A program made the translations under genes and the position numbers. From contig CAVUKA010000001.1 in the NCBI GenBank assembly GCA_963741945.1, positions 128,001 through 192,000 on the forward strand: a DNA stretch of 64,000 bases, given 5' to 3'. The number at the start of each line of letters is the position of its first letter. The first letter of the stretch is position 1. The notes under the pieces were generated by a model, which was not told the DNA's origin, did not search any database, and was given only the letters and a program-made list of their open reading frames with translations. The stretch comes from an uncultured Gemmatimonadales bacterium (GTDB lineage: Bacteria; Gemmatimonadota; Gemmatimonadetes; Longimicrobiales; RSA9). Shown in pieces: positions 1 through 64,000 of the stretch.

Positions 1-204
1 ATCGCCATCGGCGCCTGCCTGGCACTCTTTTTCGCCAGCCTCGCCACCAACCCCGACGGCTCGCCCCGCTTTCCGGTGGACCTCAACCTCTTCCTCTTCG
101 GCCGATCCATGGCCGTGGCGATCCTGGTGGGAATCCTGTCCGCCATCCTCCCGGCACGCCGCGCCGCCCGCATGGACCCCGCGACGGTCATCCGCAATGG
201 CTGA
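1..204 (+). CDS. ABC transporter permease, FtsX/LolE-like C-terminus (5' partial)
   Basis: Frame 1 reads ...ILSAILPARRAARMDPATVIRNG*, the typical MacB/LolE permease C-terminus; overlaps the start of the downstream ATPase. Confidence 0.85.
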   Translation: MAIGACLALFFASLATNPDGSPRFPVDLNLFLFGRSMAVAILVGILSAILPARRAARMDPATVIRNG

Positions 205-922
205 TCCCGCCTCCCCCCTTCTCCAGGCCCGAGGGGTCGCCATGGTGTACGGCGAGCGAATCCTGACGCCCGTCCTGAAGGGGATCGACCTGGACCTCCG
301 CGCCGGCGAGTTCTGCGCCCTCACCGGACCCTCGGGCTCGGGCAAGACCACGCTCCTGAACCTCATCGGCCTGCTGGCCCGGCCCACGGGCGGACGGATC
401 GCCCTCGACGGCCATGACACCGGCCACCTGGACGACGACGCGCGCACCCGCCTGCGCACCCGGCTTCTCGGCTTCGTGTTCCAGTTCCACCATCTGCTGT
501 CGGCGTTCACGGCGGCGGAGAACGTCATGATGCCGCTGCTCTCGCGACACGGGCGCAGGCAGTCCTGGATGCGACGGCGGGCGCTGGAGCTTCTCGGGCA
601 GGTGGGGCTCACGGACCGGGCCGACTACCGGGTCATCGACCTTTCGGGAGGACAGCAGCAGCGCGTGGCCGTGGCCCGGGCCCTCGTCATGGACCCACCG
701 CTGGTCCTGGCCGACGAGCCCACCGGGAACCTGGACACCGAGGCCGGTCGCCAGGTGATCCGCCTGCTGCGCTCCTTCAACGAGCGCCAGGGAACGGCTT
801 TCCTCATCGTCACCCACGACGATCACATTGCCCGCCACTGCGAACGGGTGGTGCACATGGTGGACGGCCGGGTCGATTCGGACACTCGCAACGGTGCCGC
901 CGTTCCACACCCATCGGGCTGA
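197..922 (+). CDS. ABC transporter ATP-binding protein (LolD/MacB-like)
   Basis: Walker A GPSGSGKTT, signature LSGGQQQR, LADEPTGNLD, H-loop VTHD. Confidence 0.95.
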   Translation: MADPASPLLQARGVAMVYGERILTPVLKGIDLDLRAGEFCALTGPSGSGKTTLLNLIGLLARPTGGRIALDGHDTGHLDDDARTRLRTRLLGFVFQFHHLLSAFTAAENVMMPLLSRHGRRQSWMRRRALELLGQVGLTDRADYRVIDLSGGQQQRVAVARALVMDPPLVLADEPTGNLDTEAGRQVIRLLRSFNERQGTAFLIVTHDDHIARHCERVVHMVDGRVDSDTRNGAAVPHPSG

Positions 923-967
923 CTCACACGGCCTCACGCCATAGCGCCGGATGCCGACTGCGGGCCG

Positions 968-1576
968 TCATGCGAAGTACAGCGCCCCGGTGACCAGCAG
1001 ATACATCCCCAGCCCGGCGAGCACGACCGCCGAGATGCCCAGCAGCGCGCGCCGGGCACGCGAACTCAGGAAGCGTGCAGTGCCGGCGAGCATGACGAAC
1101 GCGGCCGTCGTCGCGACCAGCACGCCATAGAAGGTGACCAGCAGGGCGATTCCTTCGGCGGGGCGTCGGTGCCACGCCGTCAGCAACGCGGGTCCGAGGA
1201 TGAACGCCCAGCCCAGGTAGGCGTTGGGATTGAGCAGGTTCACCAGCACGGCCTGGAGGAGCGTCCGCGGCGCCGAGCCGGACGCATCGGGCTCGGCCTC
1301 GCTGCGCGTCTCACGAAACGCGGTCCACGCGAGGTAGACCAGCAGGACGCCACCGGCCATCCGCAGCCCCTGTTGCGCCCGGGGCGAGAGCTGGCCCACG
1401 ACCAGCAGCACCCCCACCGCTATGGGCCCATCGCTGAGCAGTGGCGCCAGCGCCGCCGGCAGCGTCCGCTTCCACCCCGTCGCAAACGTGCGGGAAAGCA
1501 GGAACGCCTGGAGCGGGCCCGGCTGGAGCCCGGCCGCGAACGCGTAGCCGCCCGCGAAAAGGATGGACTGGAGCAT
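968..1576 (-). CDS. LysE family translocator
   Basis: From ATG at 1576: AAGLQPGPL, PLLSDGP and NLLNPNAY motifs, about 6 hydrophobic helices. Confidence 0.85.
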   Translation of the reverse strand: MLQSILFAGGYAFAAGLQPGPLQAFLLSRTFATGWKRTLPAALAPLLSDGPIAVGVLLVVGQLSPRAQQGLRMAGGVLLVYLAWTAFRETRSEAEPDASGSAPRTLLQAVLVNLLNPNAYLGWAFILGPALLTAWHRRPAEGIALLVTFYGVLVATTAAFVMLAGTARFLSSRARRALLGISAVVLAGLGMYLLVTGALYFA

Positions 1577-1702
1577 GGCGGAGTATAGCGCGTGCCCGCC
1601 GCTCGCGCGGCTGCCCGCGGGCGGGACGGCAGCCCGGTCGACGGGGCGCCCCCCGGAGGTTAATCTCTCCGCTCGGCGAAGGGGCAGAACACGGGGGGAG
1701 AC

Positions 1703-2062
1703 ATGGAGAAGCGGACGACGAAGGACCTGGTCGACGACCTTATGGCCCGAGCGGGGGAGGAGGGCGTCCTGCGGGCCGGGCTCGTGGTGGGCTTCGAGGA
1801 TCGGACGGAGACCGTCTGGTCCACCGACACGCACGCACTGCGCACGTTGAACGGGCTGCTGAGAGAAGGCGGGATCCCGGTGGGGCTCGCCCGGTTCGAG
1901 AACGGTGGACTCGAGGTGAACACGCTCCCCGAGTTCGAGGGAGTGGAGTGGGCGGAGCGGTACCTGGTGAGCATCGCCCGGGAGATCATGCAGGGGCTGG
2001 CGCTGCACCTGGGCGTCGACTACGAGCAGGCGCAGGCGCCCGGGGAGGGGCCGCGATCCTGA
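1703..2062 (+). CDS. hypothetical protein, 119 aa
   Basis: GGGGAG RBS before ATG; globular-type composition and GC3-rich codons. Confidence 0.7.
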   Translation: MEKRTTKDLVDDLMARAGEEGVLRAGLVVGFEDRTETVWSTDTHALRTLNGLLREGGIPVGLARFENGGLEVNTLPEFEGVEWAERYLVSIAREIMQGLALHLGVDYEQAQAPGEGPRS

Positions 2063-2325
2063 GCGAGGTCAGAGCGTTGTCTCCCCACGGGAGACCGCGC
2101 GCCGGACGAATCGGTGGTCACGTCTTGACCCACCGGCACCACTCCCCGCATCGTGCAGCAACGATCTGAAAGGGGGGTTGAATTTCTGGTCCGATCTCTT
2201 GCCGCGCCCGTGTCCCCATTCCGGTGCGCAGCCGCTCGCGGGAGGTCTGACCGTTCAATCCTCATCGTGGACTCGATCTTCGCGCTCGTGGTTCGGCGAG
2301 CGAGGTGCCCCTGACGAAGCATGCG

Positions 2326-2345
2326 CTGAATGAGCGCTCGTTCAG
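2326..2345. promoter_or_regulatory. palindromic operator CTGAATGAGCGCTCGTTCAG upstream of fadB
   Basis: 20-bp palindrome with one mismatched pair, ending about 10 bp before the fadB RBS; resembles the B. subtilis FadR/YsiA (TetR) box TGAATGAnnnnTCATTCA. Confidence 0.6.
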
Positions 2346-2364
2346 TTGCGAAACGGAGGTTCCC

Positions 2365-4608
2365 ATGACGTTCGAAGGGCAGTCGATACAGTGTACTGCG
2401 CTCGATGGAGGGATCACGGAGATGCGGTTCGATCTCCAGGGCGATTCCGTCAACAAGTTCAACCGTGCCACTCTGGACGAGCTCCGTGAGGTGGTGGCGC
2501 TCCTCGATGCCGACAGGGACGTCCGGGGCCTTCTGGTCACGAGTGGCAAGGACGGCTTCATCGTCGGCGCCGACGTCACCGAGTTCACCGAGTATTTCAG
2601 CTACAGCGAAGAGGAGCTGATCGATTATCTGCTCGACGTGCACCGGGTGTTTTCGACCGTCGAGGATTTCGATTTCCCGTCCGTGACGGCGATCAACGGA
2701 TTCGCGCTCGGCGGCGGCCTCGAGTTCGCGCTGACCACGAGCTATCGCGTGATGTCGTCGATGGCGAAGATCGGCGTTCCCGAGACGAAGCTGGGGATCT
2801 TTCCCGGCTTTGGAGGGACCGTGCGACTCTCCCGTCTCGCCGGCGCTGACAACGCCATCGAATGGATCGCCGGTGGCAGTCAGTACGACGCCGCAACCGC
2901 ACTGAAGACCGGCGTCGTCGACGCGGTCGTCGCCCCCGAGAAGCTGCGGGATGGCGCGCTGGACCTGCTCGAGCAGGCAATGGCGGGCCGGAGGGACTGG
3001 AAAGCGCGCAGAACCGAGAAGGTCTCGCCGCTCAAGCTCAACCTGACCGAGAGCATGATGGCGTTCGAGACCGCGAAGGGTTTCGTCGCCGGCAAGGCGG
3101 GGCGGAACTATCCGTCGCCGGTGGCCGCGATCAAGGCGATCCAGCAGGGCGCGACGATGGAGCGGGACGACGCGCTGAGCGTCGAGGCGAAGGGCTTCGC
3201 CCGCATGGCGAAGACGCCCACCGCCGCCAACCTGGTCACGATCTTCCTCGGCGATCAGTACGTGAACAAGGTGGCGAAGACCCTGGCGAAGACGGCTCCG
3301 AAGGTGGAGTCGGCCGCGGTGCTCGGCGCGGGGATCATGGGCGGCGGGATCGCCTACCAGTCGGCGTCGAAGGGCGTTCCCATCGTGATGAAGGACATCG
3401 CCGAGAAGGCGCTGGACCTCGGCATGTCCGAGGCGCGCAAGCTCCTGGGGAAGCAGCTCGCGCGTGGAAAGATCACCCCGGACGAGATGGCGGACACCCT
3501 GACGCGGATCCGCCCGACGCTCGCCTTCGGCGACTTCGCCGACGTGGACATCGTCGTGGAAGCGGTGGTGGAAAACGAGAAGATCAAGAAGTCGGTCCTG
3601 GTCGAGGTCGAGGAGGAGGTGAAGGAGGACGCCATCCTGGCCAGCAACACCTCGACGATCTCGATCACGCGGCTCGGCGAGGGGCTGAAGCGGCCGGGGA
3701 ACTTCTGCGGCATGCACTTCTTCAACCCGGTCCACAGGATGCCGCTGGTGGAAGTCATCCGTGGCGAGGCGTCGAGTGAGCGGGCGGTGGCCACCACGGT
3801 CGGCTACGCGCTGGCGATGGGGAAGACGCCGATCGTCGTGAACGACTGTCCGGGGTTCCTGGTGAACCGCGTCCTCTTCCCCTACTTCACCGGCTTCATG
3901 AAGCTGGTGAACGAGGGCGTCGACTTCCTCAGGATCGACGCGGTGATGGAGAAGTTCGGCTGGCCGATGGGGCCCGCCTACCTGCTGGACGTGGTGGGCA
4001 TCGACACGGCGCACCACGCCAACGCGGTCATGGCCGAAGGATACCCCGACCGCATGGCGACGTCGGACCGGAGCGCCATCGACGTCATGTTCGAAGCGGA
4101 GCGCTTCGGACAGAAGAACGGCAAGGGCTTCTACGCCTACGTCCCGGACAGGAAGGGCAAGCCCACGAAGACCGTCGATCCCGAGGCGCAGGCGCTCCTC
4201 GAGCCGCTGGTCCAGACCGACAACAGCGCCTCGATCAGCGAGCAGGACATCATCGACCGCATGATGCTCCCGCTCCTCATCGAATGCTCCCGCTGCCTCG
4301 AGGATGGGATCGTCCGCACGCCGATCGAAGTCGACATCGCCCTGGTCTACGGGCTCGGATTCCCGCCGTTCCGCGGCGGCCCTTTCCGGTACGCCGACTC
4401 CGTCGGTCTGCCCGCCCTCGTGGAGACGGCCGGCAGGTACGAATCGCTTGGAAAGCTCTATGAGCCCACCGCGCAGATGGTGCGGCTCGCCGAGCGGGAC
4501 GGGCAGTTCCACGAGCCCGGCCACGCCTCCGGCCGGGGATCCGATGAACAGCAGCGAGAGGCCGCGGAGGTCGCCGAGCTCGCGGGAACCGTCAAGGAAG
4601 AGAGGTAA
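2365..4608 (+). CDS. fadB: fatty acid oxidation complex subunit alpha (enoyl-CoA hydratase / 3-hydroxyacyl-CoA dehydrogenase)
   Basis: GGAGG RBS and ATG at 2365; [42 protein letters not shown]. Confidence 0.95.
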
Positions 4609-5775
<1,167 letters not shown>

Positions 5776-5811
5776 CGACCGGGCCCACTGAACGAATTCA
5801 CTCGAGGGAAC

Positions 5812-7629
5812 ATGGCTCAGATTCTCGTTGACCGAAGAGATGTGGACTTCGTCCTCCACGAACAGCTGGAGGTCGAGAAGCTCGCCGAACACGAGCGCTT
5901 CGCCGAATTCAACCGGAAGGTGGTCGACCTGGTCATCTCCGAGGCGAGGACGCTCGCCGTGAAGGAGATCCTCCCCACGCAGACCGATGGCGACCGCATT
6001 GGCGCCCGGTTCGACAGCGGCAAGGTGACCGTCCCCGAGTCGTTCCACGGCGCGTGGTCGGCACTGAGAGAGGGGGAGTGGCTGGCGCTGACGGAGGACC
6101 TGGAGTGGGGTGGTCAGGGGATGCCCCGGTCGGTGGCGTCGGCCGCGACGAACTTCCTTCACGCCGCGAACTTCCCCTTCCTGATGTACGGGGGCCTCAG
6201 CCACGGCGCCGGGAAGCTCATCGAGACGTTCGGGACCGAGGAGCAGAAGAAGCTCTTCGTCAAGAAGCTGTACACCGGAGAGTGGACCGGCACCATGCTG
6301 CTGACCGAGCCGCAGGCGGGGTCGGACGTGGGCGCGCTCGAGACCACGGCCACGCCGAACGGCGACGGGACCTATTCGATCGTCGGGAACAAGATCTTCG
6401 CGTCGTCGGGAGAGCACGACCTGGTGGACAACATCATCCATCCCGTGCTCGCGCGCATCGAGGGCGCGCCCGCTGGCACTGCTGGCATCTCGCTTTTCAT
6501 CGTCCCGAAGCTCTGGGTGAACGAAGACGGCAGCCTGGGCGAGCCGAACGACGTGGTCTGCACGGGCATCGAAGAGAAGATGGGGATCCACGGCAACGCC
6601 ACGGCCTCCCTGTCGCTGGGGAGCAAGGGGCAGTGCCGGGGCATGCTGCTGGGCGAGCCGAACAAGGGCATGCGCTCGATGTTCCTCATGATGAACGACG
6701 CCCGGCTGATGGTGGGCGACCAGGCACTCGGCGCCGCCAGCGCCTCGTACATGTTCTCCCTCGATTACGCCCGCACGCGCATCCAGGGGCGGGACCTCCG
6801 CCAGATGAGGGACAAGGAAGCCCCGGGCGTGCCGATCATCCGGCACCCGGACGTGCGCAGGATGCTGATGCTCATGAAAGTGTACGTGGAGGGGCTGCGG
6901 AGCCTCTCGCTCTACATCGCCCACTGCTTCGACCGGATGGCGATCGCCAATGATCCGGACGAGCAGACCCGGCTCCAGGGCATCGTCGACTTCCTGATCC
7001 CCATCGCCAAGGGCTACACCACCGAGCGGAGTGTGGACGTGTGCGACCTCGGGGTCCAGGTGTACGGCGGGTACGGCTACATCAAGGAGTATCCGGTGGA
7101 GCAGCTGCTGCGCGACTCCCGGATCACGCCCATCTACGAGGGGACCAACGGCATCCAGGCCATGGACCTGCTCTTCCGCAAGCTCGGCCAGAATGGTGGG
7201 CGGCCGATCCTCGATATCGCCGAGGAGATCCGCGACGTCATCGCGGACGCCGCCGAAGTGGAGGGGACGGCCGCCATGGCCGACACCATCGAAAAGGCCC
7301 TGATCCGTCTCGAAGAGGTGGCCCGGCACCTGGGGCAGACGGCCATGTTCGGCGAGCTCCCCGTGGCGGCGGCGCACGCCCACCCGTTCCTCGAGGTCTG
7401 CGGCGACATCATTGTCGGCTGGATGCTGCTGTGGCGCGCCCGCATCGCGGCGGAAGCGCTCGCCGCGGGAGCGAAGCGGAAGGATGCAGCGTTCTACGAG
7501 GGCCAGATCTGGAGCGCCGAGTTCTACACGCAGAACATGCTCCCGGTCACCCTCGGGAAGATGGACGTGATCCTGTCGGGCAGCAGCGTGGTGGTCGACA
7601 TCCCCGAGGACGCGTTCGCGGCCCGGTAA
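5812..7629 (+). CDS. acyl-CoA dehydrogenase (about 600-aa type)
   Basis: LTEPQAGSDVG, EEKMGIHG, GVQVYGGYGY, IYEGTNGIQA. Confidence 0.95.
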   Translation: MAQILVDRRDVDFVLHEQLEVEKLAEHERFAEFNRKVVDLVISEARTLAVKEILPTQTDGDRIGARFDSGKVTVPESFHGAWSALREGEWLALTEDLEWGGQGMPRSVASAATNFLHAANFPFLMYGGLSHGAGKLIETFGTEEQKKLFVKKLYTGEWTGTMLLTEPQAGSDVGALETTATPNGDGTYSIVGNKIFASSGEHDLVDNIIHPVLARIEGAPAGTAGISLFIVPKLWVNEDGSLGEPNDVVCTGIEEKMGIHGNATASLSLGSKGQCRGMLLGEPNKGMRSMFLMMNDARLMVGDQALGAASASYMFSLDYARTRIQGRDLRQMRDKEAPGVPIIRHPDVRRMLMLMKVYVEGLRSLSLYIAHCFDRMAIANDPDEQTRLQGIVDFLIPIAKGYTTERSVDVCDLGVQVYGGYGYIKEYPVEQLLRDSRITPIYEGTNGIQAMDLLFRKLGQNGGRPILDIAEEIRDVIADAAEVEGTAAMADTIEKALIRLEEVARHLGQTAMFGELPVAAAHAHPFLEVCGDIIVGWMLLWRARIAAEALAAGAKRKDAAFYEGQIWSAEFYTQNMLPVTLGKMDVILSGSSVVVDIPEDAFAAR

Positions 7630-7645
7630 GGATCCGAAGGAGGAC

Positions 7646-9706
7646 GTGATGGGCCAGATGCCGTTTTCTCCGGCGGCCGCGACGATCGCCGGCATCCCGG
7701 GGTACGTGCTGTTCCTGCTGATCGCGCTGGTGGCGATCGGCATCTTCGCCTGGGTGATCGCGCGCCGCGCGGTGCCGCTGCGCCGCGGCGCGCCAGACCC
7801 GCGCCTCCGTCGAATCCCCGAGCGGGTCGGGAGGGTGGTGAAGTACTGGCTCGGGCAGTGGCGGCACCCGCGCTACCCCCTTGCCGGGGTGCTTCACATC
7901 ATCGTGTTCTTCGGGTTCCTGGTCCTGCTGATACGGTCGACGGAGCTCGTGCTCCTGGGGATCTTCCCGGGATTCGGAATGCCGGGGCTCGGCGGAGGTC
8001 TCGGCGGCGCCTATGATGTCGTGAAGGACTACGCCTCGACTGCGGTCTTCGTAGCGGTCGTGATCCTCGCGATCCGTCGTGGCTTCTTCAGGCCCGCCCG
8101 CTATGCCGTTCCCGAGAAGCTGGGGAAGGATCACACCGCGGAGGCGCTGCTGGTTCTGGGCTTGATCGCGATCCTCATGATCTCCGAGAGCCTCTTCGAG
8201 GCCAGCCTGCTCGCTGCCGATCCGGAAGCCGCCCGCGCCCCCGTGCTGACTCTGGCGTGGGCCTTCGGGCTGCTGCTGTCCGGCACGGCAGTCCCGACCC
8301 TGGCCTCGCTCAACCTGGCGGCGTACACGGTCCACGACCTGACGTTCTTCTCGTTCCTCTGCATTCTCCCGTTCGGGAAGCACTTCCACGTCATCACCTC
8401 GATCTTCAACGTCTTCTTCATGCGGCTGGAGACCGGCACCGTGAAGCCGGTGCGCCACGGCGTCCCGGACGCGGCGCTCGATGACCTCGAGTCGTTCGGT
8501 GTCAAGCGGTTCGAGGACTTCACGTGGAAGCACATGCTGGACTTCTACAGCTGTGTGGACTGCGGCCGCTGCTCCGACCACTGCCCCGCCACCCGGGTGG
8601 GCCGCCCGCTTTCTCCCCGGTTCATCAGCATCAAGGCCCGTGACTACGCGTTCGATCACTACCCGGTGCTCGGCAGCTCCGGGGCGGAGCCGGCACCGCT
8701 GGTCGGCGGCATCTACAGCGAGGACGAGATCCTGTCGTGCACCACCTGCGGCGCGTGCGAGCAGGAGTGCCCGGTGGCCATCGAGTACATCGACAAGATC
8801 GTGGATCTACGCCGCGGCATGGTGGATGACGGCAATGTTCAGCAGTCGTTCCAGAAGCCGCTGGCCTCCCTCCAGAAACGGGGCAATCCGTGGGGCAAGC
8901 TCGAGAGGAAGCGCGCGGAGTGGGTGGACGGAGTCGGCGACGGGGCGGCACTCAAGCTCGTCGAGAACGGGGACACGGCCGGGACGCTGTACTTCGTCGA
9001 CAGCATCACCTCGTATGATGATCGGATGCAGAAGATCGCGCAGGCCACGGCGCGCGTCCTCGCCAGGGGAAACATCGACTTCGTCGTGATCGGCAAGGAC
9101 GAGAAGGACAGCGGCAACGACGTGCGGCGTTTCGGCGAGGAGATGCTGTTCCAGATCCTGAAGGAAGAGAACACCGAGTCGATCCGTGCATCCGGGGCGC
9201 AGGACATCGTCGTGAACGACCCGCACACGCTGAACACGCTGCGCCACGACTACGAGGATATGCCCCGGGTCCGGCACGTCAGCGAGCTGATCGCCGACGC
9301 GGTGGGAAGTGGGCGGCTGAAGCTGAAGCCGATCGCGGGGTCGTCGAAGACCTACACGTATCACGATCCCTGCTACCTCGGTCGCCACAATGGCACCTAC
9401 GATGCCCCGCGGCAGGCGATCGACGGCATTCCGGGGCTGAAGCGCGTCGAGATGGAGGGCAACTGCCGCGACCGCTCCTTCTGCTGTGGGGGTGGCGGCC
9501 TGATGCTCTTCTACGAGCCGCAGGAGGATCAGCGGATGGGCGTGGTCCGGGTCGAGCAGGCCCGGGCGGCGGGCGCCGACGTGATCGTCACCGCCTGCCC
9601 GTACTGCCTGACGAACATCGAGGACGCCATCAAGGTGGCCGGCCTGGAGGGCGAGATGGAGGCCCTCGACCTGGTCGAGCTGATCGATGGGCAGCTTGAG
9701 AACTGA
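7646..9706 (+). CDS. membrane-bound Fe-S oxidoreductase, FadF / ETF:(methyl)menaquinone oxidoreductase-like
   Basis: N-terminal TM helices with His residues; CVDCGRC...CP and CTTCGAC...CP; C-terminal CCG domain (YHDPC, FCCGGGG, TACPYC); lies between the acyl-CoA dehydrogenase and etfBA. Confidence 0.9.
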   Translation: MMGQMPFSPAAATIAGIPGYVLFLLIALVAIGIFAWVIARRAVPLRRGAPDPRLRRIPERVGRVVKYWLGQWRHPRYPLAGVLHIIVFFGFLVLLIRSTELVLLGIFPGFGMPGLGGGLGGAYDVVKDYASTAVFVAVVILAIRRGFFRPARYAVPEKLGKDHTAEALLVLGLIAILMISESLFEASLLAADPEAARAPVLTLAWAFGLLLSGTAVPTLASLNLAAYTVHDLTFFSFLCILPFGKHFHVITSIFNVFFMRLETGTVKPVRHGVPDAALDDLESFGVKRFEDFTWKHMLDFYSCVDCGRCSDHCPATRVGRPLSPRFISIKARDYAFDHYPVLGSSGAEPAPLVGGIYSEDEILSCTTCGACEQECPVAIEYIDKIVDLRRGMVDDGNVQQSFQKPLASLQKRGNPWGKLERKRAEWVDGVGDGAALKLVENGDTAGTLYFVDSITSYDDRMQKIAQATARVLARGNIDFVVIGKDEKDSGNDVRRFGEEMLFQILKEENTESIRASGAQDIVVNDPHTLNTLRHDYEDMPRVRHVSELIADAVGSGRLKLKPIAGSSKTYTYHDPCYLGRHNGTYDAPRQAIDGIPGLKRVEMEGNCRDRSFCCGGGGLMLFYEPQEDQRMGVVRVEQARAAGADVIVTACPYCLTNIEDAIKVAGLEGEMEALDLVELIDGQLEN

Positions 9707-9725
9707 TCGATCCGAGAGGAGCGAC

Positions 9726-10517
9726 ATGGAGATTCTGGTGTGCGTGAAACGGGTCCCCGACCCGGCCGAGAACGAGGTCAGGGTCGGCCCGGACGGCCGG
9801 GACATCGAGCGCGATGACCTCGTGTATTCGGTGAACGAGTGGGACAACTACGCGGTCGAGGAAGCCGTCCGCATCAGCGAAGACGTGGGAGGGACGGTGA
9901 CCATCGTCTCCGTCGATGACGACGAGGGCGAGGACGTCATCTACCGCGAGATGGCAATGGGGGCGTCCGAGGGGCTCCTGCTGAGCGACGCCGCGTTCGA
10001 GGGATCCGACGGTCTCGGCCTCGCGACCATCCTGGCCGCCGCCGCGCGAAAGGGATCGTACGACCTGATCCTGACCGGAGCACAGGCCGACGACGGTGCC
10101 GCGCAGGTGGGCGGGATGCTCGCCGCGCTGCTCGACCGGCCGTACGCCTCCGTGGTCAACCTCATCGAGACGGACGGCGAAGGGGCGCTCCGGATCGGTC
10201 GGGAGATCGAGGGCGGGAGCCAGGAGATCAGCGAGATCGAAACCCCGTGTGTGCTCTCGATCCAGACCGGCATCAACGAGCCGCGCTACGTCGGCATCCG
10301 GGGCATCCGCAAGGTGGCGTCCTATGAGATCCCGGTGATGGATGGCGGGGCGCTCGGAATCCCCGCCGAGAGCGTCGGTGCCGCGGGAGCGAAGGTCCGA
10401 CGCGTCGACTACTTCATTCCGGAGCAGGGAGCGGGCGCCGAGATGATCGAGGGGAGCATCGAGGAGATGGCCGACCGGATCGTCGACCTGCTGAAAGCCC
10501 AGGGAGGAATCCGATGA
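9726..10517 (+). CDS. etfB: electron transfer flavoprotein subunit beta
   Basis: MEILVCVKRVPD, NEWDNYAVEEA, INEPRY; GAGGAG RBS. Confidence 0.95.
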   Translation: MEILVCVKRVPDPAENEVRVGPDGRDIERDDLVYSVNEWDNYAVEEAVRISEDVGGTVTIVSVDDDEGEDVIYREMAMGASEGLLLSDAAFEGSDGLGLATILAAAARKGSYDLILTGAQADDGAAQVGGMLAALLDRPYASVVNLIETDGEGALRIGREIEGGSQEISEIETPCVLSIQTGINEPRYVGIRGIRKVASYEIPVMDGGALGIPAESVGAAGAKVRRVDYFIPEQGAGAEMIEGSIEEMADRIVDLLKAQGGIR

Positions 10518-11485
10518 TGGACGCTACCGTTTTCGTCTATGTCGCCCACGGTGAGGGCAGGATCGACGACTCCGCCCTGGAGCTCGTGACGGCCGCCCGG
10601 CAACTCTTCCCGGGGAGCCGTCCGACCGCCATCGTCGCCGGCTCCGGCGTCGACGCGGTTTCGGAGGAGGCGGCGCGCTCCTTCGCCGAAGTGTGGAAGC
10701 TCGACCGCGAGGCGCTGGCGTATCCGAACGCCGAGCTGCTGCGGCCGATCCTCGTGAAGCTGCTTCCCGCCGGATCGGTGGTGCTGCTGCCCCACACCAC
10801 GTTCGGGATCGATCTCGGACCCGGATTGTCCGTGAAGCTCGGGGCCGCATACGTGCCCGATGTCGTGGGTACGGGCGGGCTGGACGGGACAACGCTGAAA
10901 GTGGTGCGCCAGGAGTTCGCGGGGCAGGTCTCCGCGCACGTCCACGTCGACGTCGCCAGCGGTGCGGTGATCACCGTGCGCCCGGGCGCGTTCCCCGCCG
11001 CGGAGAGCGGAGCCGCGGCCGGAGAGGTCGTGGACCGGTCGGCGGACGCCGACGGCGTGGAGGCGCGGCGCAGATTCGTGGAAGTGGTCGAGGCCGAGAC
11101 CGGCGACGTCGACATCACCCGCGAGGAGGTGCTCGTGTCGGTCGGCCGCGGGATCGAAGACCAGGAGAACCTCGAGCTGGTCGAGGAGCTGAGCGACGCC
11201 ATGGGTGCCGCGATCTCCTGCTCCCGGCCCATCGTCGACGCGAAGTGGCTCGACCGGTCGCGGCAGGTCGGCACCTCGGGCAAGACCGTGAGCCCCAAAG
11301 TCTATCTCGCCCTCGGCATCAGCGGGTCGTTTCAGCACCTGGGCGGCATCAAGGGCAAACCCTGGATGCTGGCCGTCAACAAGAACCCGAAAGCGCCCAT
11401 CTTCCAGGCCGCGAACGTGGGCGTCGTGGCCGACCTGATGGACCTGCTGCCGGTGCTCACCGAGAAGATCAGGGAGAGCCGCTGA
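10514..11485 (+). CDS. etfA: electron transfer flavoprotein subunit alpha
   Basis: VSVGRGI, SRPIVD, QVGTSGKTV, GISGSFQH, AVNKNPKAPIF. Confidence 0.95.
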   Translation: MMDATVFVYVAHGEGRIDDSALELVTAARQLFPGSRPTAIVAGSGVDAVSEEAARSFAEVWKLDREALAYPNAELLRPILVKLLPAGSVVLLPHTTFGIDLGPGLSVKLGAAYVPDVVGTGGLDGTTLKVVRQEFAGQVSAHVHVDVASGAVITVRPGAFPAAESGAAAGEVVDRSADADGVEARRRFVEVVEAETGDVDITREEVLVSVGRGIEDQENLELVEELSDAMGAAISCSRPIVDAKWLDRSRQVGTSGKTVSPKVYLALGISGSFQHLGGIKGKPWMLAVNKNPKAPIFQAANVGVVADLMDLLPVLTEKIRESR

Positions 11486-11534
11486 AGCCGTCCGCGGCAG
11501 CACGCGGAGCGTAGCAGCCCGGCTGCCCCTACGA

Positions 11535-11570
11535 AACAGGGGCCCCCGCCTCGCCGCGGGGGCCCCTGTT
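11535..11570. terminator. probable bidirectional intrinsic terminator
   Basis: Perfect 15-bp stem AACAGGGGCCCCCGC / GCGGGGGCCCCTGTT with a 6-nt loop, between convergent etfA and fasciclin genes. Confidence 0.8.
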
Positions 11571-11613
11571 GCGTACGCCCGGGCGGATCCGCCCGCGGCA
11601 CACCATTCGGCGG

Positions 11614-12540
11614 CTACGGCAGCAGCACGGCGTCGATCACGTGGATCACGCCATTGGACGCGGCCACGTCCGTGGCCACGACACGCGCGTCGTTCTGCGC
11701 GCCCATCAGCGTCACCCCGCCCGTCAGGTTCACCGTGAACGTCCCGCCCTGGAGCGTGGTCACCACCTGCCCATCGCTGAGGTCCGTCGAGAACACTTCC
11801 GCTCCCACGCCGTGGTAGAGCAGGATGCTCGACAGCACGCCCGGATCCGACGGCACCTGGCCCACTGCCGCGAACGCGCCGTTCGTGGGCGCGAACACGG
11901 TGAAGCCGGCCCCCCCGTTGTCGGTCCGCAGCGTCTCCTCCAGGCCGGCGGCGCGCACCGCACCCACGAGCGCATCGAAGCCCTCCACGGTCGCCACGTC
12001 CACGATGTCCAGGTTGTCCGTCAGCACACCCTCGATCAGGTGAATCACGCCGTTGCTGGCCCTGATGTCCGTACCGATGATCCGGACGCCGTTCACCCGC
12101 GCCTCACCGCTCAGGTCGAACGTCAACGGCGAGCCCTCCGCGCTGGCCACCATGGCGCCGTCCCGGAGGTCCGACGCCAGGATCTCACCCGGCACCACGT
12201 GGTACGTGAGCACTTTCGTCAGGAGAGCCCGGTTCTCCGCAGCCAGCAGCCGCCCGATTCGCTCCTGACCCAGCGCCTGGAAGGCCGGGTCCACCGGCGC
12301 GAACACCGTGAACGGACCTTCGCCGGCCAGCGTCGAAGTCAGCCCCGCCGCGTCCAGCGCCGCCGCCAGCGTGCTCAGCTGCGGCGTGGTCGCCGCCAGC
12401 TCGGCGATCGTCGGCTGCACCACGCTCGCCGGCTCGTCATCACTGCACGCCGACACCGCCACCGGCAACGCCACGGCTCCCGCCACCACCAGGCTGCGAC
12501 GAAGCGCGCGACGCGCCCCGAAAATCTCCTGAATCTGCAT
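11614..12540 (-). CDS. fasciclin (two FAS1 domains) lipoprotein
   Basis: Lipobox VSAC; two repeats of FTVFAP...YH...ASNGVIH. Confidence 0.9.
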   Translation of the reverse strand: MQIQEIFGARRALRRSLVVAGAVALPVAVSACSDDEPASVVQPTIAELAATTPQLSTLAAALDAAGLTSTLAGEGPFTVFAPVDPAFQALGQERIGRLLAAENRALLTKVLTYHVVPGEILASDLRDGAMVASAEGSPLTFDLSGEARVNGVRIIGTDIRASNGVIHLIEGVLTDNLDIVDVATVEGFDALVGAVRAAGLEETLRTDNGGAGFTVFAPTNGAFAAVGQVPSDPGVLSSILLYHGVGAEVFSTDLSDGQVVTTLQGGTFTVNLTGGVTLMGAQNDARVVATDVAASNGVIHVIDAVLLP

Positions 12541-12666
12541 CGCCCTCTCTCCTTCTCGTTGTCTGTTCGCGTCCCGGGACATCCGCCCGGAATCCACTAT
12601 CCCGCCCGACCGCCAGCGCATCGGCCGCGGCCAACGCAGCCGCCGCGGCCGGCCTCAGACCGCCTG

Positions 12667-13182
12667 TCAACGCGGCAGAATCACCGCGTCAATGACGTGG
12701 ATCACCCCGTTCGACGCCTGCACGTCCGCCTTCACCACCGTGGCGTCATCCACCATCACCTTCCCGTCCACCACGCGCACGTTCAGCTTCTGGCCCTGCG
12801 CCGTCCCCGGCCGCGCCCGGCCCGCCGCGATCACGTCCGCCGCCGCGATCCGCCCCGACACCACGTGGTACTTCAGCACCTCCGCCAGCTTCGCCGGGTT
12901 CGCGAGCAGCGACTCCAGCGTCCCCGCCGGCAGCGCCGCGAACGCCGCATTCGTCGGCGCGAACACCGTGAACGGGCCCTCCCCCGTCAGCACCGACTCC
13001 AGCCCCGCCGCCCGCACCGCCGTCAGAAGCGTCTCGAATTCGCCCGCCGCCGCGGCCACCTCCACAATGTTCCCCACCGGCTCCTTCCCGCTCCACGCCC
13101 CCTGCGCCGATCCCGTCGTCGGCATCGCCGCCAGCACGCCCAGCGCGATTCCCAGCATGGCACTCCGGTTCCGTCCGATCAT
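12667..13182 (-). CDS. secreted fasciclin (single FAS1 domain)
   Basis: Signal peptide; GPFTVFAPTNAAF, LKYHVV, ASNGVIHVID. Confidence 0.9.
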   Translation of the reverse strand: MIGRNRSAMLGIALGVLAAMPTTGSAQGAWSGKEPVGNIVEVAAAAGEFETLLTAVRAAGLESVLTGEGPFTVFAPTNAAFAALPAGTLESLLANPAKLAEVLKYHVVSGRIAAADVIAAGRARPGTAQGQKLNVRVVDGKVMVDDATVVKADVQASNGVIHVIDAVILPR

Positions 13183-13226
13183 GATGCTCCCCCTGTCCGT
13201 GGTGTATCCGTCTGTTGTTGTCCAGG

Positions 13227-13255
13227 ACGTTACATGTACAGTCACAGGCTGTCAA
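13227..13255 (-). promoter_or_regulatory. sigma70-type promoter for the fasciclin genes (TTGACA-N17-TAACGT)
   Basis: Consensus -35 and a TAnnnT -10 at exactly 17 nt spacing, about 45 nt upstream of the start codon. Confidence 0.65.
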
Positions 13256-13276
13256 GGGTGCGTCCATGACATGGCC

Positions 13277-13306
13277 TTGACGGGGCGCCCGCTTCGCCTC
13301 TACCAT
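13277..13306 (+). promoter_or_regulatory. sigma70-type promoter for the carH-like gene (TTGACG-N18-TACCAT)
   Basis: Near-consensus hexamers, back-to-back with the fasciclin promoter. Confidence 0.55.
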
Positions 13307-13354
13307 CAGGAGGAGAGGGCGGCGGGGGGCCGGTACCGACGAACGGGAGGCGCG

Positions 13355-14281
13355 ATGAGCGGCGGCGAGGAGGGTGCGATCCACCCTATTGGAGTGGCGG
13401 CGGAGCGGTCGGGGCTGACGGCGGATGTGATCCGTGCGTGGGAGAGACGCTACGGTGTGGTCGAGCCCCGGCGTGATGCGGCGGGGCGGCGGGTGTACAC
13501 GGCGGCGGACATCGCGCGCCTGCGGCTGCTGTCGCGGGCGACGGAAGGGGGGCGGTCGATCGGTCAGGTGGCGGATCTGGATGCGTCGCGGCTGGAGGAG
13601 ATCGTCGCCCAGGATGAAGCGGGTCGGAGGGCCGCCGCGCCGGGTCCCAGGGTTCCGGACAGCGCGGGCGAGGTCGTGGCGGAGGCGTTGAAGCGGGTGC
13701 GGGCGCTGGAAGGGGCCGCCCTGGAGTCGCTGCTGGTCCGGACGGCGTCGCTCTACGGCGTTCCCGCCTTCCTGCGGGCCGTGGTCGCACCGCTGTTCCG
13801 GGCCATCGGCGACGAGTGGCACGCGGGCAGCCTGCTGCCGTCGCAGGAGCATCTCGCCACGGCCATCGTGCGGAGCGTGCTGGGGCGGGTGCTGGCGCGC
13901 ATTCCCGTCGCGGGAGACGCCCCGGTGCTGCTGGTGGCCACGCCGGCGGGGGAGCGACACGAGATCGGCGCTCTGCTGGCGGCGGCGGAAGCGACCATCG
14001 AGGGGTGGCGCGTGGTCTACCTCGGCGCGGACCTGCCTGCGGCGGAGATCGCTTCGGCGGCGAAGGTGGTGGGAGCGCGGATGGTGGCGCTCGGGTCGGT
14101 CTACGCGCCGGACCCCGGGTCGCTGCGGCGGGAGGTGGAAGCGGTCCGGGCGGCGCTTCCGGAGCAGGTGACGCTGCTGGTGGGGGGACCCGCGATGGTG
14201 CTGCTGGCGGGCGAGCTGGGCGGTGCGGAAGGCGTGGTGATCACCGACGACCTGGACGATCTGGCCAGCCGGCTGCACTGA
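13355..14281 (+). CDS. carH: MerR-family cobalamin-binding regulator (CarH/LitR-like photoreceptor)
   Basis: MerR HTH (IRAWERRYG...GRRVY), W-x9-EH (WHAGSLLPSQEH) and GERHEIG B12-binding motif; GGGAGG RBS. Confidence 0.85.
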   Translation: MSGGEEGAIHPIGVAAERSGLTADVIRAWERRYGVVEPRRDAAGRRVYTAADIARLRLLSRATEGGRSIGQVADLDASRLEEIVAQDEAGRRAAAPGPRVPDSAGEVVAEALKRVRALEGAALESLLVRTASLYGVPAFLRAVVAPLFRAIGDEWHAGSLLPSQEHLATAIVRSVLGRVLARIPVAGDAPVLLVATPAGERHEIGALLAAAEATIEGWRVVYLGADLPAAEIASAAKVVGARMVALGSVYAPDPGSLRREVEAVRAALPEQVTLLVGGPAMVLLAGELGGAEGVVITDDLDDLASRLH

Positions 14282-14312
14282 AGACGGTTCCTTCGCTTCG
14301 TGCCTCCCTGGC

Positions 14313-16397
14313 TCAGCGGTAGCCTCCCTCGAACAGGGGCCAGCGGTGGTGGACGCCGATGGTGAGGGCGAACTGCCTATCGGTCACCAGCGCCCTGGCA
14401 AGGTCGATGCGAATCACGCCCAGCTGCCCGCCGGCCACGCCCATGCGGAGGCCCGCACCGCCGTCGAGATAGAAGCGGTTGGCCGCGGACTCGTCGACCG
14501 CCCGTGTGATCCCGGCGGCGTCGAGGAACAGGCCCGCGGCGAGGACGAAGGGCCCGGCGCGATAGAGGGGGTAGTCGCCGGCGATGCCCGCGTGGACGAT
14601 CCCCCGGCCGACGGTCCGGCCCACGAGGTATCCGCGGTCGGTGGGTACGTGGGCTCGAAGCGGAACGGTCCAGGGGAGAGCCCCCCCGGCCACGGGCCAG
14701 GTCCCGGGCGGAGCGTGCGTGCCCGCCCAGTCGAAGCCCGAGCGGACCGACCAGGCCGGTCGGCTCAGGCCGAGGGAGGAAGCCCAGGCCGCCCGGACGC
14801 CCGCGCTCGTGTAGGACGGGGCGGCCGAGAGCGTGAACGCGTGCTCCGCAGTGACCGCCATCTGGAAGCGATCGTCCCGTCCCTCGAGAGCGGCGCCGAC
14901 CGAGGTTGCGAGATGGCGCCGATCGCCGGACCATCGCTCCAGCCTCAATGCGGCGAGCGGACGAAGGGCGGGCGTGACCCAGCCGCCGAACGCGAGCCCC
15001 GCGGATCTGCGGGTCTCCTCGAAGACGGCCGTCCTCTCCGCGTTGCGGGCGAAACGGAACTGTTCCCACGCCCCCTCCACAGTGACGATGCCCGGGTGAC
15101 CGGCATGGACCGGCATGTCGACCCGGAAGACGCCACGGGGCCGGGCGGCCTCCCAGCGCCAGGTTGCGGTCCACAGCTCGCCGCCTCCGGTCGGGCTGGC
15201 GACCTCCATCTCCACTTCCTTGCGGGCGACGGCGCCGACGGCCCCGGACGCGGCCAGGAGCCAGAGACTCTCCACGCGAGGGCGTTCGACCACGTTCGCC
15301 CGGATCTCGGCCAGCCCGCCCGGCACCGGCGCATACTCCACGGTGGCCTGGCGAAGCGCCGGGACCTCGGAGATCCGGCGTCGGGCGAGGACCAGCCGGG
15401 ACGGGGTGAGGAGCGTGCCGGGGGGCAGCGCGAGGGCGCCGGCGAGCTCGCTGAACCGGATCGTCCGCACGCCATCGATCCGGACGATGTCCACCGTGGG
15501 CCGGCCGACGCGGTTCCAGGCCCGGAGGGCGCCACTCCCATTGTCCACCAGGTATCGGCTGGTGCCCAGGAGCTGCCAGCCGAGCGCGTCGTCTGGAACG
15601 CGCGCCACGTACTCGGAGGCAACGCGTATGGCCTCCTGATAGCGTCCCTGCCTGAACCGGACAGCGGCGGTTTCGCGCAGCACCCGCGGCTCCGCGGGGC
15701 ACGCCTGCCCTGCTTCGGCGAGCAGCCCGGACGCGTCATCCAGTCGATTGGCCGCCACGGCATCGAGGGATCGGTCGATCCAGGGAGGGCACGGCGCGGG
15801 CGGGGGCGTGGCAGGCCGAACCGTGCTGTCGACCCCCGCCAGGGCCGGGGCGGCCGGCTCGGGGCGGATCCGCATCGCCCACCGACCGCCCCCCGCCCAG
15901 CGAGTCAGGAAGGAGGCCTCATCCATGGTGATGGACGGGGCTCTGGCGGGATCGTGGACCACCACGTTCCCACCCATCCAGCCGATGACGACGACGTAGT
16001 GGTAACGACCCCTGGCGACCTGGATGAGAACCACCACGGGGACGCCGTCGCGGAGGCTTTGCTGGAGCAGCTCGGGCGTGCCGCGGAACGTCCGGGTGTC
16101 CCAGCCTCGAGCGCGCGTGGCCGACTCCAGGTCGCTGGTCAGGATCCCGCCGGAATCCGGACGGACCAGGCTCTCGAAATCCTCGGCGTAGACTCCTCGC
16201 CGCCCCCACCACCGCTCGACCATGGCGACGGTCGCTCCACCGCACAGCAGCTCGGACTGGGGCAGGTACGGCACGTCGAGCACGACCGGCTGGCCGGCGC
16301 CTGACCCCGAAAGCGCCCGTCGGCCTGCTCCCGAAGAAGCACAGCCGAGAACCGAGAGCCAGAGTCCAGCCGCGACCAGCCGGGCGACACTGCGCAC
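14313..16397 (-). CDS. lipoprotein: C39-like cysteine peptidase + TPR + POTRA + Omp85-like beta-barrel
   Basis: Lipobox VLGC; PQSELLCG, HYVVV and HDP catalytic motifs; TPR helices; POTRA-like VDIVRIDG...VVERP; C-terminal GAGLR...GVIRIDLA. Confidence 0.75.
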   Translation of the reverse strand: MRSVARLVAAGLWLSVLGCASSGAGRRALSGSGAGQPVVLDVPYLPQSELLCGGATVAMVERWWGRRGVYAEDFESLVRPDSGGILTSDLESATRARGWDTRTFRGTPELLQQSLRDGVPVVVLIQVARGRYHYVVVIGWMGGNVVVHDPARAPSITMDEASFLTRWAGGGRWAMRIRPEPAAPALAGVDSTVRPATPPPAPCPPWIDRSLDAVAANRLDDASGLLAEAGQACPAEPRVLRETAAVRFRQGRYQEAIRVASEYVARVPDDALGWQLLGTSRYLVDNGSGALRAWNRVGRPTVDIVRIDGVRTIRFSELAGALALPPGTLLTPSRLVLARRRISEVPALRQATVEYAPVPGGLAEIRANVVERPRVESLWLLAASGAVGAVARKEVEMEVASPTGGGELWTATWRWEAARPRGVFRVDMPVHAGHPGIVTVEGAWEQFRFARNAERTAVFEETRRSAGLAFGGWVTPALRPLAALRLERWSGDRRHLATSVGAALEGRDDRFQMAVTAEHAFTLSAAPSYTSAGVRAAWASSLGLSRPAWSVRSGFDWAGTHAPPGTWPVAGGALPWTVPLRAHVPTDRGYLVGRTVGRGIVHAGIAGDYPLYRAGPFVLAAGLFLDAAGITRAVDESAANRFYLDGGAGLRMGVAGGQLGVIRIDLARALVTDRQFALTIGVHHRWPLFEGGYR

Positions 16398-16415
16398 GCT
16401 ATGCCGCCGCGATGC

Positions 16416-16799
16416 TCAGAGGGTCAGAAGCAGGACGACCAGCAGGACGATGATGACGGTCGTCGTCGTGATCACGATCGTATTGGCGCCACCCGCCATG
16501 GCTGCCTGGCTGAGCCCCGCCTCGTCGGCGATCCGGTCCAGCGACGCGTCGTCGAGCGCGGCGACCCGGTTCGAGAGATCGGAGACACTCACCCCGAGCC
16601 GACCGGCGACTTCCTGCCCCTGGTCCGTCGCGAGGAGATGCTGGATCGCCCCGCGGGCATTGGAATCGACGTGCTTCGTGGCGATGGCGGCATCCAGCTC
16701 CGCACTGCTCACGGCGCTCCGCTCCTGGGCGGAAAGCGGGCCCGTAAGAGAGAGAGCGGCGAGGGACAGACTCATGGACAACAGGAAACGTCTGGACAT
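16416..16799 (-). CDS. PA2779-like secreted protein with AGG and a hydrophobic C-terminal tail
   Basis: Signal peptide, LGVS...RVAALDD core, ...AMAGG followed by ANTIVITTTTVIIVLLVVLLLTL; immediately upstream of the C39 peptidase. Confidence 0.75.
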   Translation of the reverse strand: MSRRFLLSMSLSLAALSLTGPLSAQERSAVSSAELDAAIATKHVDSNARGAIQHLLATDQGQEVAGRLGVSVSDLSNRVAALDDASLDRIADEAGLSQAAMAGGANTIVITTTTVIIVLLVVLLLTL

Positions 16800-17120
16800 G
16801 CGTTCCTCCGGAACAAGGGGAGCAGGCCATTCGGCACAATGACTGTGTACATGGACGCTACCGGCGAGCCGCTGCGTGGCCAATCGCTCGAAGGGACGAG
16901 ATTGAGATTAGTCCAAAAGGGGGAGTTGAGGCGCGTGGGCGAGTACGCCTCGTCGCCCGGACGGGTTACCTCGCCCATCATCCGCCTGGTGGATACTCAG
17001 GAAGGCTGGCTTCCGACAACTTAGGATCGAAAGCAGGTGCGAGGCGCGCGCGCGGCTACCTTTGTGATGCCCCGAGCCTGCCCTGTTGTCCTGCCGGGTC
17101 CTTTCATGGAGGAAACCAGC

Positions 17121-17345
17121 ATGCACGCCAGAAGGATCGCAGCGGCCGCGCTCATCGTGATGGGCATCCTCGGCCTCGTTCTCGGCCAGTTCGTATTCGG
17201 CAGGGAGACCCACCGCGCGTCGGTCGGCCCCATGGAGGTGTCCGTCAGCGAGCAGCGCACCGTCAACATCCCGCTCTGGGCCGGCCTGGGAGCGATCGTG
17301 CTCGGCGGCGTCCTGCTGCTGCCTCTCGGGAAAGGGAAGGCGTGA
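17121..17345 (+). CDS. small two-TM membrane protein
   Basis: GGAGG RBS; two hydrophobic helices flanking a beta-hairpin-like segment (HRASVGPMEVSV...VNIPLW). Confidence 0.8.
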   Translation: MHARRIAAAALIVMGILGLVLGQFVFGRETHRASVGPMEVSVSEQRTVNIPLWAGLGAIVLGGVLLLPLGKGKA

Positions 17346-17456
17346 TGCGGTGGACGCGCCCTGCCACCGTCGCACCTCTGATGGAGCGGCAGGGCTCCAC
17401 CGACGGGATCGCCGGGTCCGGAGGGGCCATCGACCCCGCCATCGGAACGCCGCTGA

Positions 17457-19127
17457 ATGCTCGCTAACCCGGCGGCACGCACGTGGCGGAGCGCCCGGAT
17501 GCTGGTTCTCTCGCCGTTCCTGCTCCTCTGCTGCACGTCCTCACCGGCGGAGGACCCGCCGCTGGGCGAGCGAGCGCTGGCTGTCGCGGCGGTGTTCGAG
17601 ACGGCCCACCCGTACAGCGAACGGACCGTGGACTCCCTCGACCTTGCCGCCTTCTTCACCCGATACCCCGGGTACCGGACCGACTCGGCCTCCGTCGTGG
17701 ACTTCTACGAAAGACGCGCCATGCAGTTCGCATGGATCGTTCGCGACTCGCTCTCCGCCAGCGCCATAGCCTTCGTGGACCTCGCTGGCCTCGCTCACAC
17801 CGGCGAGTTCCAGGCTGTCGCCGCGGGTCCCAGCCTCGGCGATCTCTACGGGCAGGGCTTCGCCGAGGGCGCGCGCGTGCCCGGGTGCGACAGCTGTGCC
17901 GCCGACCTGGAGCTGCGCCTCACCGCAGAGTTCTTCCGTTTCGCCGGCCGCCGATACGATGGCTACCTGAGCCGTGACCTCCGCGACCTGAACTGGTTCA
18001 TTCCCCGTGGCAAGAAGGACCTTTCGCGTCTGCTGGATTCACTGGCCGTGGGGAAGATGGATCTCGCCGCGTACGAGCCCATGCACCCGCAGTACCAGCT
18101 GCTGAAAGCCAGCATTCGACAGATGCGCCAATTGGCGGATGAGCCGTGGCCCGCGCTGGAACTGCCCGCAGGCAGACGAAGGGTCGATGCCGGCGACAGT
18201 GTCGACGTGATCGGCGCCATCCGCCACCGCCTGCACTTGCTCGAGGACCTGGGAGAAGACGGATCCTCGCCCGTATACGACAGCGCGGCGGTCTCGGCCG
18301 TGGAGCGCTTCCAGCTGCGCCATGGCCTGGTGATCGACGGCATCATCGGCCCCACGTTCCTGCGCGCCATCGACGTGCCCCCGGCAACCCGTCTGCGCAC
18401 CATGCTCATCAACATGGAGCGCCTGCGCTGGGTGCCCGAGAAGCAGCCGTCCGATCTGCTCGCGGTGAACATTCCCGAGTTCCGGCTGCACGTGTATGAG
18501 AAGGGCGCCGAAGTGATGAGCATGGAGGTGGTGGTGGGCAAGGACGCCACACGCACGGTGGTCTTCGCCGACACGCTGTCGCAGATCGTGTTCAACCCCA
18601 CCTGGACGGTACCGGCGAGCATCACGCGCGATGAGATCCTGCCCGCTATGCGAAGGGACCCCAACTACCTTCGGAACAACAGCATGGAGATCATCGGTGG
18701 CACCGCTTCGGCCCCGCTGGTGCGCCAGCGGCCGGGACCGTCCAACGCGCTGGGTCGGGTGAAGTTCCTCTTTCCCAACAGCTACAGCATCTACATGCAT
18801 GACACTCCGTCCCAGGCTGCGTTCGGCCGCGAAGCGCGGGCCTTCAGTCACGGCTGCATACGCCTGAGCCGACCGCGGGAGCTGGCGGAGTACCTGCTGC
18901 GGGATGACCCCGACTGGACCCCTGCGCGCATCGGCCAGGCCATGCGCGGGGGGCGCACGACCACGGTGCAGCTGAAGGACCAGCGGCCGGTGATGATCTG
19001 GTACTTCACGGCCTGGGTCGACGGGGAGGGCCGGCTGAACTTCCGCGACGACGTATACGGCCACGACGAGCAGCTGGCCCAGGACCTGTTTCTCGAACCG
19101 GACAGCGGGTCCGGAGCGTTTCGGTAG
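17457..19127 (+). CDS. L,D-transpeptidase, YcbB/LdtD-like, with peptidoglycan-binding domain
   Basis: FQLRHGL..DGIIG, NMERLRW, NALGRVKF, IYMHDTP, FSHGCIRL. Confidence 0.9.
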   Translation: MLANPAARTWRSARMLVLSPFLLLCCTSSPAEDPPLGERALAVAAVFETAHPYSERTVDSLDLAAFFTRYPGYRTDSASVVDFYERRAMQFAWIVRDSLSASAIAFVDLAGLAHTGEFQAVAAGPSLGDLYGQGFAEGARVPGCDSCAADLELRLTAEFFRFAGRRYDGYLSRDLRDLNWFIPRGKKDLSRLLDSLAVGKMDLAAYEPMHPQYQLLKASIRQMRQLADEPWPALELPAGRRRVDAGDSVDVIGAIRHRLHLLEDLGEDGSSPVYDSAAVSAVERFQLRHGLVIDGIIGPTFLRAIDVPPATRLRTMLINMERLRWVPEKQPSDLLAVNIPEFRLHVYEKGAEVMSMEVVVGKDATRTVVFADTLSQIVFNPTWTVPASITRDEILPAMRRDPNYLRNNSMEIIGGTASAPLVRQRPGPSNALGRVKFLFPNSYSIYMHDTPSQAAFGREARAFSHGCIRLSRPRELAEYLLRDDPDWTPARIGQAMRGGRTTTVQLKDQRPVMIWYFTAWVDGEGRLNFRDDVYGHDEQLAQDLFLEPDSGSGAFR

Positions 19128-19145
19128 ACGCCCGAGCGGGTCCGC

Positions 19146-19619
19146 CTACTCTCGCTCGGGCTCCGTGGGAGCGGACTGCTGGGGCGCCGCGAGCGTCGGT
19201 TCCTTGCCGAGGGCGCGCTGGAGCGAGGTCAGCATCGTCGCCAGCTCGAACCCGGATTCCGGTTGGCGGCGGCTGAGCATGGTGATGACGTCATCGCGCC
19301 GGGCGAGGATCTCGCCGAGGCCGGAACGAGCGCTTTCCGGGACGGTGCCCGCCTGCTCCTGCAGGCGGTCGAAGAAGTCGCTGGCCAGCTGACGGCTCCG
19401 CTCGAAGTTCCCGAACTCGGCCGCCATGGTGGCCGAAGTGAGGGATGCTTCGAGCTGATCCACGGCGCGTTCCCCCTGGATCACTTTCAGCTCCTGCCGC
19501 GTGGTGTCCAGCGCCTGGCGCGCCTGACGCGCCTGGCTGAACTGCCATACGGCTCCACCCGCGAAGGCCAGCACCGCGACGGCCCCGATGATCAACACGT
19601 TTCGCAACTGAGGCTTCAT
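19146..19619 (-). CDS. hypothetical membrane-anchored coiled-coil protein
   Basis: AGGAG RBS; N-terminal TM helix followed by a helical region. Confidence 0.7.
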   Translation of the reverse strand: MKPQLRNVLIIGAVAVLAFAGGAVWQFSQARQARQALDTTRQELKVIQGERAVDQLEASLTSATMAAEFGNFERSRQLASDFFDRLQEQAGTVPESARSGLGEILARRDDVITMLSRRQPESGFELATMLTSLQRALGKEPTLAAPQQSAPTEPERE

Positions 19620-19695
19620 TGGGCCTCTCCTCTCCACGCCGACAAGAACACTGCGCGGGACGCGGGCCTGCATCGGCCCGGCGCCCCGCCCGGAA

Positions 19696-19845
19696 TCACC
19701 GCAGCCTTCGACCTTGAATGACCTGGAGCAGGATCACTACGATGGCGATCACCAGGAGAACGTGAATGAACCCGCCCATCGTGGTCGACGTCACAAACCC
19801 GAGCAACCAGAGAACAATCAGGACTACCGCCAGCGTCCATAGCAT
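19696..19845 (-). CDS. lmo0937-family small membrane protein (49 aa, absent from the ORF track)
   Basis: Translated by hand: MLWTLAVVLIVLWLLGFVTSTTMGGFIHVLLVIAIVVILLQVIQGRRLR. Confidence 0.9.
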   Translation of the reverse strand: MLWTLAVVLIVLWLLGFVTSTTMGGFIHVLLVIAIVVILLQVIQGRRLR

Positions 19846-19912
19846 CGTGACCACCTGCGTTGAAGCGTTGCGTTGATCCCGGCTGAACGAAGCCCGGGGA
19901 GACCCGACCTGC

Positions 19913-20224
19913 CTAGTCGCCGGAGGAGACCTCCATGGGCTCGGTGACCACGAACCTCGCGTTGAGCGCCGCGAGCGCCGCCTCGATCCTCCGGTTGATC
20001 CCCATGTCCCGCGCCGGGGTGTCGCTCACGACCAGGATGCGCGTCACCTGGGGCTCCACCACCACCTGGGCCGCCCACGTGCGCGCCCCGGCCCGGGCCT
20101 CGGAGTGCTCCCGCTCCAGCAGCTCCTGGATGCCGCGGAAGCGCTCTGAGGACTCGGGTAGCGTGATGTCATATGCGTAAGCCCAGAGCCCGCTCTTCGG
20201 CGGCCCGCGAGGATTTCGGGTCAT
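19913..20224 (-). CDS. hypothetical protein (LWAYAY family, paralog of 33720..34037)
   Basis: AGGAG RBS; colinear similarity to the second copy. Confidence 0.8.
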   Translation of the reverse strand: MTRNPRGPPKSGLWAYAYDITLPESSERFRGIQELLEREHSEARAGARTWAAQVVVEPQVTRILVVSDTPARDMGINRRIEAALAALNARFVVTEPMEVSSGD

Positions 20225-20272
20225 GGGATCTCCTGCTTCCGGTGCTTCCATGGCTGCCGGGTGAACGAGACG

Positions 20273-20764
20273 TCAGCGGGTCGGCGGCGCAAGATTGCCG
20301 CAGGCGACTACGGTGCTGGCATTCGACTGCGAGGCATACACGACCACGAAGTAGTCCCCTGAGCGAGGCGTCGTCATGGGAATCATCGCTTTGGCCGTGG
20401 AACGCCCATCGGAGCCCACGCTCAGGGGAGAGTATGCGTCGCCGGTTCCCAGCAGGCCGTAGTCCATTCCGGATCCGCACTGTCCGCGATGCGCCTGCCA
20501 CGGGTGGAGGCCGCCCGGGGACGCGTTCGCCAGATCCAGGCGGATGACCGTGCCGGTGCCGTCCCCGTCCGGAGCCATGGACGCGGAGCCCTCCATCTGC
20601 ACGGCGCCAGCCAGGCTCCCCGGCGAGGCGAGGTTCGCGTGCCAGCGCGTGTTCAGCATGGCGTCATCGGTGTTCATTTCGACCGCCTGGCTCCTGTGGA
20701 ACGGGTTGCAGGCGGTGGCCGCGAGGAGCACAAGTGCCATCGGCAGGTGTCGAGAGCGAATCAT
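20273..20764 (-). CDS. lipoprotein with Cu/Zn-SOD-like fold, metal ligands incomplete
   Basis: Lipobox ATAC; HPWQAHRGQC and VVACGNL motifs. Confidence 0.7.
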   Translation of the reverse strand: MIRSRHLPMALVLLAATACNPFHRSQAVEMNTDDAMLNTRWHANLASPGSLAGAVQMEGSASMAPDGDGTGTVIRLDLANASPGGLHPWQAHRGQCGSGMDYGLLGTGDAYSPLSVGSDGRSTAKAMIPMTTPRSGDYFVVVYASQSNASTVVACGNLAPPTR

Positions 20765-20924
20765 GGGACCTCCAGAGTTGGAACCCCGCTCTCCTGGATC
20801 ATCGTCCCAGGTTCATGACCGGGTTCGGGTGTGTATCGAAACCTAGGCGGTCCGCACCACCACCGGCATCCGTCGTTCGGCTGAAACACGATCTAGTCCG
20901 GAAGAACCAGACCCGGCCCGACCT

Positions 20925-21617
20925 CTACTCCGACGCCTCCCGTGGGGACGGTTCGACGTCGTGGGCATACAGCGCGACCTGCAGCCGGCTGTGAAGTGCC
21001 AGCTTCTCCAGGATGTTGTGGACGTGGCTCTTCACCGTATGGGGAGAGACCCGGAGCTTCCGGCCGATCGCCTTGTTCGTCATCCCCTCCGCAATCAGGT
21101 CGATGACGTGGTGCTCGCGCCTGGTCAGGCGGGCGGACCGGGCCGCTCCGGCGGTCTGCTGCGCCATCGTTTGTTCGGCGATGTAGGAGAACACCGTGCT
21201 CGTCAGGACCGGCGGGAGCACGGCCTGTCCTTCTGCCACTTTCCGGATCGTGTCGATGAACACCTCGAGCGACGCGTCCTTCACCACCAGCCCCGAAGCG
21301 CCACACCGGACGAAATCGACCACCTCCTCCGGGTCGAGCAGGATGTCCATCACGATCACCCGCGCTGCGGGATGGGATCCGACGATCCGCTCCACCAGCT
21401 CGTGGCTGTCGTGATCCCCGAGCCCCGCATCCACCAGTACCACCCTCGCCCCGCTCTCGGCTACCCGCGCGCCCGCTGATTCGGCGTCGTCGGCGACCGC
21501 CACCACGTGGAGGTCGGGCTGACCGTCCAGGATGGCCACGATCCCTTCCCGCAGCAGCCGATTGTCTTCCACGACGACTATGGGAACCGCACCCTCGCTA
21601 GGCGCTCTTCTGGCCAT
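20925..21617 (-). CDS. NarL/LuxR-family response regulator (start uncertain)
   Basis: VVEDN, VLVD, GLVVKD receiver; LTRRE...GMTNKAIG...TVKSHVHNI HTH. Confidence 0.9.
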   Translation of the reverse strand: MARRAPSEGAVPIVVVEDNRLLREGIVAILDGQPDLHVVAVADDAESAGARVAESGARVVLVDAGLGDHDSHELVERIVGSHPAARVIVMDILLDPEEVVDFVRCGASGLVVKDASLEVFIDTIRKVAEGQAVLPPVLTSTVFSYIAEQTMAQQTAGAARSARLTRREHHVIDLIAEGMTNKAIGRKLRVSPHTVKSHVHNILEKLALHSRLQVALYAHDVEPSPREASE

Positions 21618-22239
21618 GGGCATAGGCTGCGATCTGCAGCCGCGTGTGCAGGGTCAGCTTCTCCATGATGTTGCGCAGGTGACTCTTCACCGTGTGCGTC
21701 GAGACGTGGAGGCGCTTCGCGATCTCCTTGTTGCTCAGCCCCTCCGCAATCAGGCCGATCACTTCTCGCTCACGCGCCGTCATGCGCACCGACTCAAGCG
21801 GGAGCGGTCGGTCCGCCGAGACGGCCTCCTGGGCGATCTGGGAGAACAGCGACCGTGTCATCGCCGGCGGCAGGACATCGCCCCCATCGGCCACACACCG
21901 TACGGTCGTGGCGAGCTCCTCGAGCGAAGCATCCTTCATGATGAAGCCCGACACGCCCGCCCGGACGTACTCGAAGATCTCCTCGTGGAACGGCAGGACG
22001 TCCATGACCACGACCTTCGCATCCGGCAGCTCCTCCTTCACCCGCTCGGCCGTCCGCAGGCTGTCCCCGTTTCCCAGGCTGAGGTCCAGAAGCACCACCT
22101 GCGGCATCGCCTGCCGCAGCACTGCCGTGTCCGCGCCCGACGCTGACGCGACCACCTCGATATCCGCCAGTTGGTTGAGAAGCGCCGTGATCCCCTCGCG
22201 CACCAACCGGTTGTCCTCGATCAGGGCTACGGTGATCAT
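21598..22239 (-). CDS. NarL/LuxR-family response regulator
   Basis: LIEDN, VLLD, GFIMKD receiver; MTAREREV...GLSNKEIA...TVKSH HTH. Confidence 0.95.
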   Translation of the reverse strand: MITVALIEDNRLVREGITALLNQLADIEVVASASGADTAVLRQAMPQVVLLDLSLGNGDSLRTAERVKEELPDAKVVVMDVLPFHEEIFEYVRAGVSGFIMKDASLEELATTVRCVADGGDVLPPAMTRSLFSQIAQEAVSADRPLPLESVRMTAREREVIGLIAEGLSNKEIAKRLHVSTHTVKSHLRNIMEKLTLHTRLQIAAYAHGQKSA

Positions 22240-22345
22240 GCTGCCCCCGCATCCGGCCCGGGCTTCACACCGGGGGTCGCTGCACGCTGCGTTGCCGAAG
22301 GAGACAAGCGGTCAATCTCGCGGGCGGGCGGCGGCTCGGGGATTC

Positions 22346-23446
22346 TCATCGGTCTTCGGGCGCGAGCGGCTCGGCCAGCAACGTCTTTCCGGCGTACTCC
22401 TCGCCGAACATGTCCCACAGCACGAGGAAGAGGGCCGCGATGACGGGTCCCGCGACGAACCCGGCGAGGCCGAATGCGGCGATGCCGCCGAGGGTCGACA
22501 GGAGAACGATGTAGTCGGGGGTCTTGGTGTCGCGACCGACCACGATCGGTCTGAGCAGGTTGTCCACGAGACCGATCACGAACACGCCGCCGAGCACCAC
22601 GAGCAGGCCCTGCCAGACGTGGCCACCCACGAAGAAGATGACGGCGGCCGGCAGCCAGACGAGGCCGGCCCCGAGAGCGGGCAGGAGGGAGAGCACGGCC
22701 ATGATGGCGCCCCAGAACACGGCGGTCCGGACACCCACGATGGCGAACAGGACGGCGCCCAGCCCACCCTGGGCGACGGCGATGATCAGCGTCCCCTTCA
22801 CCGTCGCGCGCGCGACCTCGGCGAACTTCCGGAGCAGGCGCTGTTTGCGGTCCTCGCCGAGGGGCAGGACCCGCATCACGCCCGTGACGATGCGATCGCC
22901 ATCACGGAAGAAGAAGAAGAGGAGGTAGAGCATGAGTCCGAACAGGATTGCGAGCAGCAGCACGTTCTGCCCCGCGGCGAGGGCCCAGCCCGCAATGGAC
23001 TGGGTGATGCCCGCCGCCATCTCCTGCATGGAGACGCGGAGTTGATCGACGTCGACGCCGTAGCGCGCCAGGAGGTCGGCCACGGGGGGCACGAAGCGCT
23101 CGATCGCGTCGATGGCCGCCTGGACGCTGATCTCACCGGAGGCGAGCCCCTGGTAGAGGAGGAGTGCCTGGCGCGCGAGGGCTGTGAGCACGGCGGCGAG
23201 AGGCAGCACGACGAACAGGACGGTGGCGAGGGTCGCGGCGAGCGCCGCCGCCGCGCGCCTGCCGCGGAACGCGCGCAGGAGGCGGCCATGCATGCCCTGG
23301 AACAGGAGGGCGAAGACGGCGGCCCAGAACAGCGGGGAGAAGAAGGGCCGGATCACCCAGAATAGCGCCATCGTCGTAACGAGGACGAAAGCGAGAAACG
23401 TGAACGTCTCGAGCTTTCTGAGGCGGAGGTCGGAGAGGGCGGTCAT
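22346..23446 (-). CDS. AI-2E family transporter
   Basis: Multi-TM protein; FFFFRDG, LVDNLLRP, STLGG..FG..G...GP. Confidence 0.9.
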   Translation of the reverse strand: MTALSDLRLRKLETFTFLAFVLVTTMALFWVIRPFFSPLFWAAVFALLFQGMHGRLLRAFRGRRAAAALAATLATVLFVVLPLAAVLTALARQALLLYQGLASGEISVQAAIDAIERFVPPVADLLARYGVDVDQLRVSMQEMAAGITQSIAGWALAAGQNVLLLAILFGLMLYLLFFFFRDGDRIVTGVMRVLPLGEDRKQRLLRKFAEVARATVKGTLIIAVAQGGLGAVLFAIVGVRTAVFWGAIMAVLSLLPALGAGLVWLPAAVIFFVGGHVWQGLLVVLGGVFVIGLVDNLLRPIVVGRDTKTPDYIVLLSTLGGIAAFGLAGFVAGPVIAALFLVLWDMFGEEYAGKTLLAEPLAPEDR

Positions 23447-24093
23447 GGCCTGGCCGGGATGTTCGCCACACCGGTAGCCATGTCGTTCGCCAACCGGTCC
23501 ACCCCCCGGTCCAGCATTGCCACGAGCCCGGGATAGTCTCCGATCCGCCAGCCCTGCTCGCGGTAATCCGTGGTCCCGCGGGCCACGACCACGCCGTCGG
23601 CGGGCCGGATGATCTCCCACGTGGCCAGCACCTGAGCCGCTCCGTCGTCCGCTGCCGGGTCCTCCGGCGCCACGCCCTCGAACCGCGCCACGTGGACCTG
23701 GACCAGGTAGTCGTGCTGCTGCGCCGGCGCCCAGGGCGCCACGTCTACGCGCTGGAACTCCCGACGAGCAGCCAGGTGGCCGATTATGGCCCGGTTGATT
23801 CCTGCATCGAGCGGCTCCGCCCAGCGGTGGAACTCGGAAACGGCGATCTGGTGCTCGCCCCGCCGCACCACGACGGCCGGTGTGGCCAGATACGCGGCCA
23901 GGTCCAGCCGGCGCACGCCGAGCGCGAGGGCCGGGTGTCCGGTGGACGCCGCAGCCTCGCCGCCTCCCGCGACGCCGCCGAGCACGTACTGCTCGAGGGG
24001 CGTCGTGTCGCGGGCGAGGCTGAAGCACCCACCCCCGCTGACGAGAACCAGGGCCGCGAACAGCCGAACGTATTTCCTCGTGGGTCGCATCAT
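23443..24093 (-). CDS. PqiC-family ABC transport auxiliary lipoprotein
   Basis: Lipobox GGGC; LAAYL, HRWAEPL, VARFEG. Confidence 0.85.
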   Translation of the reverse strand: MMRPTRKYVRLFAALVLVSGGGCFSLARDTTPLEQYVLGGVAGGGEAAASTGHPALALGVRRLDLAAYLATPAVVVRRGEHQIAVSEFHRWAEPLDAGINRAIIGHLAARREFQRVDVAPWAPAQQHDYLVQVHVARFEGVAPEDPAADDGAAQVLATWEIIRPADGVVVARGTTDYREQGWRIGDYPGLVAMLDRGVDRLANDMATGVANIPARP

Positions 24094-25085
24094 CAATTCT
24101 CCGGTGGCTTCTTGCCGCGAATCAGCATGTCCGGGTTCTGGTCCAGCGACGTGGCGAGCTGCGTGAGGGCGTCCGCCGCCTCCCGGAGGCTCGCCAGGGC
24201 TTCCTGAAGCCCGTACCCGACGCCGGAATCGGTCGACAATGCGGCGTTCATCTGGTCGAGGCTCGTGTGCAGCGCCTGCAGGGTGGCGACCATCTCCCTG
24301 GACGTCTCCTCGAGCTGGATCTGCAGCGGGTCGACGGCTGCGCCGGCACGCTCGGCCAGCCGCTGCACTTCCGCCATGGTCTGGTTGACCTGCCTGGCCA
24401 GTGCCGGTGCCTGTGCGACGGCTGCCCGGATGTCCGGCGAGTCGACCAGGCGCTGCACCGCCTCCGCGGAGGCCACCATCGCGGTGTTGATCCCCGGCAT
24501 GTCCACCTCCTCCAGAAGCTGGTTGACCTGGAACAGCACCTTGAGCACGTCCGCCATGAGGCTTCCCGCACCCGTTCCCAGCGTGGCCATGAACGACGGG
24601 GTGGTCGGGATCTCCGCCAGGACCCTCGAGGCCATCTCCGGCTGCTCCGGCTCCTCCGGCGCGTCCGGGCGGTAGGACAGCTCGATGTAGAGCTGCCCGG
24701 TGACCATGCTCTCCATCTGCAGCTGCGCCCGGAGACCGTCGGCGATCTGCTGTCGCAGCACGGGCGCCTGATCGAGGTGGACATACTTCCCGGTCATGGT
24801 CGTCAGGCGAGTGATGTCGATCTCGTACTTCACCGGGACCTGGAACGTCTTGTCCCGTTCATCGATCTGGATCAGGAGCTCCGTCACGGTGCCCACGGGC
24901 ACGCCCTGGAACTTCACCGGGGCGCCCCGCTCGAGTCCGTTGACCGACTCCTCGAACAGGCTGACGAAGGTCGAGCGCTTCGCGAACCACGTGGTGGAGG
25001 CCAGCGTGGCGACCGCGGCCACCGCCAGGACGAGGCCGCCGATCAGGAACAGCCCGATGGCCGTAGGACTGGCACGGAGGCTCAT
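24093..25085 (-). CDS. mlaD: MCE/MlaD family protein
   Basis: SVNGLERGAPVKFQGVPVG, GLRAQL...VTGQLYIEL, C-terminal coiled coil. Confidence 0.9.
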   Translation of the reverse strand: MSLRASPTAIGLFLIGGLVLAVAAVATLASTTWFAKRSTFVSLFEESVNGLERGAPVKFQGVPVGTVTELLIQIDERDKTFQVPVKYEIDITRLTTMTGKYVHLDQAPVLRQQIADGLRAQLQMESMVTGQLYIELSYRPDAPEEPEQPEMASRVLAEIPTTPSFMATLGTGAGSLMADVLKVLFQVNQLLEEVDMPGINTAMVASAEAVQRLVDSPDIRAAVAQAPALARQVNQTMAEVQRLAERAGAAVDPLQIQLEETSREMVATLQALHTSLDQMNAALSTDSGVGYGLQEALASLREAADALTQLATSLDQNPDMLIRGKKPPEN

Positions 25086-25873
25086 GTGATCCCATCGCTG
25101 GTTCGGGTCAGAAATCGCCGCACTTCCTCGCTCGGAGGAGCATCGCGCAGCTGCTCGGGCGGGCCGAGGGCGGCCATGGTCTTGCGGCCGATGTCCAGGA
25201 ACAGCGCGCGGTCGGCGATCTTGAAGATGCTGGCCAGGTCGTGGCTCACCACCACGATCGTAGTGCCCAGGCTCGCCCTCAATTGCAGGATCAGGTCATC
25301 CAGGCGACTGGCCGAGATCGGGTCGAGCCCCGAGGACGGCTCATCGAAGAAGAGGACCTCCGGATCCAGCGCGATCGCCCGGGCGAGCGCCGCGCGCTTC
25401 CGCATCCCTCCGCTGATCGCGGCGGGATAGAACGCTTCGAACCCCCGCAGGCCCACCAGGGCAAGCTTGAGCGAGACCATTTCACCAATCGCTTCCGCGC
25501 CGAGGGTGGTATACTGTTCCAGCGGCAGGGCCACGTTCTCTCCCAGTGTCAGCCCGCTCCAGAGCGCGCCGTTCTGGAAGAGCACGCCCATCCGCCGCAG
25601 CATCCGCTTCCGCGCCTCATCCTCCGCCGCCCCGAAGTCTTCGCCGTCGAACAGGATCAGCCCCCCGGCCGGCTTCTTCAGACCGATCAGGTGCTTGAGC
25701 AGCGTGCTCTTCCCGCTGCCGCTCCCGCCCATGACCACGAAGACCTCTCCACGCCGGACCTGGAAGCTCAGGTCCTCCATGACGACGTTCGCGCCGTACG
25801 CCAGGACCAGGTCGCGCACTTCAATCGGCGGTGCTTCCTGCGATGAGCGGGCGGACCGTGGGGCGGCCATCAT
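25082..25873 (-). CDS. mlaF: MlaF-type ABC ATPase
   Basis: GGSGSGKS, ISGGMRKR, FFDEPSSGLDP. Confidence 0.9.
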   Translation of the reverse strand: MMAAPRSARSSQEAPPIEVRDLVLAYGANVVMEDLSFQVRRGEVFVVMGGSGSGKSTLLKHLIGLKKPAGGLILFDGEDFGAAEDEARKRMLRRMGVLFQNGALWSGLTLGENVALPLEQYTTLGAEAIGEMVSLKLALVGLRGFEAFYPAAISGGMRKRAALARAIALDPEVLFFDEPSSGLDPISASRLDDLILQLRASLGTTIVVVSHDLASIFKIADRALFLDIGRKTMAALGPPEQLRDAPPSEEVRRFLTRTSDGIT

Positions 25874-27012
25874 ATCTCCAGCAGGGCCGCCAGCCAGTCG
25901 ATCACGGCGTTGGCCACGATGATCAGCGTGATGCCCAGGACCACGGCCGATGTCGCGGCACGGCCCACCGCCCGGGCGTCGGATCCGGTCTGGGTCCCTT
26001 TCATGCAGCCGGACAGGCCGATGATGCCGCCGAACACCGCCCCCTTGAACACGCCCAGCAGACCGTCACCCAGCGTGACCACGCCCAGGAGCCCGCCCAT
26101 GAACTGCGTGGCCGTGAGGTCCAGCAACGTCACCGCAACGAGCAGCCCGCCCAGCAGACCGACGATGTCGGCGTAGATCGTCAGTAGCGGCATCATCACG
26201 GAGAGCCCGAGCACGCGGGGGAGCACGAGATGGTCCACCGGTGAGATCCCGAGTGTCCGGAGGGCGTCGATCTCTTCCGTGATCTTCATGCTGCCGAGCT
26301 CCGCGGCGAAGGCTGCGCCGGTCCGGCCGGCCATGATGATGCCCGTCATCAGGGCGCCCATCTCCCTGAGAATCCCGTAGCCGACCAGGTAGGACACGTA
26401 GTACCCGGCGCCGAATCGCCGCAGGACCACTGCGCCCAGGAATGAGATGATCGCGCCCACCAGGAACGCGATGAGGGTGACGATGGCGAGCGCGCCCGAA
26501 CCGTTCGATTGCACCACCACCCAGAAGTCGCGCCAGCGGAACCGGCTGCGGCGCAGCAACAGTCGACCCAGGCTCTGGGCCACTTCCCCACCGAACGTGA
26601 TCGCAGCGAAGAACGCCTCGTAGACGGAGCGGCCCCGGCCGCCCAGCGTCGCGAGGAGCGAAACGCGCGGCTCCGCGCCGACCCGCTCCGTCTCCGGCAC
26701 CGCGCGCGCCAGCGCCAGAAGTCGGGTGACGTCCTCGGGGAGTCCCGACTCGTCGAAGGCGAGCGCATGCGCTTCGCAGTAGCGCGTGCCCTGGAGGAGA
26801 AAGGTGAGAAGACTGCTGTCCCACCGGCCCAGCTCCGTCGTGGCGAATCCCACGGTTCGGACGGCTTCCCCGCCCGACTCTTCCTCGAACAGCTGATCGA
26901 AGCGCGGAATGGATTGCCCCAGCTCCCACTCGCCGCTCAACACGGCGGTGAGGTCGGCGGACTCCCGGCGGACCTCGACCGCCGGAGTTGAGGGCCGATC
27001 GGCGCTCGACAC
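25870..27012 (-). CDS. mlaE: MlaE-type permease with N-terminal STAS-like domain
   Basis: LREMGALM, AGRTGAAFAAELGSMK.EEIDAL; GTG start inferred just after the stop of the upstream kinase. Confidence 0.9.
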   Translation of the reverse strand: MSSADRPSTPAVEVRRESADLTAVLSGEWELGQSIPRFDQLFEEESGGEAVRTVGFATTELGRWDSSLLTFLLQGTRYCEAHALAFDESGLPEDVTRLLALARAVPETERVGAEPRVSLLATLGGRGRSVYEAFFAAITFGGEVAQSLGRLLLRRSRFRWRDFWVVVQSNGSGALAIVTLIAFLVGAIISFLGAVVLRRFGAGYYVSYLVGYGILREMGALMTGIIMAGRTGAAFAAELGSMKITEEIDALRTLGISPVDHLVLPRVLGLSVMMPLLTIYADIVGLLGGLLVAVTLLDLTATQFMGGLLGVVTLGDGLLGVFKGAVFGGIIGLSGCMKGTQTGSDARAVGRAATSAVVLGITLIIVANAVIDWLAALLEI

Positions 27013-27016
27013 CGGC

Positions 27017-30000
27017 TCACGCGGGGGCAAGAACGTCCTCCGCCCTTCGCAGGCGAGGCAGCCAGAAGCGGAACGTGCTTCCCCGCCCCATCTGGCTCTC
27101 CACCTCCACGCCGCCACCGAGCAGCTGGCTGTATTCCTGGACCGCAGCGAGCCCTACGCCCAGTCCGCCGGCCGCTCGAGTGAGCCCCCCGTCGACCTGC
27201 CAGAAGCGTTCGAAGATCCTGGCATGGTGCTCTGGAGCGATCCCGATCCCGGTGTCGCTGACGGCGAAGATCACGCGGCCCGCTTGTTCGTACACCCCGA
27301 GACCGACCTCGCCGGACGTGGTGTACTTCACGGCGTTCCCGCACAGGTTCATGAGGATTTGCCGGACCTTCACCACATCCGTCTCGACCTGCACGGGCTG
27401 CGTGGGCACGCCGAGGGCGAACGACAACCCCTTGGCCGCCACGAGCGGGGCCATCAGCGAATGGGCTTCCCGCACGACCGCCCGGGCGTCCACGGCCTGG
27501 CGGTCCACCGTTTCGCGCCCCACGTCCATCCGCGTGAAGCTCAGCAGCTCATCGATCATCGCCACCAGATGTCCCCCGGCCATCTTGATCCGTTGGACCC
27601 TGTGGTCCTGTTCCTCCGTGAGCGTACTGTCCAGCCGGAGAATGTCGGCGTAGCCCAGGATCGCGCCCAGCGGCGTGCGCAGCTCGTGCGAGAGCGTGGC
27701 CATGAACGTGGTCTTCGCCTCGTTAGCCGTGTCCGCCGCCGCTTTCGCCGCCCGCATTGTTTCCTGGATCCGGTGGTGCTCCGTGTTGCCGAAGAACGTC
27801 AGGACGACGCCGTCCACCGGGCCATCGATGGAGCGGTACGGGTTGATCCGGACGATGAACCACTCCCCACTTTCGCTCGCCACTTCACGTTCGATCTCCT
27901 CGAGGGACTCCAGCACGGCCGTCACGTCGTCCAGCAGCCCGGGGTAGGCGAGCCGGTGCGTGAGGTCGGTGAGGGGCCTGCCCTGGTCCGTGCCGACCAC
28001 GTTGAACAACGCCGCCGCTGCCGGGGTGAAGCGCCGGATCCGCAGCGTGCGGTCGAGAAAGATGGTGGCGATCGCCGTCGACTCCATCAGGTTCTTCAGG
28101 TCTCCATTGGTCCGCTTCAACTCCTCGATCGTGCTCTGGTGCTCCTGGTTGATGGTCGTGAGCTCCTCGTTGATCGACTGGATCTCCTCGCGACCCGTCT
28201 CCAGCTCTTCCGTTGCCGCCTTCTGCTCCTCGTTGATCGACCGCAGCTCTTCATTCGCCGTCTGCAGGTCGGCCACCGTGTGATCGTGCGACGCGCTCGT
28301 CGCCTCGAGCTGCTCCCGCGTCCGCCGCAGCTCCTCCTCGAGCTCCGCCACGTCCCGTTGCGCAGATTCGGCCCTGGCCGGGGCGGGAGCGGCGCTTTTC
28401 CGCTTCCGCACTTCCTCGAACAGGACCAGGGCGAACCGGGCTCCGCCTCCGCGTGGGTCCGGGGCCGCGGGCCGAACCCGGAGACATACCGTTTCGCCGC
28501 TGCTGTCCAGCGGCACCCGCCGGATCGTCGGCTCCCCCTTGGTGAACGCCTGGTGCAGCGCCGTCCGGAGCGCCACGCGCAGCTCGCCGCTCGCCAGGTC
28601 CAGCACCCGGCGGCTCGGCTCGCCTTCCCGCAAACGGAGATAGCGCCCGGCGCCGGACGAGAGATGGACCACCTCGAACCGCTGATCCACCACCAGGCTG
28701 GGTTCCGCGTATTCTTCCAGCATCGTCACGTGCAGGGCGCCATAGGAGAACCTGGCTCGGCCGCCGTCCAGGGATACGGCCACCGCGGCCGCACTGTCCT
28801 CGCGCGGCACGGGGTCCACGGCGGACAGCCGCGGGAGCACCCGGTTCGTGGTGGTGTTGCGGCGAAATATCCGGTTCTTTTCAGGCCCGATGGCCGTGAA
28901 CAGCCCGTGATCCCCCACCGACTCGGACGTGCCCAGAAAGAGGATCCCTTCCGGATTCAGCGCGAAGTGCACCGTCTCCAGCGCCTGCTGCTGCGCCTCC
29001 GGCCGGAGATAGATGAAGAGGTTGCGACAGCTGATCAGGTCCAGCCGCGCGAACGGCGGATCGCGCAACACGTTGTGGACCGCGAACAGCACGCGCTCGC
29101 GCAGCGCCTTGGTGATCCGGTAGCCGGCGGGCTCCCGGATGAAGTAGCGCTGCAGCCGCTTCGCATCGAGGCCTGCCACGGCCGCCGGTGAATACAGGCC
29201 TTCCCGCCCCCAGGCATACCCCTGTTCGTCGATGTCCGTCGCGAAAATCTGGACTTTCGGTGGATCCGGCAGCTCCGCTGCCTTCTCCGCCAGCAGGATG
29301 GCCAGCGAGTACACCTCCTCGCCCGACGCACACCCCACCACCCAGACTCGCACGGTGTCCGCCGGGCCTTTCCCCGCGAACAGGCCGGGCACTACCTCCG
29401 CCAACGCCTCGAACGCCTCGGCATCACGGAAGAACGAGCTCACGGAGATCAGCAGGTCCCGCAACAGCGCCTGGCGCTCCGCCTCGCTCGACCAGAGCAG
29501 TGTCACGTACTCGTCCAGGCTTTCCAGCCCGTTGAACAGAAGACGGCGCTCCAGCCGGCGCAGCACCGTCGCCCGCTTGTACATGGTGAAATCGTGGCCC
29601 GTGCCACTCCGCAGCGCCGCGAAGACCGACGCCACACCCTCTTCCACATCCCCCGAGATTCCCGCCTCCACGCGCGGCACCGGACTCCCGACGAGACGCA
29701 CCAGCTCGGGCGCGATCCGCGATGCCGGCAGGACCACGTCGATCAGTCCGGTGGCGATGGCGCTCGCGGGCATTCCCCCGTACTCGGCCTCGCCCGGAGA
29801 CTGCGCCACCGTGATCCCGCCCCACTCCCGGATCGACCGGATCCCCCCCGTCCCGTCCACACCCGTCCCCGACAGGATCACCCCCATGGCTCGCGGCCCG
29901 TACTTCTCCGCCAGCGTGCGGAAGAACAGATCCACCGGTGCACGCTCCGACCGATCACCGCGCTCACGCACCCCGATCACGCCGTCCCCCATCTCCAGAT

Positions 30001-30304
30001 CGTGATCGTGCGGAATCACGTAGACATGGTCCGCTTCCACCGTCGTCGCCCCCACCACCTGGGTCACCGGGATGGTCGACCGGTCCCGGAGCAGCTCCGC
30101 GATCCGGCTCTCCCGGTCCGGGTCCAGGTGCATGATCACCACGTACGCCAGGCCACTCCCCACCGGGATCGCCTGCACCAGGTCCTGCAGCGCCCGGAGA
30201 CCCCCCGCCGACGCGCCGATCGCCACCACCCCGACGCGCTGCCGGTTGCCCGGCGCGGTCAGCACACCATCGGTGGCTGCACGGCCCACCCGAGAAGGGT
30301 TCAT
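27017..30304 (-). CDS. CheB-CheR-PAS-coiled-coil-histidine kinase fusion
   Basis: GASAGG, MHL and SGTGVDG (CheB); GCASGEE and ISCRN (CheR); SHELRTPL, GNAVKY, DTGIG, GLGVGL (kinase). Confidence 0.95.
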   Translation of the reverse strand: MNPSRVGRAATDGVLTAPGNRQRVGVVAIGASAGGLRALQDLVQAIPVGSGLAYVVIMHLDPDRESRIAELLRDRSTIPVTQVVGATTVEADHVYVIPHDHDLEMGDGVIGVRERGDRSERAPVDLFFRTLAEKYGPRAMGVILSGTGVDGTGGIRSIREWGGITVAQSPGEAEYGGMPASAIATGLIDVVLPASRIAPELVRLVGSPVPRVEAGISGDVEEGVASVFAALRSGTGHDFTMYKRATVLRRLERRLLFNGLESLDEYVTLLWSSEAERQALLRDLLISVSSFFRDAEAFEALAEVVPGLFAGKGPADTVRVWVVGCASGEEVYSLAILLAEKAAELPDPPKVQIFATDIDEQGYAWGREGLYSPAAVAGLDAKRLQRYFIREPAGYRITKALRERVLFAVHNVLRDPPFARLDLISCRNLFIYLRPEAQQQALETVHFALNPEGILFLGTSESVGDHGLFTAIGPEKNRIFRRNTTTNRVLPRLSAVDPVPREDSAAAVAVSLDGGRARFSYGALHVTMLEEYAEPSLVVDQRFEVVHLSSGAGRYLRLREGEPSRRVLDLASGELRVALRTALHQAFTKGEPTIRRVPLDSSGETVCLRVRPAAPDPRGGGARFALVLFEEVRKRKSAAPAPARAESAQRDVAELEEELRRTREQLEATSASHDHTVADLQTANEELRSINEEQKAATEELETGREEIQSINEELTTINQEHQSTIEELKRTNGDLKNLMESTAIATIFLDRTLRIRRFTPAAAALFNVVGTDQGRPLTDLTHRLAYPGLLDDVTAVLESLEEIEREVASESGEWFIVRINPYRSIDGPVDGVVLTFFGNTEHHRIQETMRAAKAAADTANEAKTTFMATLSHELRTPLGAILGYADILRLDSTLTEEQDHRVQRIKMAGGHLVAMIDELLSFTRMDVGRETVDRQAVDARAVVREAHSLMAPLVAAKGLSFALGVPTQPVQVETDVVKVRQILMNLCGNAVKYTTSGEVGLGVYEQAGRVIFAVSDTGIGIAPEHHARIFERFWQVDGGLTRAAGGLGVGLAAVQEYSQLLGGGVEVESQMGRGSTFRFWLPRLRRAEDVLAPA

Positions 30305-30369
30305 GGCGAAGGTCCCTGAGGATGGGGAGTCGCACGGGCGCGTCCCCGACGGGGGCAGAACGGTGTGAG

Positions 30370-30420
30370 TTGACCCGGGCGTACTTTAATGATACACTAT
30401 TTTGGACAAATGGTCAATAG
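30370..30420 (+). promoter_or_regulatory. promoter TTGACC-N17-TACACT with downstream imperfect palindrome TTGGACAAATGGTCAA
   Basis: AT-rich patch upstream of the TetR gene; 16-bp inverted repeat at 30402-30417 near the expected transcription start. Confidence 0.6.
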
Positions 30421-30469
30421 CGCGGGGCTCCACCCTGCGGCGGGATCGGTGGGAGACGAGGAGCGGTGG

Positions 30470-31066
30470 ATGACGAAACGCCTGCCGGAGGAAGCGCGAC
30501 GCGAGCAGCTGTTGAGCGCGGCGTACCGTGTGGCGGCGCGGGAAGGCCTCGGGCGGCTGACGATCCGGGCGGTAGCGGCGGAAGCGGGCGTAAGCCACGG
30601 CCTGGTCCTGTTCTACTTCGGGCGTAAGAGCCGGCTGCTTCGCGGGCTGCTGGACTGGCTGATCGAGCACCTGGCGGTGCTGCGGGTGTCGGAGGACATC
30701 GCGCACTTCCCGCGGGCGCTGGACCGGCTGCACGCGGTGCTTCAACAGGAGATGGCGCGGTTGTCCCACGACCCGGACCGAACGCGTCTGCTCCTGGAGT
30801 ACTGGGCGCTCGGTGCCCAGCACCCGGGTATCCGGACCCGGATCAGCGCGGAGCTGGCGCGCTACCGTGCGGCGTTCCGGGAGATCATGGACGATCTCGT
30901 CCAGGTGGAGGGGGCGGGCTTCCCCGGTGCCACCACCGAGGGTCTCGCGGCGGTGGCCGTGAGCTGGATCCACGGATGCGCGGTCCAGGCCATGATCGAC
31001 CCGGAGCACTTCGACATCGATGAGTACCTGACAGCCGTGCGAGGAATGGTCGGCCGGCTCGGCTGA
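30470..31066 (+). CDS. TetR family regulator (BetI-like C-terminus)
   Basis: RREQLLSAA...LTIRAVAAEAGVSHGLVLFYFGRK; GAGGAG RBS. Confidence 0.92.
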   Translation: MTKRLPEEARREQLLSAAYRVAAREGLGRLTIRAVAAEAGVSHGLVLFYFGRKSRLLRGLLDWLIEHLAVLRVSEDIAHFPRALDRLHAVLQQEMARLSHDPDRTRLLLEYWALGAQHPGIRTRISAELARYRAAFREIMDDLVQVEGAGFPGATTEGLAAVAVSWIHGCAVQAMIDPEHFDIDEYLTAVRGMVGRLG

Positions 31067-31144
31067 GCGAGTGGCCGGCTCCGCGAGCCGGGGATGTCCT
31101 CTGGCGCGACGAGGCCGCGATCCGCGGCGGGCACGGCGCCGGGG

Positions 31145-33664
31145 TCATGGCCGGTCCGGCACGGTCGCGCGAGCTCCGTCCGGCTCGGGCGCCGGGCGAT
31201 CGAACATCGTTTTCAGCGCCTCCGGGTCGATGGAGCGCAGGTGAAGGTCGCGCTGCGGGAACGGGATCTCGATGCCGGCATCCCGCAGCCGTCGGTCGAG
31301 GTCCGTGAGCACCGCGCTGCGTATGGCCAATCGCTGTCGGACGTCCTTCACCCACACCCGGAGCTCGAAGTTGAGGGAGCTGTCGCCGAACTCCATGAAC
31401 AGCGCTTCGGGCCGTGGGTCCTCCAGCACCTGTGCGCTCGCGGCGGCCGTTTCCTCGAGGATCTCCAGCACCCTGGCCACCGGACTGCCGTACGCCACGC
31501 CCAGCGGGAGGAACAGGCGGGCTCTCGAGTCGGTGAGGGTCCAGTTGATCACCTTCTCGGACACGAGGTCGCCGTTCGGCACGATCATCTCCGACTGGTC
31601 CAGGGTGAGGAGGATCGTGGAACGGAGTCCGATCTTCTGAATCGTGCCCCAGACGTTTCCCACCACCACGGCATCGCCCACGCGCACGGGCCGCTCGAAG
31701 AGCAGGATCAGCCCACTGGCGAAGTTGTTCACCACGTTCTGCAGCCCGAAGCCCACGCCGATCCCGAGCGCCCCGGTGATGATGGCGAAGTTCTGCAGCT
31801 GGAAGCCCATGATCCCCAGGGCGAGGATCGTTCCGAGCGCGACGAATGCATACTGGGCCAGCCGGGTGATGGACGCCCCGAGGCCCGGGTCGTGGTCGAA
31901 CATGCGACCCGGCCCCTCCGGAGCGCGTGGATCATGGCCCGGCGTCATCAGCGATCGGAAGAGGCCCGACACCAGCACGGCCAGGTACACGACCACCGCG
32001 CCGATCACCACCCGGCCGACGGTCAGGTGGAACGTCCCGGCCGTGAAGCCGGCGCTCATGATCCACTGCCAGGTGGTCACAGGCGATCCCGTCAGCCCCC
32101 AGACGTCCAGGAGGATGAGCACGCCGACCAGAGCGAGCACGACCCGGCCGATCAGGATCAGCCGCTGCGCCAGCAGCACGCCCGCCCGGTGCAGCAGCGA
32201 ACCCGTGGCGTCCAGGCGCTTGAACGTGGTGGAGGAAGCCCCCATCATGGCAAAGCCCAGCGTCACCGTGTACGCCACCGCACCGCTCATGACGGTCACG
32301 TGCAGCGTCCACCGGGCCAGCGCGTCGAGTCCCAGGATCAAACAGGCCAGCACCACGACCCACACGGCCGCACCCATGAGAAGCGGCCACTTTCGAGCCG
32401 GTTCACCGCCCCCCGCCCCGGGCTCCTCGCGCACCACCGGAAGCCGACGGAACGCCAGCAGCAGGAAGAGTGGGATGGCCATTGCGGCCACCAGGGCCAG
32501 GCCCACGCGGAAGACCGGCTCGGGAAGCTGGCCCACTTCCAGGAGCAGGAACGCCGGGTAGAAGGCCGCGGCCAGGTAGATCATGAGGCGGACGGCCCGG
32601 GCCTCGAAGAGGCGTCGGCCCAGGATCGCGGCGGTCGCCCCGAAGACGGCCCACAGCAGGACATCCCAGAGGGGCGGTGCCAGCGTGATACGGCCCATGG
32701 CGGCCAGCGCGGAAACGAAAAGGCCCATGGCCCAGGGATGTTCGAGGAGCCCCGACCACTCGGTGGCCTCCGCCCGACCGGCCATCCGCCGGCCAAACCG
32801 CACCGTCGCTCCGACGAGCAACGCCAGGAGCGCGTGGAACAACAGCATGCCCGCGTTGTCCCGTGCGAACGCCCGATACGCGTCCAGCTCGATGCCGGCA
32901 GCGGGATCCCACGCGCGCCAACCTCCCTCGCGGAGCTGCGCCCGATGCTCAGCCGAGAAGAGAACCGGCTCCCCCCACGCGAGCAGGGCCTGCCGGCGCC
33001 GTGCCTGGATGGCGGTGATCGTGTCGCCCAGCTCGCGGATCCGCTCTCGCAGCGCCTCCACTCGACCCTGGAGCGCCATCGGGGCGGCCGCCGCGGCCGT
33101 CGCCGCCCGCAGCACCGAATCGATCCGATCGAGCGCGGCCCTCGCCTGCCCCGCCGACAGCGCCACCTCGGCCGCCGTCCCGTCGGCTTCCGCGCGCAAC
33201 GCCTCCAGCCGCGACCGCCACTGTTGCCGGCGGTCGGACCACTCCGCATCGAGGGCACCGAGCCGCTCCAGGCGGTCGACCAGGCGCCCACGGATGGTCT
33301 CGAGCCGCCCGTCCTCCAGCTGCGCCTGATCACGGAGTCGCGAAAGACGCTCCAGCCTCACGAAATCCGCGCTCGTCATGGCGTCGAACAGCGCCCGCAG
33401 CTCACCGTGGCGACGCTCCGCCGCTGCGACGTCCGCCGTCAGCTCCGCCATGGCCCCCAGGTTCAGGACCCTCTGCTCGGCCTGCGCCGCCGAGTCCGCC
33501 AGGACCTGAGCGCCGGCGGCGATCTGGAACGAGCTCGGTGGACCGGGCGCTTCCCCCTGCTCCTGGACCGCACTGCTCCCGGGGACCCCCTGCCCCAGCG
33601 CGGGAGCGGTCCCCAGCGCCGAGCCGATCAGGATCAGGACGGTTGTCCAGCCGGTTGATTTCAT
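31145..33664 (-). CDS. large MscS-family mechanosensitive channel
   Basis: Signal peptide, periplasmic coiled coil, many TM helices; GALGIGVGFGLQ, IVPNG, IEIPFPQRD. Confidence 0.92.
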   Translation of the reverse strand: MKSTGWTTVLILIGSALGTAPALGQGVPGSSAVQEQGEAPGPPSSFQIAAGAQVLADSAAQAEQRVLNLGAMAELTADVAAAERRHGELRALFDAMTSADFVRLERLSRLRDQAQLEDGRLETIRGRLVDRLERLGALDAEWSDRRQQWRSRLEALRAEADGTAAEVALSAGQARAALDRIDSVLRAATAAAAAPMALQGRVEALRERIRELGDTITAIQARRRQALLAWGEPVLFSAEHRAQLREGGWRAWDPAAGIELDAYRAFARDNAGMLLFHALLALLVGATVRFGRRMAGRAEATEWSGLLEHPWAMGLFVSALAAMGRITLAPPLWDVLLWAVFGATAAILGRRLFEARAVRLMIYLAAAFYPAFLLLEVGQLPEPVFRVGLALVAAMAIPLFLLLAFRRLPVVREEPGAGGGEPARKWPLLMGAAVWVVVLACLILGLDALARWTLHVTVMSGAVAYTVTLGFAMMGASSTTFKRLDATGSLLHRAGVLLAQRLILIGRVVLALVGVLILLDVWGLTGSPVTTWQWIMSAGFTAGTFHLTVGRVVIGAVVVYLAVLVSGLFRSLMTPGHDPRAPEGPGRMFDHDPGLGASITRLAQYAFVALGTILALGIMGFQLQNFAIITGALGIGVGFGLQNVVNNFASGLILLFERPVRVGDAVVVGNVWGTIQKIGLRSTILLTLDQSEMIVPNGDLVSEKVINWTLTDSRARLFLPLGVAYGSPVARVLEILEETAAASAQVLEDPRPEALFMEFGDSSLNFELRVWVKDVRQRLAIRSAVLTDLDRRLRDAGIEIPFPQRDLHLRSIDPEALKTMFDRPAPEPDGARATVPDRP

Positions 33665-33719
33665 CGGCGGTCGATCTCCGGCTCCGCTCGTCGCCTCCTC
33701 GATCGAGGCCAGGTCTGAA

Positions 33720-34037
33720 TCACGGAACGGGCATGGGCAGCGTGACGGAATATGGAACGTCCAGCTCCTTCAGGGCGGCCTCGATCCGGCGGGTGATGTC
33801 CGGGTCCATCTCGGGGGTGTCACTCACCACGAGCAGGTGCGTGACCTGGTTCTCCAGGACCAGGCGGGCGGCCCACTTGCGGTCTTCCCGGGCGGCCCCA
33901 CCGTTCGCTTCGTCCAGCAGTGCGCGGATCGCTTGCATCCGGCGCACCGCGTGGGGCGGCAACAGCTCGTAGGCATAGGCCCAGAGCGGTGCATCCGGGA
34001 CTTGCTTCCCACTCCGATCATTCGTCGGTCCATCCAT
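33720..34037 (-). CDS. hypothetical protein (LWAYAY family, paralog of 19913..20224)
   Basis: Shared LWAYAY, WAA, LVVSDTP and RRIEAAL motifs. Confidence 0.8.
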   Translation of the reverse strand: MDGPTNDRSGKQVPDAPLWAYAYELLPPHAVRRMQAIRALLDEANGGAAREDRKWAARLVLENQVTHLLVVSDTPEMDPDITRRIEAALKELDVPYSVTLPMPVP

Positions 34038-34236
34038 CCTTCCACTCCTCGGGCGCGACATCGATCCTGCGCCCATTCTCCCGATCACAGACAGCGGTCC
34101 ACCGCGCCGGAGGCGCCGCGACGCGCCGGGAAACGCTCGCCCTGGATCGACGGTAGCGAACGGACCCGGCAGCGGTATCGCCCGATCAGGGCACCTCCCG
34201 CCGCCGGGTCCGCCCGGTGGACCGGGCCGGTTCCGC

Positions 34237-34632
34237 CTACTGGAGGTACCACCAGAGACCGAGGATGCCGACTGCGCCGCCCCCGATCATGATGATGGTT
34301 CCGGCGTCACCTCCGATCACGGCGCCGGCCACCATGGCCGTGGCGCCCACGATCATCATGGCGACATCGCGCGACTGGCGACCCTCGATGGCGTCGGCCA
34401 GCGCCGCGTTCGCGGACCGCGTCTGGCCGACCTCCGCCTGGCCCGACCGGACGGTGAGAGCCGCCCATGCGGCGGTGGGGCCGGGCACGACCGAGGAGGT
34501 CGCGGGGGCCACGGCCGTCACTGCGGGCCCGGCCGCGGACCAGGGACCGGCCTGCTGGCCCGCGACCGGAGTGGCCAGGAAGGACAGCGGTGCCAGGAGA
34601 AGGGCAGCGAAGTAGAGAAGCGGTCTTTTCAT
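34237..34632 (-). CDS. secreted/membrane protein with Gly-rich hydrophobic C-terminal hairpin
   Basis: Signal peptide MKRPLLYF...; ends MIVGATAMVAGAVIGGDAGTIIMIGGGAVGILGLWWYLQ. Confidence 0.75.
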   Translation of the reverse strand: MKRPLLYFAALLLAPLSFLATPVAGQQAGPWSAAGPAVTAVAPATSSVVPGPTAAWAALTVRSGQAEVGQTRSANAALADAIEGRQSRDVAMMIVGATAMVAGAVIGGDAGTIIMIGGGAVGILGLWWYLQ

Positions 34633-34739
34633 TGAGACGTGCATTCGTGCTCCAGGGTCCGAGGTGACTGTCGATGCGGTTCGAGTCCGGCCGGCGAGCC
34701 GACGGAGTATCATGCGCCGGATGCGTCGGCCGGCTCGCG

Positions 34740-35372
34740 CTACCTCACGGCGAAGATCGCGACTTCGATGCGCCGGTTCTGGCTGCGACCGTCGACCGTC
34801 TCGTTGGTCGCGATGGGCTCGTTTTCGCCGCTTCCGACCGCGCTGATGCGCGAAGCCGCTACGCCATTGGCCGCGATGAAGTCCGCTGCCGTCCGCGCTC
34901 GCCGTTCCGACAACCCCTGGTTGTACGACGACTCCCCGTCCGAATCGGTGTGTCCGACCACGACCGTCCGGGTGTTCGGGTACTTGACGAGACTCGCAGC
35001 GAAGCGGCGCAGGTTCTCGCGCGCGCCCGTGCCGAGCTGATCGGAATCGAAGCCGAAGAGCAGCCCCTCAGGGAACGTCACAGCGATGCCCTCGCCGATG
35101 CGCTGGACCTGGGCGCCGGGGAGGTCGTACGCCAGCTCCTTGGCGTGCTGGTCCATCTGGTGGCCGATCACCGCGCCCGCGGTGCCGCCCACCACGGCCC
35201 CGATGATCGCGCCACGAACCGTCGAGCCCGTGTTGTTGCCCACCACGGCCCCGGCCGCGCCACCCGCGCCCGCGCCGATCACTGCCCCCTTGGCTTTGCT
35301 GCTCCAGGCGCAGCCGGAAGCCAGCATGAGGACAATGGCCCCGAGAGTGAAGCCGAAAGACAAGCGCTTCAT
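34740..35372 (-). CDS. OmpA-family lipoprotein with glycine zipper
   Basis: Lipobox ASGC; glycine zipper; GHTD, LSERRA, NRRIE. Confidence 0.93.
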   Translation of the reverse strand: MKRLSFGFTLGAIVLMLASGCAWSSKAKGAVIGAGAGGAAGAVVGNNTGSTVRGAIIGAVVGGTAGAVIGHQMDQHAKELAYDLPGAQVQRIGEGIAVTFPEGLLFGFDSDQLGTGARENLRRFAASLVKYPNTRTVVVGHTDSDGESSYNQGLSERRARTAADFIAANGVAASRISAVGSGENEPIATNETVDGRSQNRRIEVAIFAVR

Positions 35373-35635
35373 GGCCAGTCCTCCACGGTTCTGCGTGTCT
35401 CGTCCTTCCGATAATGTGGTTCTCACCTGTTTATCCCGCCGATCTGCATGAGTGTTCGTGTGCCTGTCCCTGTTGCAATCTCCCGGAAGGAAGACGGGAG
35501 GACCATCCCTCGAATGGGGTAGATGCTGCGATTCCGCGATCCCGAGAGCTGCGGGACCTGGCGGTGCACCGCGCAGAGGATCGGGCGCGATGGGCTACGG
35601 GATGTCCGCCGGCCGGACCTGCGCGGGAGGGAGCC

Positions 35636-36562
35636 TCAATCCCGGAGTGGCACCAGCAGGACGGGGGAGGAGACGCGCGGCACGACGGCGGCGGCGAAGC
35701 TGCCCGACAGCACGCCGGGCACGCCGGCGTGCCCGTGAGTCGCGATGACCAGCAGACCGACGGCCTGGCGGGCCATCACGTCCAGCGTCTCCTGCGTGGC
35801 GCTGCCGCGCCGTACCTCCGTGCTCGCTTCGACGCCCTCGGCGCGCAACGTCTCCAGGAGCGAGTCCATGTAGCGGCGCATGTCCTGCGCCTCCATCTCC
35901 AGCACGTCCGCAGTGGCGGATGGCGCGAAGATCGCCGGTGCGCCGCGCTCGGGCGGCAGACTCGTGCGAGTGGGGACGACCGTCAGGAGATGCAGCCGGG
36001 CGCCACACTTCCGGGCGAGCATCGTCGTCAGCGGCAGCGCGCCGGGGCCGTGGACCACCGGGTCGAGCGCCACGATCCAGTGACCGCAGTCCAGCCCCGA
36101 CGCCGGTCCCTCCGGGCGCACCACCAGCACGGGACGGGTCGTGAGCCGCAGCGTCTGTTGCGCGATGCTCCCCAGCAGCAGGTCCCGCAAGCCGCCCGAG
36201 CCGTGCGTGCAGAGCAGGATGAGCCCCACCGCGAGCTCATCAGCGTGCTGCGCGATGCCCGCGGCGACATCGCCGATGGCGGGCTCGTGCACGTGCGCCA
36301 CCACGCGCACGCCTCGCCGACGCAGCCCCTCCGCCACGACATCCAGGTAGCGTGTCGCGTCATGCGGCCGGTGCAGGTGCGGCTGGCCGTGCACGTGCGT
36401 GGGCGCGCCACGCTCCACAACGTGCAGGAGCGCCAGCTCGGCATCGAGCAGCCCGGCCAGCTCTTCCGCGAGCGCCAGGGGGGTCTCCGCCAGGGCGGAG
36501 CCATCCAGTGGGACGAGGATGCGGTCCACGCGCGCGTTCCCCAGAGCGTCCGTCTCGATCAT
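35636..36562 (-). CDS. universal stress protein (two Usp domains)
   Basis: ILVPLDGS, THG.GG...LLGSIA, THGHAG...GSFA; start overlaps the mntH stop. Confidence 0.9.
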   Translation of the reverse strand: MIETDALGNARVDRILVPLDGSALAETPLALAEELAGLLDAELALLHVVERGAPTHVHGQPHLHRPHDATRYLDVVAEGLRRRGVRVVAHVHEPAIGDVAAGIAQHADELAVGLILLCTHGSGGLRDLLLGSIAQQTLRLTTRPVLVVRPEGPASGLDCGHWIVALDPVVHGPGALPLTTMLARKCGARLHLLTVVPTRTSLPPERGAPAIFAPSATADVLEMEAQDMRRYMDSLLETLRAEGVEASTEVRRGSATQETLDVMARQAVGLLVIATHGHAGVPGVLSGSFAAAVVPRVSSPVLLVPLRD

Positions 36563-37896
36563 GGGCCGGCTCCTGTGAAGATCCGGAACAGAAGGTACAA
36601 GTTGAGCGCGATGATCCCGGTGGCGACGAACCAGGCCACGGCCGTGGTCCAGCGATGGTTCACCAGCACACCCATCAGCTCGCCTCGGCGCGTGAACTGC
36701 ACCAGCGGCACCAGCGCGAAGGGGATGCCGAAGGACAGCACGACCTGGCTTAGCACCAGGGTCCGTGTAGGATCGAGCCCCATGGCGATGACGACGATGG
36801 CCGGCGCCATGGTGACCAGCCGCCGCACCCAGATCGGCACGTGCCAGTGCAGGAATCCCTGCATGATGACCTGACCGGCCATGGTCCCGACCGTCGACGA
36901 GGACAGCCCCGCGGCCAGGAGCGAGATAGCGAACACCACGCTCGCCAGCGGACCCAGCAGCGGCGTGAGCGTTCGGTACGCTTCCTCGATGGATGCCACC
37001 TGTGTCAGCCCCGCCTGGTGGAACGTCGCCGCTGCCATGACCAGCATCGCGCCATTGATCAGCCCGGCCAACCCCATGGCGACCGTCACGTCCACGAGCT
37101 GAAACCGGAACAGACGCCGCTTCTGCTCCGCACTCGTGGTGCGGATGCGGTTCTGCGTCAGCGACGAGTGCAGGAAGATGACGTGCGGCATCACCGTCGC
37201 TCCCAGGATGCCCACCGCGAGCAGCACGCTCTCCGTGCCCTGGAACCGCGGCGTGACGGCGCTGGAAAAGAGAGCGCCCCAGTCGGGCCACTCCAGCAAC
37301 GTCTCGACGAGGTAGGAGAGGGCAATGACGCCCACCATCACGGTGATCACCGCCTCGATCGGGCGGAACCCGTAGCGCTGCAGCCCCAGGATCAGAAACG
37401 TGGCGACACCCGTGAGCAGGGCCGCGGGCAGAAGCGGGATGCCGAAGAGCAGGTTGAAGCCGATGGACGCGCCGAGGAATTCCGCCAGGTCCGTGGCAAT
37501 GGCCACCATCTCCGAGACCACCCACATCCCCCAGACCACCGGCCGCGGATACTCGTCCCGGCACACCTCTGCCAGGTTCCGGCCCGTGGCAATCCCGAGC
37601 TTGGCCGAAAGCGTCTGGATCAGCATGGCCGTCACGTTGCTCGCCACGATGACCCACAGCAGCGTGTAGCCGAACGCGGCGCCCGCCTGGATGTTGGTGG
37701 CGAAGTTGCCCGGATCGACATACGCCACCGAGGCGACGAACGCCGGGCCGAGGAACGGCAGCAGCCTCACGTACCACGGCCCACGACCTTCCCCCCGCAG
37801 CACAGCCGATGCCCCGCCCGGGCCGGAGGCGGCCACGTCCTCATTGCCCGGTGCGGCTGCGGCGTCCGCCACACCCTCGCCCTCCGCCGCGCTCAC
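36559..37896 (-). CDS. mntH: Nramp divalent metal transporter
   Basis: YVDPGN and VMPHVIFLHS metal-site motifs; GTMAGQ. Confidence 0.95.
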   Translation of the reverse strand: MSAAEGEGVADAAAAPGNEDVAASGPGGASAVLRGEGRGPWYVRLLPFLGPAFVASVAYVDPGNFATNIQAGAAFGYTLLWVIVASNVTAMLIQTLSAKLGIATGRNLAEVCRDEYPRPVVWGMWVVSEMVAIATDLAEFLGASIGFNLLFGIPLLPAALLTGVATFLILGLQRYGFRPIEAVITVMVGVIALSYLVETLLEWPDWGALFSSAVTPRFQGTESVLLAVGILGATVMPHVIFLHSSLTQNRIRTTSAEQKRRLFRFQLVDVTVAMGLAGLINGAMLVMAAATFHQAGLTQVASIEEAYRTLTPLLGPLASVVFAISLLAAGLSSSTVGTMAGQVIMQGFLHWHVPIWVRRLVTMAPAIVVIAMGLDPTRTLVLSQVVLSFGIPFALVPLVQFTRRGELMGVLVNHRWTTAVAWFVATGIIALNLYLLFRIFTGAGP

Positions 37897-38223
37897 GACG
37901 TCATCTCTCCCGCGGACTGCCGGCGGGACCCCACATCCGCGACGCGCATGCGCCTACGATAGCGCCCCACCAGCGTGCAGGAAATCCCTCGAAGTGCGGC
38001 CGCGCCCGGCTCCCGAGCCGGCTTCCTCACCGGAACAGCTATTGCAGTTCGGCACCTCGCGAGCCCCTGCCGATTCCGCACGGTTTCGAAGGAGAACGGC
38101 ATGCCCCGGGATGAGCTCCTCTCCGCGGTCGTGATCGTGTGGAGCGTCGTGTCCCCCCTTCAGCTTCGCACTCCCCTGGGTTCGCGCCGCATGAGCCCGC
38201 TCCGGCGTCCCCGGTAGGGCGCG

Positions 38224-39507
38224 ATGTTCAATGTCGATCTCTCGCAGCTGGGCGTAACCGCGTGGGTCGTCAACGGTCTCGTCGTCCTCGCGACGCTCGC
38301 GCTGATCGCCGCGTTCGCCCGCCCGGAAGTGCGATCCTCGACGCTCTGGCGGGCGACGGTCACACCGCTCGCTTCCATCATCGGCAGCGGCTTCCTGGTG
38401 GTGGCACCGCTCCTCGGCTTCACCGTGGGGCACTGGGCCTTCGTCGCCATGGCCGGGATCGTCGGCCTCGCCTACCTCGTGGGCGGCGCCATCCGCTACA
38501 ACATCGCCCACGTCGAGGACATCACCGAGGCGGACGAGCCCGGCAAAGGCCTCGATCGCACGCTGCAGTGGCTGGGCCGCGGAGCGAAAGTGGCGCTGGC
38601 CATTGCCTACGTGATCGCGGTCACCTTCTATCTCGAGCTGCTCGGCGCGTTCGTGCTCCGCGTGGTGGACACGCGCAGCGTCTTCCTGCAGAAGACCATC
38701 GCCAGCGGCCTCATCGTCTTCATCGGCGGGTACGGTCTGTGGCGCGGACTCCGCTCGCTGGAGTCGCTGGAGAAGTACGCGGTGGAGACCAAGCTCTCCA
38801 TCATCGGCGGCTTTCTGCTCGGACTGGCGTTCTACAATGGCCAGCAGCTGGTCAACGGCAGCTGGCACCTGCCGCAGCTGTCCACCTCATGGAACGTGGA
38901 CACGATCCGGAAGCTGCTGGGCGCGTTCCTGATCGTGCAGGGATTCGAGACATCCCGGTATCTGAAAGGCGTGTACGAGCCGGAGCACCGGATCCGGACC
39001 ATGCGCTACGCGCAGCTGGCGGCCGCGGGGATCTACCTGGCGTTCGTCGGCCTCGCCACGGTGCTGCTGGGCGTGTTCGAGACCATGGAGGAGACCGGCA
39101 TCATCAACCTGTCGGAGCGGGTGGCGTTCACGCTGCCGATCCTGTTGAGCATCGGCGCGGTGATGAGCCAGTTCTCCGCGGCCGTGGCCGACACCATCGG
39201 CTCCGGCGGGTTGGTGGAGGAGGTGAGCAAGGGGAGGGTGGATCACCGGATCACGTACGCGGCGGTAGGCGCCCTCGCGCTGGGGCTTCTCTGGAGCTCG
39301 AACATCTTCGCGGTCATCGCATACGCCAGCCGCGCGTTCGCCCTCTACTACGCCCTGCAGTCAGCCATGGCAGCGCTGCACGCGTTCAGCCGTGGCCATG
39401 GCAGCCGCAAGCCGTGGAAGGCGACGCTGTTCGCAGTGCTCGCCGTGGTCATGCTGATCACCGCCATCTTCGGCATCCCGGCCGAGAGCGCCGGCAGTCA
39501 CGGCTGA
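38224..39507 (+). CDS. APC-superfamily-like membrane transporter
   Basis: TPLASIIGSGFL TM1 motif, VQGFET, about 12 TM helices. Confidence 0.75.
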   Translation: MFNVDLSQLGVTAWVVNGLVVLATLALIAAFARPEVRSSTLWRATVTPLASIIGSGFLVVAPLLGFTVGHWAFVAMAGIVGLAYLVGGAIRYNIAHVEDITEADEPGKGLDRTLQWLGRGAKVALAIAYVIAVTFYLELLGAFVLRVVDTRSVFLQKTIASGLIVFIGGYGLWRGLRSLESLEKYAVETKLSIIGGFLLGLAFYNGQQLVNGSWHLPQLSTSWNVDTIRKLLGAFLIVQGFETSRYLKGVYEPEHRIRTMRYAQLAAAGIYLAFVGLATVLLGVFETMEETGIINLSERVAFTLPILLSIGAVMSQFSAAVADTIGSGGLVEEVSKGRVDHRITYAAVGALALGLLWSSNIFAVIAYASRAFALYYALQSAMAALHAFSRGHGSRKPWKATLFAVLAVVMLITAIFGIPAESAGSHG

Positions 39508-39718
39508 GGCTCGTGGTGACGATGCCGGGCGGGTCGATGGCGTCCACTGCCGCACCAGCGCAGCGGTGCGGTCGGCGGCGAGCGCTTGCGACGTCGGCCT
39601 CGCCGGCGGCGCGGCCGTGCGGTGCGAGTCCGTGTCCGTGAGGTCCGCTCCCCAGCCCATCGCCTCGCAGGACCAGCAGGAAGCGATGCTCGTTCACCGG
39701 CTGAACGTGGACCGCGCG

Positions 39719-40732
39719 TCAGTCGTTTTCCGGCAGCGGCTTCTGCGCCAGGTACTCCGCCGTCCGGATCATCTGGGCGGTGTAGCCCCACTCGTTGTCG
39801 TACCAGGACATCACTTTCACCAGGTCGCCGCCCACCACCTGTGTCATCTCCAGGTCCACCACGGACGCCCGGGAGTCCTGGATGATATCCGACGAAACCA
39901 GTGGATCGTGCGCCGCGCCCAGAATCCCGCTGTACCGTTCACTCTGGGCTTCTTCCTCCAGAATCCCGTTGACCTCTTCGACCGACGTCTCTCGTTTCGC
40001 CTGGATCACGATGTCCGTGATCGAGCCCACCGGCACCGGCGCGCGCACGGCCACGCCATCGAACCGACCCGCAAGCCCGGGAAGCACCTTCGTGGTTGCC
40101 CTGGCCGCTCCCGTGGACGTCGGCACCAGATTCTGCGCCGCTGCGCGCCCCCGCCGCACCTTCTTGCTGGGGCCGTCCACGATCCCCTGGCTGGCCGTGT
40201 AGGCATGGATGGTGGTCATGGTCGACTTCGCCACGCCGATCTGTCGATCCAGGACCTCCATCACGGGCGCAATGCAGTTCGTCGTGCAGCTGGCGCACGT
40301 CACCATCCGGGCGTTGTCACTCGGCTTGTTCACGCCGAACACCACCCATTCCACGCCGTCCTCCTTCGCCGGGGCGGAGAGGATGGCCCGACCCGCACCG
40401 GCCTCCAGGTGCTTCCGGAGCCCTTCCCGGTTCGTGAACACACCCGTGCATTCGAACACGATGTCCACGCCGAGGTCGTCCCAGGGGAGCCGCGCCGGGT
40501 CCTTCTCGCTGAACATGCGCAGCTCTTCACCATCGATGGTGAGGTTGTCACCCGCCACGCTGACCCTTCTGCCATACCGGCCATAGACGGTGTCGTAGTT
40601 CAGCAGGTAGGCGAGGTTCTCCACCGGGATCAGATCGTTGGCCGCCACCAGCTCGATGGCGGGCGCCTCGATCACCATTTTCAACGTGGCCCGGCCGATC
40701 CGGCCGAGGCCGTTGATCGCTACGCGAGTCAT
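39719..40732 (-). CDS. gap: type I glyceraldehyde-3-phosphate dehydrogenase
   Basis: INGLGRIGR, ASCTTNC, WYDNEWG. Confidence 0.95.
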   Translation of the reverse strand: MTRVAINGLGRIGRATLKMVIEAPAIELVAANDLIPVENLAYLLNYDTVYGRYGRRVSVAGDNLTIDGEELRMFSEKDPARLPWDDLGVDIVFECTGVFTNREGLRKHLEAGAGRAILSAPAKEDGVEWVVFGVNKPSDNARMVTCASCTTNCIAPVMEVLDRQIGVAKSTMTTIHAYTASQGIVDGPSKKVRRGRAAAQNLVPTSTGAARATTKVLPGLAGRFDGVAVRAPVPVGSITDIVIQAKRETSVEEVNGILEEEAQSERYSGILGAAHDPLVSSDIIQDSRASVVDLEMTQVVGGDLVKVMSWYDNEWGYTAQMIRTAEYLAQKPLPEND

Positions 40733-40871
40733 TCGGTCCCTTTCTTCTTCGAGTGTGCGTTCATCGCTCGAGCGATGAGGTCCAGGTGCCGCCGCCCCGC
40801 TTGTTCGCCACAGCCGTATACGCGGCGTCGTGGAAGTCGTGTGGTCGTTGGCCACCTGCCAGCGGACGCGG

Positions 40872-41009
40872 CCACCAGCTCACGCCGCCATTGATCAGCA
40901 GCATGGCGAGGATGACGAAGAAATCCTCCCAGCGACCGCCCACGGCCGGGAGCAGGACCGCCGCCTCCAGCATCCACGGGATCGGACCCCAGAAGTAGGA
41001 GAAGAACTT
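40872..41009 (-). pseudogene. remnant of a P3A plasma-membrane proton P-type ATPase (TM1-TM2)
   Basis: KFFSYFWGPIPWMLEAA...WEDFFVILAMLLING; no start codon and none of the remaining about 800 aa. Confidence 0.75.
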
Positions 41010-41175
41010 TGGACGTCTGCGGTGTAGGGGCGTCAAGATGTGTCGCAGAATACGTTCCGTTTCGCGGACGACGCGTCGGCCTGAAGACACTGGCACCGGA
41101 TTTCCGTCTGCTGACCGCCCCCTGTCCGCGATCGACGCTGCCTGGCCGACACAGGCCATGACAGGAGAGGTGCGG

Positions 41176-41652
41176 ATGCCCGGGATGGCGACGCTCACAA
41201 TGAACCCGGCGGTGGACGCGTTCGCCACCGTGGACCGGGTGGTGCCCGACGAGACGCTCCGCTGCCGCGACACGCGGCAGGACGCCGGCGGAGGTGGCAT
41301 CAACGTGGCGCGCGCCATCCTGCACCTGGGCGGCAAGGCCACCGCCATGTTCCCCATGGGCGGCCCCGAGGGAGACCTCCTCGCCGGCCTGCTCGAGGAC
41401 GAGGGCGTTCGGGTCGCCCCCGTCCGGATCAGCGGCTCGACACGCGAGGATCTGACCCTGTACGAGTCCCAATCGGCGCGGCAGTTCCGAGCTGGCCAGG
41501 CGCGACGTGAGGGAGGATCCGGAGCAGGAGGGCGGTTCGGCGTCGTTGCCGGCGCCGCCGCCGTCATGACCCCGGGCACCGAGCTGTGCCGCCCGGAGGA
41601 CACCGAACGGCTTTTCGAACGTATCCGCGACTCGAATGGAGATGGATCATGA
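41176..41652 (+). pseudogene. pfkB: PfkB / 1-phosphofructokinase-family kinase with internal in-frame deletion
   Basis: N-terminal TLTMNPAVD...GGGGINVAR and C-terminal GAAAVMTPGTELC are present, but the protein is only about 158 aa and lacks the GAGD motif. Confidence 0.8.
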
Positions 41653-43235
41653 CCGCGACGACCGACGAAGCTGCCGCTTCCTCCGCCGGGGAGATCGACG
41701 TGTCCGGGATCGGCGCCTTCATCTGCGACCTGGATGGCGTCCTGACGGACACTGCGGAGACCCACTTCCGCGCCTGGAAACGAATGTTCGACGATTACCT
41801 CCAGCAGCGGAACGGAGACGACGCCGAGCCGTTCACGCGCGACGACTACAGGGCCTACGTGGATGGCAAGCCGCGTTACGATGGTGCCCGGAGCTTCCTG
41901 GAGTCGCGGGGCATCGACCTTTCACGGGGCGAGCCTGACGACCCACCGGGCAGGGAGACTGTCTGCGGCCTGGGCAACCGGAAGCACCAGATCTTTCATC
42001 GACTCCTCGAGGAGGACGGCGTCGAGCGGATCGAGCCGGCGATCGCGTGGGCGAGGGCGGCGAAGCAGCGGGGCGTCCCGCTGGCCGTGGTGACGTGCAG
42101 CCGAAACGGCGAACGCGTCATGGAGGCCGCCGGCATCTCCGACCTGTTCGATGCCCGCGTGGACGGAAACGTGGGGCACGAGCTGGAGCTGCCCGGAAAG
42201 CCGGACCCCGCGTATTTCCTGGAAGCCGCGCGTCGCCTGGGCATCGCGCCCGAGCACGCGGCCGTGGTGGAGGACGCACGGGCGGGCGTGGAAGCCGGCC
42301 ACGACGGTGGTTTCGGCCTGGTTGTGGGCATCGCCGCGGACGGCGGCGCGGCCCTGCGGGACGCCGGCGCGGACGTCGTCGTGCACGACCTGGGTGAGCT
42401 GCCCCTCCCCGGCACGCCCGCGGGAACCCGCATCCGGGACCTCCCGCTCCTCCTGGAGCGCGAGGACCCCTTCCGCGCGCTGCTGGCCGACGATGGCCCC
42501 GCGCTCTTCATGGACTATGATGGCACGCTCACCGCCATCGTGCCGGACCCCGAAGACGCCCGGCTTCCCGAGGACACGCGTGATGCACTGGCCCGCGCGG
42601 CCGAAGTCTTCCCCGTGGCCATCATCAGCGGCCGGGACCTGGACGTGCTGCGGGACTTCGTCGGGCTCGATGGCCTCTACTACGCCGGCAGTCACGGCCT
42701 CCATATCCGGGAACCCGACGGCACGGAGCACGAGCGGGCCCGGGACTGGCTGCCGGCCCTCGACCGCGCGGAAGAGCGACTTCGGCAGCGCGTGGGTGGA
42801 ATCCCGGGCGCCGCAGTGGAGCGGAAGCGATTCGCCATCGCCGTGCATTACCGCAACACGCCGGACGACCGGGTGGGCGAAGTCCAGAAGCTGGCCCGGG
42901 AAGTGGCGGCGGACGAGGACCGACTCGAGCGATCCGGCGGCAAGAAGGTGGTCGAGCTGCGCCCCGACCTGGACTGGGACAAGGGCTCCGCCGTCCTCTG
43001 GATCCTCGAGCTGGTTTCCGGTGACCGGACGCTGCACCCCGTCTATGTCGGCGACGATGTGACCGATGAGGACGCGTTCCGCGCGCTCCCCCCCGACGGG
43101 ATGGGGATCGTGGTCCGCGGCGAGGATGACGCTCGGCACACCGCCGCCGACTTCGCCCTCACCGGTCCGGACCAGGTCCGGCTGCTGCTCGAGCGGCTCC
43201 TCGACATCAAGGAAACGAACAGAGGTCTGTCATGA
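41649..43235 (+). CDS. otsB: beta-phosphoglucomutase-like HAD fused to trehalose-6-phosphate phosphatase
   Basis: DLDGVLTD...GKPDP...VVED, followed by DYDGTL, ISGR, WDKG, GDDVTDED. Confidence 0.9.
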   Translation: MTATTDEAAASSAGEIDVSGIGAFICDLDGVLTDTAETHFRAWKRMFDDYLQQRNGDDAEPFTRDDYRAYVDGKPRYDGARSFLESRGIDLSRGEPDDPPGRETVCGLGNRKHQIFHRLLEEDGVERIEPAIAWARAAKQRGVPLAVVTCSRNGERVMEAAGISDLFDARVDGNVGHELELPGKPDPAYFLEAARRLGIAPEHAAVVEDARAGVEAGHDGGFGLVVGIAADGGAALRDAGADVVVHDLGELPLPGTPAGTRIRDLPLLLEREDPFRALLADDGPALFMDYDGTLTAIVPDPEDARLPEDTRDALARAAEVFPVAIISGRDLDVLRDFVGLDGLYYAGSHGLHIREPDGTEHERARDWLPALDRAEERLRQRVGGIPGAAVERKRFAIAVHYRNTPDDRVGEVQKLAREVAADEDRLERSGGKKVVELRPDLDWDKGSAVLWILELVSGDRTLHPVYVGDDVTDEDAFRALPPDGMGIVVRGEDDARHTAADFALTGPDQVRLLLERLLDIKETNRGLS

Positions 43236-43345
43236 TGGCGCGCACTACCCGGACACCTACCGGATCGGGCTCTATGATCGGCATGAGACCACGATCAACG
43301 ACACGACCGTTCCGAACGAGAGCCTCGTCAACTGGTTCACTCCCG
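43231..43345 (+). pseudogene. remnant of a GH65 (trehalose/maltose phosphorylase) N-terminus
   Basis: HDGAHYPDTYRIGLYDR...VPNESLVNW resembles the GH65 N-terminal HYPGTY..G.Y.R...ENEDLVN segment that normally follows otsB. Confidence 0.6.
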
Positions 43346-43389
43346 ATGACGCCGAGTTTGATCAGGACCCGAAAGGAAGGAGACGGCCG

Positions 43390-43620
43390 ATGATCGCAGC
43401 GCGCGTAGCGGAGCTCGTGGGAATGGCCATGATCGGCGATGGAGCGCTCGCGGTGCTTGCCCCCGATGGCCACGTCCGCGTCTGGGAGGAAGGCCCGGAG
43501 TGGTGGGAGAAGCTCCTGCGCCCGTTCTCCGGGCGACCCGGACTCACCCGGGCCGTGGGCGCGGCGGAGCTCGCGCTCGGCGTCGCCCTGGCCCTCGCCG
43601 CGACCCGCCAGGTGGAGTGA
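43390..43620 (+). CDS. small membrane protein
   Basis: AAGGAG RBS; MIGDG motif; two hydrophobic segments. Confidence 0.75.
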   Translation: MIAARVAELVGMAMIGDGALAVLAPDGHVRVWEEGPEWWEKLLRPFSGRPGLTRAVGAAELALGVALALAATRQVE

Positions 43621-44076
43621 CGGCGAGCGGCGGCGGCGGACGATCGACAGGGAAACCGGCCCCGGCTACGCGAACGACTCTTTCGGCGCCTGCAGCGTAA
43701 TGGCCCGCTCGTGGGTCGCGACCCGCTGGCAGCGTCTCGATGACGACGCAGTGCCGCCGCTCCGGATCCGCCAGTGCGCTGTTCCGGACCCGCCAGTGCC
43801 GTCGTGCGGCAGTCACGGACGGGGGCAACAGCCGTTCCTTGCCGCCCACCCTCCACTGGCGCCGGGCTGGGCGTTCGCCGGGCGGCCGGCACCGTCGGCG
43901 AAAGCCGGGCGGGGAATGGCGCCCGATGCGACGGGCGGTGCACGGCGGCCCGGCGGGTGGAGGATGCCGAGGGACGTGCCGTGGCACGGAATACCTCTTG
44001 CCCACGCGGGTGCGCGAGACGCCGGTGTGGTGACCGGTAGGCCGCCGCACCGACGTCACTCATTCCAAGAGGGGAG

Positions 44077-44769
44077 GTGACGATGGCAACCGTCGATCCT
44101 GACTTCGGGCGCAGCGAGACGACGCTGTTCCTGCGGCCGATCGCCGCCCCGTCGATCCTGGGGCTGTTCGGGTTCGCGGGGGCGACGTTCATCGTGTCCG
44201 CGCACATGGCCGGATGGTACGGCGACTCTGCAACCGCACTGTACCTGTTCCCGTTCGCCGCGTTCTTCGGCGGGCTGGCGCAGTTCTCCGCGGGGATGTG
44301 GTCCTTCCGCGCGCGTGATGGTCTCGCGACCGCCATGCACGGCATGTGGGGCGCGTTCTGGATGGCCTACGGGCTGCTCTACCTGCTGTTCGCCATGGGG
44401 ACGCTGACGGAGCCGAGTGGCGCGTTCCCGGAGCTGGGCTACTGGTTCATCGCGTTGGCGGCGATCACCTGGGCCGGCACGGCCGCCGCCACCGCGGAGA
44501 GCATCGGCCTGGTCGCCGTGCTCGGCCTCCTCGCGATCGGCTCGACCCTCGCGGCGATCGGGGAGCTGGGCGGGGCCGCGTGGCTGTCGGAGGCCGCCGG
44601 GTACGCGTTCATGATATCCGCCTTCTGCGCCTACTATGTCGCCACCGCGCTGATGCTCGAGGCGACGTTCGGCGAACCGAAGCTGCCGGTGGGGCTGACG
44701 GAGCGGGCACGCGCCGCGCCGGACGTGAACCCGGGTCGCGGCGAGCCGGGCGTGAAGCACGGGCAGTAA
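44077..44769 (+). CDS. GPR1/FUN34/YaaH (SatP-like) acetate uptake channel
   Basis: AAPSILGLFGFA, FFGGLAQF..G, GAFW; six TM helices. Confidence 0.85.
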   Translation: MTMATVDPDFGRSETTLFLRPIAAPSILGLFGFAGATFIVSAHMAGWYGDSATALYLFPFAAFFGGLAQFSAGMWSFRARDGLATAMHGMWGAFWMAYGLLYLLFAMGTLTEPSGAFPELGYWFIALAAITWAGTAAATAESIGLVAVLGLLAIGSTLAAIGELGGAAWLSEAAGYAFMISAFCAYYVATALMLEATFGEPKLPVGLTERARAAPDVNPGRGEPGVKHGQ

Positions 44770-44859
44770 CGGCCGACGCGCGGCAGGAGCCGCCGGGCGC
44801 ACCGCTCCGTCGGCTCCTCCGCACCGGCCTCGATTCCGCCCGGTGTCGCGGCCTCTCCC

Positions 44860-46995
44860 TCAGCGGCGACCGTTGAACGTCGCCCGCACGCCGAGGTGGA
44901 ACGCGCGGCCCGGCCCCGGCTCGAAGAACCGCCTGCCGAAGGCGTTCACGGCCACGGACGAGATGTAGTCGGTGTCGAGGATGTTGGAGATGCCGGCGAA
45001 GGGATCGACGCGGAGGCCAGGGGCGTCGACCGTCCATTCCCCCCGCACCGACAGAAGGGTGTAGCCGTCGGCAGCGTCGGTATTGGCATCGTCCACGGGC
45101 GTCCTGCCCGAGACCGTGGCATCGAGGGCGATGAGCGCGCGGTCGAGCCGACCGGTCAGCGTGCCTTCGAACCGGTGGGGTGTGACGCCGGGCACACGGT
45201 TCCCGCCATACTGCCTGGCGTCGACTTCGAAGTCGCGGAACCGGGCGTCGGTCCAGGTATAGGCCATGTCGGCCCGCAGGCGTGGCGTGACGGACACGGA
45301 GACGGCCGTCTCCACGCCCTGATGTCGGGTGGTGCCAGCATTTCGGTAGTACTGCCGGCCCGGCGACGTGGCGACCTCGAACGGGATGAGCGCGTCTCGC
45401 ACACGCGCCCGGTAGACTGCGACCTGGTACGTCAGGCGCCCCGCGTCGCCGCGCGCACCGAGCTCGACGGAGGTCGTCCGCTGGGGCTCGAGGTCGGGGT
45501 TGAAGCCACCGGCCGAGTCGGGCCGATTGACCAGCTCGGTCGTCGTCGGCGTCTCGAAGGCGGTCGCGACATTGGCGTAGAGATCGAGGGCGCCGGCGAG
45601 GCGCGCGCGCACGCCGGCCGTGGGACTGAACGCGCTCATGACGCGCTCTCCGCTGTCGTTGGGATCGCCGTCGGTGAACCGATCGCGCGCGCGGAAGCGG
45701 TAGCTGTCGTAGCGTGCTCCGGCAGTGAAGTCGACGTCGTTGCCGATGGGGAGCCGCGTGTGGGTGAAGGCGCCCAGCTGCCGCACCCATTCCACCTGAC
45801 TGAGCACCAGGTCGCCGCGCGCGCCGCCGTCGTTCTCATGGTTGCGCCGGTCGTCCCTCTGGAGCCCCGCCTCGCCGCCGACGGCCACGCCCACGGGCCC
45901 GATGCCACCGAGCCACAGGACGCGGCCTCCGGCGGCCCGACGGTGGAGGTCGATGATGACGGGGGGAATCGGGTTGTCCAGCGTCTTGAGCAGTCCCCAT
46001 CCCGTCAGCTCCACCCGGCCGGCGCCTGTCCGCCGATCCCACCGGAGCCCGACCAGCCCCTGCCGCCCGGCCTCGCTCGTCTTCTGGGCCACATTGGCCG
46101 GATTCGCCTGCGTCGGGTCGGCGCGCAGCTGATTGGCGGTGAGGGAGCCCGGGTTGTCGGCGGCATAGTCGACGAGGGCGCCCAGCGCATCGAGCCGGCC
46201 GCCGGCGAGGGATCCGCTGCCGCGGAAATCGGCGACGGTGCGACTCGATGCGGCGAAGGCGCGGAAGCCATCGACGTGGCGCCGCGTCAGGCGCGCCTGA
46301 TACGCGAAGCCGGCGCTGCGGCCGCCGACGCGCGTGTGGGCGCGCGCCAGGCCACCGCTCCCCGCCAGCAGCCCGGCCTGTACGGCCAGCGGGGCGTCGC
46401 CGGGATCGGTGGTGTGGATCATGACCACGCCGCCGGCCGCGTTGCCATAGATGGCCGAGGCTGGACCCCGCAGCACTTCCACCTCGCGCACCGCGGCCAG
46501 GTCGAGGCGGCTGAGATCGGTCTGGCCGTCGGGCAGTGTGGCCGGAATGCCGTCGATGTAGACCCTCACGCCGCGCACGCCGAACGCGGAGCGGGCGCCG
46601 AAGCCGCGGATGCTGAGCCGGTCACCGAGCGCCTCGTTGTAGCGGTTGTCGGCCTGGAGCCCCGGCACGCCGTGCAGCACGCCCGCGAGCCCCCGATCGG
46701 CGCGCGCGGCCGCGACGCGCTGCGGCCCGAGCACGCTGACCGCGTAGGGCGCCGCGGCCGCCCCGTCATCCGTGCGAACCACGATGGGAGGCAGGGAGAT
46801 GGGGGGCGCGGTGTCCCGGGCGGCTTCGCCTGCGGACGTCTGCGCGGACTGCCGAGCGGCCGCCGTACGGGCGGTATCGGGGACCTGTGCTCCGACGCCG
46901 GCCGGCAGCGCTGCGAGGGCCACGCCGGCCGGCAGCGCTGCGAGGATGGCGCGAGCCGCCGCGCGCAGGTGGAGGATGCGCGGGATGTGGTGCAT
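44860..46995 (-). CDS. TonB-dependent receptor, YncD/PqqU-like
   Basis: Plug SIRGFGARSAFGVRG...DGIPATLPDGQ, EVLRGPASAIYG; FETPT; C-terminal FEPGPGR. Confidence 0.9.
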   Translation of the reverse strand: MHHIPRILHLRAAARAILAALPAGVALAALPAGVGAQVPDTARTAAARQSAQTSAGEAARDTAPPISLPPIVVRTDDGAAAAPYAVSVLGPQRVAAARADRGLAGVLHGVPGLQADNRYNEALGDRLSIRGFGARSAFGVRGVRVYIDGIPATLPDGQTDLSRLDLAAVREVEVLRGPASAIYGNAAGGVVMIHTTDPGDAPLAVQAGLLAGSGGLARAHTRVGGRSAGFAYQARLTRRHVDGFRAFAASSRTVADFRGSGSLAGGRLDALGALVDYAADNPGSLTANQLRADPTQANPANVAQKTSEAGRQGLVGLRWDRRTGAGRVELTGWGLLKTLDNPIPPVIIDLHRRAAGGRVLWLGGIGPVGVAVGGEAGLQRDDRRNHENDGGARGDLVLSQVEWVRQLGAFTHTRLPIGNDVDFTAGARYDSYRFRARDRFTDGDPNDSGERVMSAFSPTAGVRARLAGALDLYANVATAFETPTTTELVNRPDSAGGFNPDLEPQRTTSVELGARGDAGRLTYQVAVYRARVRDALIPFEVATSPGRQYYRNAGTTRHQGVETAVSVSVTPRLRADMAYTWTDARFRDFEVDARQYGGNRVPGVTPHRFEGTLTGRLDRALIALDATVSGRTPVDDANTDAADGYTLLSVRGEWTVDAPGLRVDPFAGISNILDTDYISSVAVNAFGRRFFEPGPGRAFHLGVRATFNGRR
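46895..46945. repeat. 24-bp direct repeat (27-bp period) in the receptor signal peptide
   Basis: ACGCCGGCCGGCAGCGCTGCGAGG at 46895 and 46922, encoding LAALPAGV twice. Confidence 0.9.
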
Positions 46996-47152
46996 ACGCC
47001 TCGGTGCGAACGGGCGGATCCGCACGGGCGGCGCCCCGGGACGTGGGCGGATGCGCCGGCGCGATGAGTGGCAGCGGCATTGGCAACATCCGTTCCCTAC
47101 ACGCAGCGCGGAGCCGCAATGGGGGGCAGCCGGATCCGAGGGCGCTCGCGGC

Positions 47153-47434
47153 TCAGGGTTGACCGGATCGCGGACTGCTCAGCTCCTTCCTGAAGTCGCT
47201 CTCCTCTCGCAGGCGCCGGAGCTCGGACTCCGTTCCCTCCAGCTGGTTCTCCAGCAGCGACACCCTGGATTCGAGCGACGCCAGCCGACCCCCGGTCTCC
47301 GGCGTCTGCCGGACCAGCGCCAGAGACTCCACGATCGGTTTGAGCGCGAAGCGAGCGGTGATCCCCGCGACGGGGATGAGGATGACGAGCGTTCCCATGA
47401 TGACCGCGGCGAGCCCTACCCAGTCGATCGGCAT
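47153..47434 (-). CDS. small single-TM protein with coiled coil
   Basis: GGAGG RBS; MPIDW..., TM helix, then heptads RLASLESRVSLLENQL. Confidence 0.8.
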   Translation of the reverse strand: MPIDWVGLAAVIMGTLVILIPVAGITARFALKPIVESLALVRQTPETGGRLASLESRVSLLENQLEGTESELRRLREESDFRKELSSPRSGQP

Positions 47435-47541
47435 ATCGGTCCTCCCCCGTTCGGATTCGACACCGTGTGCGCGCTTCCGGCTGTACGGAGCGCCCGCGCC
47501 GCCGGTTTCGCAAGAGTCCGGAGCCGGCCGGTTCGGCCCGG

Positions 47542-48963
47542 CTATGGCAGCAGGGCGATCCCGCGCAGGAGCGAGAATGCCGGGCCGGCGGCGAGGCCGA
47601 GGGCGAGGGTGGCGAGCGCAGCGACGGCGAGGGTCCAGCGGGCCCAGGGACCGAGAACGGCCACGCGTGCGCCCGCCGCCGGGTCGTCGAAGTAGACGGG
47701 GGCGAGGACGCGCAGGTAGTAGAAGAGGGAAACCACGGTGTTCGCCACGGCCACGCCGGCGAGCCAGCCGTAGCCGGCGTCGATGGCGGCGCCGAACACC
47801 ACGAGCTTCCCGAAGAACCCCACGAGCGGGGGCACCCCCACCATGGACAGGAACGCCACGACGAGGGCGGCCGCGGCCCCCGGGCGAGCGGCGCCGAGGC
47901 CGTGGTAGTCGGCGAGGTTCGTGCGTCCCCGCAGGTGGGTGACCACGGCGAACGCCGCCATGGTAGCCATCCCGTAGCCGAGCAGGAAGAAGAGGAGCGC
48001 GGGGAGCGCGAGCGGCGTGCGTCCGAGCACCACCACGGCCACCAGCGCGTACCCGGACTGGGACACCGACGACCAGCCGATCAGCCGGCGCACGTCGGTC
48101 TGCCAGAGCGCGGCCAGGTTGCCGATGCTCATGGTCGCAACGGCCAGGGCGGCCACCAGCAGACGCCACGGCACCATCCCTTCCGGCACCAGCATCAGCA
48201 AACGGCCCAGCGCCACGAGCGCGCCGATCTTCGGCACCACGCCCAGGAACGCCGCCGATGGCGCGGGCGCCCCCTCCGCCACGTCCGGGAGCCATGCGTG
48301 GGCGGGGAACGCGGCCAGCTTGTATGCCAGTCCCACGGCGACGAAGCCGATGGCCACCAGCACGCCCCAGGAGGATGGGGGCGGTCGGCTGGCGAGCGCC
48401 GCCTGCGTCGCCGGGTAGCCGGTGTCGCCGACCAGGCCGAACAGCAGCACCACGCCCGTGGCCAGCAGCGCGTTGGCCAGGGCGCCGATGAGGAAGTACT
48501 TCATCCCCGCCTCGACGGAGAGCGGCCAGTCGCGGTGGTAGGCGGCGAGGGTGAAGCCGGTGACGGAGGAGAGGAGGACGGCAATGACCAGCTCCATGGT
48601 GTCGGCGGCGCCGGCCATGAGGATGGCGCCAAGGGCGGAGAGGAGGAGCACCCCATAGTACTCGCCGTGGCGGCGGTCCTCGCGCAGCCACTCCGGTGTG
48701 AGCCCCGCCGAGAGGGCCGTGAAGGCGAGGATGAGGAGCGATGCGGCCGCCGTGGCGCCGTCGAGCGCCCAGCTCCCGCGGAACGTGAGCCGCGGCGCTC
48801 CCGTTCCACGGGTGACGACGAACGCGGCCGCCGCTGCGAGCCCGGCGAGGGCGATGAGGGCGCCCCACCAGTGCCGCCGCTGCGCCACGAACGAAGCGGT
48901 CAGGACCGCGACAATGGCGGAGACCAGGAGCGCGATCTCGGGAAGGACGTCGCCGACCGGCAT
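47542..48963 (-). CDS. nuoN: NuoN-like antiporter subunit
   Basis: EAGMKYF, YKLAAFPAHAWLPDVAEGAP, VPKIG, GFFGK, SLFYYLR. Confidence 0.9.
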   Translation of the reverse strand: MPVGDVLPEIALLVSAIVAVLTASFVAQRRHWWGALIALAGLAAAAAFVVTRGTGAPRLTFRGSWALDGATAAASLLILAFTALSAGLTPEWLREDRRHGEYYGVLLLSALGAILMAGAADTMELVIAVLLSSVTGFTLAAYHRDWPLSVEAGMKYFLIGALANALLATGVVLLFGLVGDTGYPATQAALASRPPPSSWGVLVAIGFVAVGLAYKLAAFPAHAWLPDVAEGAPAPSAAFLGVVPKIGALVALGRLLMLVPEGMVPWRLLVAALAVATMSIGNLAALWQTDVRRLIGWSSVSQSGYALVAVVVLGRTPLALPALLFFLLGYGMATMAAFAVVTHLRGRTNLADYHGLGAARPGAAAALVVAFLSMVGVPPLVGFFGKLVVFGAAIDAGYGWLAGVAVANTVVSLFYYLRVLAPVYFDDPAAGARVAVLGPWARWTLAVAALATLALGLAAGPAFSLLRGIALLP

Positions 48964-50445
48964 TCAGCGCCCCACCACCAGGAACCCGGCGGTGCTCTCG
49001 ACGAGCGTGAGGAGGAAGCGCGGGTAGACCCCGATGGCGATCACCGCGGCCAGCAGCACTCCGAGCACCGCGCGCTCCGAGCGCGACAGGTCCGGGAATG
49101 CCGCCCATCGCTCGGGCAGCTCGCCGGTGAAGAGGTCGCGCAGCATGAGCAGGAAGAGGGCGGCCGTGACCAGCACGCCGACCAGGGCCAGCCCGGCGAG
49201 CCAGGGGAAGACGCCGAACGTGCCGATGAAGATCTGGATCTCGGCCACGAAGCCGGCCAGGCCGGGGAGGCCGAGGCTGGCGAAGGCGGCCACGACGGCG
49301 GCGACGGCGAGCACGGGGGCCGGACCGGCCAGCCCGCCGAACGCGCCGAGGTCGTACTCCTTCGCCCGCTGCCAGAACGACCCCGCGATGAGGAAGAGGG
49401 ATCCCGTGATGAGCCCGTGCGCCACCATCTCCACTGTGGCCCCGGTGAGCGCGAGCCGGCGCGCTCCTTCGGCGCCGTGGAGCGCCCCGCCCGCGGCCGC
49501 GATCCCCAGAACGGCATAGCCCATGTGATTGACCGACGTGTAGGCGATCCGCCGCTTCAGGTCGCGCTGCGCCAGGGCGACGAGGGCGCCATAGAGGATC
49601 GAGACCAGCGCGATGACGCCGATGACGAACGCGTAACGGTGGAAGGTCTCGCGCATCATGGAATACGGGATCCGGATCAGCCCGTACGTCCCCATCTTGA
49701 GCAGTACGCCTGCCAGGATCGCGGAGCCCGGGCCTGGCGCATCCACGTGCGCAGGGGGCAGCCAGGTGTGGACGGGGACCACGGGCGTCTTCACGCCCAG
49801 CCCGATGCCGAAGCCGAGGAGCGCGAGGCCGGCCAGGCCGCTGCCGGCCAGCGGCTGCTGCGCGATGATGGCGCGCATGTCGAAGGTGCGGGGGTCCGTC
49901 GCCAGGTACAGGGCGAGGATCGCCAGCAGCATCGTGAGTGACCCGGCCAGCGTGTAGAGGAAGAACTTGAGGGCGGCGCGGCGGGCGTCGCCGTGGCCCC
50001 ACCGGCCGATGAGGAAGAACATCCCCACCAGGCTCAGGTCGAAGAAGACGTAGAAGAGCAGCAGGTCCAGCGCGAGGAACACGCCCAGCGAGACGGACTC
50101 GAGGAACAGGAGCCAGGCGTAGTACTGGCGCGGCCGCCCCTTCGTGTCCACCGGATAGGCCGTGGCGCCGGAAAAGAGGAGGGCGCTCATGGTGGCGACC
50201 GCGAGGGCGATTCCGTCGACACCGAGGCGATAGCCGACGCCGAGCGAAGGGACCCACGGCACGTCCACCACGAGCTGGAACTGTGGTCCGGCCGTGTCGA
50301 AGCGGAGCCACGCCCCCACGAGCAGGAGGAAGGGGACCGCCGCGGCGACCATGGCAAAGCGCCGCGCCGCGGCTTCGCTCCAGCCAGGCCGGAGCGCCAG
50401 CGCGAGGGCGGAAAGGAGCGGCACCACGAGTGTCGCCGTCAGCAT
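48964..50445 (-). CDS. nuoM: NuoM-like antiporter subunit
   Basis: LGVDG, KFFLYT, VKTPVVPVHTWLP, LLKMGTYG, GFVAE. Confidence 0.92.
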   Translation of the reverse strand: MLTATLVVPLLSALALALRPGWSEAAARRFAMVAAAVPFLLLVGAWLRFDTAGPQFQLVVDVPWVPSLGVGYRLGVDGIALAVATMSALLFSGATAYPVDTKGRPRQYYAWLLFLESVSLGVFLALDLLLFYVFFDLSLVGMFFLIGRWGHGDARRAALKFFLYTLAGSLTMLLAILALYLATDPRTFDMRAIIAQQPLAGSGLAGLALLGFGIGLGVKTPVVPVHTWLPPAHVDAPGPGSAILAGVLLKMGTYGLIRIPYSMMRETFHRYAFVIGVIALVSILYGALVALAQRDLKRRIAYTSVNHMGYAVLGIAAAGGALHGAEGARRLALTGATVEMVAHGLITGSLFLIAGSFWQRAKEYDLGAFGGLAGPAPVLAVAAVVAAFASLGLPGLAGFVAEIQIFIGTFGVFPWLAGLALVGVLVTAALFLLMLRDLFTGELPERWAAFPDLSRSERAVLGVLLAAVIAIGVYPRFLLTLVESTAGFLVVGR

Positions 50446-50449
50446 CGGT

Positions 50450-52393
50450 TCAGCCTCCCAGGATCAACAGGACGAGAAGGATGCCCAGCCCCACCATGAT
50501 GAGGCGGTAATACTGGTGGGCGAGCCCCGTCTGGAGCCGCCGGGCCCACGAGCCCGCGCGGCCCACCAGCCGGGACAGGCCCTCCGGAGCGCCGTCGATG
50601 AGGACTTCCGCCCCCCGCTTCCCGGCCACGGCCAGCCGGGCCGCGGCATCGGCCGCCCACCACACCGTTCCATCCACGACGGCATCATCGAACCGGGCGA
50701 GCAGGCGAGCGCTGTCCCGCGCCACGCCGGGCAGCAGCCACACCGCCCGGTCCAGCACGCCATCATCGAAGCGCGCGAGCAGGTCGGCACACCGCTGAGC
50801 GGGCCGCGCGATGACGAGCCGGGCCAGCGCGGGGAGCCCGAGCCAGTCGGCGGCCGGCGCAGCACCGGCCTCCCCCAGCCGCGGCCGGAAACGCGCAACC
50901 GCCCAGCCGATCGCCACTCCGACCGTGACCAGGAGCAGTGAAGCCGCGAGCTCCCACGCCTCGCTCGACGGCACGATCCCCGCCAGCGCCTCCGCGACTC
51001 GCTGCGCCACGGGCGCGGCCCAGAGCAGCGAGAGCAGTGCGGTGGCGGCCGCGAGCAGGTAGAGCGCCCCGCGTTCTGCCGTGCGCGGCGGGCGGCCGCT
51101 CTCCCCCTCCCCGCACCCCGCTCCGCCGCGGCCGAACGCCTGGAACCAGAAGCGGGCCATGTAGGCGGCCGAAAGTCCACCGGCGATGCTCACGGCCACC
51201 GCCAGCCACGGGGAAGCGTGCCCGGCCGCGGTCACCACCTCCTCCTTCGTCCAGGCGGCTCCGAGGGGGGGCACACCGGCCAGCGCGGCCGCGGGGAGCG
51301 CGGAGGCAATGGCCACCCCGGGCAGCGCGCGCCCCAGCTTCATCCCGGGCAGGCGATAGCTGCCCGTGCAGCCGTGAGCGACTCCCGAGGCGAGGAAGAG
51401 CGGCGCCTTCGCCAGTGCGTGGGCGACGAGGTGGAGCACCGCCACGGCGGGATACCCGGCGCCCACGGCTACGAACATCAGGCCGTAATGGGCGGAGGTG
51501 GAGCCGGCCAGAAGTCGCTTGGCATGGGGCTGGAGGAGGGCGACGAGCCCGCCCGCCAGTGCCGTGGTCACGCCCACCGCCATGGCCGCCGGCCCGAACC
51601 AGGCCACACCGCCGAGCACCGGCTCCAGTCGGATAAGCAGGAACGCCCCGGCGGCCACCATGGTGGCCGCGTGGAGCAGCGTGGAGACGGTCACCGGCCC
51701 TTCCATGGCCGCGAACAGCCACGGCGCAAACGGCAGCTGCGCCGACTTCGCCGCGGCCGCGGCCAGCAGCCCCGCCGCTACCAGGTGGAGCGGCAGCCCG
51801 GTAAGGCCGGGCAGCGCCCCGTAGCGCAGCGAACCCGCACCGGCGAACGCAGCGACCACGGCCAGGAACATCCCCAGGTCGCCCGCGCGCGTGGTGAGGA
51901 AGACCACCGCCCCCGCCCTCGCCTTCCCGCGCTCCCACCACCCGTGGGCCACCAGCAGCGCCGAGCAGGCGCCGATCACTTCCCAGCCGACCACCAGCGT
52001 GAGCAGGTCCGCCGCCCCCGCAACCAGCTCCATGGCCCCCGCGAAGAACGTGAGCAGCACCAGCAGACGCCGCAGTCCTCGCGCCTCCTCGTGGTAGGCC
52101 GCGTACGCCACCACCGGGGCGGCGACCAGCGGTACCAGGACGGCGAAGATCGGCACCACCGGCGAGGTCCCATAGGCGTAATCCAGCGACAGGCCCAAGT
52201 CGGCCGCCCACAGAAGCCGACCGGTCCAGCCATGGACGCCCGCCAGCCCGGCCAGTGCGGCGGTGGCGACCATGGTTCCCGTGCTCAGCACGGCCAGCGG
52301 CGCTCGCCCACCCCTCCCATCTCCACGGGCGAGCCCCGTCAGCCCCAGCAGCAGGGCGCCGAAGACCGGAAGCAGGGGAACCAGCCAGGCCAT
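50450..52393 (-). CDS. nuoL: NuoL-like antiporter subunit
   Basis: GWE, RAGD, KSAQLPF..WL..AMEGP..VS.LLH, HALAKA; C-terminal LQTG. Confidence 0.92.
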   Translation of the reverse strand: MAWLVPLLPVFGALLLGLTGLARGDGRGGRAPLAVLSTGTMVATAALAGLAGVHGWTGRLLWAADLGLSLDYAYGTSPVVPIFAVLVPLVAAPVVAYAAYHEEARGLRRLLVLLTFFAGAMELVAGAADLLTLVVGWEVIGACSALLVAHGWWERGKARAGAVVFLTTRAGDLGMFLAVVAAFAGAGSLRYGALPGLTGLPLHLVAAGLLAAAAAKSAQLPFAPWLFAAMEGPVTVSTLLHAATMVAAGAFLLIRLEPVLGGVAWFGPAAMAVGVTTALAGGLVALLQPHAKRLLAGSTSAHYGLMFVAVGAGYPAVAVLHLVAHALAKAPLFLASGVAHGCTGSYRLPGMKLGRALPGVAIASALPAAALAGVPPLGAAWTKEEVVTAAGHASPWLAVAVSIAGGLSAAYMARFWFQAFGRGGAGCGEGESGRPPRTAERGALYLLAAATALLSLLWAAPVAQRVAEALAGIVPSSEAWELAASLLLVTVGVAIGWAVARFRPRLGEAGAAPAADWLGLPALARLVIARPAQRCADLLARFDDGVLDRAVWLLPGVARDSARLLARFDDAVVDGTVWWAADAAARLAVAGKRGAEVLIDGAPEGLSRLVGRAGSWARRLQTGLAHQYYRLIMVGLGILLVLLILGG

Positions 52394-52397
52394 CGCG

Positions 52398-52703
52398 TCA
52401 GCCTTCCAGGGTGTCCAGCCCCTCGGTGGTGTCGGCCTGACGGTTCCGGTAGACCGCCACCACCAGCGCGAACCCCATCGCCATCTCCACTGCCATGATC
52501 GCCATGATGACGATCGCCAGCAGCTGTCCCCGGGGCGCGAAGCCCGACGCCATGGCCCAGAACGCCACGGTCGCCAGGATCAGCCCGTTCAGGATCAGCT
52601 CCAGCCCCATCATCAGCATCACGAACGACTGCTGCGAAAGCGCGCCGTACACGCCGATCCCCACCAGCACGGCCGCAACCACCAGGAGCGCCGGCAACGT
52701 CAT
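52398..52703 (-). CDS. nuoK: NuoK-like subunit
   Basis: GLELILN, GQL, AVE.A.G; three TM helices. Confidence 0.9.
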   Translation of the reverse strand: MTLPALLVVAAVLVGIGVYGALSQQSFVMLMMGLELILNGLILATVAFWAMASGFAPRGQLLAIVIMAIMAVEMAMGFALVVAVYRNRQADTTEGLDTLEG

Positions 52704-53266
52704 GGCCGCCTCCCTGTCGGCTCGCCGCCAGGCTCCAGCCCGGGCGGGCGCGATCCCACGTCGGCGGGGCCGTAACGGCCGCGTCGGCTGGAGAGGATGA
52801 CAGTGCCGATCATGGCGGCGAGGAGCGTGACGCCGGCGGACTCGAAAACGAGCATGGAGCTGCCGAGGAGCTCGACGCCCAGGGCGGCGATCGGGTCGGC
52901 GGGCGGCGTCGAGCCCGCCCGGTGGAACGGAACGCCCAGCCCGACCGCCGCGAGGATGCCGCCCACGCCGACAGCGGCGGCCAGGGCGGTCGCGGGCTGG
53001 TGGACCATGTTCATCGGGTTGAGCCCGGCCGGGTTCATCATGAACATGACCATGAACAGGGCCATGACCATCATCTCGACGGCCATCATGAAGATGAGTG
53101 CGAAGCCGAGGTAGGGCGCGGCCAGGAGCAGGAGGATGGCGGCGACGGCCACGAACGACGTGAGCAGGTAGAAGGAGGCGCGAACCATGGAATCGGTGCG
53201 GAACACCCGCCAGCCGGTGACGATGGCGAGCGCGGCGAAAGCCCAGAACAGCGCGTCGATCGCCAT
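52700..53266 (-). CDS. nuoJ: NuoJ-like subunit, Met-rich TM3
   Basis: Position between H and K; LG..L....LVFESAGV.LL..MIG motif. Confidence 0.85.
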   Translation of the reverse strand: MAIDALFWAFAALAIVTGWRVFRTDSMVRASFYLLTSFVAVAAILLLLAAPYLGFALIFMMAVEMMVMALFMVMFMMNPAGLNPMNMVHQPATALAAAVGVGGILAAVGLGVPFHRAGSTPPADPIAALGVELLGSSMLVFESAGVTLLAAMIGTVILSSRRGRYGPADVGSRPPGLEPGGEPTGRRP

Positions 53267-54198
53267 CAGAACAGGGCCACGAGGCCGGCTTCCAGGAGCC
53301 CCAGGAACGAAAGCGGGAGCAGGCCCAGCCAGACCAGGGAGACCACGCGCTCCGTGGCGATGCGGGCCGTGCTCCTGCCGAGGAAGGCGAGCAGCGTCAG
53401 GACGGCCAGCGTCTTGACGGCGAGCCAGACCGGTCCCGGAAGCCACGGCCCCAGCCACCCACCCAGGAACACCGTGGCCGCCACGGCGGAGAACGCCACG
53501 AGCATCGCGCGCCGGGCGAACTCCCAGACGAGCCTCGAAATGCCCGAGACCTCGGATGACGCCCCGCCCGCCAGGTCCGCGCTGTCGGCGAAATCGAGCG
53601 GTCCCCAGAAGGCGACGCCGAGCCCGACGAAGAGGAAGAGCGGCAGTCCGAGGGGCTGTCGGACCACGTTCCACACCCCGTGCTGGGACTCGACGATCGC
53701 CGACAGCCTCAGCGATTCCGCCGGGAGCGCGGCCGCGATGAGGACGAACATGCTCACCAGCATGTAGGTCAGCCCGAGGGCGACGTAGCGGTATCCGCCG
53801 ATCAGCGACAGGTGCGCGTTCGCGGCCCAGCCGTGAAGGAAGATGACCACCACCGCCAGTGCCTCGACGGAGCCCCAGAGCACGATCCCGGCGGCGACAT
53901 CCGCCGGCGCCAGCGCGCTCGACCATGGCACTGCCGCCAGCCCCACCACCGCCAGCGCCAGGTAGAGCGAAGGCGCCAGCATCCAGGCGGGCGCGTCGGG
54001 CCGCTCGGTCCGGTTCCGCTGCTGCACCAGCAGGAAGGCCGCCTCCCGGAGCGGAGCCAGGAGAACCGGCCCCGACGAGCGACCGGCCACGGCCGCCGCG
54101 GCGAGCCGGTCCAGGATGGCAAAGCCCCACACGCCGGCCAGTGCGGCGGCGGCGAGCACCCCCACGGTCGTAGCCGTCCCCGCCGTGGCCGGAATCAT
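53266..54198 (-). CDS. nuoH: divergent NuoH-like subunit
   Basis: About 8 TM helices; GWAAN..SLIGG.R, SLRLSAIVESQ, WLAVK; acidic loop reduced to PLDFADSADLAGG. Confidence 0.8.
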   Translation of the reverse strand: MIPATAGTATTVGVLAAAALAGVWGFAILDRLAAAAVAGRSSGPVLLAPLREAAFLLVQQRNRTERPDAPAWMLAPSLYLALAVVGLAAVPWSSALAPADVAAGIVLWGSVEALAVVVIFLHGWAANAHLSLIGGYRYVALGLTYMLVSMFVLIAAALPAESLRLSAIVESQHGVWNVVRQPLGLPLFLFVGLGVAFWGPLDFADSADLAGGASSEVSGISRLVWEFARRAMLVAFSAVAATVFLGGWLGPWLPGPVWLAVKTLAVLTLLAFLGRSTARIATERVVSLVWLGLLPLSFLGLLEAGLVALF

Positions 54199-55301
54199 GC
54201 CCCGCCTTCCGCTGTGGGAGTCAGGTCGGCGGCCACCACCACCAGGCACGCCTCGCTCCACTCGAGGCCGGGCAGGTGCTCCGCCAGCCACGCGGCCGCA
54301 TCCGCATGGCCGCCGGCCACCGCGTTGTCGAACGCCGCCGGATCGCCGGCCGCCGTGGACAGGAGGCCATGCAGGTGCGAGCGGACCGTGCCGCCCCCGG
54401 GCAGGGGCACGGCCGGGAGCGCGGGCAGCGTGGCGCCGAAGCGCACCAGCGACTGGAGCCGGCGCACGCGGGACGCGGTGAGGTCGGGGGCGAGCGCGGC
54501 CGTGAGCGCGCGGTCGGCCAGGGCGTGCGCGCCCGCCATGTCCAGGATCCAGGCCGCGCGACGCAGGCGGACGCGCGCCCCGGCCACGTCCACGTCCGCG
54601 CGGCGAGCGGAAGCGCGGCCCCCACCATCGCTTACGGCCGAAACGGCCCGGGGGTACGGTGGCTCCAGGAGCTCCGCCTCCTGCACCACGTCGCCCTGGA
54701 GCACGAGCCGGAGCACGAGTCCGGGGGGGAACGACGGAAAGAAGGGACCGATGGTGAAGGAGAGCTGATCGAGGGCGAGACCATCGCGGATGTCGTCGGC
54801 CGTCATGGCCATCGGGCGACCGTACGGCTTCCCCCCCATCATCCCTTCCCCGCCCTGCCCGTGATCGCCGAGTCCGCGCCACGGGTTCGGCGGGCGGTCC
54901 GGCAGCCACGCCGGCTCGGACGCTCGATCCCCGCGCAGCACTGCGCTGTGGAGCCCCCGCAGCGCGGGGAGCGGATCGTCGTCACCGGGGACCACCTGGC
55001 CGCTGGCGACCGACGCGCCCCCGCCGTGAAGATCCGGCTGTGGCGCGTCATCGCCCCAGTACAGCGTGGCCCGGGGGTGCGGGATCTGGTCGTGGACGCG
55101 GGCGAGCGCGGCCCCGAATCGTGACGGCACCCAGCCCGCCACCATCAGGATCGTCGCATGCCGTGGCGATCGGACGAGCCGCAGGTCGCGCCGGAGCGAA
55201 AGCGCCTCCACCCGGTCCCCTGCCCCCTCGCCGATGGCCGGGAAGATGGGCACCGGGGCGGCCGCTGCCATGGCCCCAAGCCAGCGGCGCAGCGCGCTCA
55301 C
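54195..55301 (-). CDS. degenerate NuoB-NuoD-like fusion without Fe-S cysteines
   Basis: SPRHATILMVAG...VHDQIPHPR is NuoB-like; IGPFFP..G.L...LQGDVV is like the NuoD N-terminus; LPGLEWSEA...DL is like the NuoD C-terminus; GTG start overlaps the nuoA stop. Confidence 0.7.
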   Translation of the reverse strand: MSALRRWLGAMAAAAPVPIFPAIGEGAGDRVEALSLRRDLRLVRSPRHATILMVAGWVPSRFGAALARVHDQIPHPRATLYWGDDAPQPDLHGGGASVASGQVVPGDDDPLPALRGLHSAVLRGDRASEPAWLPDRPPNPWRGLGDHGQGGEGMMGGKPYGRPMAMTADDIRDGLALDQLSFTIGPFFPSFPPGLVLRLVLQGDVVQEAELLEPPYPRAVSAVSDGGGRASARRADVDVAGARVRLRRAAWILDMAGAHALADRALTAALAPDLTASRVRRLQSLVRFGATLPALPAVPLPGGGTVRSHLHGLLSTAAGDPAAFDNAVAGGHADAAAWLAEHLPGLEWSEACLVVVAADLTPTAEGGA

Positions 55302-55651
55302 TGCCACCGGAAGATCCCTTCGCGCCAGCCGTAGACAATGCCGACCGAGAGGATCGTGAGGAACATCCCCATCTCGACGAGCGCCTTGATCCCCTCGCGG
55401 ACGTAGACCACGGCCCACGGATACATGAACATCATCTCCATCTCGAACGCGATGAAGAGCAGGGTCATGGAGTAGAACCGCACGTGGTAGCGGCTCCACG
55501 CGTGCGTCGCCGGCTCACCACCGCCGAGGAACGGCGCCTTCTGCGGCCCGGTCAGCGCACGCCGGTCGGCGCGGGTCAGCCCCAGCTGCACGGCAAGCGC
55601 AAAAGCGGCCGCCGTCCCGAACACGATGAGCAGGTTGAGGAGCATGCGCAT
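55298..55651 (-). CDS. nuoA: NuoA-like subunit
   Basis: VRFY...LFIAFEME..F.YPWA; ends YGWREG..W. Confidence 0.9.
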   Translation of the reverse strand: MRMLLNLLIVFGTAAAFALAVQLGLTRADRRALTGPQKAPFLGGGEPATHAWSRYHVRFYSMTLLFIAFEMEMMFMYPWAVVYVREGIKALVEMGMFLTILSVGIVYGWREGIFRWQ

Positions 55652-55821
55652 TTGATTCCGTTTGCGCGCCGCAAGCATTGTTCCTCCCTGCACGAGGGCT
55701 TTGCACCGCCTGGCAACCGCCTCGGTGGCGCTGCTGGCGCGCGCGGGCGCCGGTTGCCGACTAGCCCGCCCACGCCGCCGTCGCACTGGTCCCGCCCCGG
55801 CCGGCGCGCTACGCTGTAGCC

Positions 55822-57057
55822 ATGGCACAACCGAACGTGCTGGCGATCGTCCTCGCCGGAGGCGAGGGGAAGCGGCTGCAGCCGCTCACGCGGGACCGGA
55901 CCAAGCCGGCGGTCCCGTTCGGCGGAGACTACCGGCTCATCGATTTCGCCCTCTCGAACCTGGCCAACGCCGGCTTCCTGCACATTGTCGTGCTGACGCA
56001 GTACAAGAGCCACAGCCTGGACGTGCACCTGGGGAAGGCGTGGCGCATGTCGCCGATCCTGGGCAACTACGTCATCTCCGTGCCCGCCCAGATGCGGACG
56101 GGGCCGCAGTGGTTCGCGGGCTCCGCCGACGCCATCTACCAGAACCTGAACCTGATCGGCGACGAGCGGCCGGAGCACGTCATCGTCTTCGGCGCGGACC
56201 ACATCTACCGCATGGACCCGCGCCAGATGCTGGACGAGCACGTGGAAAGCGGCGCCGGCGTGACCGTGGCCGGGATCCGGGTCCCCCGCTCCCTGGCCAG
56301 CCAGTTCGGCATCATCGAGCCTTCCGCCGACCGCCGGCGCATCGAGCGCTTCCGGGAGAAGCCGCCCGAGGCCGAGGGGCTCCCCGACGCGCCGGACCAG
56401 GTCTTCGCCTCCATGGGCAACTACCTCTTCCGCACGGACACGCTCGTGGAGATGGTCACCCGTGACGCCGAGGACCCGGACTCCCGGCACGACATCGGCG
56501 GCGACATCATCCCCCGGCTCGTGGACGCGGCCGACGCCCACGTCTACGACTTCGCCGACAACGACGTCCCCGGCGCCACCGACCGCGACCGCGGCTACTG
56601 GCGCGACGTGGGGACGCTGGAAGCGTACTACGACGCCCAGATGGACCTGGTCTCCGTCGATCCCATCTTCAATCTCTACAACCGGCAGTGGCCGATCCTC
56701 ACCGCGCGGGACCCCGCTCCGCCGGCCAAGTTCGTCTTCGCCTCCCACGGCCGCACCGGCCACGCCCTGGACTCCATGATCTCCGCGGGCGTGGTCATCT
56801 CCGGCGGCGAGGTGCGCCGCTCCGTGCTCTCCCCCGGCGTCTACGTGCACAGCTACGCCAGCGTCGAGGACTCGGTCCTCATGCACAACGTGGACGTGGG
56901 CCGCCACGCCATCGTCCGGAATGCCATCATCGACAAGAACGTGCGCATCCCAAGGGGCGCCCGCATCGGGGTGGATCCGGAAGTGGACGCCGCCCGGTTC
57001 CATGTCACGGAGCGTGGCATTGTCGTCATCGGCAAGGGCCAGACGGTGGCGCCGTGA
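55822..57057 (+). CDS. glgC: glucose-1-phosphate adenylyltransferase
   Basis: [45 protein letters not shown]. Confidence 0.97.
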
Positions 57058-58250
57058 AAGTGGCGCTCTGCACACGGGAGTACCCGCCGGACGTCTACGG
57101 CGGCGCGGGAGTCCACGTGGAGCACATGGCCCGCGCCCTGGCCGACCTCGCCGACGTGGCGGTCCACTGCTTCGGCCCGCCCCGGCCCGACCCGCTGGTG
57201 GCCGCCACCTACCAGCCGTGGGACGCGCTGGATGGCGGGGCCCCGCACCTGGCCGCGCTGCGCACGTTCTCCGTGGACCTCTCCATGGCCGCGGGCGTCC
57301 GTGGCGCGGACGTGGTGCACACGCACACGTGGTACGCCAACCTGGCCGGCCACCTGGCGAAGCTCACGTACGGCACCCCGCACGTCATGACCAGCCACAG
57401 CCTGGAGCCGCTCCGGCCGTGGAAGGAGGAGCAGCTGGGCGGCGGCTACCGCCTCTCCCTCTGGGCCGAGCGCACGGCCGTGGAAGCCGCCGACGCGGTC
57501 ATCGCCGTCTCACGGGGCATGCGCGACGACATCCTCCGCTGCTACCCCGCCGTGGCGCCGGAGCGCGTGCACGTCATCCACAACGGCGTGGATGCCGACG
57601 TGTACCGGCCGGATGCCGGCCGTGACGCGCTGGCGCCCCTCGGCATCGATCCAGACCGGCCCACCACCGCCTTCGTGGGACGGATCACCCGCCAGAAAGG
57701 CCTGCCGCACCTGCTGGACGCCGCGGAGCTGCTCGTGGAAGGGAGTCAGCTGGTCCTCTGCGCCGGGGCGCCGGACACCGAAGAGATCGGCCGCGAGGTG
57801 GCCGCGCGGGTGGACGCGCTCCGCTCGGCCGGGCGCCTCTCCGTCGTCTGGATCCCGGAAATGCTGCCGCCGCAGCAGGTGACCCAGGTCCTGGCCGCCT
57901 CCACGGTCTTCGTCTGCCCGTCCATCTACGAGCCGTTCGGGATCGTGAACCTGGAGGCCATGGCGTGCGGCACACCCGTCGTCGCTTCCGCCGTGGGCGG
58001 GATCCCCGAGATCGTGCTGGATTCGGAGACGGGGTGGCTCGTCCCGTTCGAGCAGGGCGACGATGCCTTCGGCTCACCGGCCGACCCCCCGGCGTTCGCC
58101 CGTGACCTGGCAGCCCGGATCAACGCGCTCCTCGAAGACCCGGAAGCAGCCGCGGCCATGGGCCGGGCAGCACGGGAGCGGGCACTGGCCGACTTCGGCT
58201 GGCCGGCCATCGCCGAGCGGGTCCTCACCCTCTACCGCTCGCTGATCTGA
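57054..58250 (+). CDS. glgA: GT4 glycogen synthase / alpha-maltose-1-phosphate synthase (GlgM, actinobacterial GlgA type)
   Basis: [51 protein letters not shown]. Confidence 0.92.
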
Positions 58251-58295
58251 GGCAGCGGCAGGACGCGCGCCCCGGAGAGACGGGGCCCGGCGGCG

Positions 58296-58337
58296 CGGAT
58301 GAGGCTCCCGGATTCGCTCCGGGAGCCTCATCCGTTT
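58296..58337 (+). terminator. intrinsic terminator-like hairpin after glgA
   Basis: Perfect 17-bp stem CGGATGAGGCTCCCGGA / TCCGGGAGCCTCATCCG with a 5-nt loop and short T-tail. Confidence 0.75.
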
Positions 58338-58438
58338 CCGGAAGCACCGCCCTCCCAACGCTCCGTGCGTCCAATGTGTCACACTTCTCCCCGGGCGCGC
58401 GTTTGCCTGGCGGTACCGCAGCGTGCAGATTGCGGTGA

Positions 58439-58458
58439 TATTGACCGCTCGGTCTATA
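58439..58458. promoter_or_regulatory. TetR-type palindrome TATTGACCGCTCGGTCTATA upstream of susC
   Basis: Near-perfect 20-bp inverted repeat about 210 bp before the susC ATG. Confidence 0.5.
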
Positions 58459-58668
58459 CATCAAGGACACGAATCCGTGGACCATCCGGCATGGCGCCGG
58501 AGAGAGGAGGCGAGCCAGCGATCGAACGCTACCGATCCCCCCAAACAAGACGTGTGTGAGAAAGGAGCGCCCCCGCGCAGGCGGGCGAGGGCGAAGCGTG
58601 GCATGTGGCATCGGCGCGTGAAGGGCCGGTGGCGCGGTGCCACGGACACATAGCAAGGAGAACGAGGG

Positions 58669-61600
58669 ATGACCAGGAGTCACTGGCGTACGGCTCTGTT
58701 CGCCATGCTCGCGTTCCCGGCGGCGCTGTTTGCGCAGGACCGGGGCTCGATCGCGGGTGTGGTGACGGCCGAGGACACGAATGAGCCCCTGCAGGGGGTT
58801 CAGATCCAGCTGAAGGGAACGGGTCAGGGAACACTGACCAACCAGACGGGTGGGTTCCTGTTGACGAACGTCCCCGTGGGCGAGCAGACGCTGCAGTTCA
58901 CGTCCATCGGGTATGCGACGGTGTCGCGGACGGTGACGGTGGAGTCCGGCGCCACGTCGACGGTGCGTGTGTCGATGGCGACGGACGTGCTGGGCCTGGA
59001 CGAGATCGTGGTGGTCGGGTACGGGAAGGAGAAGCGGCGGAACGTGACGGGGGCGATCTCGAGCGTGTCGCCATCGGAGATCTCCGAGCAGATCCCGGCG
59101 CCGAACGTGGAGAACGTGCTGCAGGGCCGTGTGGCGGGGGTGCAGGTGGTGCAGAACTCGGGCAGCCCGGGTTCGGCCATGACGATCCGGGTGCGCGGCA
59201 CGGCATCGATCACGGCGGGCAACCAGCCGCTGTACGTGGTGGACGGCGTGCCGATGATCCAGGGCAACTTCTCGACGCTGGACAACCTGTACGGCGGTCA
59301 GGGGATCGATGCGCTGGCGGATCTGAACCCGAACGAGATCGAATCGGTGGAGGTCCTGAAGGATGCGTCGGCGGCGGCGATCTACGGGTCGCGCGCGTCG
59401 AACGGTGTGGTGCTGATCACCACGAAGAAGGGCGTGGTGGCGGACCGTCCGAAAGTGCAGTACAGCGCGTACTACGGGCAGCAGGAGGCCTGGCGGATCC
59501 CGGGCTTCACGAACGCCGTGCAGTACATGGACGTGACGAACGAGGGGTACGCCGCGTACGTGCAGCAGGCGTACGGCATGACGATCCCGGACTTCTTCGA
59601 CTGGGGTTATGGCGTTCCCGGGATCGACGCCTACATGAGCTACGACAACGACAACGTCAACAGCTGGTACGAGATCCCGGCGGGGACGGATACCGACTGG
59701 CTGCGTGCCATGCTGCAGACGGCGCCGGTATCGAACATGTCCGGCTCCATCGCGGGTGGTAACGAGAAGGCGCGCTACTACATCTCCGGGACCTGGTTCA
59801 ACCAGGACGGGATCGTCCAGGGGTTCGGGTACAACCGGGTGAACGGCCGGATCAACCTGGACTACAGCGTGACGGACGCGGTCACGCTGGGGACCAACGT
59901 GGCGCTGACGCACGCGGTGACGGACCGGATGGCGAGCGACAACACCATTTACGGCCCGTTCTCCAACGCCATCGCCAACGCGCCCATCGATCCGATCTAC
60001 GCGAATCCGGAGAAGACGGAGTTCAACTACAACACGTCGTACGCGAACCCGGTGGCGCTTGCGAACAAGAACTCCGCGGAAGAGCGCAACGTCCGAATCC
60101 TGGGCAACGCGTTCGCCGACTGGAACTTCATGCAGGGGCTGGACGCGAAGGTGAGCGTGGGGCTGGACCATTACGCGCTGCGCTCGCGCTCCTACGACTC
60201 GCCGGAGGTGGGTCCTGCCACGGGCTCGAACGGCCAGGCGTACGCGGGCAACTCCTTCGCCAGCAAGCTGGTGACGGAAGCCACGGTGAACTGGATCCGT
60301 GACCTGGCGGAGAACCACAGCTTCTCCGGCGTCGTCGGGACATCGTACGAGCAGAACACCACGGAGACGGACTGGGTGACGGGGACGAACTTCCCGTCCA
60401 GCGCGTTCCGCTATCTCACGTCGGCGGCGAGCATCACGGGCGGCAGCTCGAGCCTCACCGACTGGTACCTGCTCTCCTTCTTCGGCCGCGCGTCGTACAC
60501 GTTCGCGGACCGGCTGACGGCCACGTTCAACATCCGGACGGACGGCTCCTCGCGCTTCGGCGCGAACAACCGCTATGGCGTGTTCCCTTCGGGCTCGCTG
60601 CTGTGGCGCGTGACGGACGAGCCGTTCATGGGGGACCAGACGCTGCTGAGCAACCTGGCGCTGCGCGTGAGCTACGGGCGCACGGGGAACCAGCAGGGGA
60701 TCGGCAACTTCGCGTCTTGGGGGCTGGTGGGCACCGGCTACAACTACGAGGACACGCCGGGGACGGCGCCGGCGCAGCTGGCGAACCCGGACCTGAGCTG
60801 GGAGAAGACCACACAGTTCAACGTGGGCGGCGATGTCGCCTTCCTGAACGGGCGGCTGGGCTTCAGCGCCGATTACTACATCAAGAACACGACGGACCTG
60901 CTGCTGGACCGGCCGATCCCGTATTCCACGGGCTTCGCGCTGATCACGCAGAACATCGGTGCGGTGAACAACAAGGGCGTGGAGCTGACGGCCACGGCCA
61001 AGCTGGCGCAGGGACCCGCGCGCGGCTTCAACTGGACGGCCGAGATGAACGTGAGCGCCAACCGCAACGAGGTGACGGCGCTGTACGGAGACAACCCGCT
61101 CAACTACGGCTTCGTCAGCCGCGTCGAGGTGGGGCAGCCGCTGGGCGTGTTCTACGGCTACGTCACCGACGGTCTGTTCCAGGCCGATGCCGAGGCGTGC
61201 CACGACCCCACGGGCGCGACGTGCGCCGGGACGGGGACGGGGTACCAGAGCTACTACACCACCGCCGGCGACATCCGCTTCAAGGACCTGAACGGTGATG
61301 GTTTGATCACGTCCGAGGACCGGGCCGTGATCGGCTCGCCGTGGCCCGACTTCCAGGGCGGCTTCACCAACACAATGTCGTTCGGGGGCTTCGACCTGAA
61401 CGCCTTCTTCCAGTTCTCGAAGGGGAACGACATCTACAACGCCACCCGGATCTACACCGACCAGTTCGGTGGGTACTGGGACAACAACTCGGATCGCGCG
61501 CTGGACCGGTGGACGCCGGAGCACACGGACACGAATCAGCCCCGGGCGATCTGGTACGACCTGCCCAACAACGCGCGGGACTCCGACCGGTTCGTGGAGG

Positions 61601-61848
61601 ACGGCTCGTACGTCCGGCTGAAGAACCTGGTACTCGGCTACACGCTGCCGAATGAGGTGGCGGGGAAGCTGGGCTTCAGCCAGTTCCGCCTCTACGTCCA
61701 GGGGCAGAACCTGATGACGTGGACCAACTACAGCGGCTTCGACCCCGAGGTGAACTACGCGGGCGATGCCAACGTCACGCGGGGCACGGACTTCTACACG
61801 CTGCCACAGGCCCGGACGCTGTCCTTCGGCGTCAATCTCGGGCTGTGA
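58669..61848 (+). CDS. susC: SusC/RagA-family TonB-dependent transporter
   Basis: LDEIVVVGYG, PLYVVDG, IESVEVLKDASAAAIYGSRASNGVVLITTK, ANPDLSWE, FDPE. Confidence 0.97.
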   Translation: MTRSHWRTALFAMLAFPAALFAQDRGSIAGVVTAEDTNEPLQGVQIQLKGTGQGTLTNQTGGFLLTNVPVGEQTLQFTSIGYATVSRTVTVESGATSTVRVSMATDVLGLDEIVVVGYGKEKRRNVTGAISSVSPSEISEQIPAPNVENVLQGRVAGVQVVQNSGSPGSAMTIRVRGTASITAGNQPLYVVDGVPMIQGNFSTLDNLYGGQGIDALADLNPNEIESVEVLKDASAAAIYGSRASNGVVLITTKKGVVADRPKVQYSAYYGQQEAWRIPGFTNAVQYMDVTNEGYAAYVQQAYGMTIPDFFDWGYGVPGIDAYMSYDNDNVNSWYEIPAGTDTDWLRAMLQTAPVSNMSGSIAGGNEKARYYISGTWFNQDGIVQGFGYNRVNGRINLDYSVTDAVTLGTNVALTHAVTDRMASDNTIYGPFSNAIANAPIDPIYANPEKTEFNYNTSYANPVALANKNSAEERNVRILGNAFADWNFMQGLDAKVSVGLDHYALRSRSYDSPEVGPATGSNGQAYAGNSFASKLVTEATVNWIRDLAENHSFSGVVGTSYEQNTTETDWVTGTNFPSSAFRYLTSAASITGGSSSLTDWYLLSFFGRASYTFADRLTATFNIRTDGSSRFGANNRYGVFPSGSLLWRVTDEPFMGDQTLLSNLALRVSYGRTGNQQGIGNFASWGLVGTGYNYEDTPGTAPAQLANPDLSWEKTTQFNVGGDVAFLNGRLGFSADYYIKNTTDLLLDRPIPYSTGFALITQNIGAVNNKGVELTATAKLAQGPARGFNWTAEMNVSANRNEVTALYGDNPLNYGFVSRVEVGQPLGVFYGYVTDGLFQADAEACHDPTGATCAGTGTGYQSYYTTAGDIRFKDLNGDGLITSEDRAVIGSPWPDFQGGFTNTMSFGGFDLNAFFQFSKGNDIYNATRIYTDQFGGYWDNNSDRALDRWTPEHTDTNQPRAIWYDLPNNARDSDRFVEDGSYVRLKNLVLGYTLPNEVAGKLGFSQFRLYVQGQNLMTWTNYSGFDPEVNYAGDANVTRGTDFYTLPQARTLSFGVNLGL

Positions 61849-61859
61849 GGAGAAGGCAT

Positions 61860-63197
61860 ATGAGACACCGTACAATGGCATGGATCGCCGCCCTCGGCCT
61901 GCTGGCTGGCGCGTGCGATAGCCCGCTGGATGTGACGCCGCGGGCGTCGGTGAAGGAGGAGGAGGCGTACGACGAGCCGGCGGAGCTGAACATCGCCGTG
62001 ATGGGACTGTACGACGGCCTTCAGGACGCGGACGGCGCCTACGGGCGCAACACCGTGGTCTACCCGGACCTGTACGCGGACGCGCTGGACTTCACCGGCA
62101 CGTACCAGACTGACCGGGAGGTCGACCAGCACACGGTCACGGCGGAAAACGTGGCCGTGGAGGAGATCTGGGCCGACTTCTACGACGTGGTGAACCGGGC
62201 CAACAACGTGCTCGCCGCGGCGCCGGCGCTGGCCGATGAAGCCGGGCAGGACGACGTGGACGGCTGGATGGCGCAGGCGCGCTTCGCCCGGGCGCTGGCC
62301 TACTTCAACCTGGTGCGCTTCTTCGGCGGCGTGCCGCTGGTGCTGGATCCCACGTGGGACCTGGGAGGCGACTTCCAGCCCGCGCGGGCCACGGCGGCCC
62401 AGGTCTACGCCCAGATCGAGACGGACCTGACGGGCGCCATCCCGGCGCTGCCGACCTCCGGCTCCAGCTACACCGCCACGACGTGGGCGGCGGAGATGCT
62501 GCTGGCGAAGACGGAGATGGAGCAGGGCGACTACGCGTCGGCGCTGACGCACGTGGGCGATGTCATCGACCGCGGGCCGTTCGGCCTGCCGGCGAACTAC
62601 GCCGACGTGTTCAGCGTGAGGGACAACGACGAGATGGTCTTCGCCCTCCACTACACGGTGAACGACAACAACAACCTGGCGTTCTGGTTCTTCGCCGAAG
62701 GCTATGGCGGCCGCTGGGGCTTCGCCCCGAGCAGCGCGCTGGAGAACGCCTACGAGGGGAACGAGCGCTATGATGCCTCCATCGCCTACGACAACTACTA
62801 CGGCGAGGTCTTCGGCACCAAGTTCCACCGCATCGCCGCAGGTGACGACGACGTGCCGGTCCTCCGGCTCGCCGACGCCTACCTGATGCGCGCGGAGGCG
62901 AACCTGTTCGAGGGCGCCACGGCGGCCACCGTCCTCGATGACATCAACGTGGTGCGCCAGCGTGCCGGCCTGGCCGGCCTGGACGCCGGCACGGTGAACA
63001 CCCAGGCGCAGCTCGTCGGCGCCATCGCACACGAGCGATTCGTCGAGCTGGCCATGGAAGGGCACCGCTTCTTCGACCTGCGACGCCTCGGCCTGGCCGA
63101 GAGCACCCTGGGACTGGACGCGACCCAGCTCCTGTTCCCGGTGCCGCAGCGGGAGATCGATGTGAACCCGAACCTGGTGCAGAACCCGGGCTACTGA
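61860..63197 (+). CDS. susD: SusD/RagB-family lipoprotein
   Basis: Lipobox AGAC; YFNLVRFFGGVP, RLADAYLMRAEA, ERFVELAMEGHRFFDL, QNPGY. Confidence 0.95.
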   Translation: MRHRTMAWIAALGLLAGACDSPLDVTPRASVKEEEAYDEPAELNIAVMGLYDGLQDADGAYGRNTVVYPDLYADALDFTGTYQTDREVDQHTVTAENVAVEEIWADFYDVVNRANNVLAAAPALADEAGQDDVDGWMAQARFARALAYFNLVRFFGGVPLVLDPTWDLGGDFQPARATAAQVYAQIETDLTGAIPALPTSGSSYTATTWAAEMLLAKTEMEQGDYASALTHVGDVIDRGPFGLPANYADVFSVRDNDEMVFALHYTVNDNNNLAFWFFAEGYGGRWGFAPSSALENAYEGNERYDASIAYDNYYGEVFGTKFHRIAAGDDDVPVLRLADAYLMRAEANLFEGATAATVLDDINVVRQRAGLAGLDAGTVNTQAQLVGAIAHERFVELAMEGHRFFDLRRLGLAESTLGLDATQLLFPVPQREIDVNPNLVQNPGY

Positions 63198-63214
63198 CCG
63201 GACGCCAGTGAAGC

Positions 63215-63253
63215 CCACGGCCCCGCCCCGCCTCGCGTGGAGCGGGGCCGTGG
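63215..63253. terminator. GC-rich hairpin between convergent susD and peptidase genes
   Basis: CCACGGCCCCGC ... GCGGGGCCGTGG 12-bp stem. Confidence 0.6.
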
Positions 63254-63266
63254 TGCATCTCGCCCG

Positions 63267-64000
63267 CTAGTGAGGCCCGGCCTGGCTCCCCTGCGGCGTC
63301 TCCGGCGCGTCGCCGGGGATCGGGACGTCGGTCCCGTATACCCACTTCTCGAACCACTGCCAGTTGTGCCAGAGCGCAGCGAGACGCTCCTTCGGGCGCG
63401 GGATGCCGTGGGTGTCCGCCTTGTAGATGATCAGCCGCACCGGCACCCCCTGGTCCTGCAGCCCCTGGTAGAGCTCGAAGGCGTCGGCGACGGGGACGCG
63501 GGGGTCCCCGGAGTCGTGCTGGATGAGCGTGGGCGTCGTCGCCTGCTTGATGTACGTGATGGGCGACGTCTTCCGGTAGATCTCCGGGTCGTCCCACGGC
63601 GTGGCCTTCAGGTACTGGCGCGTGAACGGGTGGATGTCGGTGTTCACGTAGTACGTCAGCCAGTCGGAGATGCCGGCGCCGACGGAGATGGCGGCGAAGC
63701 GCCGGGTGGTGGTGGTGAGGAACGCGGAGATGTAGCCGCCCTCGCTCCAGCCCATGGAGCCCATCCGCGTGGTGTCCACGATGCCCTGCGCCACCAGGTG
63801 GTCCACGCCGGACAGCACGTCCCACGCGTCGCCGACGCCGAGGTTGCGGACGTTCAGCGCCCGGAACACCGCGCCGTATCCGGCCGACCCGCGGTAGTTG
63901 GGCTGGAGGATCAGGGCGCCGCGGGCGAGCCACTGCAGCGCGGGATAGACGGACCCGGTCAGCGGCTCCGGGTAATCGTGGCCCGTGGGCCCGCCGTGGA
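63267..64000 (-). CDS. S9 (prolyl oligopeptidase family) peptidase, 5' partial
   Basis: HGGP, PNYRGS.GYG, GWSEGG nucleophile, D.RVP and DTHG. Confidence 0.93.
   Translation of the reverse strand, partial: HGGPTGHDYPEPLTGSVYPALQWLARGALILQPNYRGSAGYGAVFRALNVRNLGVGDAWDVLSGVDHLVAQGIVDTTRMGSMGWSEGGYISAFLTTTTRRFAAISVGAGISDWLTYYVNTDIHPFTRQYLKATPWDDPEIYRKTSPITYIKQATTPTLIQHDSGDPRVPVADAFELYQGLQDQGVPVRLIIYKADTHGIPRPKERLAALWHNWQWFEKWVYGTDVPIPGDAPETPQGSQAGPH

Follow-up and report, generated by a model that had tools for sequence, protein, structure and literature searches.

Within the 64,000-nucleotide window, the whole stretch of DNA analysed here, a 694-residue protein that joins a C39 peptidase, a TPR domain, a POTRA domain and an Omp85-fold barrel is encoded next to a 127-residue partner that ends in a Gly-Gly site and a membrane helix. 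The pair probably constitutes one cell-envelope module, a processing or release device. In the reading we prefer, to which we assign a probability of about one half, the peptidase, anchored in the outer membrane, captures its partner by the N-terminus and cuts it from an inner-membrane anchor. The partner would be exported by its signal peptide and held in the inner membrane by its C-terminal helix, with a helical domain of about 79 residues then facing the periplasm. The 694-residue protein would be held in the outer membrane by its Omp85-fold barrel, its POTRA, TPR receptor and active C39 peptidase being kept in the periplasm. The TPR groove would bind the mature N-terminal helix of the partner, and the C39 domain would then cut after Gly104, the putative site, parting the soluble domain from a 23-residue membrane helix. 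This explanation is drawn entirely from prediction and comparison (architecture, catalytic set, pairing, Gly-Gly and predicted binding), and it is from these that we infer the topology, the cut and the fate of both products.

The gene pair and the architecture of the larger protein

The gene for the 694-residue protein (P0001; 14313-16397, GTG start, stop codon included) and that for its PA2779/DUF6627-like partner (P0002; 16416-16799, starting at an inner ATG at 16799 of an ORF that spans 16416-16883) lie on the minus strand, as do all features described below. An 18-nt intergenic spacer (16398-16415; ORF list and sequence) separates them, and these coordinates agree with the initial annotation, which had placed a 127-residue signal-peptide protein 18 bp upstream of the larger gene. 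A Shine-Dalgarno-like GGAGGA, read from the sequence at 16804-16809, stands 4 nt 5' of the partner-gene ATG. The stretch that holds the larger gene is 73% G+C, and the opposite strand carries an overlapping shadow ORF of 652 residues (14346-16304), so ORF length alone is no proof of coding. The minus-strand frame is a real gene; its product has 674 homologues at E <= 0.001, and 389 cluster representatives at E <= 1e-30. The genome itself contains one copy each of the peptidase gene and the partner gene. A scan of 14100-17500 returned no promoters and no terminators, and a likeness to sigma-54 in the upstream region, judged by eye, is weak. Counts of relatives given below refer to 79 aligned proteins of the 694-residue type, 68 partner relatives and 80 genome-contig loci.

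The larger protein begins with a signal peptide bearing a lipobox-like VLGC (Cys19), read from the sequence at 16341-16397. It had initially been called a lipoprotein, a description that suits the present copy but is no family trait, since the motif occurs in 8 of the 79 aligned relatives and the remainder resemble ordinary signal peptides. The C39 double-glycine peptidase domain (residues 40-179; 15861-16280) scores above the cut-offs of two Pfam families, PF13529 Peptidase_C39_2 (35.3 bits, cut-off 24) and PF03412 Peptidase_C39 (30.8 bits, cut-off 22). An intact papain-like catalytic set had been proposed, and it is found in the motifs Q47-x4-C52, H133-Y134 and H148-D149; Q47, C52, H133 and D149 are invariant in all 79 relatives, which argues that some substrate exists. 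The cysteine, histidine and aspartate line up with their counterparts in the ComA peptidase domain (3k8u/5xe8, E 3.6e-5), the family profile matches ComA 8hf6 at E 8.4e-9, and the domain is, on its sequence, active-looking. It is followed by a Pro/Ala-rich linker of 26 residues (180-205; 15783-15860) modelled at low confidence (pLDDT 48-67).

Beyond the linker, the AlphaFold2 model of the protein (pLDDT 90.7, pTM 0.87) contains a TPR domain (residues 206-295; 15513-15782), the predicted receptor of the partner N-terminus, which is matched by Pfam TPR_14 (30.3 bits, cut-off 23.5) and modelled as six helices. A single POTRA (residues 301-371; 15285-15497) with the DSSP order strand-helix-helix-strand-strand comes next, and then the barrel (residues 373-688; 14334-15281), assigned to the Omp85 fold by Foldseek, VIA and a family profile. 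Foldseek matched the model to TamA 4c00 at E 4.9e-14. VIA gave Z 26.3 against Pseudomonas aeruginosa TamA (rmsd 4.6, 356 residues aligned) and Z 23.6 against the barrel-only TamA 4n74, an alignment that took in 278 of 314 residues over model residues 373-688. TamA, BamA, FhaC and CdiB matched model residues 281-691 with Z values from 26.3 down to 22.5, the alignments to TamA and BamA beginning at residues 281-300, and the family profile matched Bacteroides BamA 9hiv at E 2.6e-4. Within the barrel R581, D626, D645 and G647 are invariant among the 79 relatives, and the end motif G.GLR...IRIDLA that the initial annotation had picked out is found at residues 646-668. The TPRs, the one POTRA-like domain and the Omp85-type C-terminus proposed there are thus borne out at the level of predicted fold (AlphaFold2, Foldseek, VIA), at which the order C39-TPR-POTRA-barrel and membership of the Omp85 superfamily are confirmed. 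A barrel is predicted, but the strand count came out by DSSP as 15 long strands plus a helix (residues 378-392) at the position of TamA strand 1, and the number 16 is not confirmed. No Pfam barrel or POTRA family matched the protein at E <= 1, and the NCBIfam Omp85 model NF047779 gave E 0.22. The barrel is missed by the curated Pfam and NCBIfam sequence models, and such genes are therefore annotated only as 'C39 family peptidase'.

The partner, its Gly-Gly site and its predicted binding

NCBIfam PA2779_fam (NF033919) matches the partner at E 1.7e-8 with 34.6 bits, under its cut-off of 40, and matches 68 of 68 partner relatives at E <= 0.01; Pfam DUF6627 matches 42 of the 68 and, at E <= 0.01, not the partner itself. 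The signal peptide (about residues 1-25; 16725-16799) contains a hydrophobic helix at residues 4-16 in the model and ends PLSAQ. P21, A24 and Q25 are conserved in the relatives, and signal-peptide cleavage presumably falls at that position. The mature N-terminal segment and helix (residues 27-43; 16671-16721), predicted to occupy the TPR groove, keep V30 in 81%, A38 in 79% and L35 in 62% of relatives. AlphaFold2 then predicts a four-helix core (residues 48-93; 16521-16658) made of helices 48-57, 59-68, 72-81 and 84-93 (pLDDT 82-90). A Foldseek search of the PDB gave no match at E <= 0.001 (best FlhD, E 2.6) and a wide VIA search matched no solved fold (best Z 4.4), blank searches that are no demonstration of a new fold.

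The putative cleavage site, Gly103-Gly104 (codons ggt ggc, 16488-16493), lies in a flexible stretch (pLDDT 54-64) just ahead of the membrane helix. Across the 68 relatives G103 is fully conserved (100%), the sole invariant column, and G104 nearly so (99%). The tail had been read as AMAGG before a hydrophobic segment, and this is what is found, with AMAGG followed by ANT and 20 hydrophobic residues and with a nearly invariant GG (75 of 76 complete tails). A hydrophobic residue stands at -4 from GG in 68 of 75 tails; the leader-like pattern ahead of GG fits the classical double-glycine leader consensus only partly, in that positions -4 and -15 are hydrophobic whereas -7 and -12 are not. The C-terminal membrane helix (residues 107-126; 16422-16481; AlphaFold2) retains T113 in 93%, I123 in 90% and both L119 and L124 in 88% of relatives, a conservation that appears unusually high for a plain anchor. 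No second partner-like tail turned up when 40,591 ORFs of the genome were searched with a tail profile and a regular expression, and the relation between peptidase and partner is there one to one.

Co-folding of the two proteins gave ipSAE values of 0.78, 0.78 and 0.80, whereas the best of three controls stood at 0.00. In calibration, 58 of 80 solved complexes attained this ipSAE mark, as did 2 of 110 mismatched pairs; for the present co-fold these counts are only rough, because custom alignments were used. The partner was modelled at a pLDDT of at least 63, and the runs agreed in at least 45% of contacts. Its confident interface residues (27-30, 32, 35-36, 38-40 and 42-43) meet TPR residues 208-283 and the POTRA edge at 356-360 of the larger protein, and the TPR interface columns have an entropy of 1.51 versus 2.05 for the other TPR columns (one-sided p 0.017). 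The prediction supports binding of the partner to the 694-residue protein. Neither the Gly-Gly nor the catalytic cleft is among the confident contacts. The initial annotation had envisaged the AGG site in the active site of a co-fold, and of this the binding passes (0.78 versus 0.00) but the seating of the site does not appear; since the confident contacts lie away from AGG, it is family chemistry and conservation that argue for Gly-Gly cleavage.

Pairing, neighbourhood and spread

The partner gene lies directly upstream of the peptidase gene in all eight loci of the phylum sample. Among the 80 related genome-contig loci it is present in 78, directly upstream in 77, and the other two have no upstream DNA; among close fused loci of an acidobacterial class it is present in 19 of 21 (one of the 19 from the unpublished G267). 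The predicted co-occurrence of the two genes is thus strict in the window's clade (78/80) but not universal among more distant forms. Three divergent fused genes have no adjacent partner within flanks of about 1-1.5 kb (one locus without upstream DNA), and the same holds, over flanks of that size, for five split loci (one at a contig start). In the split forms, found in five genomes, the C39 peptidase is a separate protein that has its own signal peptide and its gene adjoins a TPR-POTRA-barrel gene that likewise has one, a side-by-side arrangement that links peptidase and barrel as parts of one functional unit. A candidate split between C39-TPR and POTRA-barrel in G182 was rejected as a genuine split, because a signal peptide would not fit into its second frame.

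Around the stand-alone C39-TPR forms in Acidobacteriota no barrel gene was detected within 4 kb, and the partner tail at all seven stand-alone loci carries, in place of GG, an AAG that is followed by D, A, S or Q. Each of the eight DUF6627 relatives fetched lacked a C39 neighbour over about 1.5 kb, and their tails read DPxAG. The idea that GG accompanies a C39 neighbour in DUF6627 relatives was considered and rejected; the seven stand-alone forms, although paired, carry AAG, and GG therefore marks the fused clade and not pairing as such. Apart from shadow frames of the peptidase gene, clustering of 4,249 neighbouring ORFs from the 80 loci yielded nothing but a YGGT-family gene that lies upstream in 12 of the 80, and with no other conserved neighbours the unit consists of two genes. 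Hits shorter than 381 residues numbered 115, most of them contig-end fragments and a few on long contigs. The fused pair is common in soil phyla that are hard to culture, namely Gemmatimonadota, Acidobacteriota, Eisenbacteria and Krumholzibacteriota.

Known systems and competing readings

The closest curated relatives of both proteins are PA2778 and PA2779 (NF033920 and NF033919; Pfam DUF6627), a kinship suggested at the outset that stands through the NCBIfam models, with both scores below their cut-offs. The PA2778 model NF033920 matches at 61.7 bits against a cut-off of 150 (E 6.7e-17), residues 40-281, across C39 and TPR, falling on model positions 3-234 of 255, and the partner resembles the PA2779 type in being small, encoded directly upstream, and equipped with a signal peptide as well as a membrane helix at the C-terminus. 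Relative to PA2778, the fused form is longer by a POTRA and an Omp85 barrel, together about 390 residues. In the literature searched, PA2778/PA2779 function is uncharacterised and no description of a C39-POTRA-Omp85 fusion was found. The C39 domains of the ABC transporters ComA, PCAT1 and LahT are kin by sequence (E 8.4e-9, 1.5e-5 and 5.3e-5), but those domains are cytoplasmic, belong to one chain with an inner-membrane ABC exporter and remove N-terminal leaders, whereas the 694-residue protein has a signal peptide and a fused outer-membrane barrel and would cut near a C-terminus. POTRA and barrel resemble TamA and BamA in fold (P. aeruginosa TamA Z 26.3, Escherichia coli TamA Z 24.0, BamA about 21-22.5) and in an invariant arginine in a long loop with F-x-D on the next strand but one, features that resemble the loop-6 and strand-13 motifs; they differ in having one POTRA rather than three or five, a loop motif LRAH and a strand-1 site modelled as a helix. 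A periplasmic protease working at an outer-membrane barrel is also seen in FapD-FapF and BepA-BAM. BepA is a metalloprotease with a TPR domain, and FapD and BepA are separate proteins from their barrels; the sequence matches are weak (FapD E 0.097, BepA TPR region E 0.0019). The tail recalls GlyGly-CTERM in its Gly-Gly, membrane helix and short, often charged end, but that sorting signal goes with rhombosortase, a rhomboid, many to one, whereas here a soluble-domain cysteine peptidase stands in place of the rhomboid and the relation is one to one; the GlyGly-CTERM model matched neither the partner (E <= 1) nor its 68 relatives (E <= 0.01). Ten Omp85/TpsB subfamilies were surveyed by Heinz and Lithgow in 2014 (PMC4104836), among which 'Metallo' is an enzyme-Omp85 fusion too, and C39, peptidase, TPR and Gemmatimonad are absent from the main text of that survey.

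What happens to the captured partner can be read in other ways. Cleavage may be coupled to export, the cut 79-residue domain crossing the outer membrane via the barrel in the manner of TpsB/TpsA, which would make the protein a one-protein processing-and-secretion device. The barrel does match translocases (FhaC Z 22.9 and CdiB Z 22.6, beside the TamA and BamA values above), the co-folded partner touches the POTRA edge, and barrel, receptor and peptidase are fused in a single modelled chain; moreover, the periplasmic C39 peptidase FapD works with the outer-membrane exporter FapF. We nonetheless regard export as rather unlikely, because the two POTRA domains, plug helix and TPS-domain partner of TpsB were not found (the model has one POTRA and no N-terminal plug helix, and Pfam assigns the partner to no family and detects no TPS domain in it) and because the best structural matches, TamA and BamA, have barrels closed to the outside (PMC4104836). 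An outer-membrane pathway in which one Omp85 protein captures by its TPR, cuts by its C39 domain and moves or inserts a product by its barrel is similarly tentative. The partner might otherwise be a tether or regulator and not a substrate, its Gly-Gly a hinge and the C39 domain acting elsewhere; with its N-terminus on the TPR and its anchor at the C-terminus it would bridge the inner and outer membranes, much as TamA, the top structural match, works with the inner-membrane-anchored TamB. That the sole confident interface runs from N-terminus to TPR, that GG sits in a flexible linker ahead of a strongly conserved membrane helix, and that divergent fused and split forms occur without an adjacent partner and DUF6627 relatives without a C39 neighbour would all suit a tether. 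An invariant GG beside a peptidase whose family is defined by Gly-Gly specificity would then be coincidence, however, no other protein in the genome has a similar tail, and the invariant catalytic residues imply a substrate, all of which makes this reading doubtful.

Less probable still is that the 23-residue hydrophobic peptide is the product and the 79-residue domain a long leader, as in NHLP/Nif11-type precursors, with the barrel perhaps handling the peptide. Tail conservation beyond hydrophobicity (T113, I123 and an ISTT-like stretch), a weak NCBIfam match of the peptidase to an NHLP bacteriocin exporter family (E 3.8e-4) and the long leader, GG and short core known from RiPP precursors speak for a peptide product. 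It is rendered improbable by a tail that reads in the model as an ordinary stop-transfer helix, by the lack of conserved modification or immunity genes near the 80 loci, by the failure of NHLP/Nif11 models to match the partner at E <= 1, and by its Sec signal peptide, which double-glycine precursors are not known to have. The initial annotation had also pointed to the type Vd layout of PlpD. On a reading of this kind the barrel would carry the C39 domain to the cell surface to cut external Gly-Gly substrates. The order of N-terminal enzyme, one POTRA and barrel does resemble PlpD (PMC4104836), and the 26-residue linker after the C39 domain would be compatible with it, but there is no patatin domain (Pfam), a TPR receptor lies between enzyme and POTRA, and a dedicated partner gene is present. 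The TPR-POTRA junction of about 5 residues in the model would keep the TPR periplasmic, the predicted ligand of that TPR is a partner exported only as far as the periplasm, and the C39 of split forms is a free protein; type Vd-style export of the enzyme is unlikely, and of the readings weighed here we give a surface autotransporter only a very slim chance.

The preferred reading, capture by the N-terminus and release from the inner-membrane anchor, has difficulties of its own. One is reach, in that the peptidase hangs from the outer membrane and the GG lies about 3 residues from the inner-membrane helix. The leader pattern ahead of GG is partial, the helix is conserved beyond the need of a plain anchor, pairing is not universal, and the partners of stand-alone C39-TPR forms bear AAG rather than GG.

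The PA2778/PA2779 pair has been catalogued without known function, and to it the fused form adds an Omp85 barrel. An enzyme-bearing architecture is thereby added to the Omp85 superfamily, one whose barrel curated domain models overlook. If a single protein does capture, cut and move or insert a product, it would be a self-contained outer-membrane counterpart of the peptidase-containing ABC exporters, and if the barrel takes part in transport, the pair would represent a new pathway for crossing or entering the outer membrane.

Gene pair and coding frame

The 694-aa large protein is read from a GTG start at 14313-16397 (-). Its gene lies 18 nt downstream of that of its partner, a 127-aa protein read from an internal ATG (16799, with GGAGGA 4 nt ahead of it) of the ORF spanning 16416-16883 (-). 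The region has a G+C content of 73%, and a 652-aa open frame antisense to the peptidase gene (14346-16304, +) is a shadow ORF of high-G+C sequence, so ORF length by itself means little; similar shadow frames form the second-largest ORF cluster among related loci. Domain matches and homologues nevertheless mark the minus-strand frame as the genuine coding frame. Peptidase_C39_2, Peptidase_C39 and TPR_14 (Pfam) each score above their cut-offs in the large protein, which is matched at E <= 0.001 by 674 proteins among 8,000 scored candidates (571-702 aa and 53-75% identity among the 120 matches listed, the window's own copy excepted). A 50%-identity library contains 1,887 matching representatives at E <= 0.001, of which 767 pass 1e-10 and 389 pass 1e-30. 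All motifs named in the initial annotation, which described a C39 peptidase-barrel fusion beside a Gly-Gly precursor, were found in the sequence, and that observation is confirmed overall.

Convergent on the peptidase gene across a 31-nt gap is a MerR-type regulator that carries a pair of B12-binding domains in a CarH/LitR-like layout (13349-14281, +), preceded by two adjacent genes for secreted proteins (11614-12621 and 12667-13245, both -); the second is a fasciclin-domain protein and the first, by eye, looks like a tandem fasciclin. Divergent from the pair is an L,D-transpeptidase (YkuD) that also carries Scaffold and peptidoglycan-binding domains (17457-19127, +), and the longest open frame in the window's first half (1,907 aa) lies at 2020-7743 (-).

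A peptidase carried on a predicted Omp85 barrel

The large protein was aligned with 78 relatives (73 of 150 listed 50%-library representatives and five from the homologue search), keeping single-stretch, near-full-length matches and leaving out fragments. Peptidase columns Q47, C52, H133 and D149 are invariant in this alignment, as are barrel columns R581, D626, D645 and G647. Taken by itself, the peptidase region hits the peptidase domain of ComA (5xe8/3k8u, E 3.6e-5), its Cys, His and Asp each falling on the equivalent residue there, and the family profile matches ComA (8.4e-9), PCAT1 (1.5e-5) and LahT (5.3e-5). An AlphaFold2 model built with the alignment (pLDDT 90.7, pTM 0.87) places the peptidase at residues 40-179, followed by a weakly predicted Pro/Ala-rich linker (180-205), a six-helix TPR region (206-295), a single POTRA domain of strand-helix-helix-strand-strand order (301-371), a helix (378-392) and 15 long strands ending by residue 683.

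Structural matches to TamA, BamA, FhaC and CdiB identify the modelled C-terminal half as an Omp85 fold. Foldseek returns TamA (4c00) as best hit at E 4.9e-14 among 198 PDB chains passing E <= 0.001, and VIA gives Z 26.3 for Pseudomonas aeruginosa TamA (rmsd 4.6, 356 aligned, model 281-686), 24.0 for Escherichia coli TamA, 23.6 for the barrel-only TamA 4n74 (278/314 residues, model 373-688), 22.9 for FhaC, 22.6 for CdiB and about 21-22.5 for BamA. Pfam has no barrel match in the large protein, NCBIfam Omp85_fam stands at E 0.22, and among sequence-based comparisons only the family profile reaches Bacteroides BamA (E 2.6e-4). The loop of the invariant Arg should point outward, which requires an odd number of crossings ahead of it; DSSP counts ten strands there plus a helix at the position of strand 1. 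That helix (residues 378-392; window 15222-15266, -) is a 15-residue hydrophobic segment at the place of barrel strand 1 of TamA/BamA, adjoining the lateral seam where the topology requires a membrane crossing, and it may be either a genuine feature of the protein or a modelling artefact.

In the passages of the searched literature that name them, PA2778 and PA2779 are hypothetical genes only: PA2779 adjoins bswR, and a T6SS screen includes PA2778 as a putative C39 protein. The same literature holds no mention of DUF6627, PF20332, NF033919, NF033920 or a 'PA2778 family', and no description of a protein that combines C39 peptidase, POTRA and Omp85 parts. A 2014 survey of the Omp85/TpsB superfamily (PMC4104836) defined ten subfamilies; the terms C39, peptidase, TPR and Gemmatimonad are absent from its main text, and its supplementary tables might list such a cluster. 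The PA2778/PA2779 pair is catalogued but uncharacterised, and the fused form adds an Omp85 barrel to it.

A conserved partner and its distribution

The closest curated family of the partner is PA2779_fam (34.6 bits, below the cut-off of 40), and a protein atlas leads from it to DUF6627 clusters. It was aligned with 67 of the 75 upstream genes from 80 loci in species-representative genomes, the other eight having been excluded as near-duplicates (three), short at the N-terminus (three) or frame-broken (two); PA2779_fam matches all 68 sequences at E <= 0.01 and Pfam DUF6627 matches 42. The model (pLDDT 71.7) shows a signal helix (residues 4-16), a helix at 32-41, a four-helix core at 48-93 (pLDDT 82-90) for which structure searches returned no match among solved folds, a flexible stretch at 94-106 that includes Gly103-Gly104, and a membrane helix at 107-126. 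Across phyla the best-kept columns are G103 (100%), G104 and A65 (99%), L56, G69 and T113, and conservation of the membrane helix is striking. Of 76 complete tails, 75 have Gly-Gly ahead of that helix and one has GA; at position -4, 68 of the 75 carry L, I, V or F.

Within the window's clade the two genes travel together. Scoring seven candidates per genome, which makes these counts lower bounds, at least 12 of 151 genomes sampled from the phylum match the large protein at E <= 1e-10 and at least eight of those 12 carry a full-length form, with the partner directly upstream in 8/8 full-length loci. One of these copies, in the four-contig Gemmatimonadota genome G045 (C2:327341-329377; L010/L015/L016), is broken into three frames; both module genes are there split over several frames, through either decay or assembly errors. 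Species-representative genomes contain 385 stretches coding for a relative; analysis covered the best 80. By label these comprise 39 Gemmatimonadota, 20 Acidobacteriota/Vicinamibacteria, five Eisenbacteria, four Krumholzibacteria, two Fibrobacteraceae, two Bifidobacteriaceae, one each of Polyangiaceae, delta proteobacterium and Rhodothermales, and five unclassified, labels that may in part reflect binning errors since all 80 loci come from metagenome-assembled genomes. The partner is present in 78 of them, immediately upstream and co-oriented in 77 and partial or frame-broken in four; the two loci without one have only ~100 nt of sequence upstream. One Vicinamibacterales locus (L083) has a partner-like gene downstream of the peptidase gene, not upstream, which may be part of a second tandem module. 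No further conserved neighbour genes were found around the best 80 loci. The window's genome holds one copy of each gene, and none of its other ORFs has a Gly-Gly and membrane-helix tail of the partner type.

A sample of 121 genomes from one acidobacterial class contains 49 that match the large protein. Close fused forms, with C39 and barrel in one gene, adjoin a partner in 19 of 21 loci (one of the 19 from G267, a genome flagged unpublished); of the other two, one lacks upstream DNA and L115 has no partner within 1.4 kb. Beside three divergent fused genes (E 1e-90 to 1e-122) no partner lies within flanks of about 1-1.5 kb, one of these loci again lacking upstream DNA. Five genomes have split forms in which a free ~150-aa peptidase gene precedes one for TPR, POTRA and barrel that encodes a signal peptide of its own; such splits speak for peptidase and barrel acting as a single unit. 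In a sixth genome the TPR-POTRA-barrel gene lies at a contig start. No small partner was found beside the split-form loci, in flanks of about 1-1.5 kb. These genomes carry one to four DUF6627-like genes each, away from the split loci, and all eight of these genes that were examined (L136-L143; G167, G185, G200, G203, G217) end in DPxAG, not GG, before a membrane helix and lack a C39 gene in the surrounding ~1.5 kb. Stand-alone C39-TPR genes of PA2778-like layout have a partner directly upstream in 7/7 cases, whose tail has AAG followed by D, A, S or Q ahead of the helix, and no barrel gene is detectable within 4 kb of them. Judged from these DPxAG and AAG tails, Gly-Gly is a trait of the fused clade and not superfamily-wide.

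Predicted binding and a candidate cut

Co-folding of large-protein residues 36-375 with partner residues 26-127 gave ipSAE 0.78, 0.78 and 0.80 (highest of three controls, 0.00), passing a mark that was reached in calibration by 58/80 solved complexes and 2/110 mismatched pairs and is rough here with custom alignments; the partner had a pLDDT of 63 or more, and contacts agreed between runs by at least 45%. The confident interface joins partner residues 27-43 to TPR residues 208-283 and POTRA residues 356-360. TPR interface columns have a mean entropy of 1.51 (n = 17) vs 2.05 for other TPR columns (n = 73; one-sided Mann-Whitney p = 0.017), which is modest support at most because the sequences are related. 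The two proteins are, on this prediction, likely to bind each other. The initial annotation had called for a co-fold of the AGG site into the active site; Gly-Gly and the catalytic cleft lie outside the confident contacts, an absence that is no evidence against their touching.

In the most economical reading, Sec would export both proteins, as their signal peptides indicate, the partner's hydrophobic last helix would keep it in the inner membrane, and the large protein, from its predicted fold, would insert into the outer membrane. Its TPR region would then capture the partner's new N-terminus, as the co-fold predicts, and the C39 domain would cleave after Gly104, a step suggested by family specificity and Gly-Gly conservation. 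Against such a cut, the peptidase would hang from the outer membrane and the Gly-Gly site lies three residues from the inner membrane; we consider cleavage there plausible, at about even odds. The pair might alternatively serve as a tether, yield a hydrophobic peptide as its product, or present a surface passenger. The barrel may act as an anchor or as a conduit; export of a product, with transport by the barrel, is speculative. The processing-and-export interpretation of the initial annotation is supported in part.

Follow-up and report, generated by a model that had tools for sequence, protein, structure and literature searches.

Complex I (NDH-1) is mostly treated as a proton pump driven by redox chemistry, and the coupling of its quinone site to the antiporter-like subunits is still debated. 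In Mrp antiporters, which combine MrpA/D-type subunits with MrpB, C, E, F, and G and lack NuoA and NuoH, proton-using NuoL/M/N-like subunits drive a cation through a NuoJ/K-like module. A third group, Ehr, said to have been described as energy-converting-hydrogenase-related complexes by Marreiros and colleagues in 2013, comprises relatives of complex I and the group 4 hydrogenases that have a hydrogenase-like subunit set and a NuoD-like large subunit without the NiFe cysteines or a metal site. CusCBA and the P1B-type CopA use methionine ligands for Cu(I). Incomplete nuo operons have also been published. The "partial NDH-1 operon 2" (nuoA-hypothetical-nuoHJKLMN) occurs besides a complete nuo locus in Salinispora, marine Streptomyces, and Kocuria, and the parts of these reports covered here describe a patchy distribution, horizontal transfer, and a proton/sodium pump for marine adaptation (Penn and Jensen 2012, PMC3314556; PMC6676996; PMC6002675). 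A smaller, seven-gene nuo-like cassette (nuoADHJKL plus a hypothetical gene) lies inside a cop cluster of Marinobacter atlanticus and is co-expressed with the cop genes, according to the sections consulted (Eddie et al. 2021, PMC8233155).

The window analyzed here, the whole 64-kb stretch of DNA, carries an operon with features of several of these systems. Its likeness to complex I covers the seven membrane subunits in canonical order, L, M, and N subunits that are sisters of the canonical ones, the proton-axis residues, and NuoB and NuoD folds in a putative cap; the best solved-structure matches of its NuoA, NuoJ, and NuoK are cyanobacterial or chloroplast NDH-1. In contrast to complex I, it lacks NuoC, NuoI, the electron-input module, the Fe-S cysteines, and the quinone-site His, its NuoB and NuoD are fused with NuoD halved, its E-channel is rebuilt with methionines, and the NuoN TM5 Glu (now Leu) and the NuoH glutamates are changed. 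Like Mrp, it is redox-free and has NuoL/M/N-like subunits next to smaller J/K-like ones, and by analogy the complex most likely works as Mrp does, with protons driving a cation. Unlike Mrp, it possesses NuoA, NuoH, and a cytoplasmic NuoB/NuoD cap, and its putative substrate path is lined by methionine. It shares with Ehr a NuoD-like subunit without a metal site, whereas its complete complex I membrane arm, orthologues of L, M, and N included, sets it apart from Ehr as described. CusCBA and CopA resemble it in the proposed task of Cu(I) export and in methionine ligands but have no homology to it, CopA being ATP-driven and CusA an RND trimer.

The partial NDH-1 operon 2 has the same gene order, with one gene between nuoA and nuoH and a complete nuo locus besides, and, as judged from published gene order, probably belongs to the same family. 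New here are the identity of the "hypothetical" gene as a NuoB-NuoD fusion, the methionines, and the copper linkage, none of which is mentioned in the parts of those papers covered. The Marinobacter cassette, compared by its description in the sections consulted, is likewise a complex I-like module without an input module among cop genes; it differs in having a single antiporter-like subunit and neither NuoM nor NuoN. In the main texts of the literature searched, we found no published proposal of Cu(I) transport for such an operon, and a 2025 survey of Nuo variants (PMC12361115) mentions neither copper nor this variant.

An eight-gene operon and its family

The operon comprises eight translationally coupled genes on the minus strand (positions 47542 to 55678), in the order nuoA, NuoB/NuoD fusion, nuoH, J, K, L, M, and N, with junctions that are either overlaps of 1 to 10 nt or gaps of 0 to 4 nt. 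The first-pass annotation had described a tightly coupled nuoA-[B/D]-H-J-K-L-M-N operon without nuoC, nuoI, or nuoEFG, and the coordinates, junctions, and Pfam assignments agree with it. Seven of the eight products were assigned to their own Nuo families above the gathering score, so that all seven membrane subunits are encoded in canonical order, and inspection of open reading frames and Pfam matches, both among and next to the eight genes, turned up no nuoC, I, E, F, or G. One boundary was revised: in place of 55651, the limit given in the first-pass annotation, the preferred nuoA start is the ATG at 55678, which has a GGAGGA ribosome-binding site. The GTG start of the fusion gene is supported by an N-terminus conserved among homologues. 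The operon is flanked by a TonB-dependent receptor gene and glgC. A promoter and terminator scan of positions 46900 to 56000 yielded nothing useful, and the 64-kb window contains no tRNA genes. In a same-genus genome, the flanking DNA matched over 47 bases only and the GlgC protein found no match. A small open reading frame downstream of nuoN (47153 to 47440) was rejected as a member of the system, having neither a family match nor a counterpart in 80 homologous loci.

A second nuo locus, complete and on a different contig of the genome, encodes L, M, and N subunits of its own and the genome's only NuoD (PF00346). The proposed check for a canonical locus thus has a clear outcome: the operon is an extra arm and not the partner of an orphan nuoBCDI set. 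Its subunits are only 25 to 38% identical to the genome's canonical subunits, which argues against a recent duplication, and the operon is absent from 60 of 60 relatives of the source genome. Relatives of the fusion protein are encoded in 217 species genomes, and there are 261 protein clusters at E ≤ 1e-30; the operon is colinear in 69 of the 80 homologous loci fetched, with subunit identities of 39 to 84% across phyla and a fixed gene order. All eight frames are intact, as first noted, and dN/dS ranges from 0.015 to 0.49 over 53 gene-by-pair comparisons, which indicates that the operon is not decaying. Judging from these comparisons and the tree below, it is conserved, under purifying selection, and in a clade of its own.

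The antiporter-like subunits NuoL (50450 to 52393, 647 aa, the full NuoL length), NuoM (48964 to 50445, 493 aa; TIGR01972, 470 bits, above the cut-off), and NuoN (47542 to 48963, 473 aa), of which L and N were assigned by family match and tree, fall into three long-stemmed clades with 100% SH-aLRT, one per subunit, whose respective sisters are canonical NuoL, NuoM, and NuoN, in a quick IQ-TREE search with SH-aLRT support only. The subunits therefore lie outside the canonical Nuo clades, and Mrp-like rows fall outside the Nuo grouping. With NuoA and NuoH present, L, M, and N grouping with Nuo, and redox sites absent, the view that the locus is neither complex I nor Mrp has held.

The NuoL-like subunit keeps E138, D172, K216, H241, K292, H321, H325, K329, K383, and E384, and its C-terminal ∼150 residues read, from the sequence, as a putative lateral helix and last TM. 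The NuoM-like subunit keeps K219, H226, K250, K297, H307, H343, and E402, and the NuoN-like subunit keeps K215, H222, K245, and K386. Across the family, 63 to 69 of 67 to 69 members preserve the lysines of N as well as the His and charged residues typical of canonical L and M, and the antiporter lysines reported as retained (K216 and K383 in L; K219 and K250 in M; K215, K245, and K386 in N) are present here and conserved in the family. That both NuoK glutamates are kept holds for the copy in the window, but the second Glu occurs in only 50 to 90% of 75 family members. The TM5 Glu is replaced by Asp in NuoM (D136 here; 68 of 68 members) and by Leu in NuoN (L130 here; 67 of 67). With the NuoN TM5 Glu lost and the second NuoK Glu variable, two canonical charge-relay links are gone, and coupling to L, M, and N may run differently or less well.

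The NuoB-NuoD fusion and the lost redox sites

The product of the second gene (54195 to 55307, minus strand, 370 aa), a family without conserved cysteine, matches the Pfam NuoB model weakly (16.3 bits versus a cut-off of 27). The reading of this gene as a B/D fusion was nevertheless borne out by a profile of its family, which matches PSST/NuoB of solved complexes (E = 4e-8), and by the folds of its AlphaFold model (pLDDT 80.4, pTM 0.80). In structure comparisons, model residues 1 to 130 resemble PSST/NuoB (Z 11.6) and residues 166 to 366 resemble the NuoD chain 8qby_D (Z 11.8, 193 aligned, rmsd 5.2). Residues ∼1 to 145 thus correspond to a NuoB fold without the four cysteines of cluster N2, and residues ∼166 to 366 correspond to a NuoD fold shortened by roughly half (∼190 of 410 residues align); residues ∼145 to 175 form an invariant loop, HGQGGEGMMGGxPYGRPMxMT. 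The NuoD assignment rests on the fold match and on PF00346 matches above the cut-off in 7 of 10 longer family members; an hhalign comparison of the family with the genome's own NuoD gave no match. No longer fused forms were found among proteins of 850 to 2425 residues, which is weak evidence because only that length range was covered. The nearest ESM Atlas clusters are unnamed "hypothetical protein" entries. Separately, an ESM Atlas cluster with HMBD (95% of members) and PF00346 (82%) scored 0.77 and is recorded as a lead only.

Canonical NuoD carries the quinone-site motif GPQHPxxHG, followed by an HRGxEK region. In the fusion, this His motif is replaced by GPFFPSFPPG, and the position of the canonical NuoB GSC reads WG in the alignment to PSST. 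The fusion has a single Cys, C354, with none conserved in the NuoB-like part, and none of the 41 invariant columns in a 22-sequence alignment is a cysteine. The eight products together contain 5 cysteines in 2,708 residues (4 in L, 1 in the fusion, and 0 in A, H, J, K, M, and N), none with CxxC-like spacing or in an Fe-S cluster motif, in line with the initial claim that no product has such a motif, and no subunit of the family has a conserved cysteine, haem, or flavin motif. The NuoH-like protein (53266 to 54198, 310 aa; PF00146, E = 8.4e-40), aligned to Escherichia coli NuoH (7nyh_H) and compared as a family with canonical copies, has lost the canonical TM1-2 loop motif and the SYE-motif Glu (E. 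coli E157), and E241 has become Arg, while D205, D208, Y136, R137, R279, and R284 are conserved. By these alignments, the redox sites have been lost from the complex I-like arm.

The fusion was predicted to dock on NuoH plus NuoA with an ipSAE of 0.81, versus 0.56 for the best of three controls; 58 of 80 solved complexes and 2 of 110 mismatched pairs attain the docking mark used. Contact agreement between runs was at least 92%, and partner pLDDT was at least 71. The docking score may mirror likeness to solved complex I. Invariant motifs of the fusion, including residues 163 to 168 of the Met loop, lie at the predicted NuoH/NuoA interface, and the Met-rich loop itself is modelled at low confidence (pLDDT <50 at residues 157 to 169).

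The methionine-rich core and copper linkage

The three small membrane subunits are rich in methionine. The NuoA-like protein (55298 to 55678, 126 aa; PF00507, E = 1.9e-24) keeps both TM2 carboxylates, E79 and E81, within the motif FEMEMMFMYPWA, and the family conserves H59, H65, M71, M80, M82, M83, M85, M103, and M105. TM3 of the NuoJ-like protein (52700 to 53266, 188 aa; PF00499) forms a methionine stripe (M60, M61, E64, M65, M68, M72, M74, M76, and M77), followed by M85, M87, and H89; in an alignment to 4he8_J, M61 replaces Tyr59 of Thermus thermophilus Nqo10. In the NuoK-like protein (52398 to 52703, 101 aa; PF00420), E35, the equivalent of Nqo11 E32, has the conserved M29, M31, and M32 at its flank, and M67 and M70 are conserved as well. 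Core methionines, which adjoin E-channel carboxylates or replace Nqo10 Tyr59, are kept in at least 90% of members. Across the family, the Met content of A, J, and K is about twice that of canonical subunits: 0.067 to 0.113 (n = 73) versus 0.025 to 0.051 for NuoA, 0.062 to 0.107 (n = 74) versus 0.029 to 0.042 for NuoJ, and 0.059 to 0.119 (n = 75) versus 0.038 to 0.052 for NuoK, the canonical values coming from 5 to 6 copies in the source genome and five host genomes. In L, M, and N, Met is scarcer in the family than in canonical copies. The enrichment of E-channel positions in methionine is thus family-wide in these alignments, and the invariant Met and His residues cluster around those positions, as judged from sequence alone.

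Copper genes are the commonest conserved neighbors of the homologous loci. Counting multicopper oxidase, CopB, DUF411, CusA/B, P-type ATPase, and DUF2946 genes, a copper gene lies within 10 kb in 31 of the 80 loci (18 of 45 genus labels), with 49 lacking a strict copper gene, and the same queries gave 0 matches in six canonical nuo loci. On three independently annotated plasmids, the operon adjoins copCD and copAB (Halomonas) or cueR and a P-type ATPase gene (Roseivivax and Acuticoccus). Cytochrome c genes lie near 11 of the 80 loci, and azurin or cupredoxin genes lie near two plasmid copies. Within the source window and genome, the operon has no tie to copper: the 64-kb window holds no match to any of 13 copper and ergothioneine queries, and CopB was not found in the genome. 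In a scan with consensus half-sites, no CueR-type box was found upstream of nuoA in the window or the 80 loci; a single match with 2 mismatches among the loci was discounted as a scan artefact because its reported offset lies outside the 400-bp upstream stretch. No RNA run containing the stretch was listed among public sequencing runs. With Met/His sets seen in sequence but no CueR-type box, the copper(I) transporter class may be considered a candidate assignment.

Candidate function and competing readings

The first-pass annotation had proposed a redox-independent, pmf-driven ion transporter, and the evidence narrows this proposal towards copper(I). Our leading reading, held tentatively and at a little under even confidence, is that the operon encodes a stand-alone, redox-independent, proton-driven Cu(I) exporter on the complex I chassis; we infer transport, its direction, its substrate, and its coupling to protons. 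The L, M, and N subunits would pass protons inward down the proton-motive force, and the conserved Lys/His/Glu axis would relay the energy to the NuoA/H/J/K core. There, the former quinone chamber and E-channel would have been rebuilt as a chamber and path lined by methionine, histidine, and carboxylates, through which a soft metal cation would be driven out of the cytoplasm; Cu(I) is the most likely substrate, and Ag(I) may be another. The fusion, without Fe-S cluster and quinone ligands, would serve as a cytoplasmic cap with its invariant Met-rich loop at the chamber mouth.

An unlikely alternative, the published marine-adaptation reading, is a Mrp-like Na+ (or K+)/H+ antiporter for high salt or pH, in which the alkali cation would pass through the A/H/J/K core. 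Among the record titles of the 80 loci, genera that we take to be marine or halophilic predominate (for example, Halomonas, Salinisphaera, Chromohalobacter, Salinicola, Fulvimarina, and Thioclava), and hosts of this kind fit Na+ handling or osmoadaptation as well as copper; the architecture, moreover, resembles that of Mrp, in which protons enter through the L/M/N-like subunits. Alkali cations are bound by oxygen ligands, whereas Met and His ligands mark soft-metal sites, so that the invariant Met/His core bears a soft-metal signature, and the commonest neighbors are copper genes rather than osmolyte or Na+ genes. The saline bias itself may reflect stabilization of Cu(I) by high chloride. The only public sequencing run with the stretch is labelled freshwater sediment metagenome, which is weak evidence against this reading. 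The published record points both ways: in the parts covered, marine actinomycetes are described as sharing this gene order and their terrestrial relatives as lacking it (PMC3314556, PMC6676996, PMC6002675), but the operon is also present in a strain from copper-rich mine fluids (PMC6676996).

The same methionine and neighborhood evidence would suit copper handling without export from the cytoplasm, either as Cu(I) import or delivery for cuproenzyme maturation or as a membrane-potential-dependent sensor or chaperone acting with periplasmic CopA/CopB, which we consider improbable. The operon's neighbors on the Halomonas plasmid include CopC and CopD, commonly viewed as uptake proteins. However, three intact proton modules would be a costly drive for downhill uptake, and the cap and its Met loop are placed on the cytoplasmic side by homology to NuoB and NuoD, a position that suits the capture of cytoplasmic metal.

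More improbable still is a redox-driven pump fed by partners encoded elsewhere, whether borrowed NuoB/C/D/I or a cytochrome c or cupredoxin. The cytochrome c and cupredoxin genes near some loci would fit such a pump, and a "copper redox" idea was proposed for the Marinobacter cassette in the sections consulted (Eddie et al. 2021, PMC8233155). Against it, the NuoB/NuoD position is taken by a conserved, selected, cofactor-free fusion predicted at the NuoH/NuoA docking site, the quinone-site residues are replaced, and conserved cysteine, haem, and flavin motifs are missing from all subunits. A decaying, functionless duplicate of complex I, to which the missing redox subunits, two MAG loci with nuoA and the fusion only, and one frameshifted MAG copy might point, is refuted as far as sequence can tell by the intact frames, the dN/dS values, the broad conservation in fixed gene order, and the distance from the genome's canonical subunits.

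If the operon does encode a proton-driven Cu(I) exporter, it may, and this we put slightly lower than export itself, be the first complex I-derived transition-metal pump, in which the quinone chamber and E-channel have become a methionine-lined Cu(I) path served by three proton-importing modules. It would add a new function to the superfamily, with the membrane arm kept and the quinone and E-channel chemistry swapped for metal-type ligands. With several protons spent on each Cu(I), the drive would suffice to pull copper off tight-binding chelators in the cytoplasm. As a natural redox-free complex I, it would allow long-range coupling to be studied without electron transfer and would be a simple system for testing coupling in the opposite direction, in which protons drive the substrate. 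For its hosts, it would be a new class of copper/silver resistance determinant, carried on plasmids and resistance islands, and the "marine adaptation" label on such genes would need revision.

Gene content and the second nuo locus of the genome

The operon consists of eight tightly packed genes on the minus strand of the window, which has a G+C content of approximately 70%: a nuoA-like gene (55298-55678), an open reading frame (ORF) of 370 residues (54195-55307), nuoH (53266-54198), nuoJ (52700-53266), nuoK (52398-52703), nuoL (50450-52393), nuoM (48964-50445), and nuoN (47542-48963). Neighboring genes overlap by 1 to 10 nt or are separated by 0 to 4 nt. Pfam assigned seven of the eight products to their own Nuo families, the exception being the 370-residue ORF, in which a NuoB match fell below threshold; in NCBIfam, NuoL, NuoM, and NuoN each matched its own namesake best, above Mrp or hydrogenase subunits. 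No nuoC, nuoI, nuoE, nuoF, nuoG, or hydrogenase gene was found at the locus, and the gene calls, Pfam, and NCBIfam thus confirm the eight-gene arm without these genes that the first-pass annotation had described. The operon is flanked by a TonB-dependent receptor, glgC, a GT4 glycosyltransferase, and a SusC/SusD pair. Ordinary genes of the window include a SusC/SusD-like pair with a carboxypeptidase-regulatory domain (58669-63197, plus strand) and, on the minus strand, a PqqU-like TonB-dependent receptor (44860-47025), the Mn(2+) transporter MntH (36559-37896), and a 1,095-amino-acid hybrid histidine kinase with CheB/CheR-like N-terminal parts (27017-30304). Directly downstream of nuoN, a 95-amino-acid ORF (47153-47440, minus strand) combines a single predicted membrane helix with a coiled-coil-like tail; it matched nothing in Pfam or NCBIfam and has no counterpart in 80 related loci.

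The source assembly (4.09 Mb, 8 contigs, 96.7% complete) holds six PF00361 genes, three in the window operon and three on contig C8. A separate canonical nuo locus, whose presence had been proposed as a check, is found on C8, where it runs from nuoA through nuoN with its own L, M, and N and the single NuoD (PF00346) match in the genome. The window subunits share 25 to 38% identity with the C8 copies and 39 to 84% identity with counterparts in distant phyla. The operon is an extra arm, not the complex I of this genome.

The fusion protein, the proton modules, and the rebuilt core

Profile searches and a predicted structure indicate that the 370-residue ORF encodes a NuoB-NuoD fusion that lacks cofactor sites. 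Built from 22 homologs, the profile of the fusion family matched PSST/NuoB chains from solved complex I structures with an E value of 4e-8, over the segment PRxA..VAG...DQxPxPR. In the AlphaFold model (pLDDT, 80.4; pTM, 0.80), residues 1 to 130 resemble NuoB/PSST (Z, 11.6; Foldseek E, 4e-4), while residues 166 to 366 resemble NuoD (8qby_D; Z, 11.8; 193 aligned residues; rmsd, 5.2) and also its hydrogenase cousins (HycE, Z of 11.7; MbsL, Z of 11.2). Among 10 longer members of the fusion family, seven scored above the cutoff of Pfam Complex1_49kDa, two scored below it, and one had no match. The two halves are joined by an invariant Gly/Met-rich loop, HGQGGEGMMGGxPYGRPMxMT, and GPFFPSFPPG stands at the NuoD first-strand motif. 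Conserved methionines of the fusion are M156, M157, M166, and M168. Cysteine is absent from all 41 invariant columns in the alignment of 22 homologs, and the eight products contain 5 cysteines in 2,708 residues, none in cluster-like spacing, which bears out the earlier statement that the operon has no Fe-S sites.

A three-chain docking prediction, in which the fusion was the partner of NuoH and NuoA and every chain was entered as an alignment, gave an ipSAE of 0.81 for the fusion on NuoH plus NuoA versus 0.56 for the best control. Of 80 solved complexes, 58 attain the mark applied, as do 2 of 110 mismatched pairs. Contact agreement between runs was at least 92%, and the pLDDT of the partner was at least 71. 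Conserved segments at the predicted interface are residues 46-50, 67-78, 133-140, 163-168 (the Met loop), and 179-192 of the fusion, residues 33-66, 129-137, 199-222, and 275-284 of NuoH, and loop 40-67 of NuoA, including H59 and H65. The fusion cap is predicted to dock at the NuoB/D docking place, a pass that counts as likeness to complex I and not as independent proof because complex I has been solved many times over.

Judged against six canonical copies, the family retains E138, D172, K216, H241, K292, H321, H325, K329, K383, and E384 in NuoL, K219, H226, K250, K297, H307, H343, and E402 in NuoM, and K215, H222, K245, and K386 in NuoN. The antiporter lysines previously read as retained in the window (K216/K383, K219/K250, and K215/K245/K386, respectively) are therefore kept across the family. 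The TM5 glutamate is replaced by Asp in NuoM (68/68 members) and by Leu in NuoN (67/67).

NuoH has lost the canonical TM1-2 loop motif; the SYE glutamate (E. coli E157) has become Met in the window copy and is unconserved in the family, E241 is replaced by Arg, and E216 and E220 are replaced by Asp. In NuoA, FEMEMMFMYPWA stands at the position of the canonical FDLExxFLxPWA, and TM3 of NuoJ carries FMMAVEMMVMALFMVMFMMNPAGLNPMNMVH at the position of VYVGAVxVLFLFVVMMLD. NuoJ M61 replaces Tyr59 of its Thermus thermophilus counterpart Nqo10, and M29, M31, and M32 of NuoK precede the first glutamate (E32 of Nqo11). Methionines conserved in at least 90% of 73 to 75 members are M71, M80, M82, M83, M85, M103, and M105 of NuoA, M60, M61, M65, M68, M72, M74, M76, M77, M85, and M87 of NuoJ, and M29, M31, M32, M67, and M70 of NuoK. 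Compared with five or six canonical copies from the source genome and five host genomes, the Met content of the family is higher without overlap in NuoA (0.067-0.113 versus 0.025-0.051), NuoJ (0.062-0.107 versus 0.029-0.042), and NuoK (0.059-0.119 versus 0.038-0.052), and lower in L, M, and N. Since A, J, and K are Met rich but L, M, and N are Met poor, the enrichment is local to the region corresponding to the quinone chamber exit and E-channel of complex I, and we infer from homology that the methionines would cluster in space.

Distribution, selection, and phylogeny of the family

Relatives of the fusion numbered 454 at an E value of ≤1e-3 among 7,999 candidates scored in a 90%-identity collection, and a 50%-identity library held 261 clusters at ≤1e-30, 977 at ≤1e-10, and 1,383 at ≤1e-3, the weaker tiers taking in ordinary NuoB. 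A relative is encoded in 217 GTDB species genomes, from which the best 80 loci were compared. All eight genes are colinear in 69 of these 80, nine end at a contig edge within the operon, and two from metagenome-assembled genomes (MAGs), L055 and L069, encode nuoA and the fusion only, though the DNA runs on beyond. L055 and L052 are two contigs of one MAG labeled Bacillaceae whose nuoA and fusion genes are nearly the same; the operon is frameshifted on one contig, and the H to N genes are absent from the other. The pair is probably an assembly or binning artifact, and the label looks doubtful because the sequences are alphaproteobacterial-like.

Across 53 gene comparisons in seven congeneric pairs, dN/dS ranged from 0.015 to 0.49 (0.18 to 0.49 for the fusion alone), away from the value near 1 that had been named as a sign of decay. 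Between two Salinisphaera loci (L028 and L059), the fusion is 94% identical, NuoL 64%, and NuoN 73%, and dS from J to N is close to 1 or higher, a mosaic that suggests recombination within the operon.

A quick maximum likelihood tree of 59 rows combined family and canonical L, M, and N of the source genome and five host genomes with Mrp-like rows, a narrow sample that leaves aside cyanobacterial NDH-1, Fpo, and Ehr. In this tree, family L, M, and N formed separate clades, each with 100% SH-aLRT support and stems of 1.2 to 1.7 changes per site. Instead of falling inside the canonical clades, they are sister to canonical NuoL (95), NuoM (100), and NuoN (100), respectively, and the Mrp-like rows lie outside all of these. 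The closest solved-structure sequences to the operon NuoA, J, and K belong to cyanobacterial or chloroplast NDH-1 (6hum and 7wff), not to proteobacterial or Thermus complex I, a hint as to the branch that gave rise to the family.

The fusion was found in none of 60 relatives of the source genome in the same genus, family, and order (0/56 without four flagged unpublished genomes), and the weaker matches were all confined to the NuoB segment of their own canonical complex I. This absence points to horizontal acquisition of the operon, as Penn and Jensen likewise inferred for actinomycetes (PMC3314556).

Copper-related neighborhoods and the proposed function

The gene order nuoA-hypothetical-nuoHJKLMN has been described from Salinispora, marine Streptomyces, and Kocuria under the names "partial NDH-1 operon 2" and "partial nuo operon" and interpreted as a proton or sodium pump in marine adaptation or osmoadaptation, the cited passages reporting no functional test (PMC3314556, PMC6676996, PMC6002675). 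A smaller nuoADHJKL cassette lies within the cop cluster of Marinobacter atlanticus and is coexpressed with cop genes, for which Eddie et al. (2021) speculate on copper-redox-driven pumping (PMC8233155). Our literature search found no paper identifying the fusion, the methionine core, or Cu(I) transport for the operon.

Flanking ORFs of the 80 loci were clustered, and the commonest clusters, named by Pfam, are multicopper oxidase, CopB, DUF411, CusA, CusB (with a heavy-metal-binding domain), P-type ATPase, MerR, CDF, DsbD-like proteins, cytochrome c, DUF2946, and the ergothioneine genes egtB and egtD. A tblastn search with a representative sequence of each cluster places at least one strict copper gene within 10 kb in 31 of 80 loci and 18 of 45 genus labels (CopB in 16 loci, multicopper oxidase in 15, DUF411 in 11, CusA in 8, P-type ATPase in 7, CusB in 6, and DUF2946 in 5), which is a recurrent association and not a statistic because related genomes are not independent. 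Neither the 117 kb of six canonical nuo loci nor the 64-kb window gave any match to the same copper and egt queries.

Three RefSeq-annotated plasmids show the copper link independently of our own gene calls. That of Halomonas sp. KO116 carries CDF, DUF411, copC, copD, azurin, a two-component system, multicopper oxidase, copB, three further genes, the operon, egtB, and egtD; that of Roseivivax marinus carries the operon followed by cueR, a P-type ATPase, an HMA protein, and a multicopper oxidase; and that of an Acuticoccus sp. carries multicopper oxidase, DUF411, DsbD, P-type ATPase, cueR, two further genes, the operon, TolC, a copper oxidase, and a cupredoxin.

egtB lies near the operon in 11 of the 80 loci; the egt-linked loci are L010, L018, L032, L048, L057, L062-L064, L071, L077, and L078, along with plasmid L118. 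Ergothioneine is a copper-chelating thione, so these genes may be a second functional link to copper. In Halomonadaceae, egtB and egtD sit directly downstream of nuoN, and in Jiella they are upstream of the operon. The ESM Atlas holds a pseudomonadotal cluster of NuoD-like proteins with PF19335 (heavy-metal binding) in 95% and PF00346 in 82% of members (score of 0.77, a lead only). This cluster may be the Marinobacter-type cassette and, as a lead, would connect NuoD-like caps with metals through a domain fusion.

The first-pass interpretation, a possible redox-independent, pmf-driven ion transporter built on the complex I chassis, survives the three tests it had set itself (clades, separate nuo locus, and dN/dS), and we consider it quite likely that the operon encodes a redox-independent ion-translocating complex. 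Which ion it moves is a more tentative matter. Exchange of Na+ for H+, the main alternative, is supported by the bias of the hosts toward halophilic and marine taxa but weakened by the soft ligands of the core and by the operon's neighbors, and we consider it rather unlikely. In the full proposal, which we hold to be plausible though somewhat short of an even chance, protons would drive Cu(I) out through the rebuilt chamber and E-channel. Its weakest point for the window is that nothing local ties the operon to copper. The operon belongs to a branch of the complex I superfamily that is conserved, mobile, and functionally uncharacterized.
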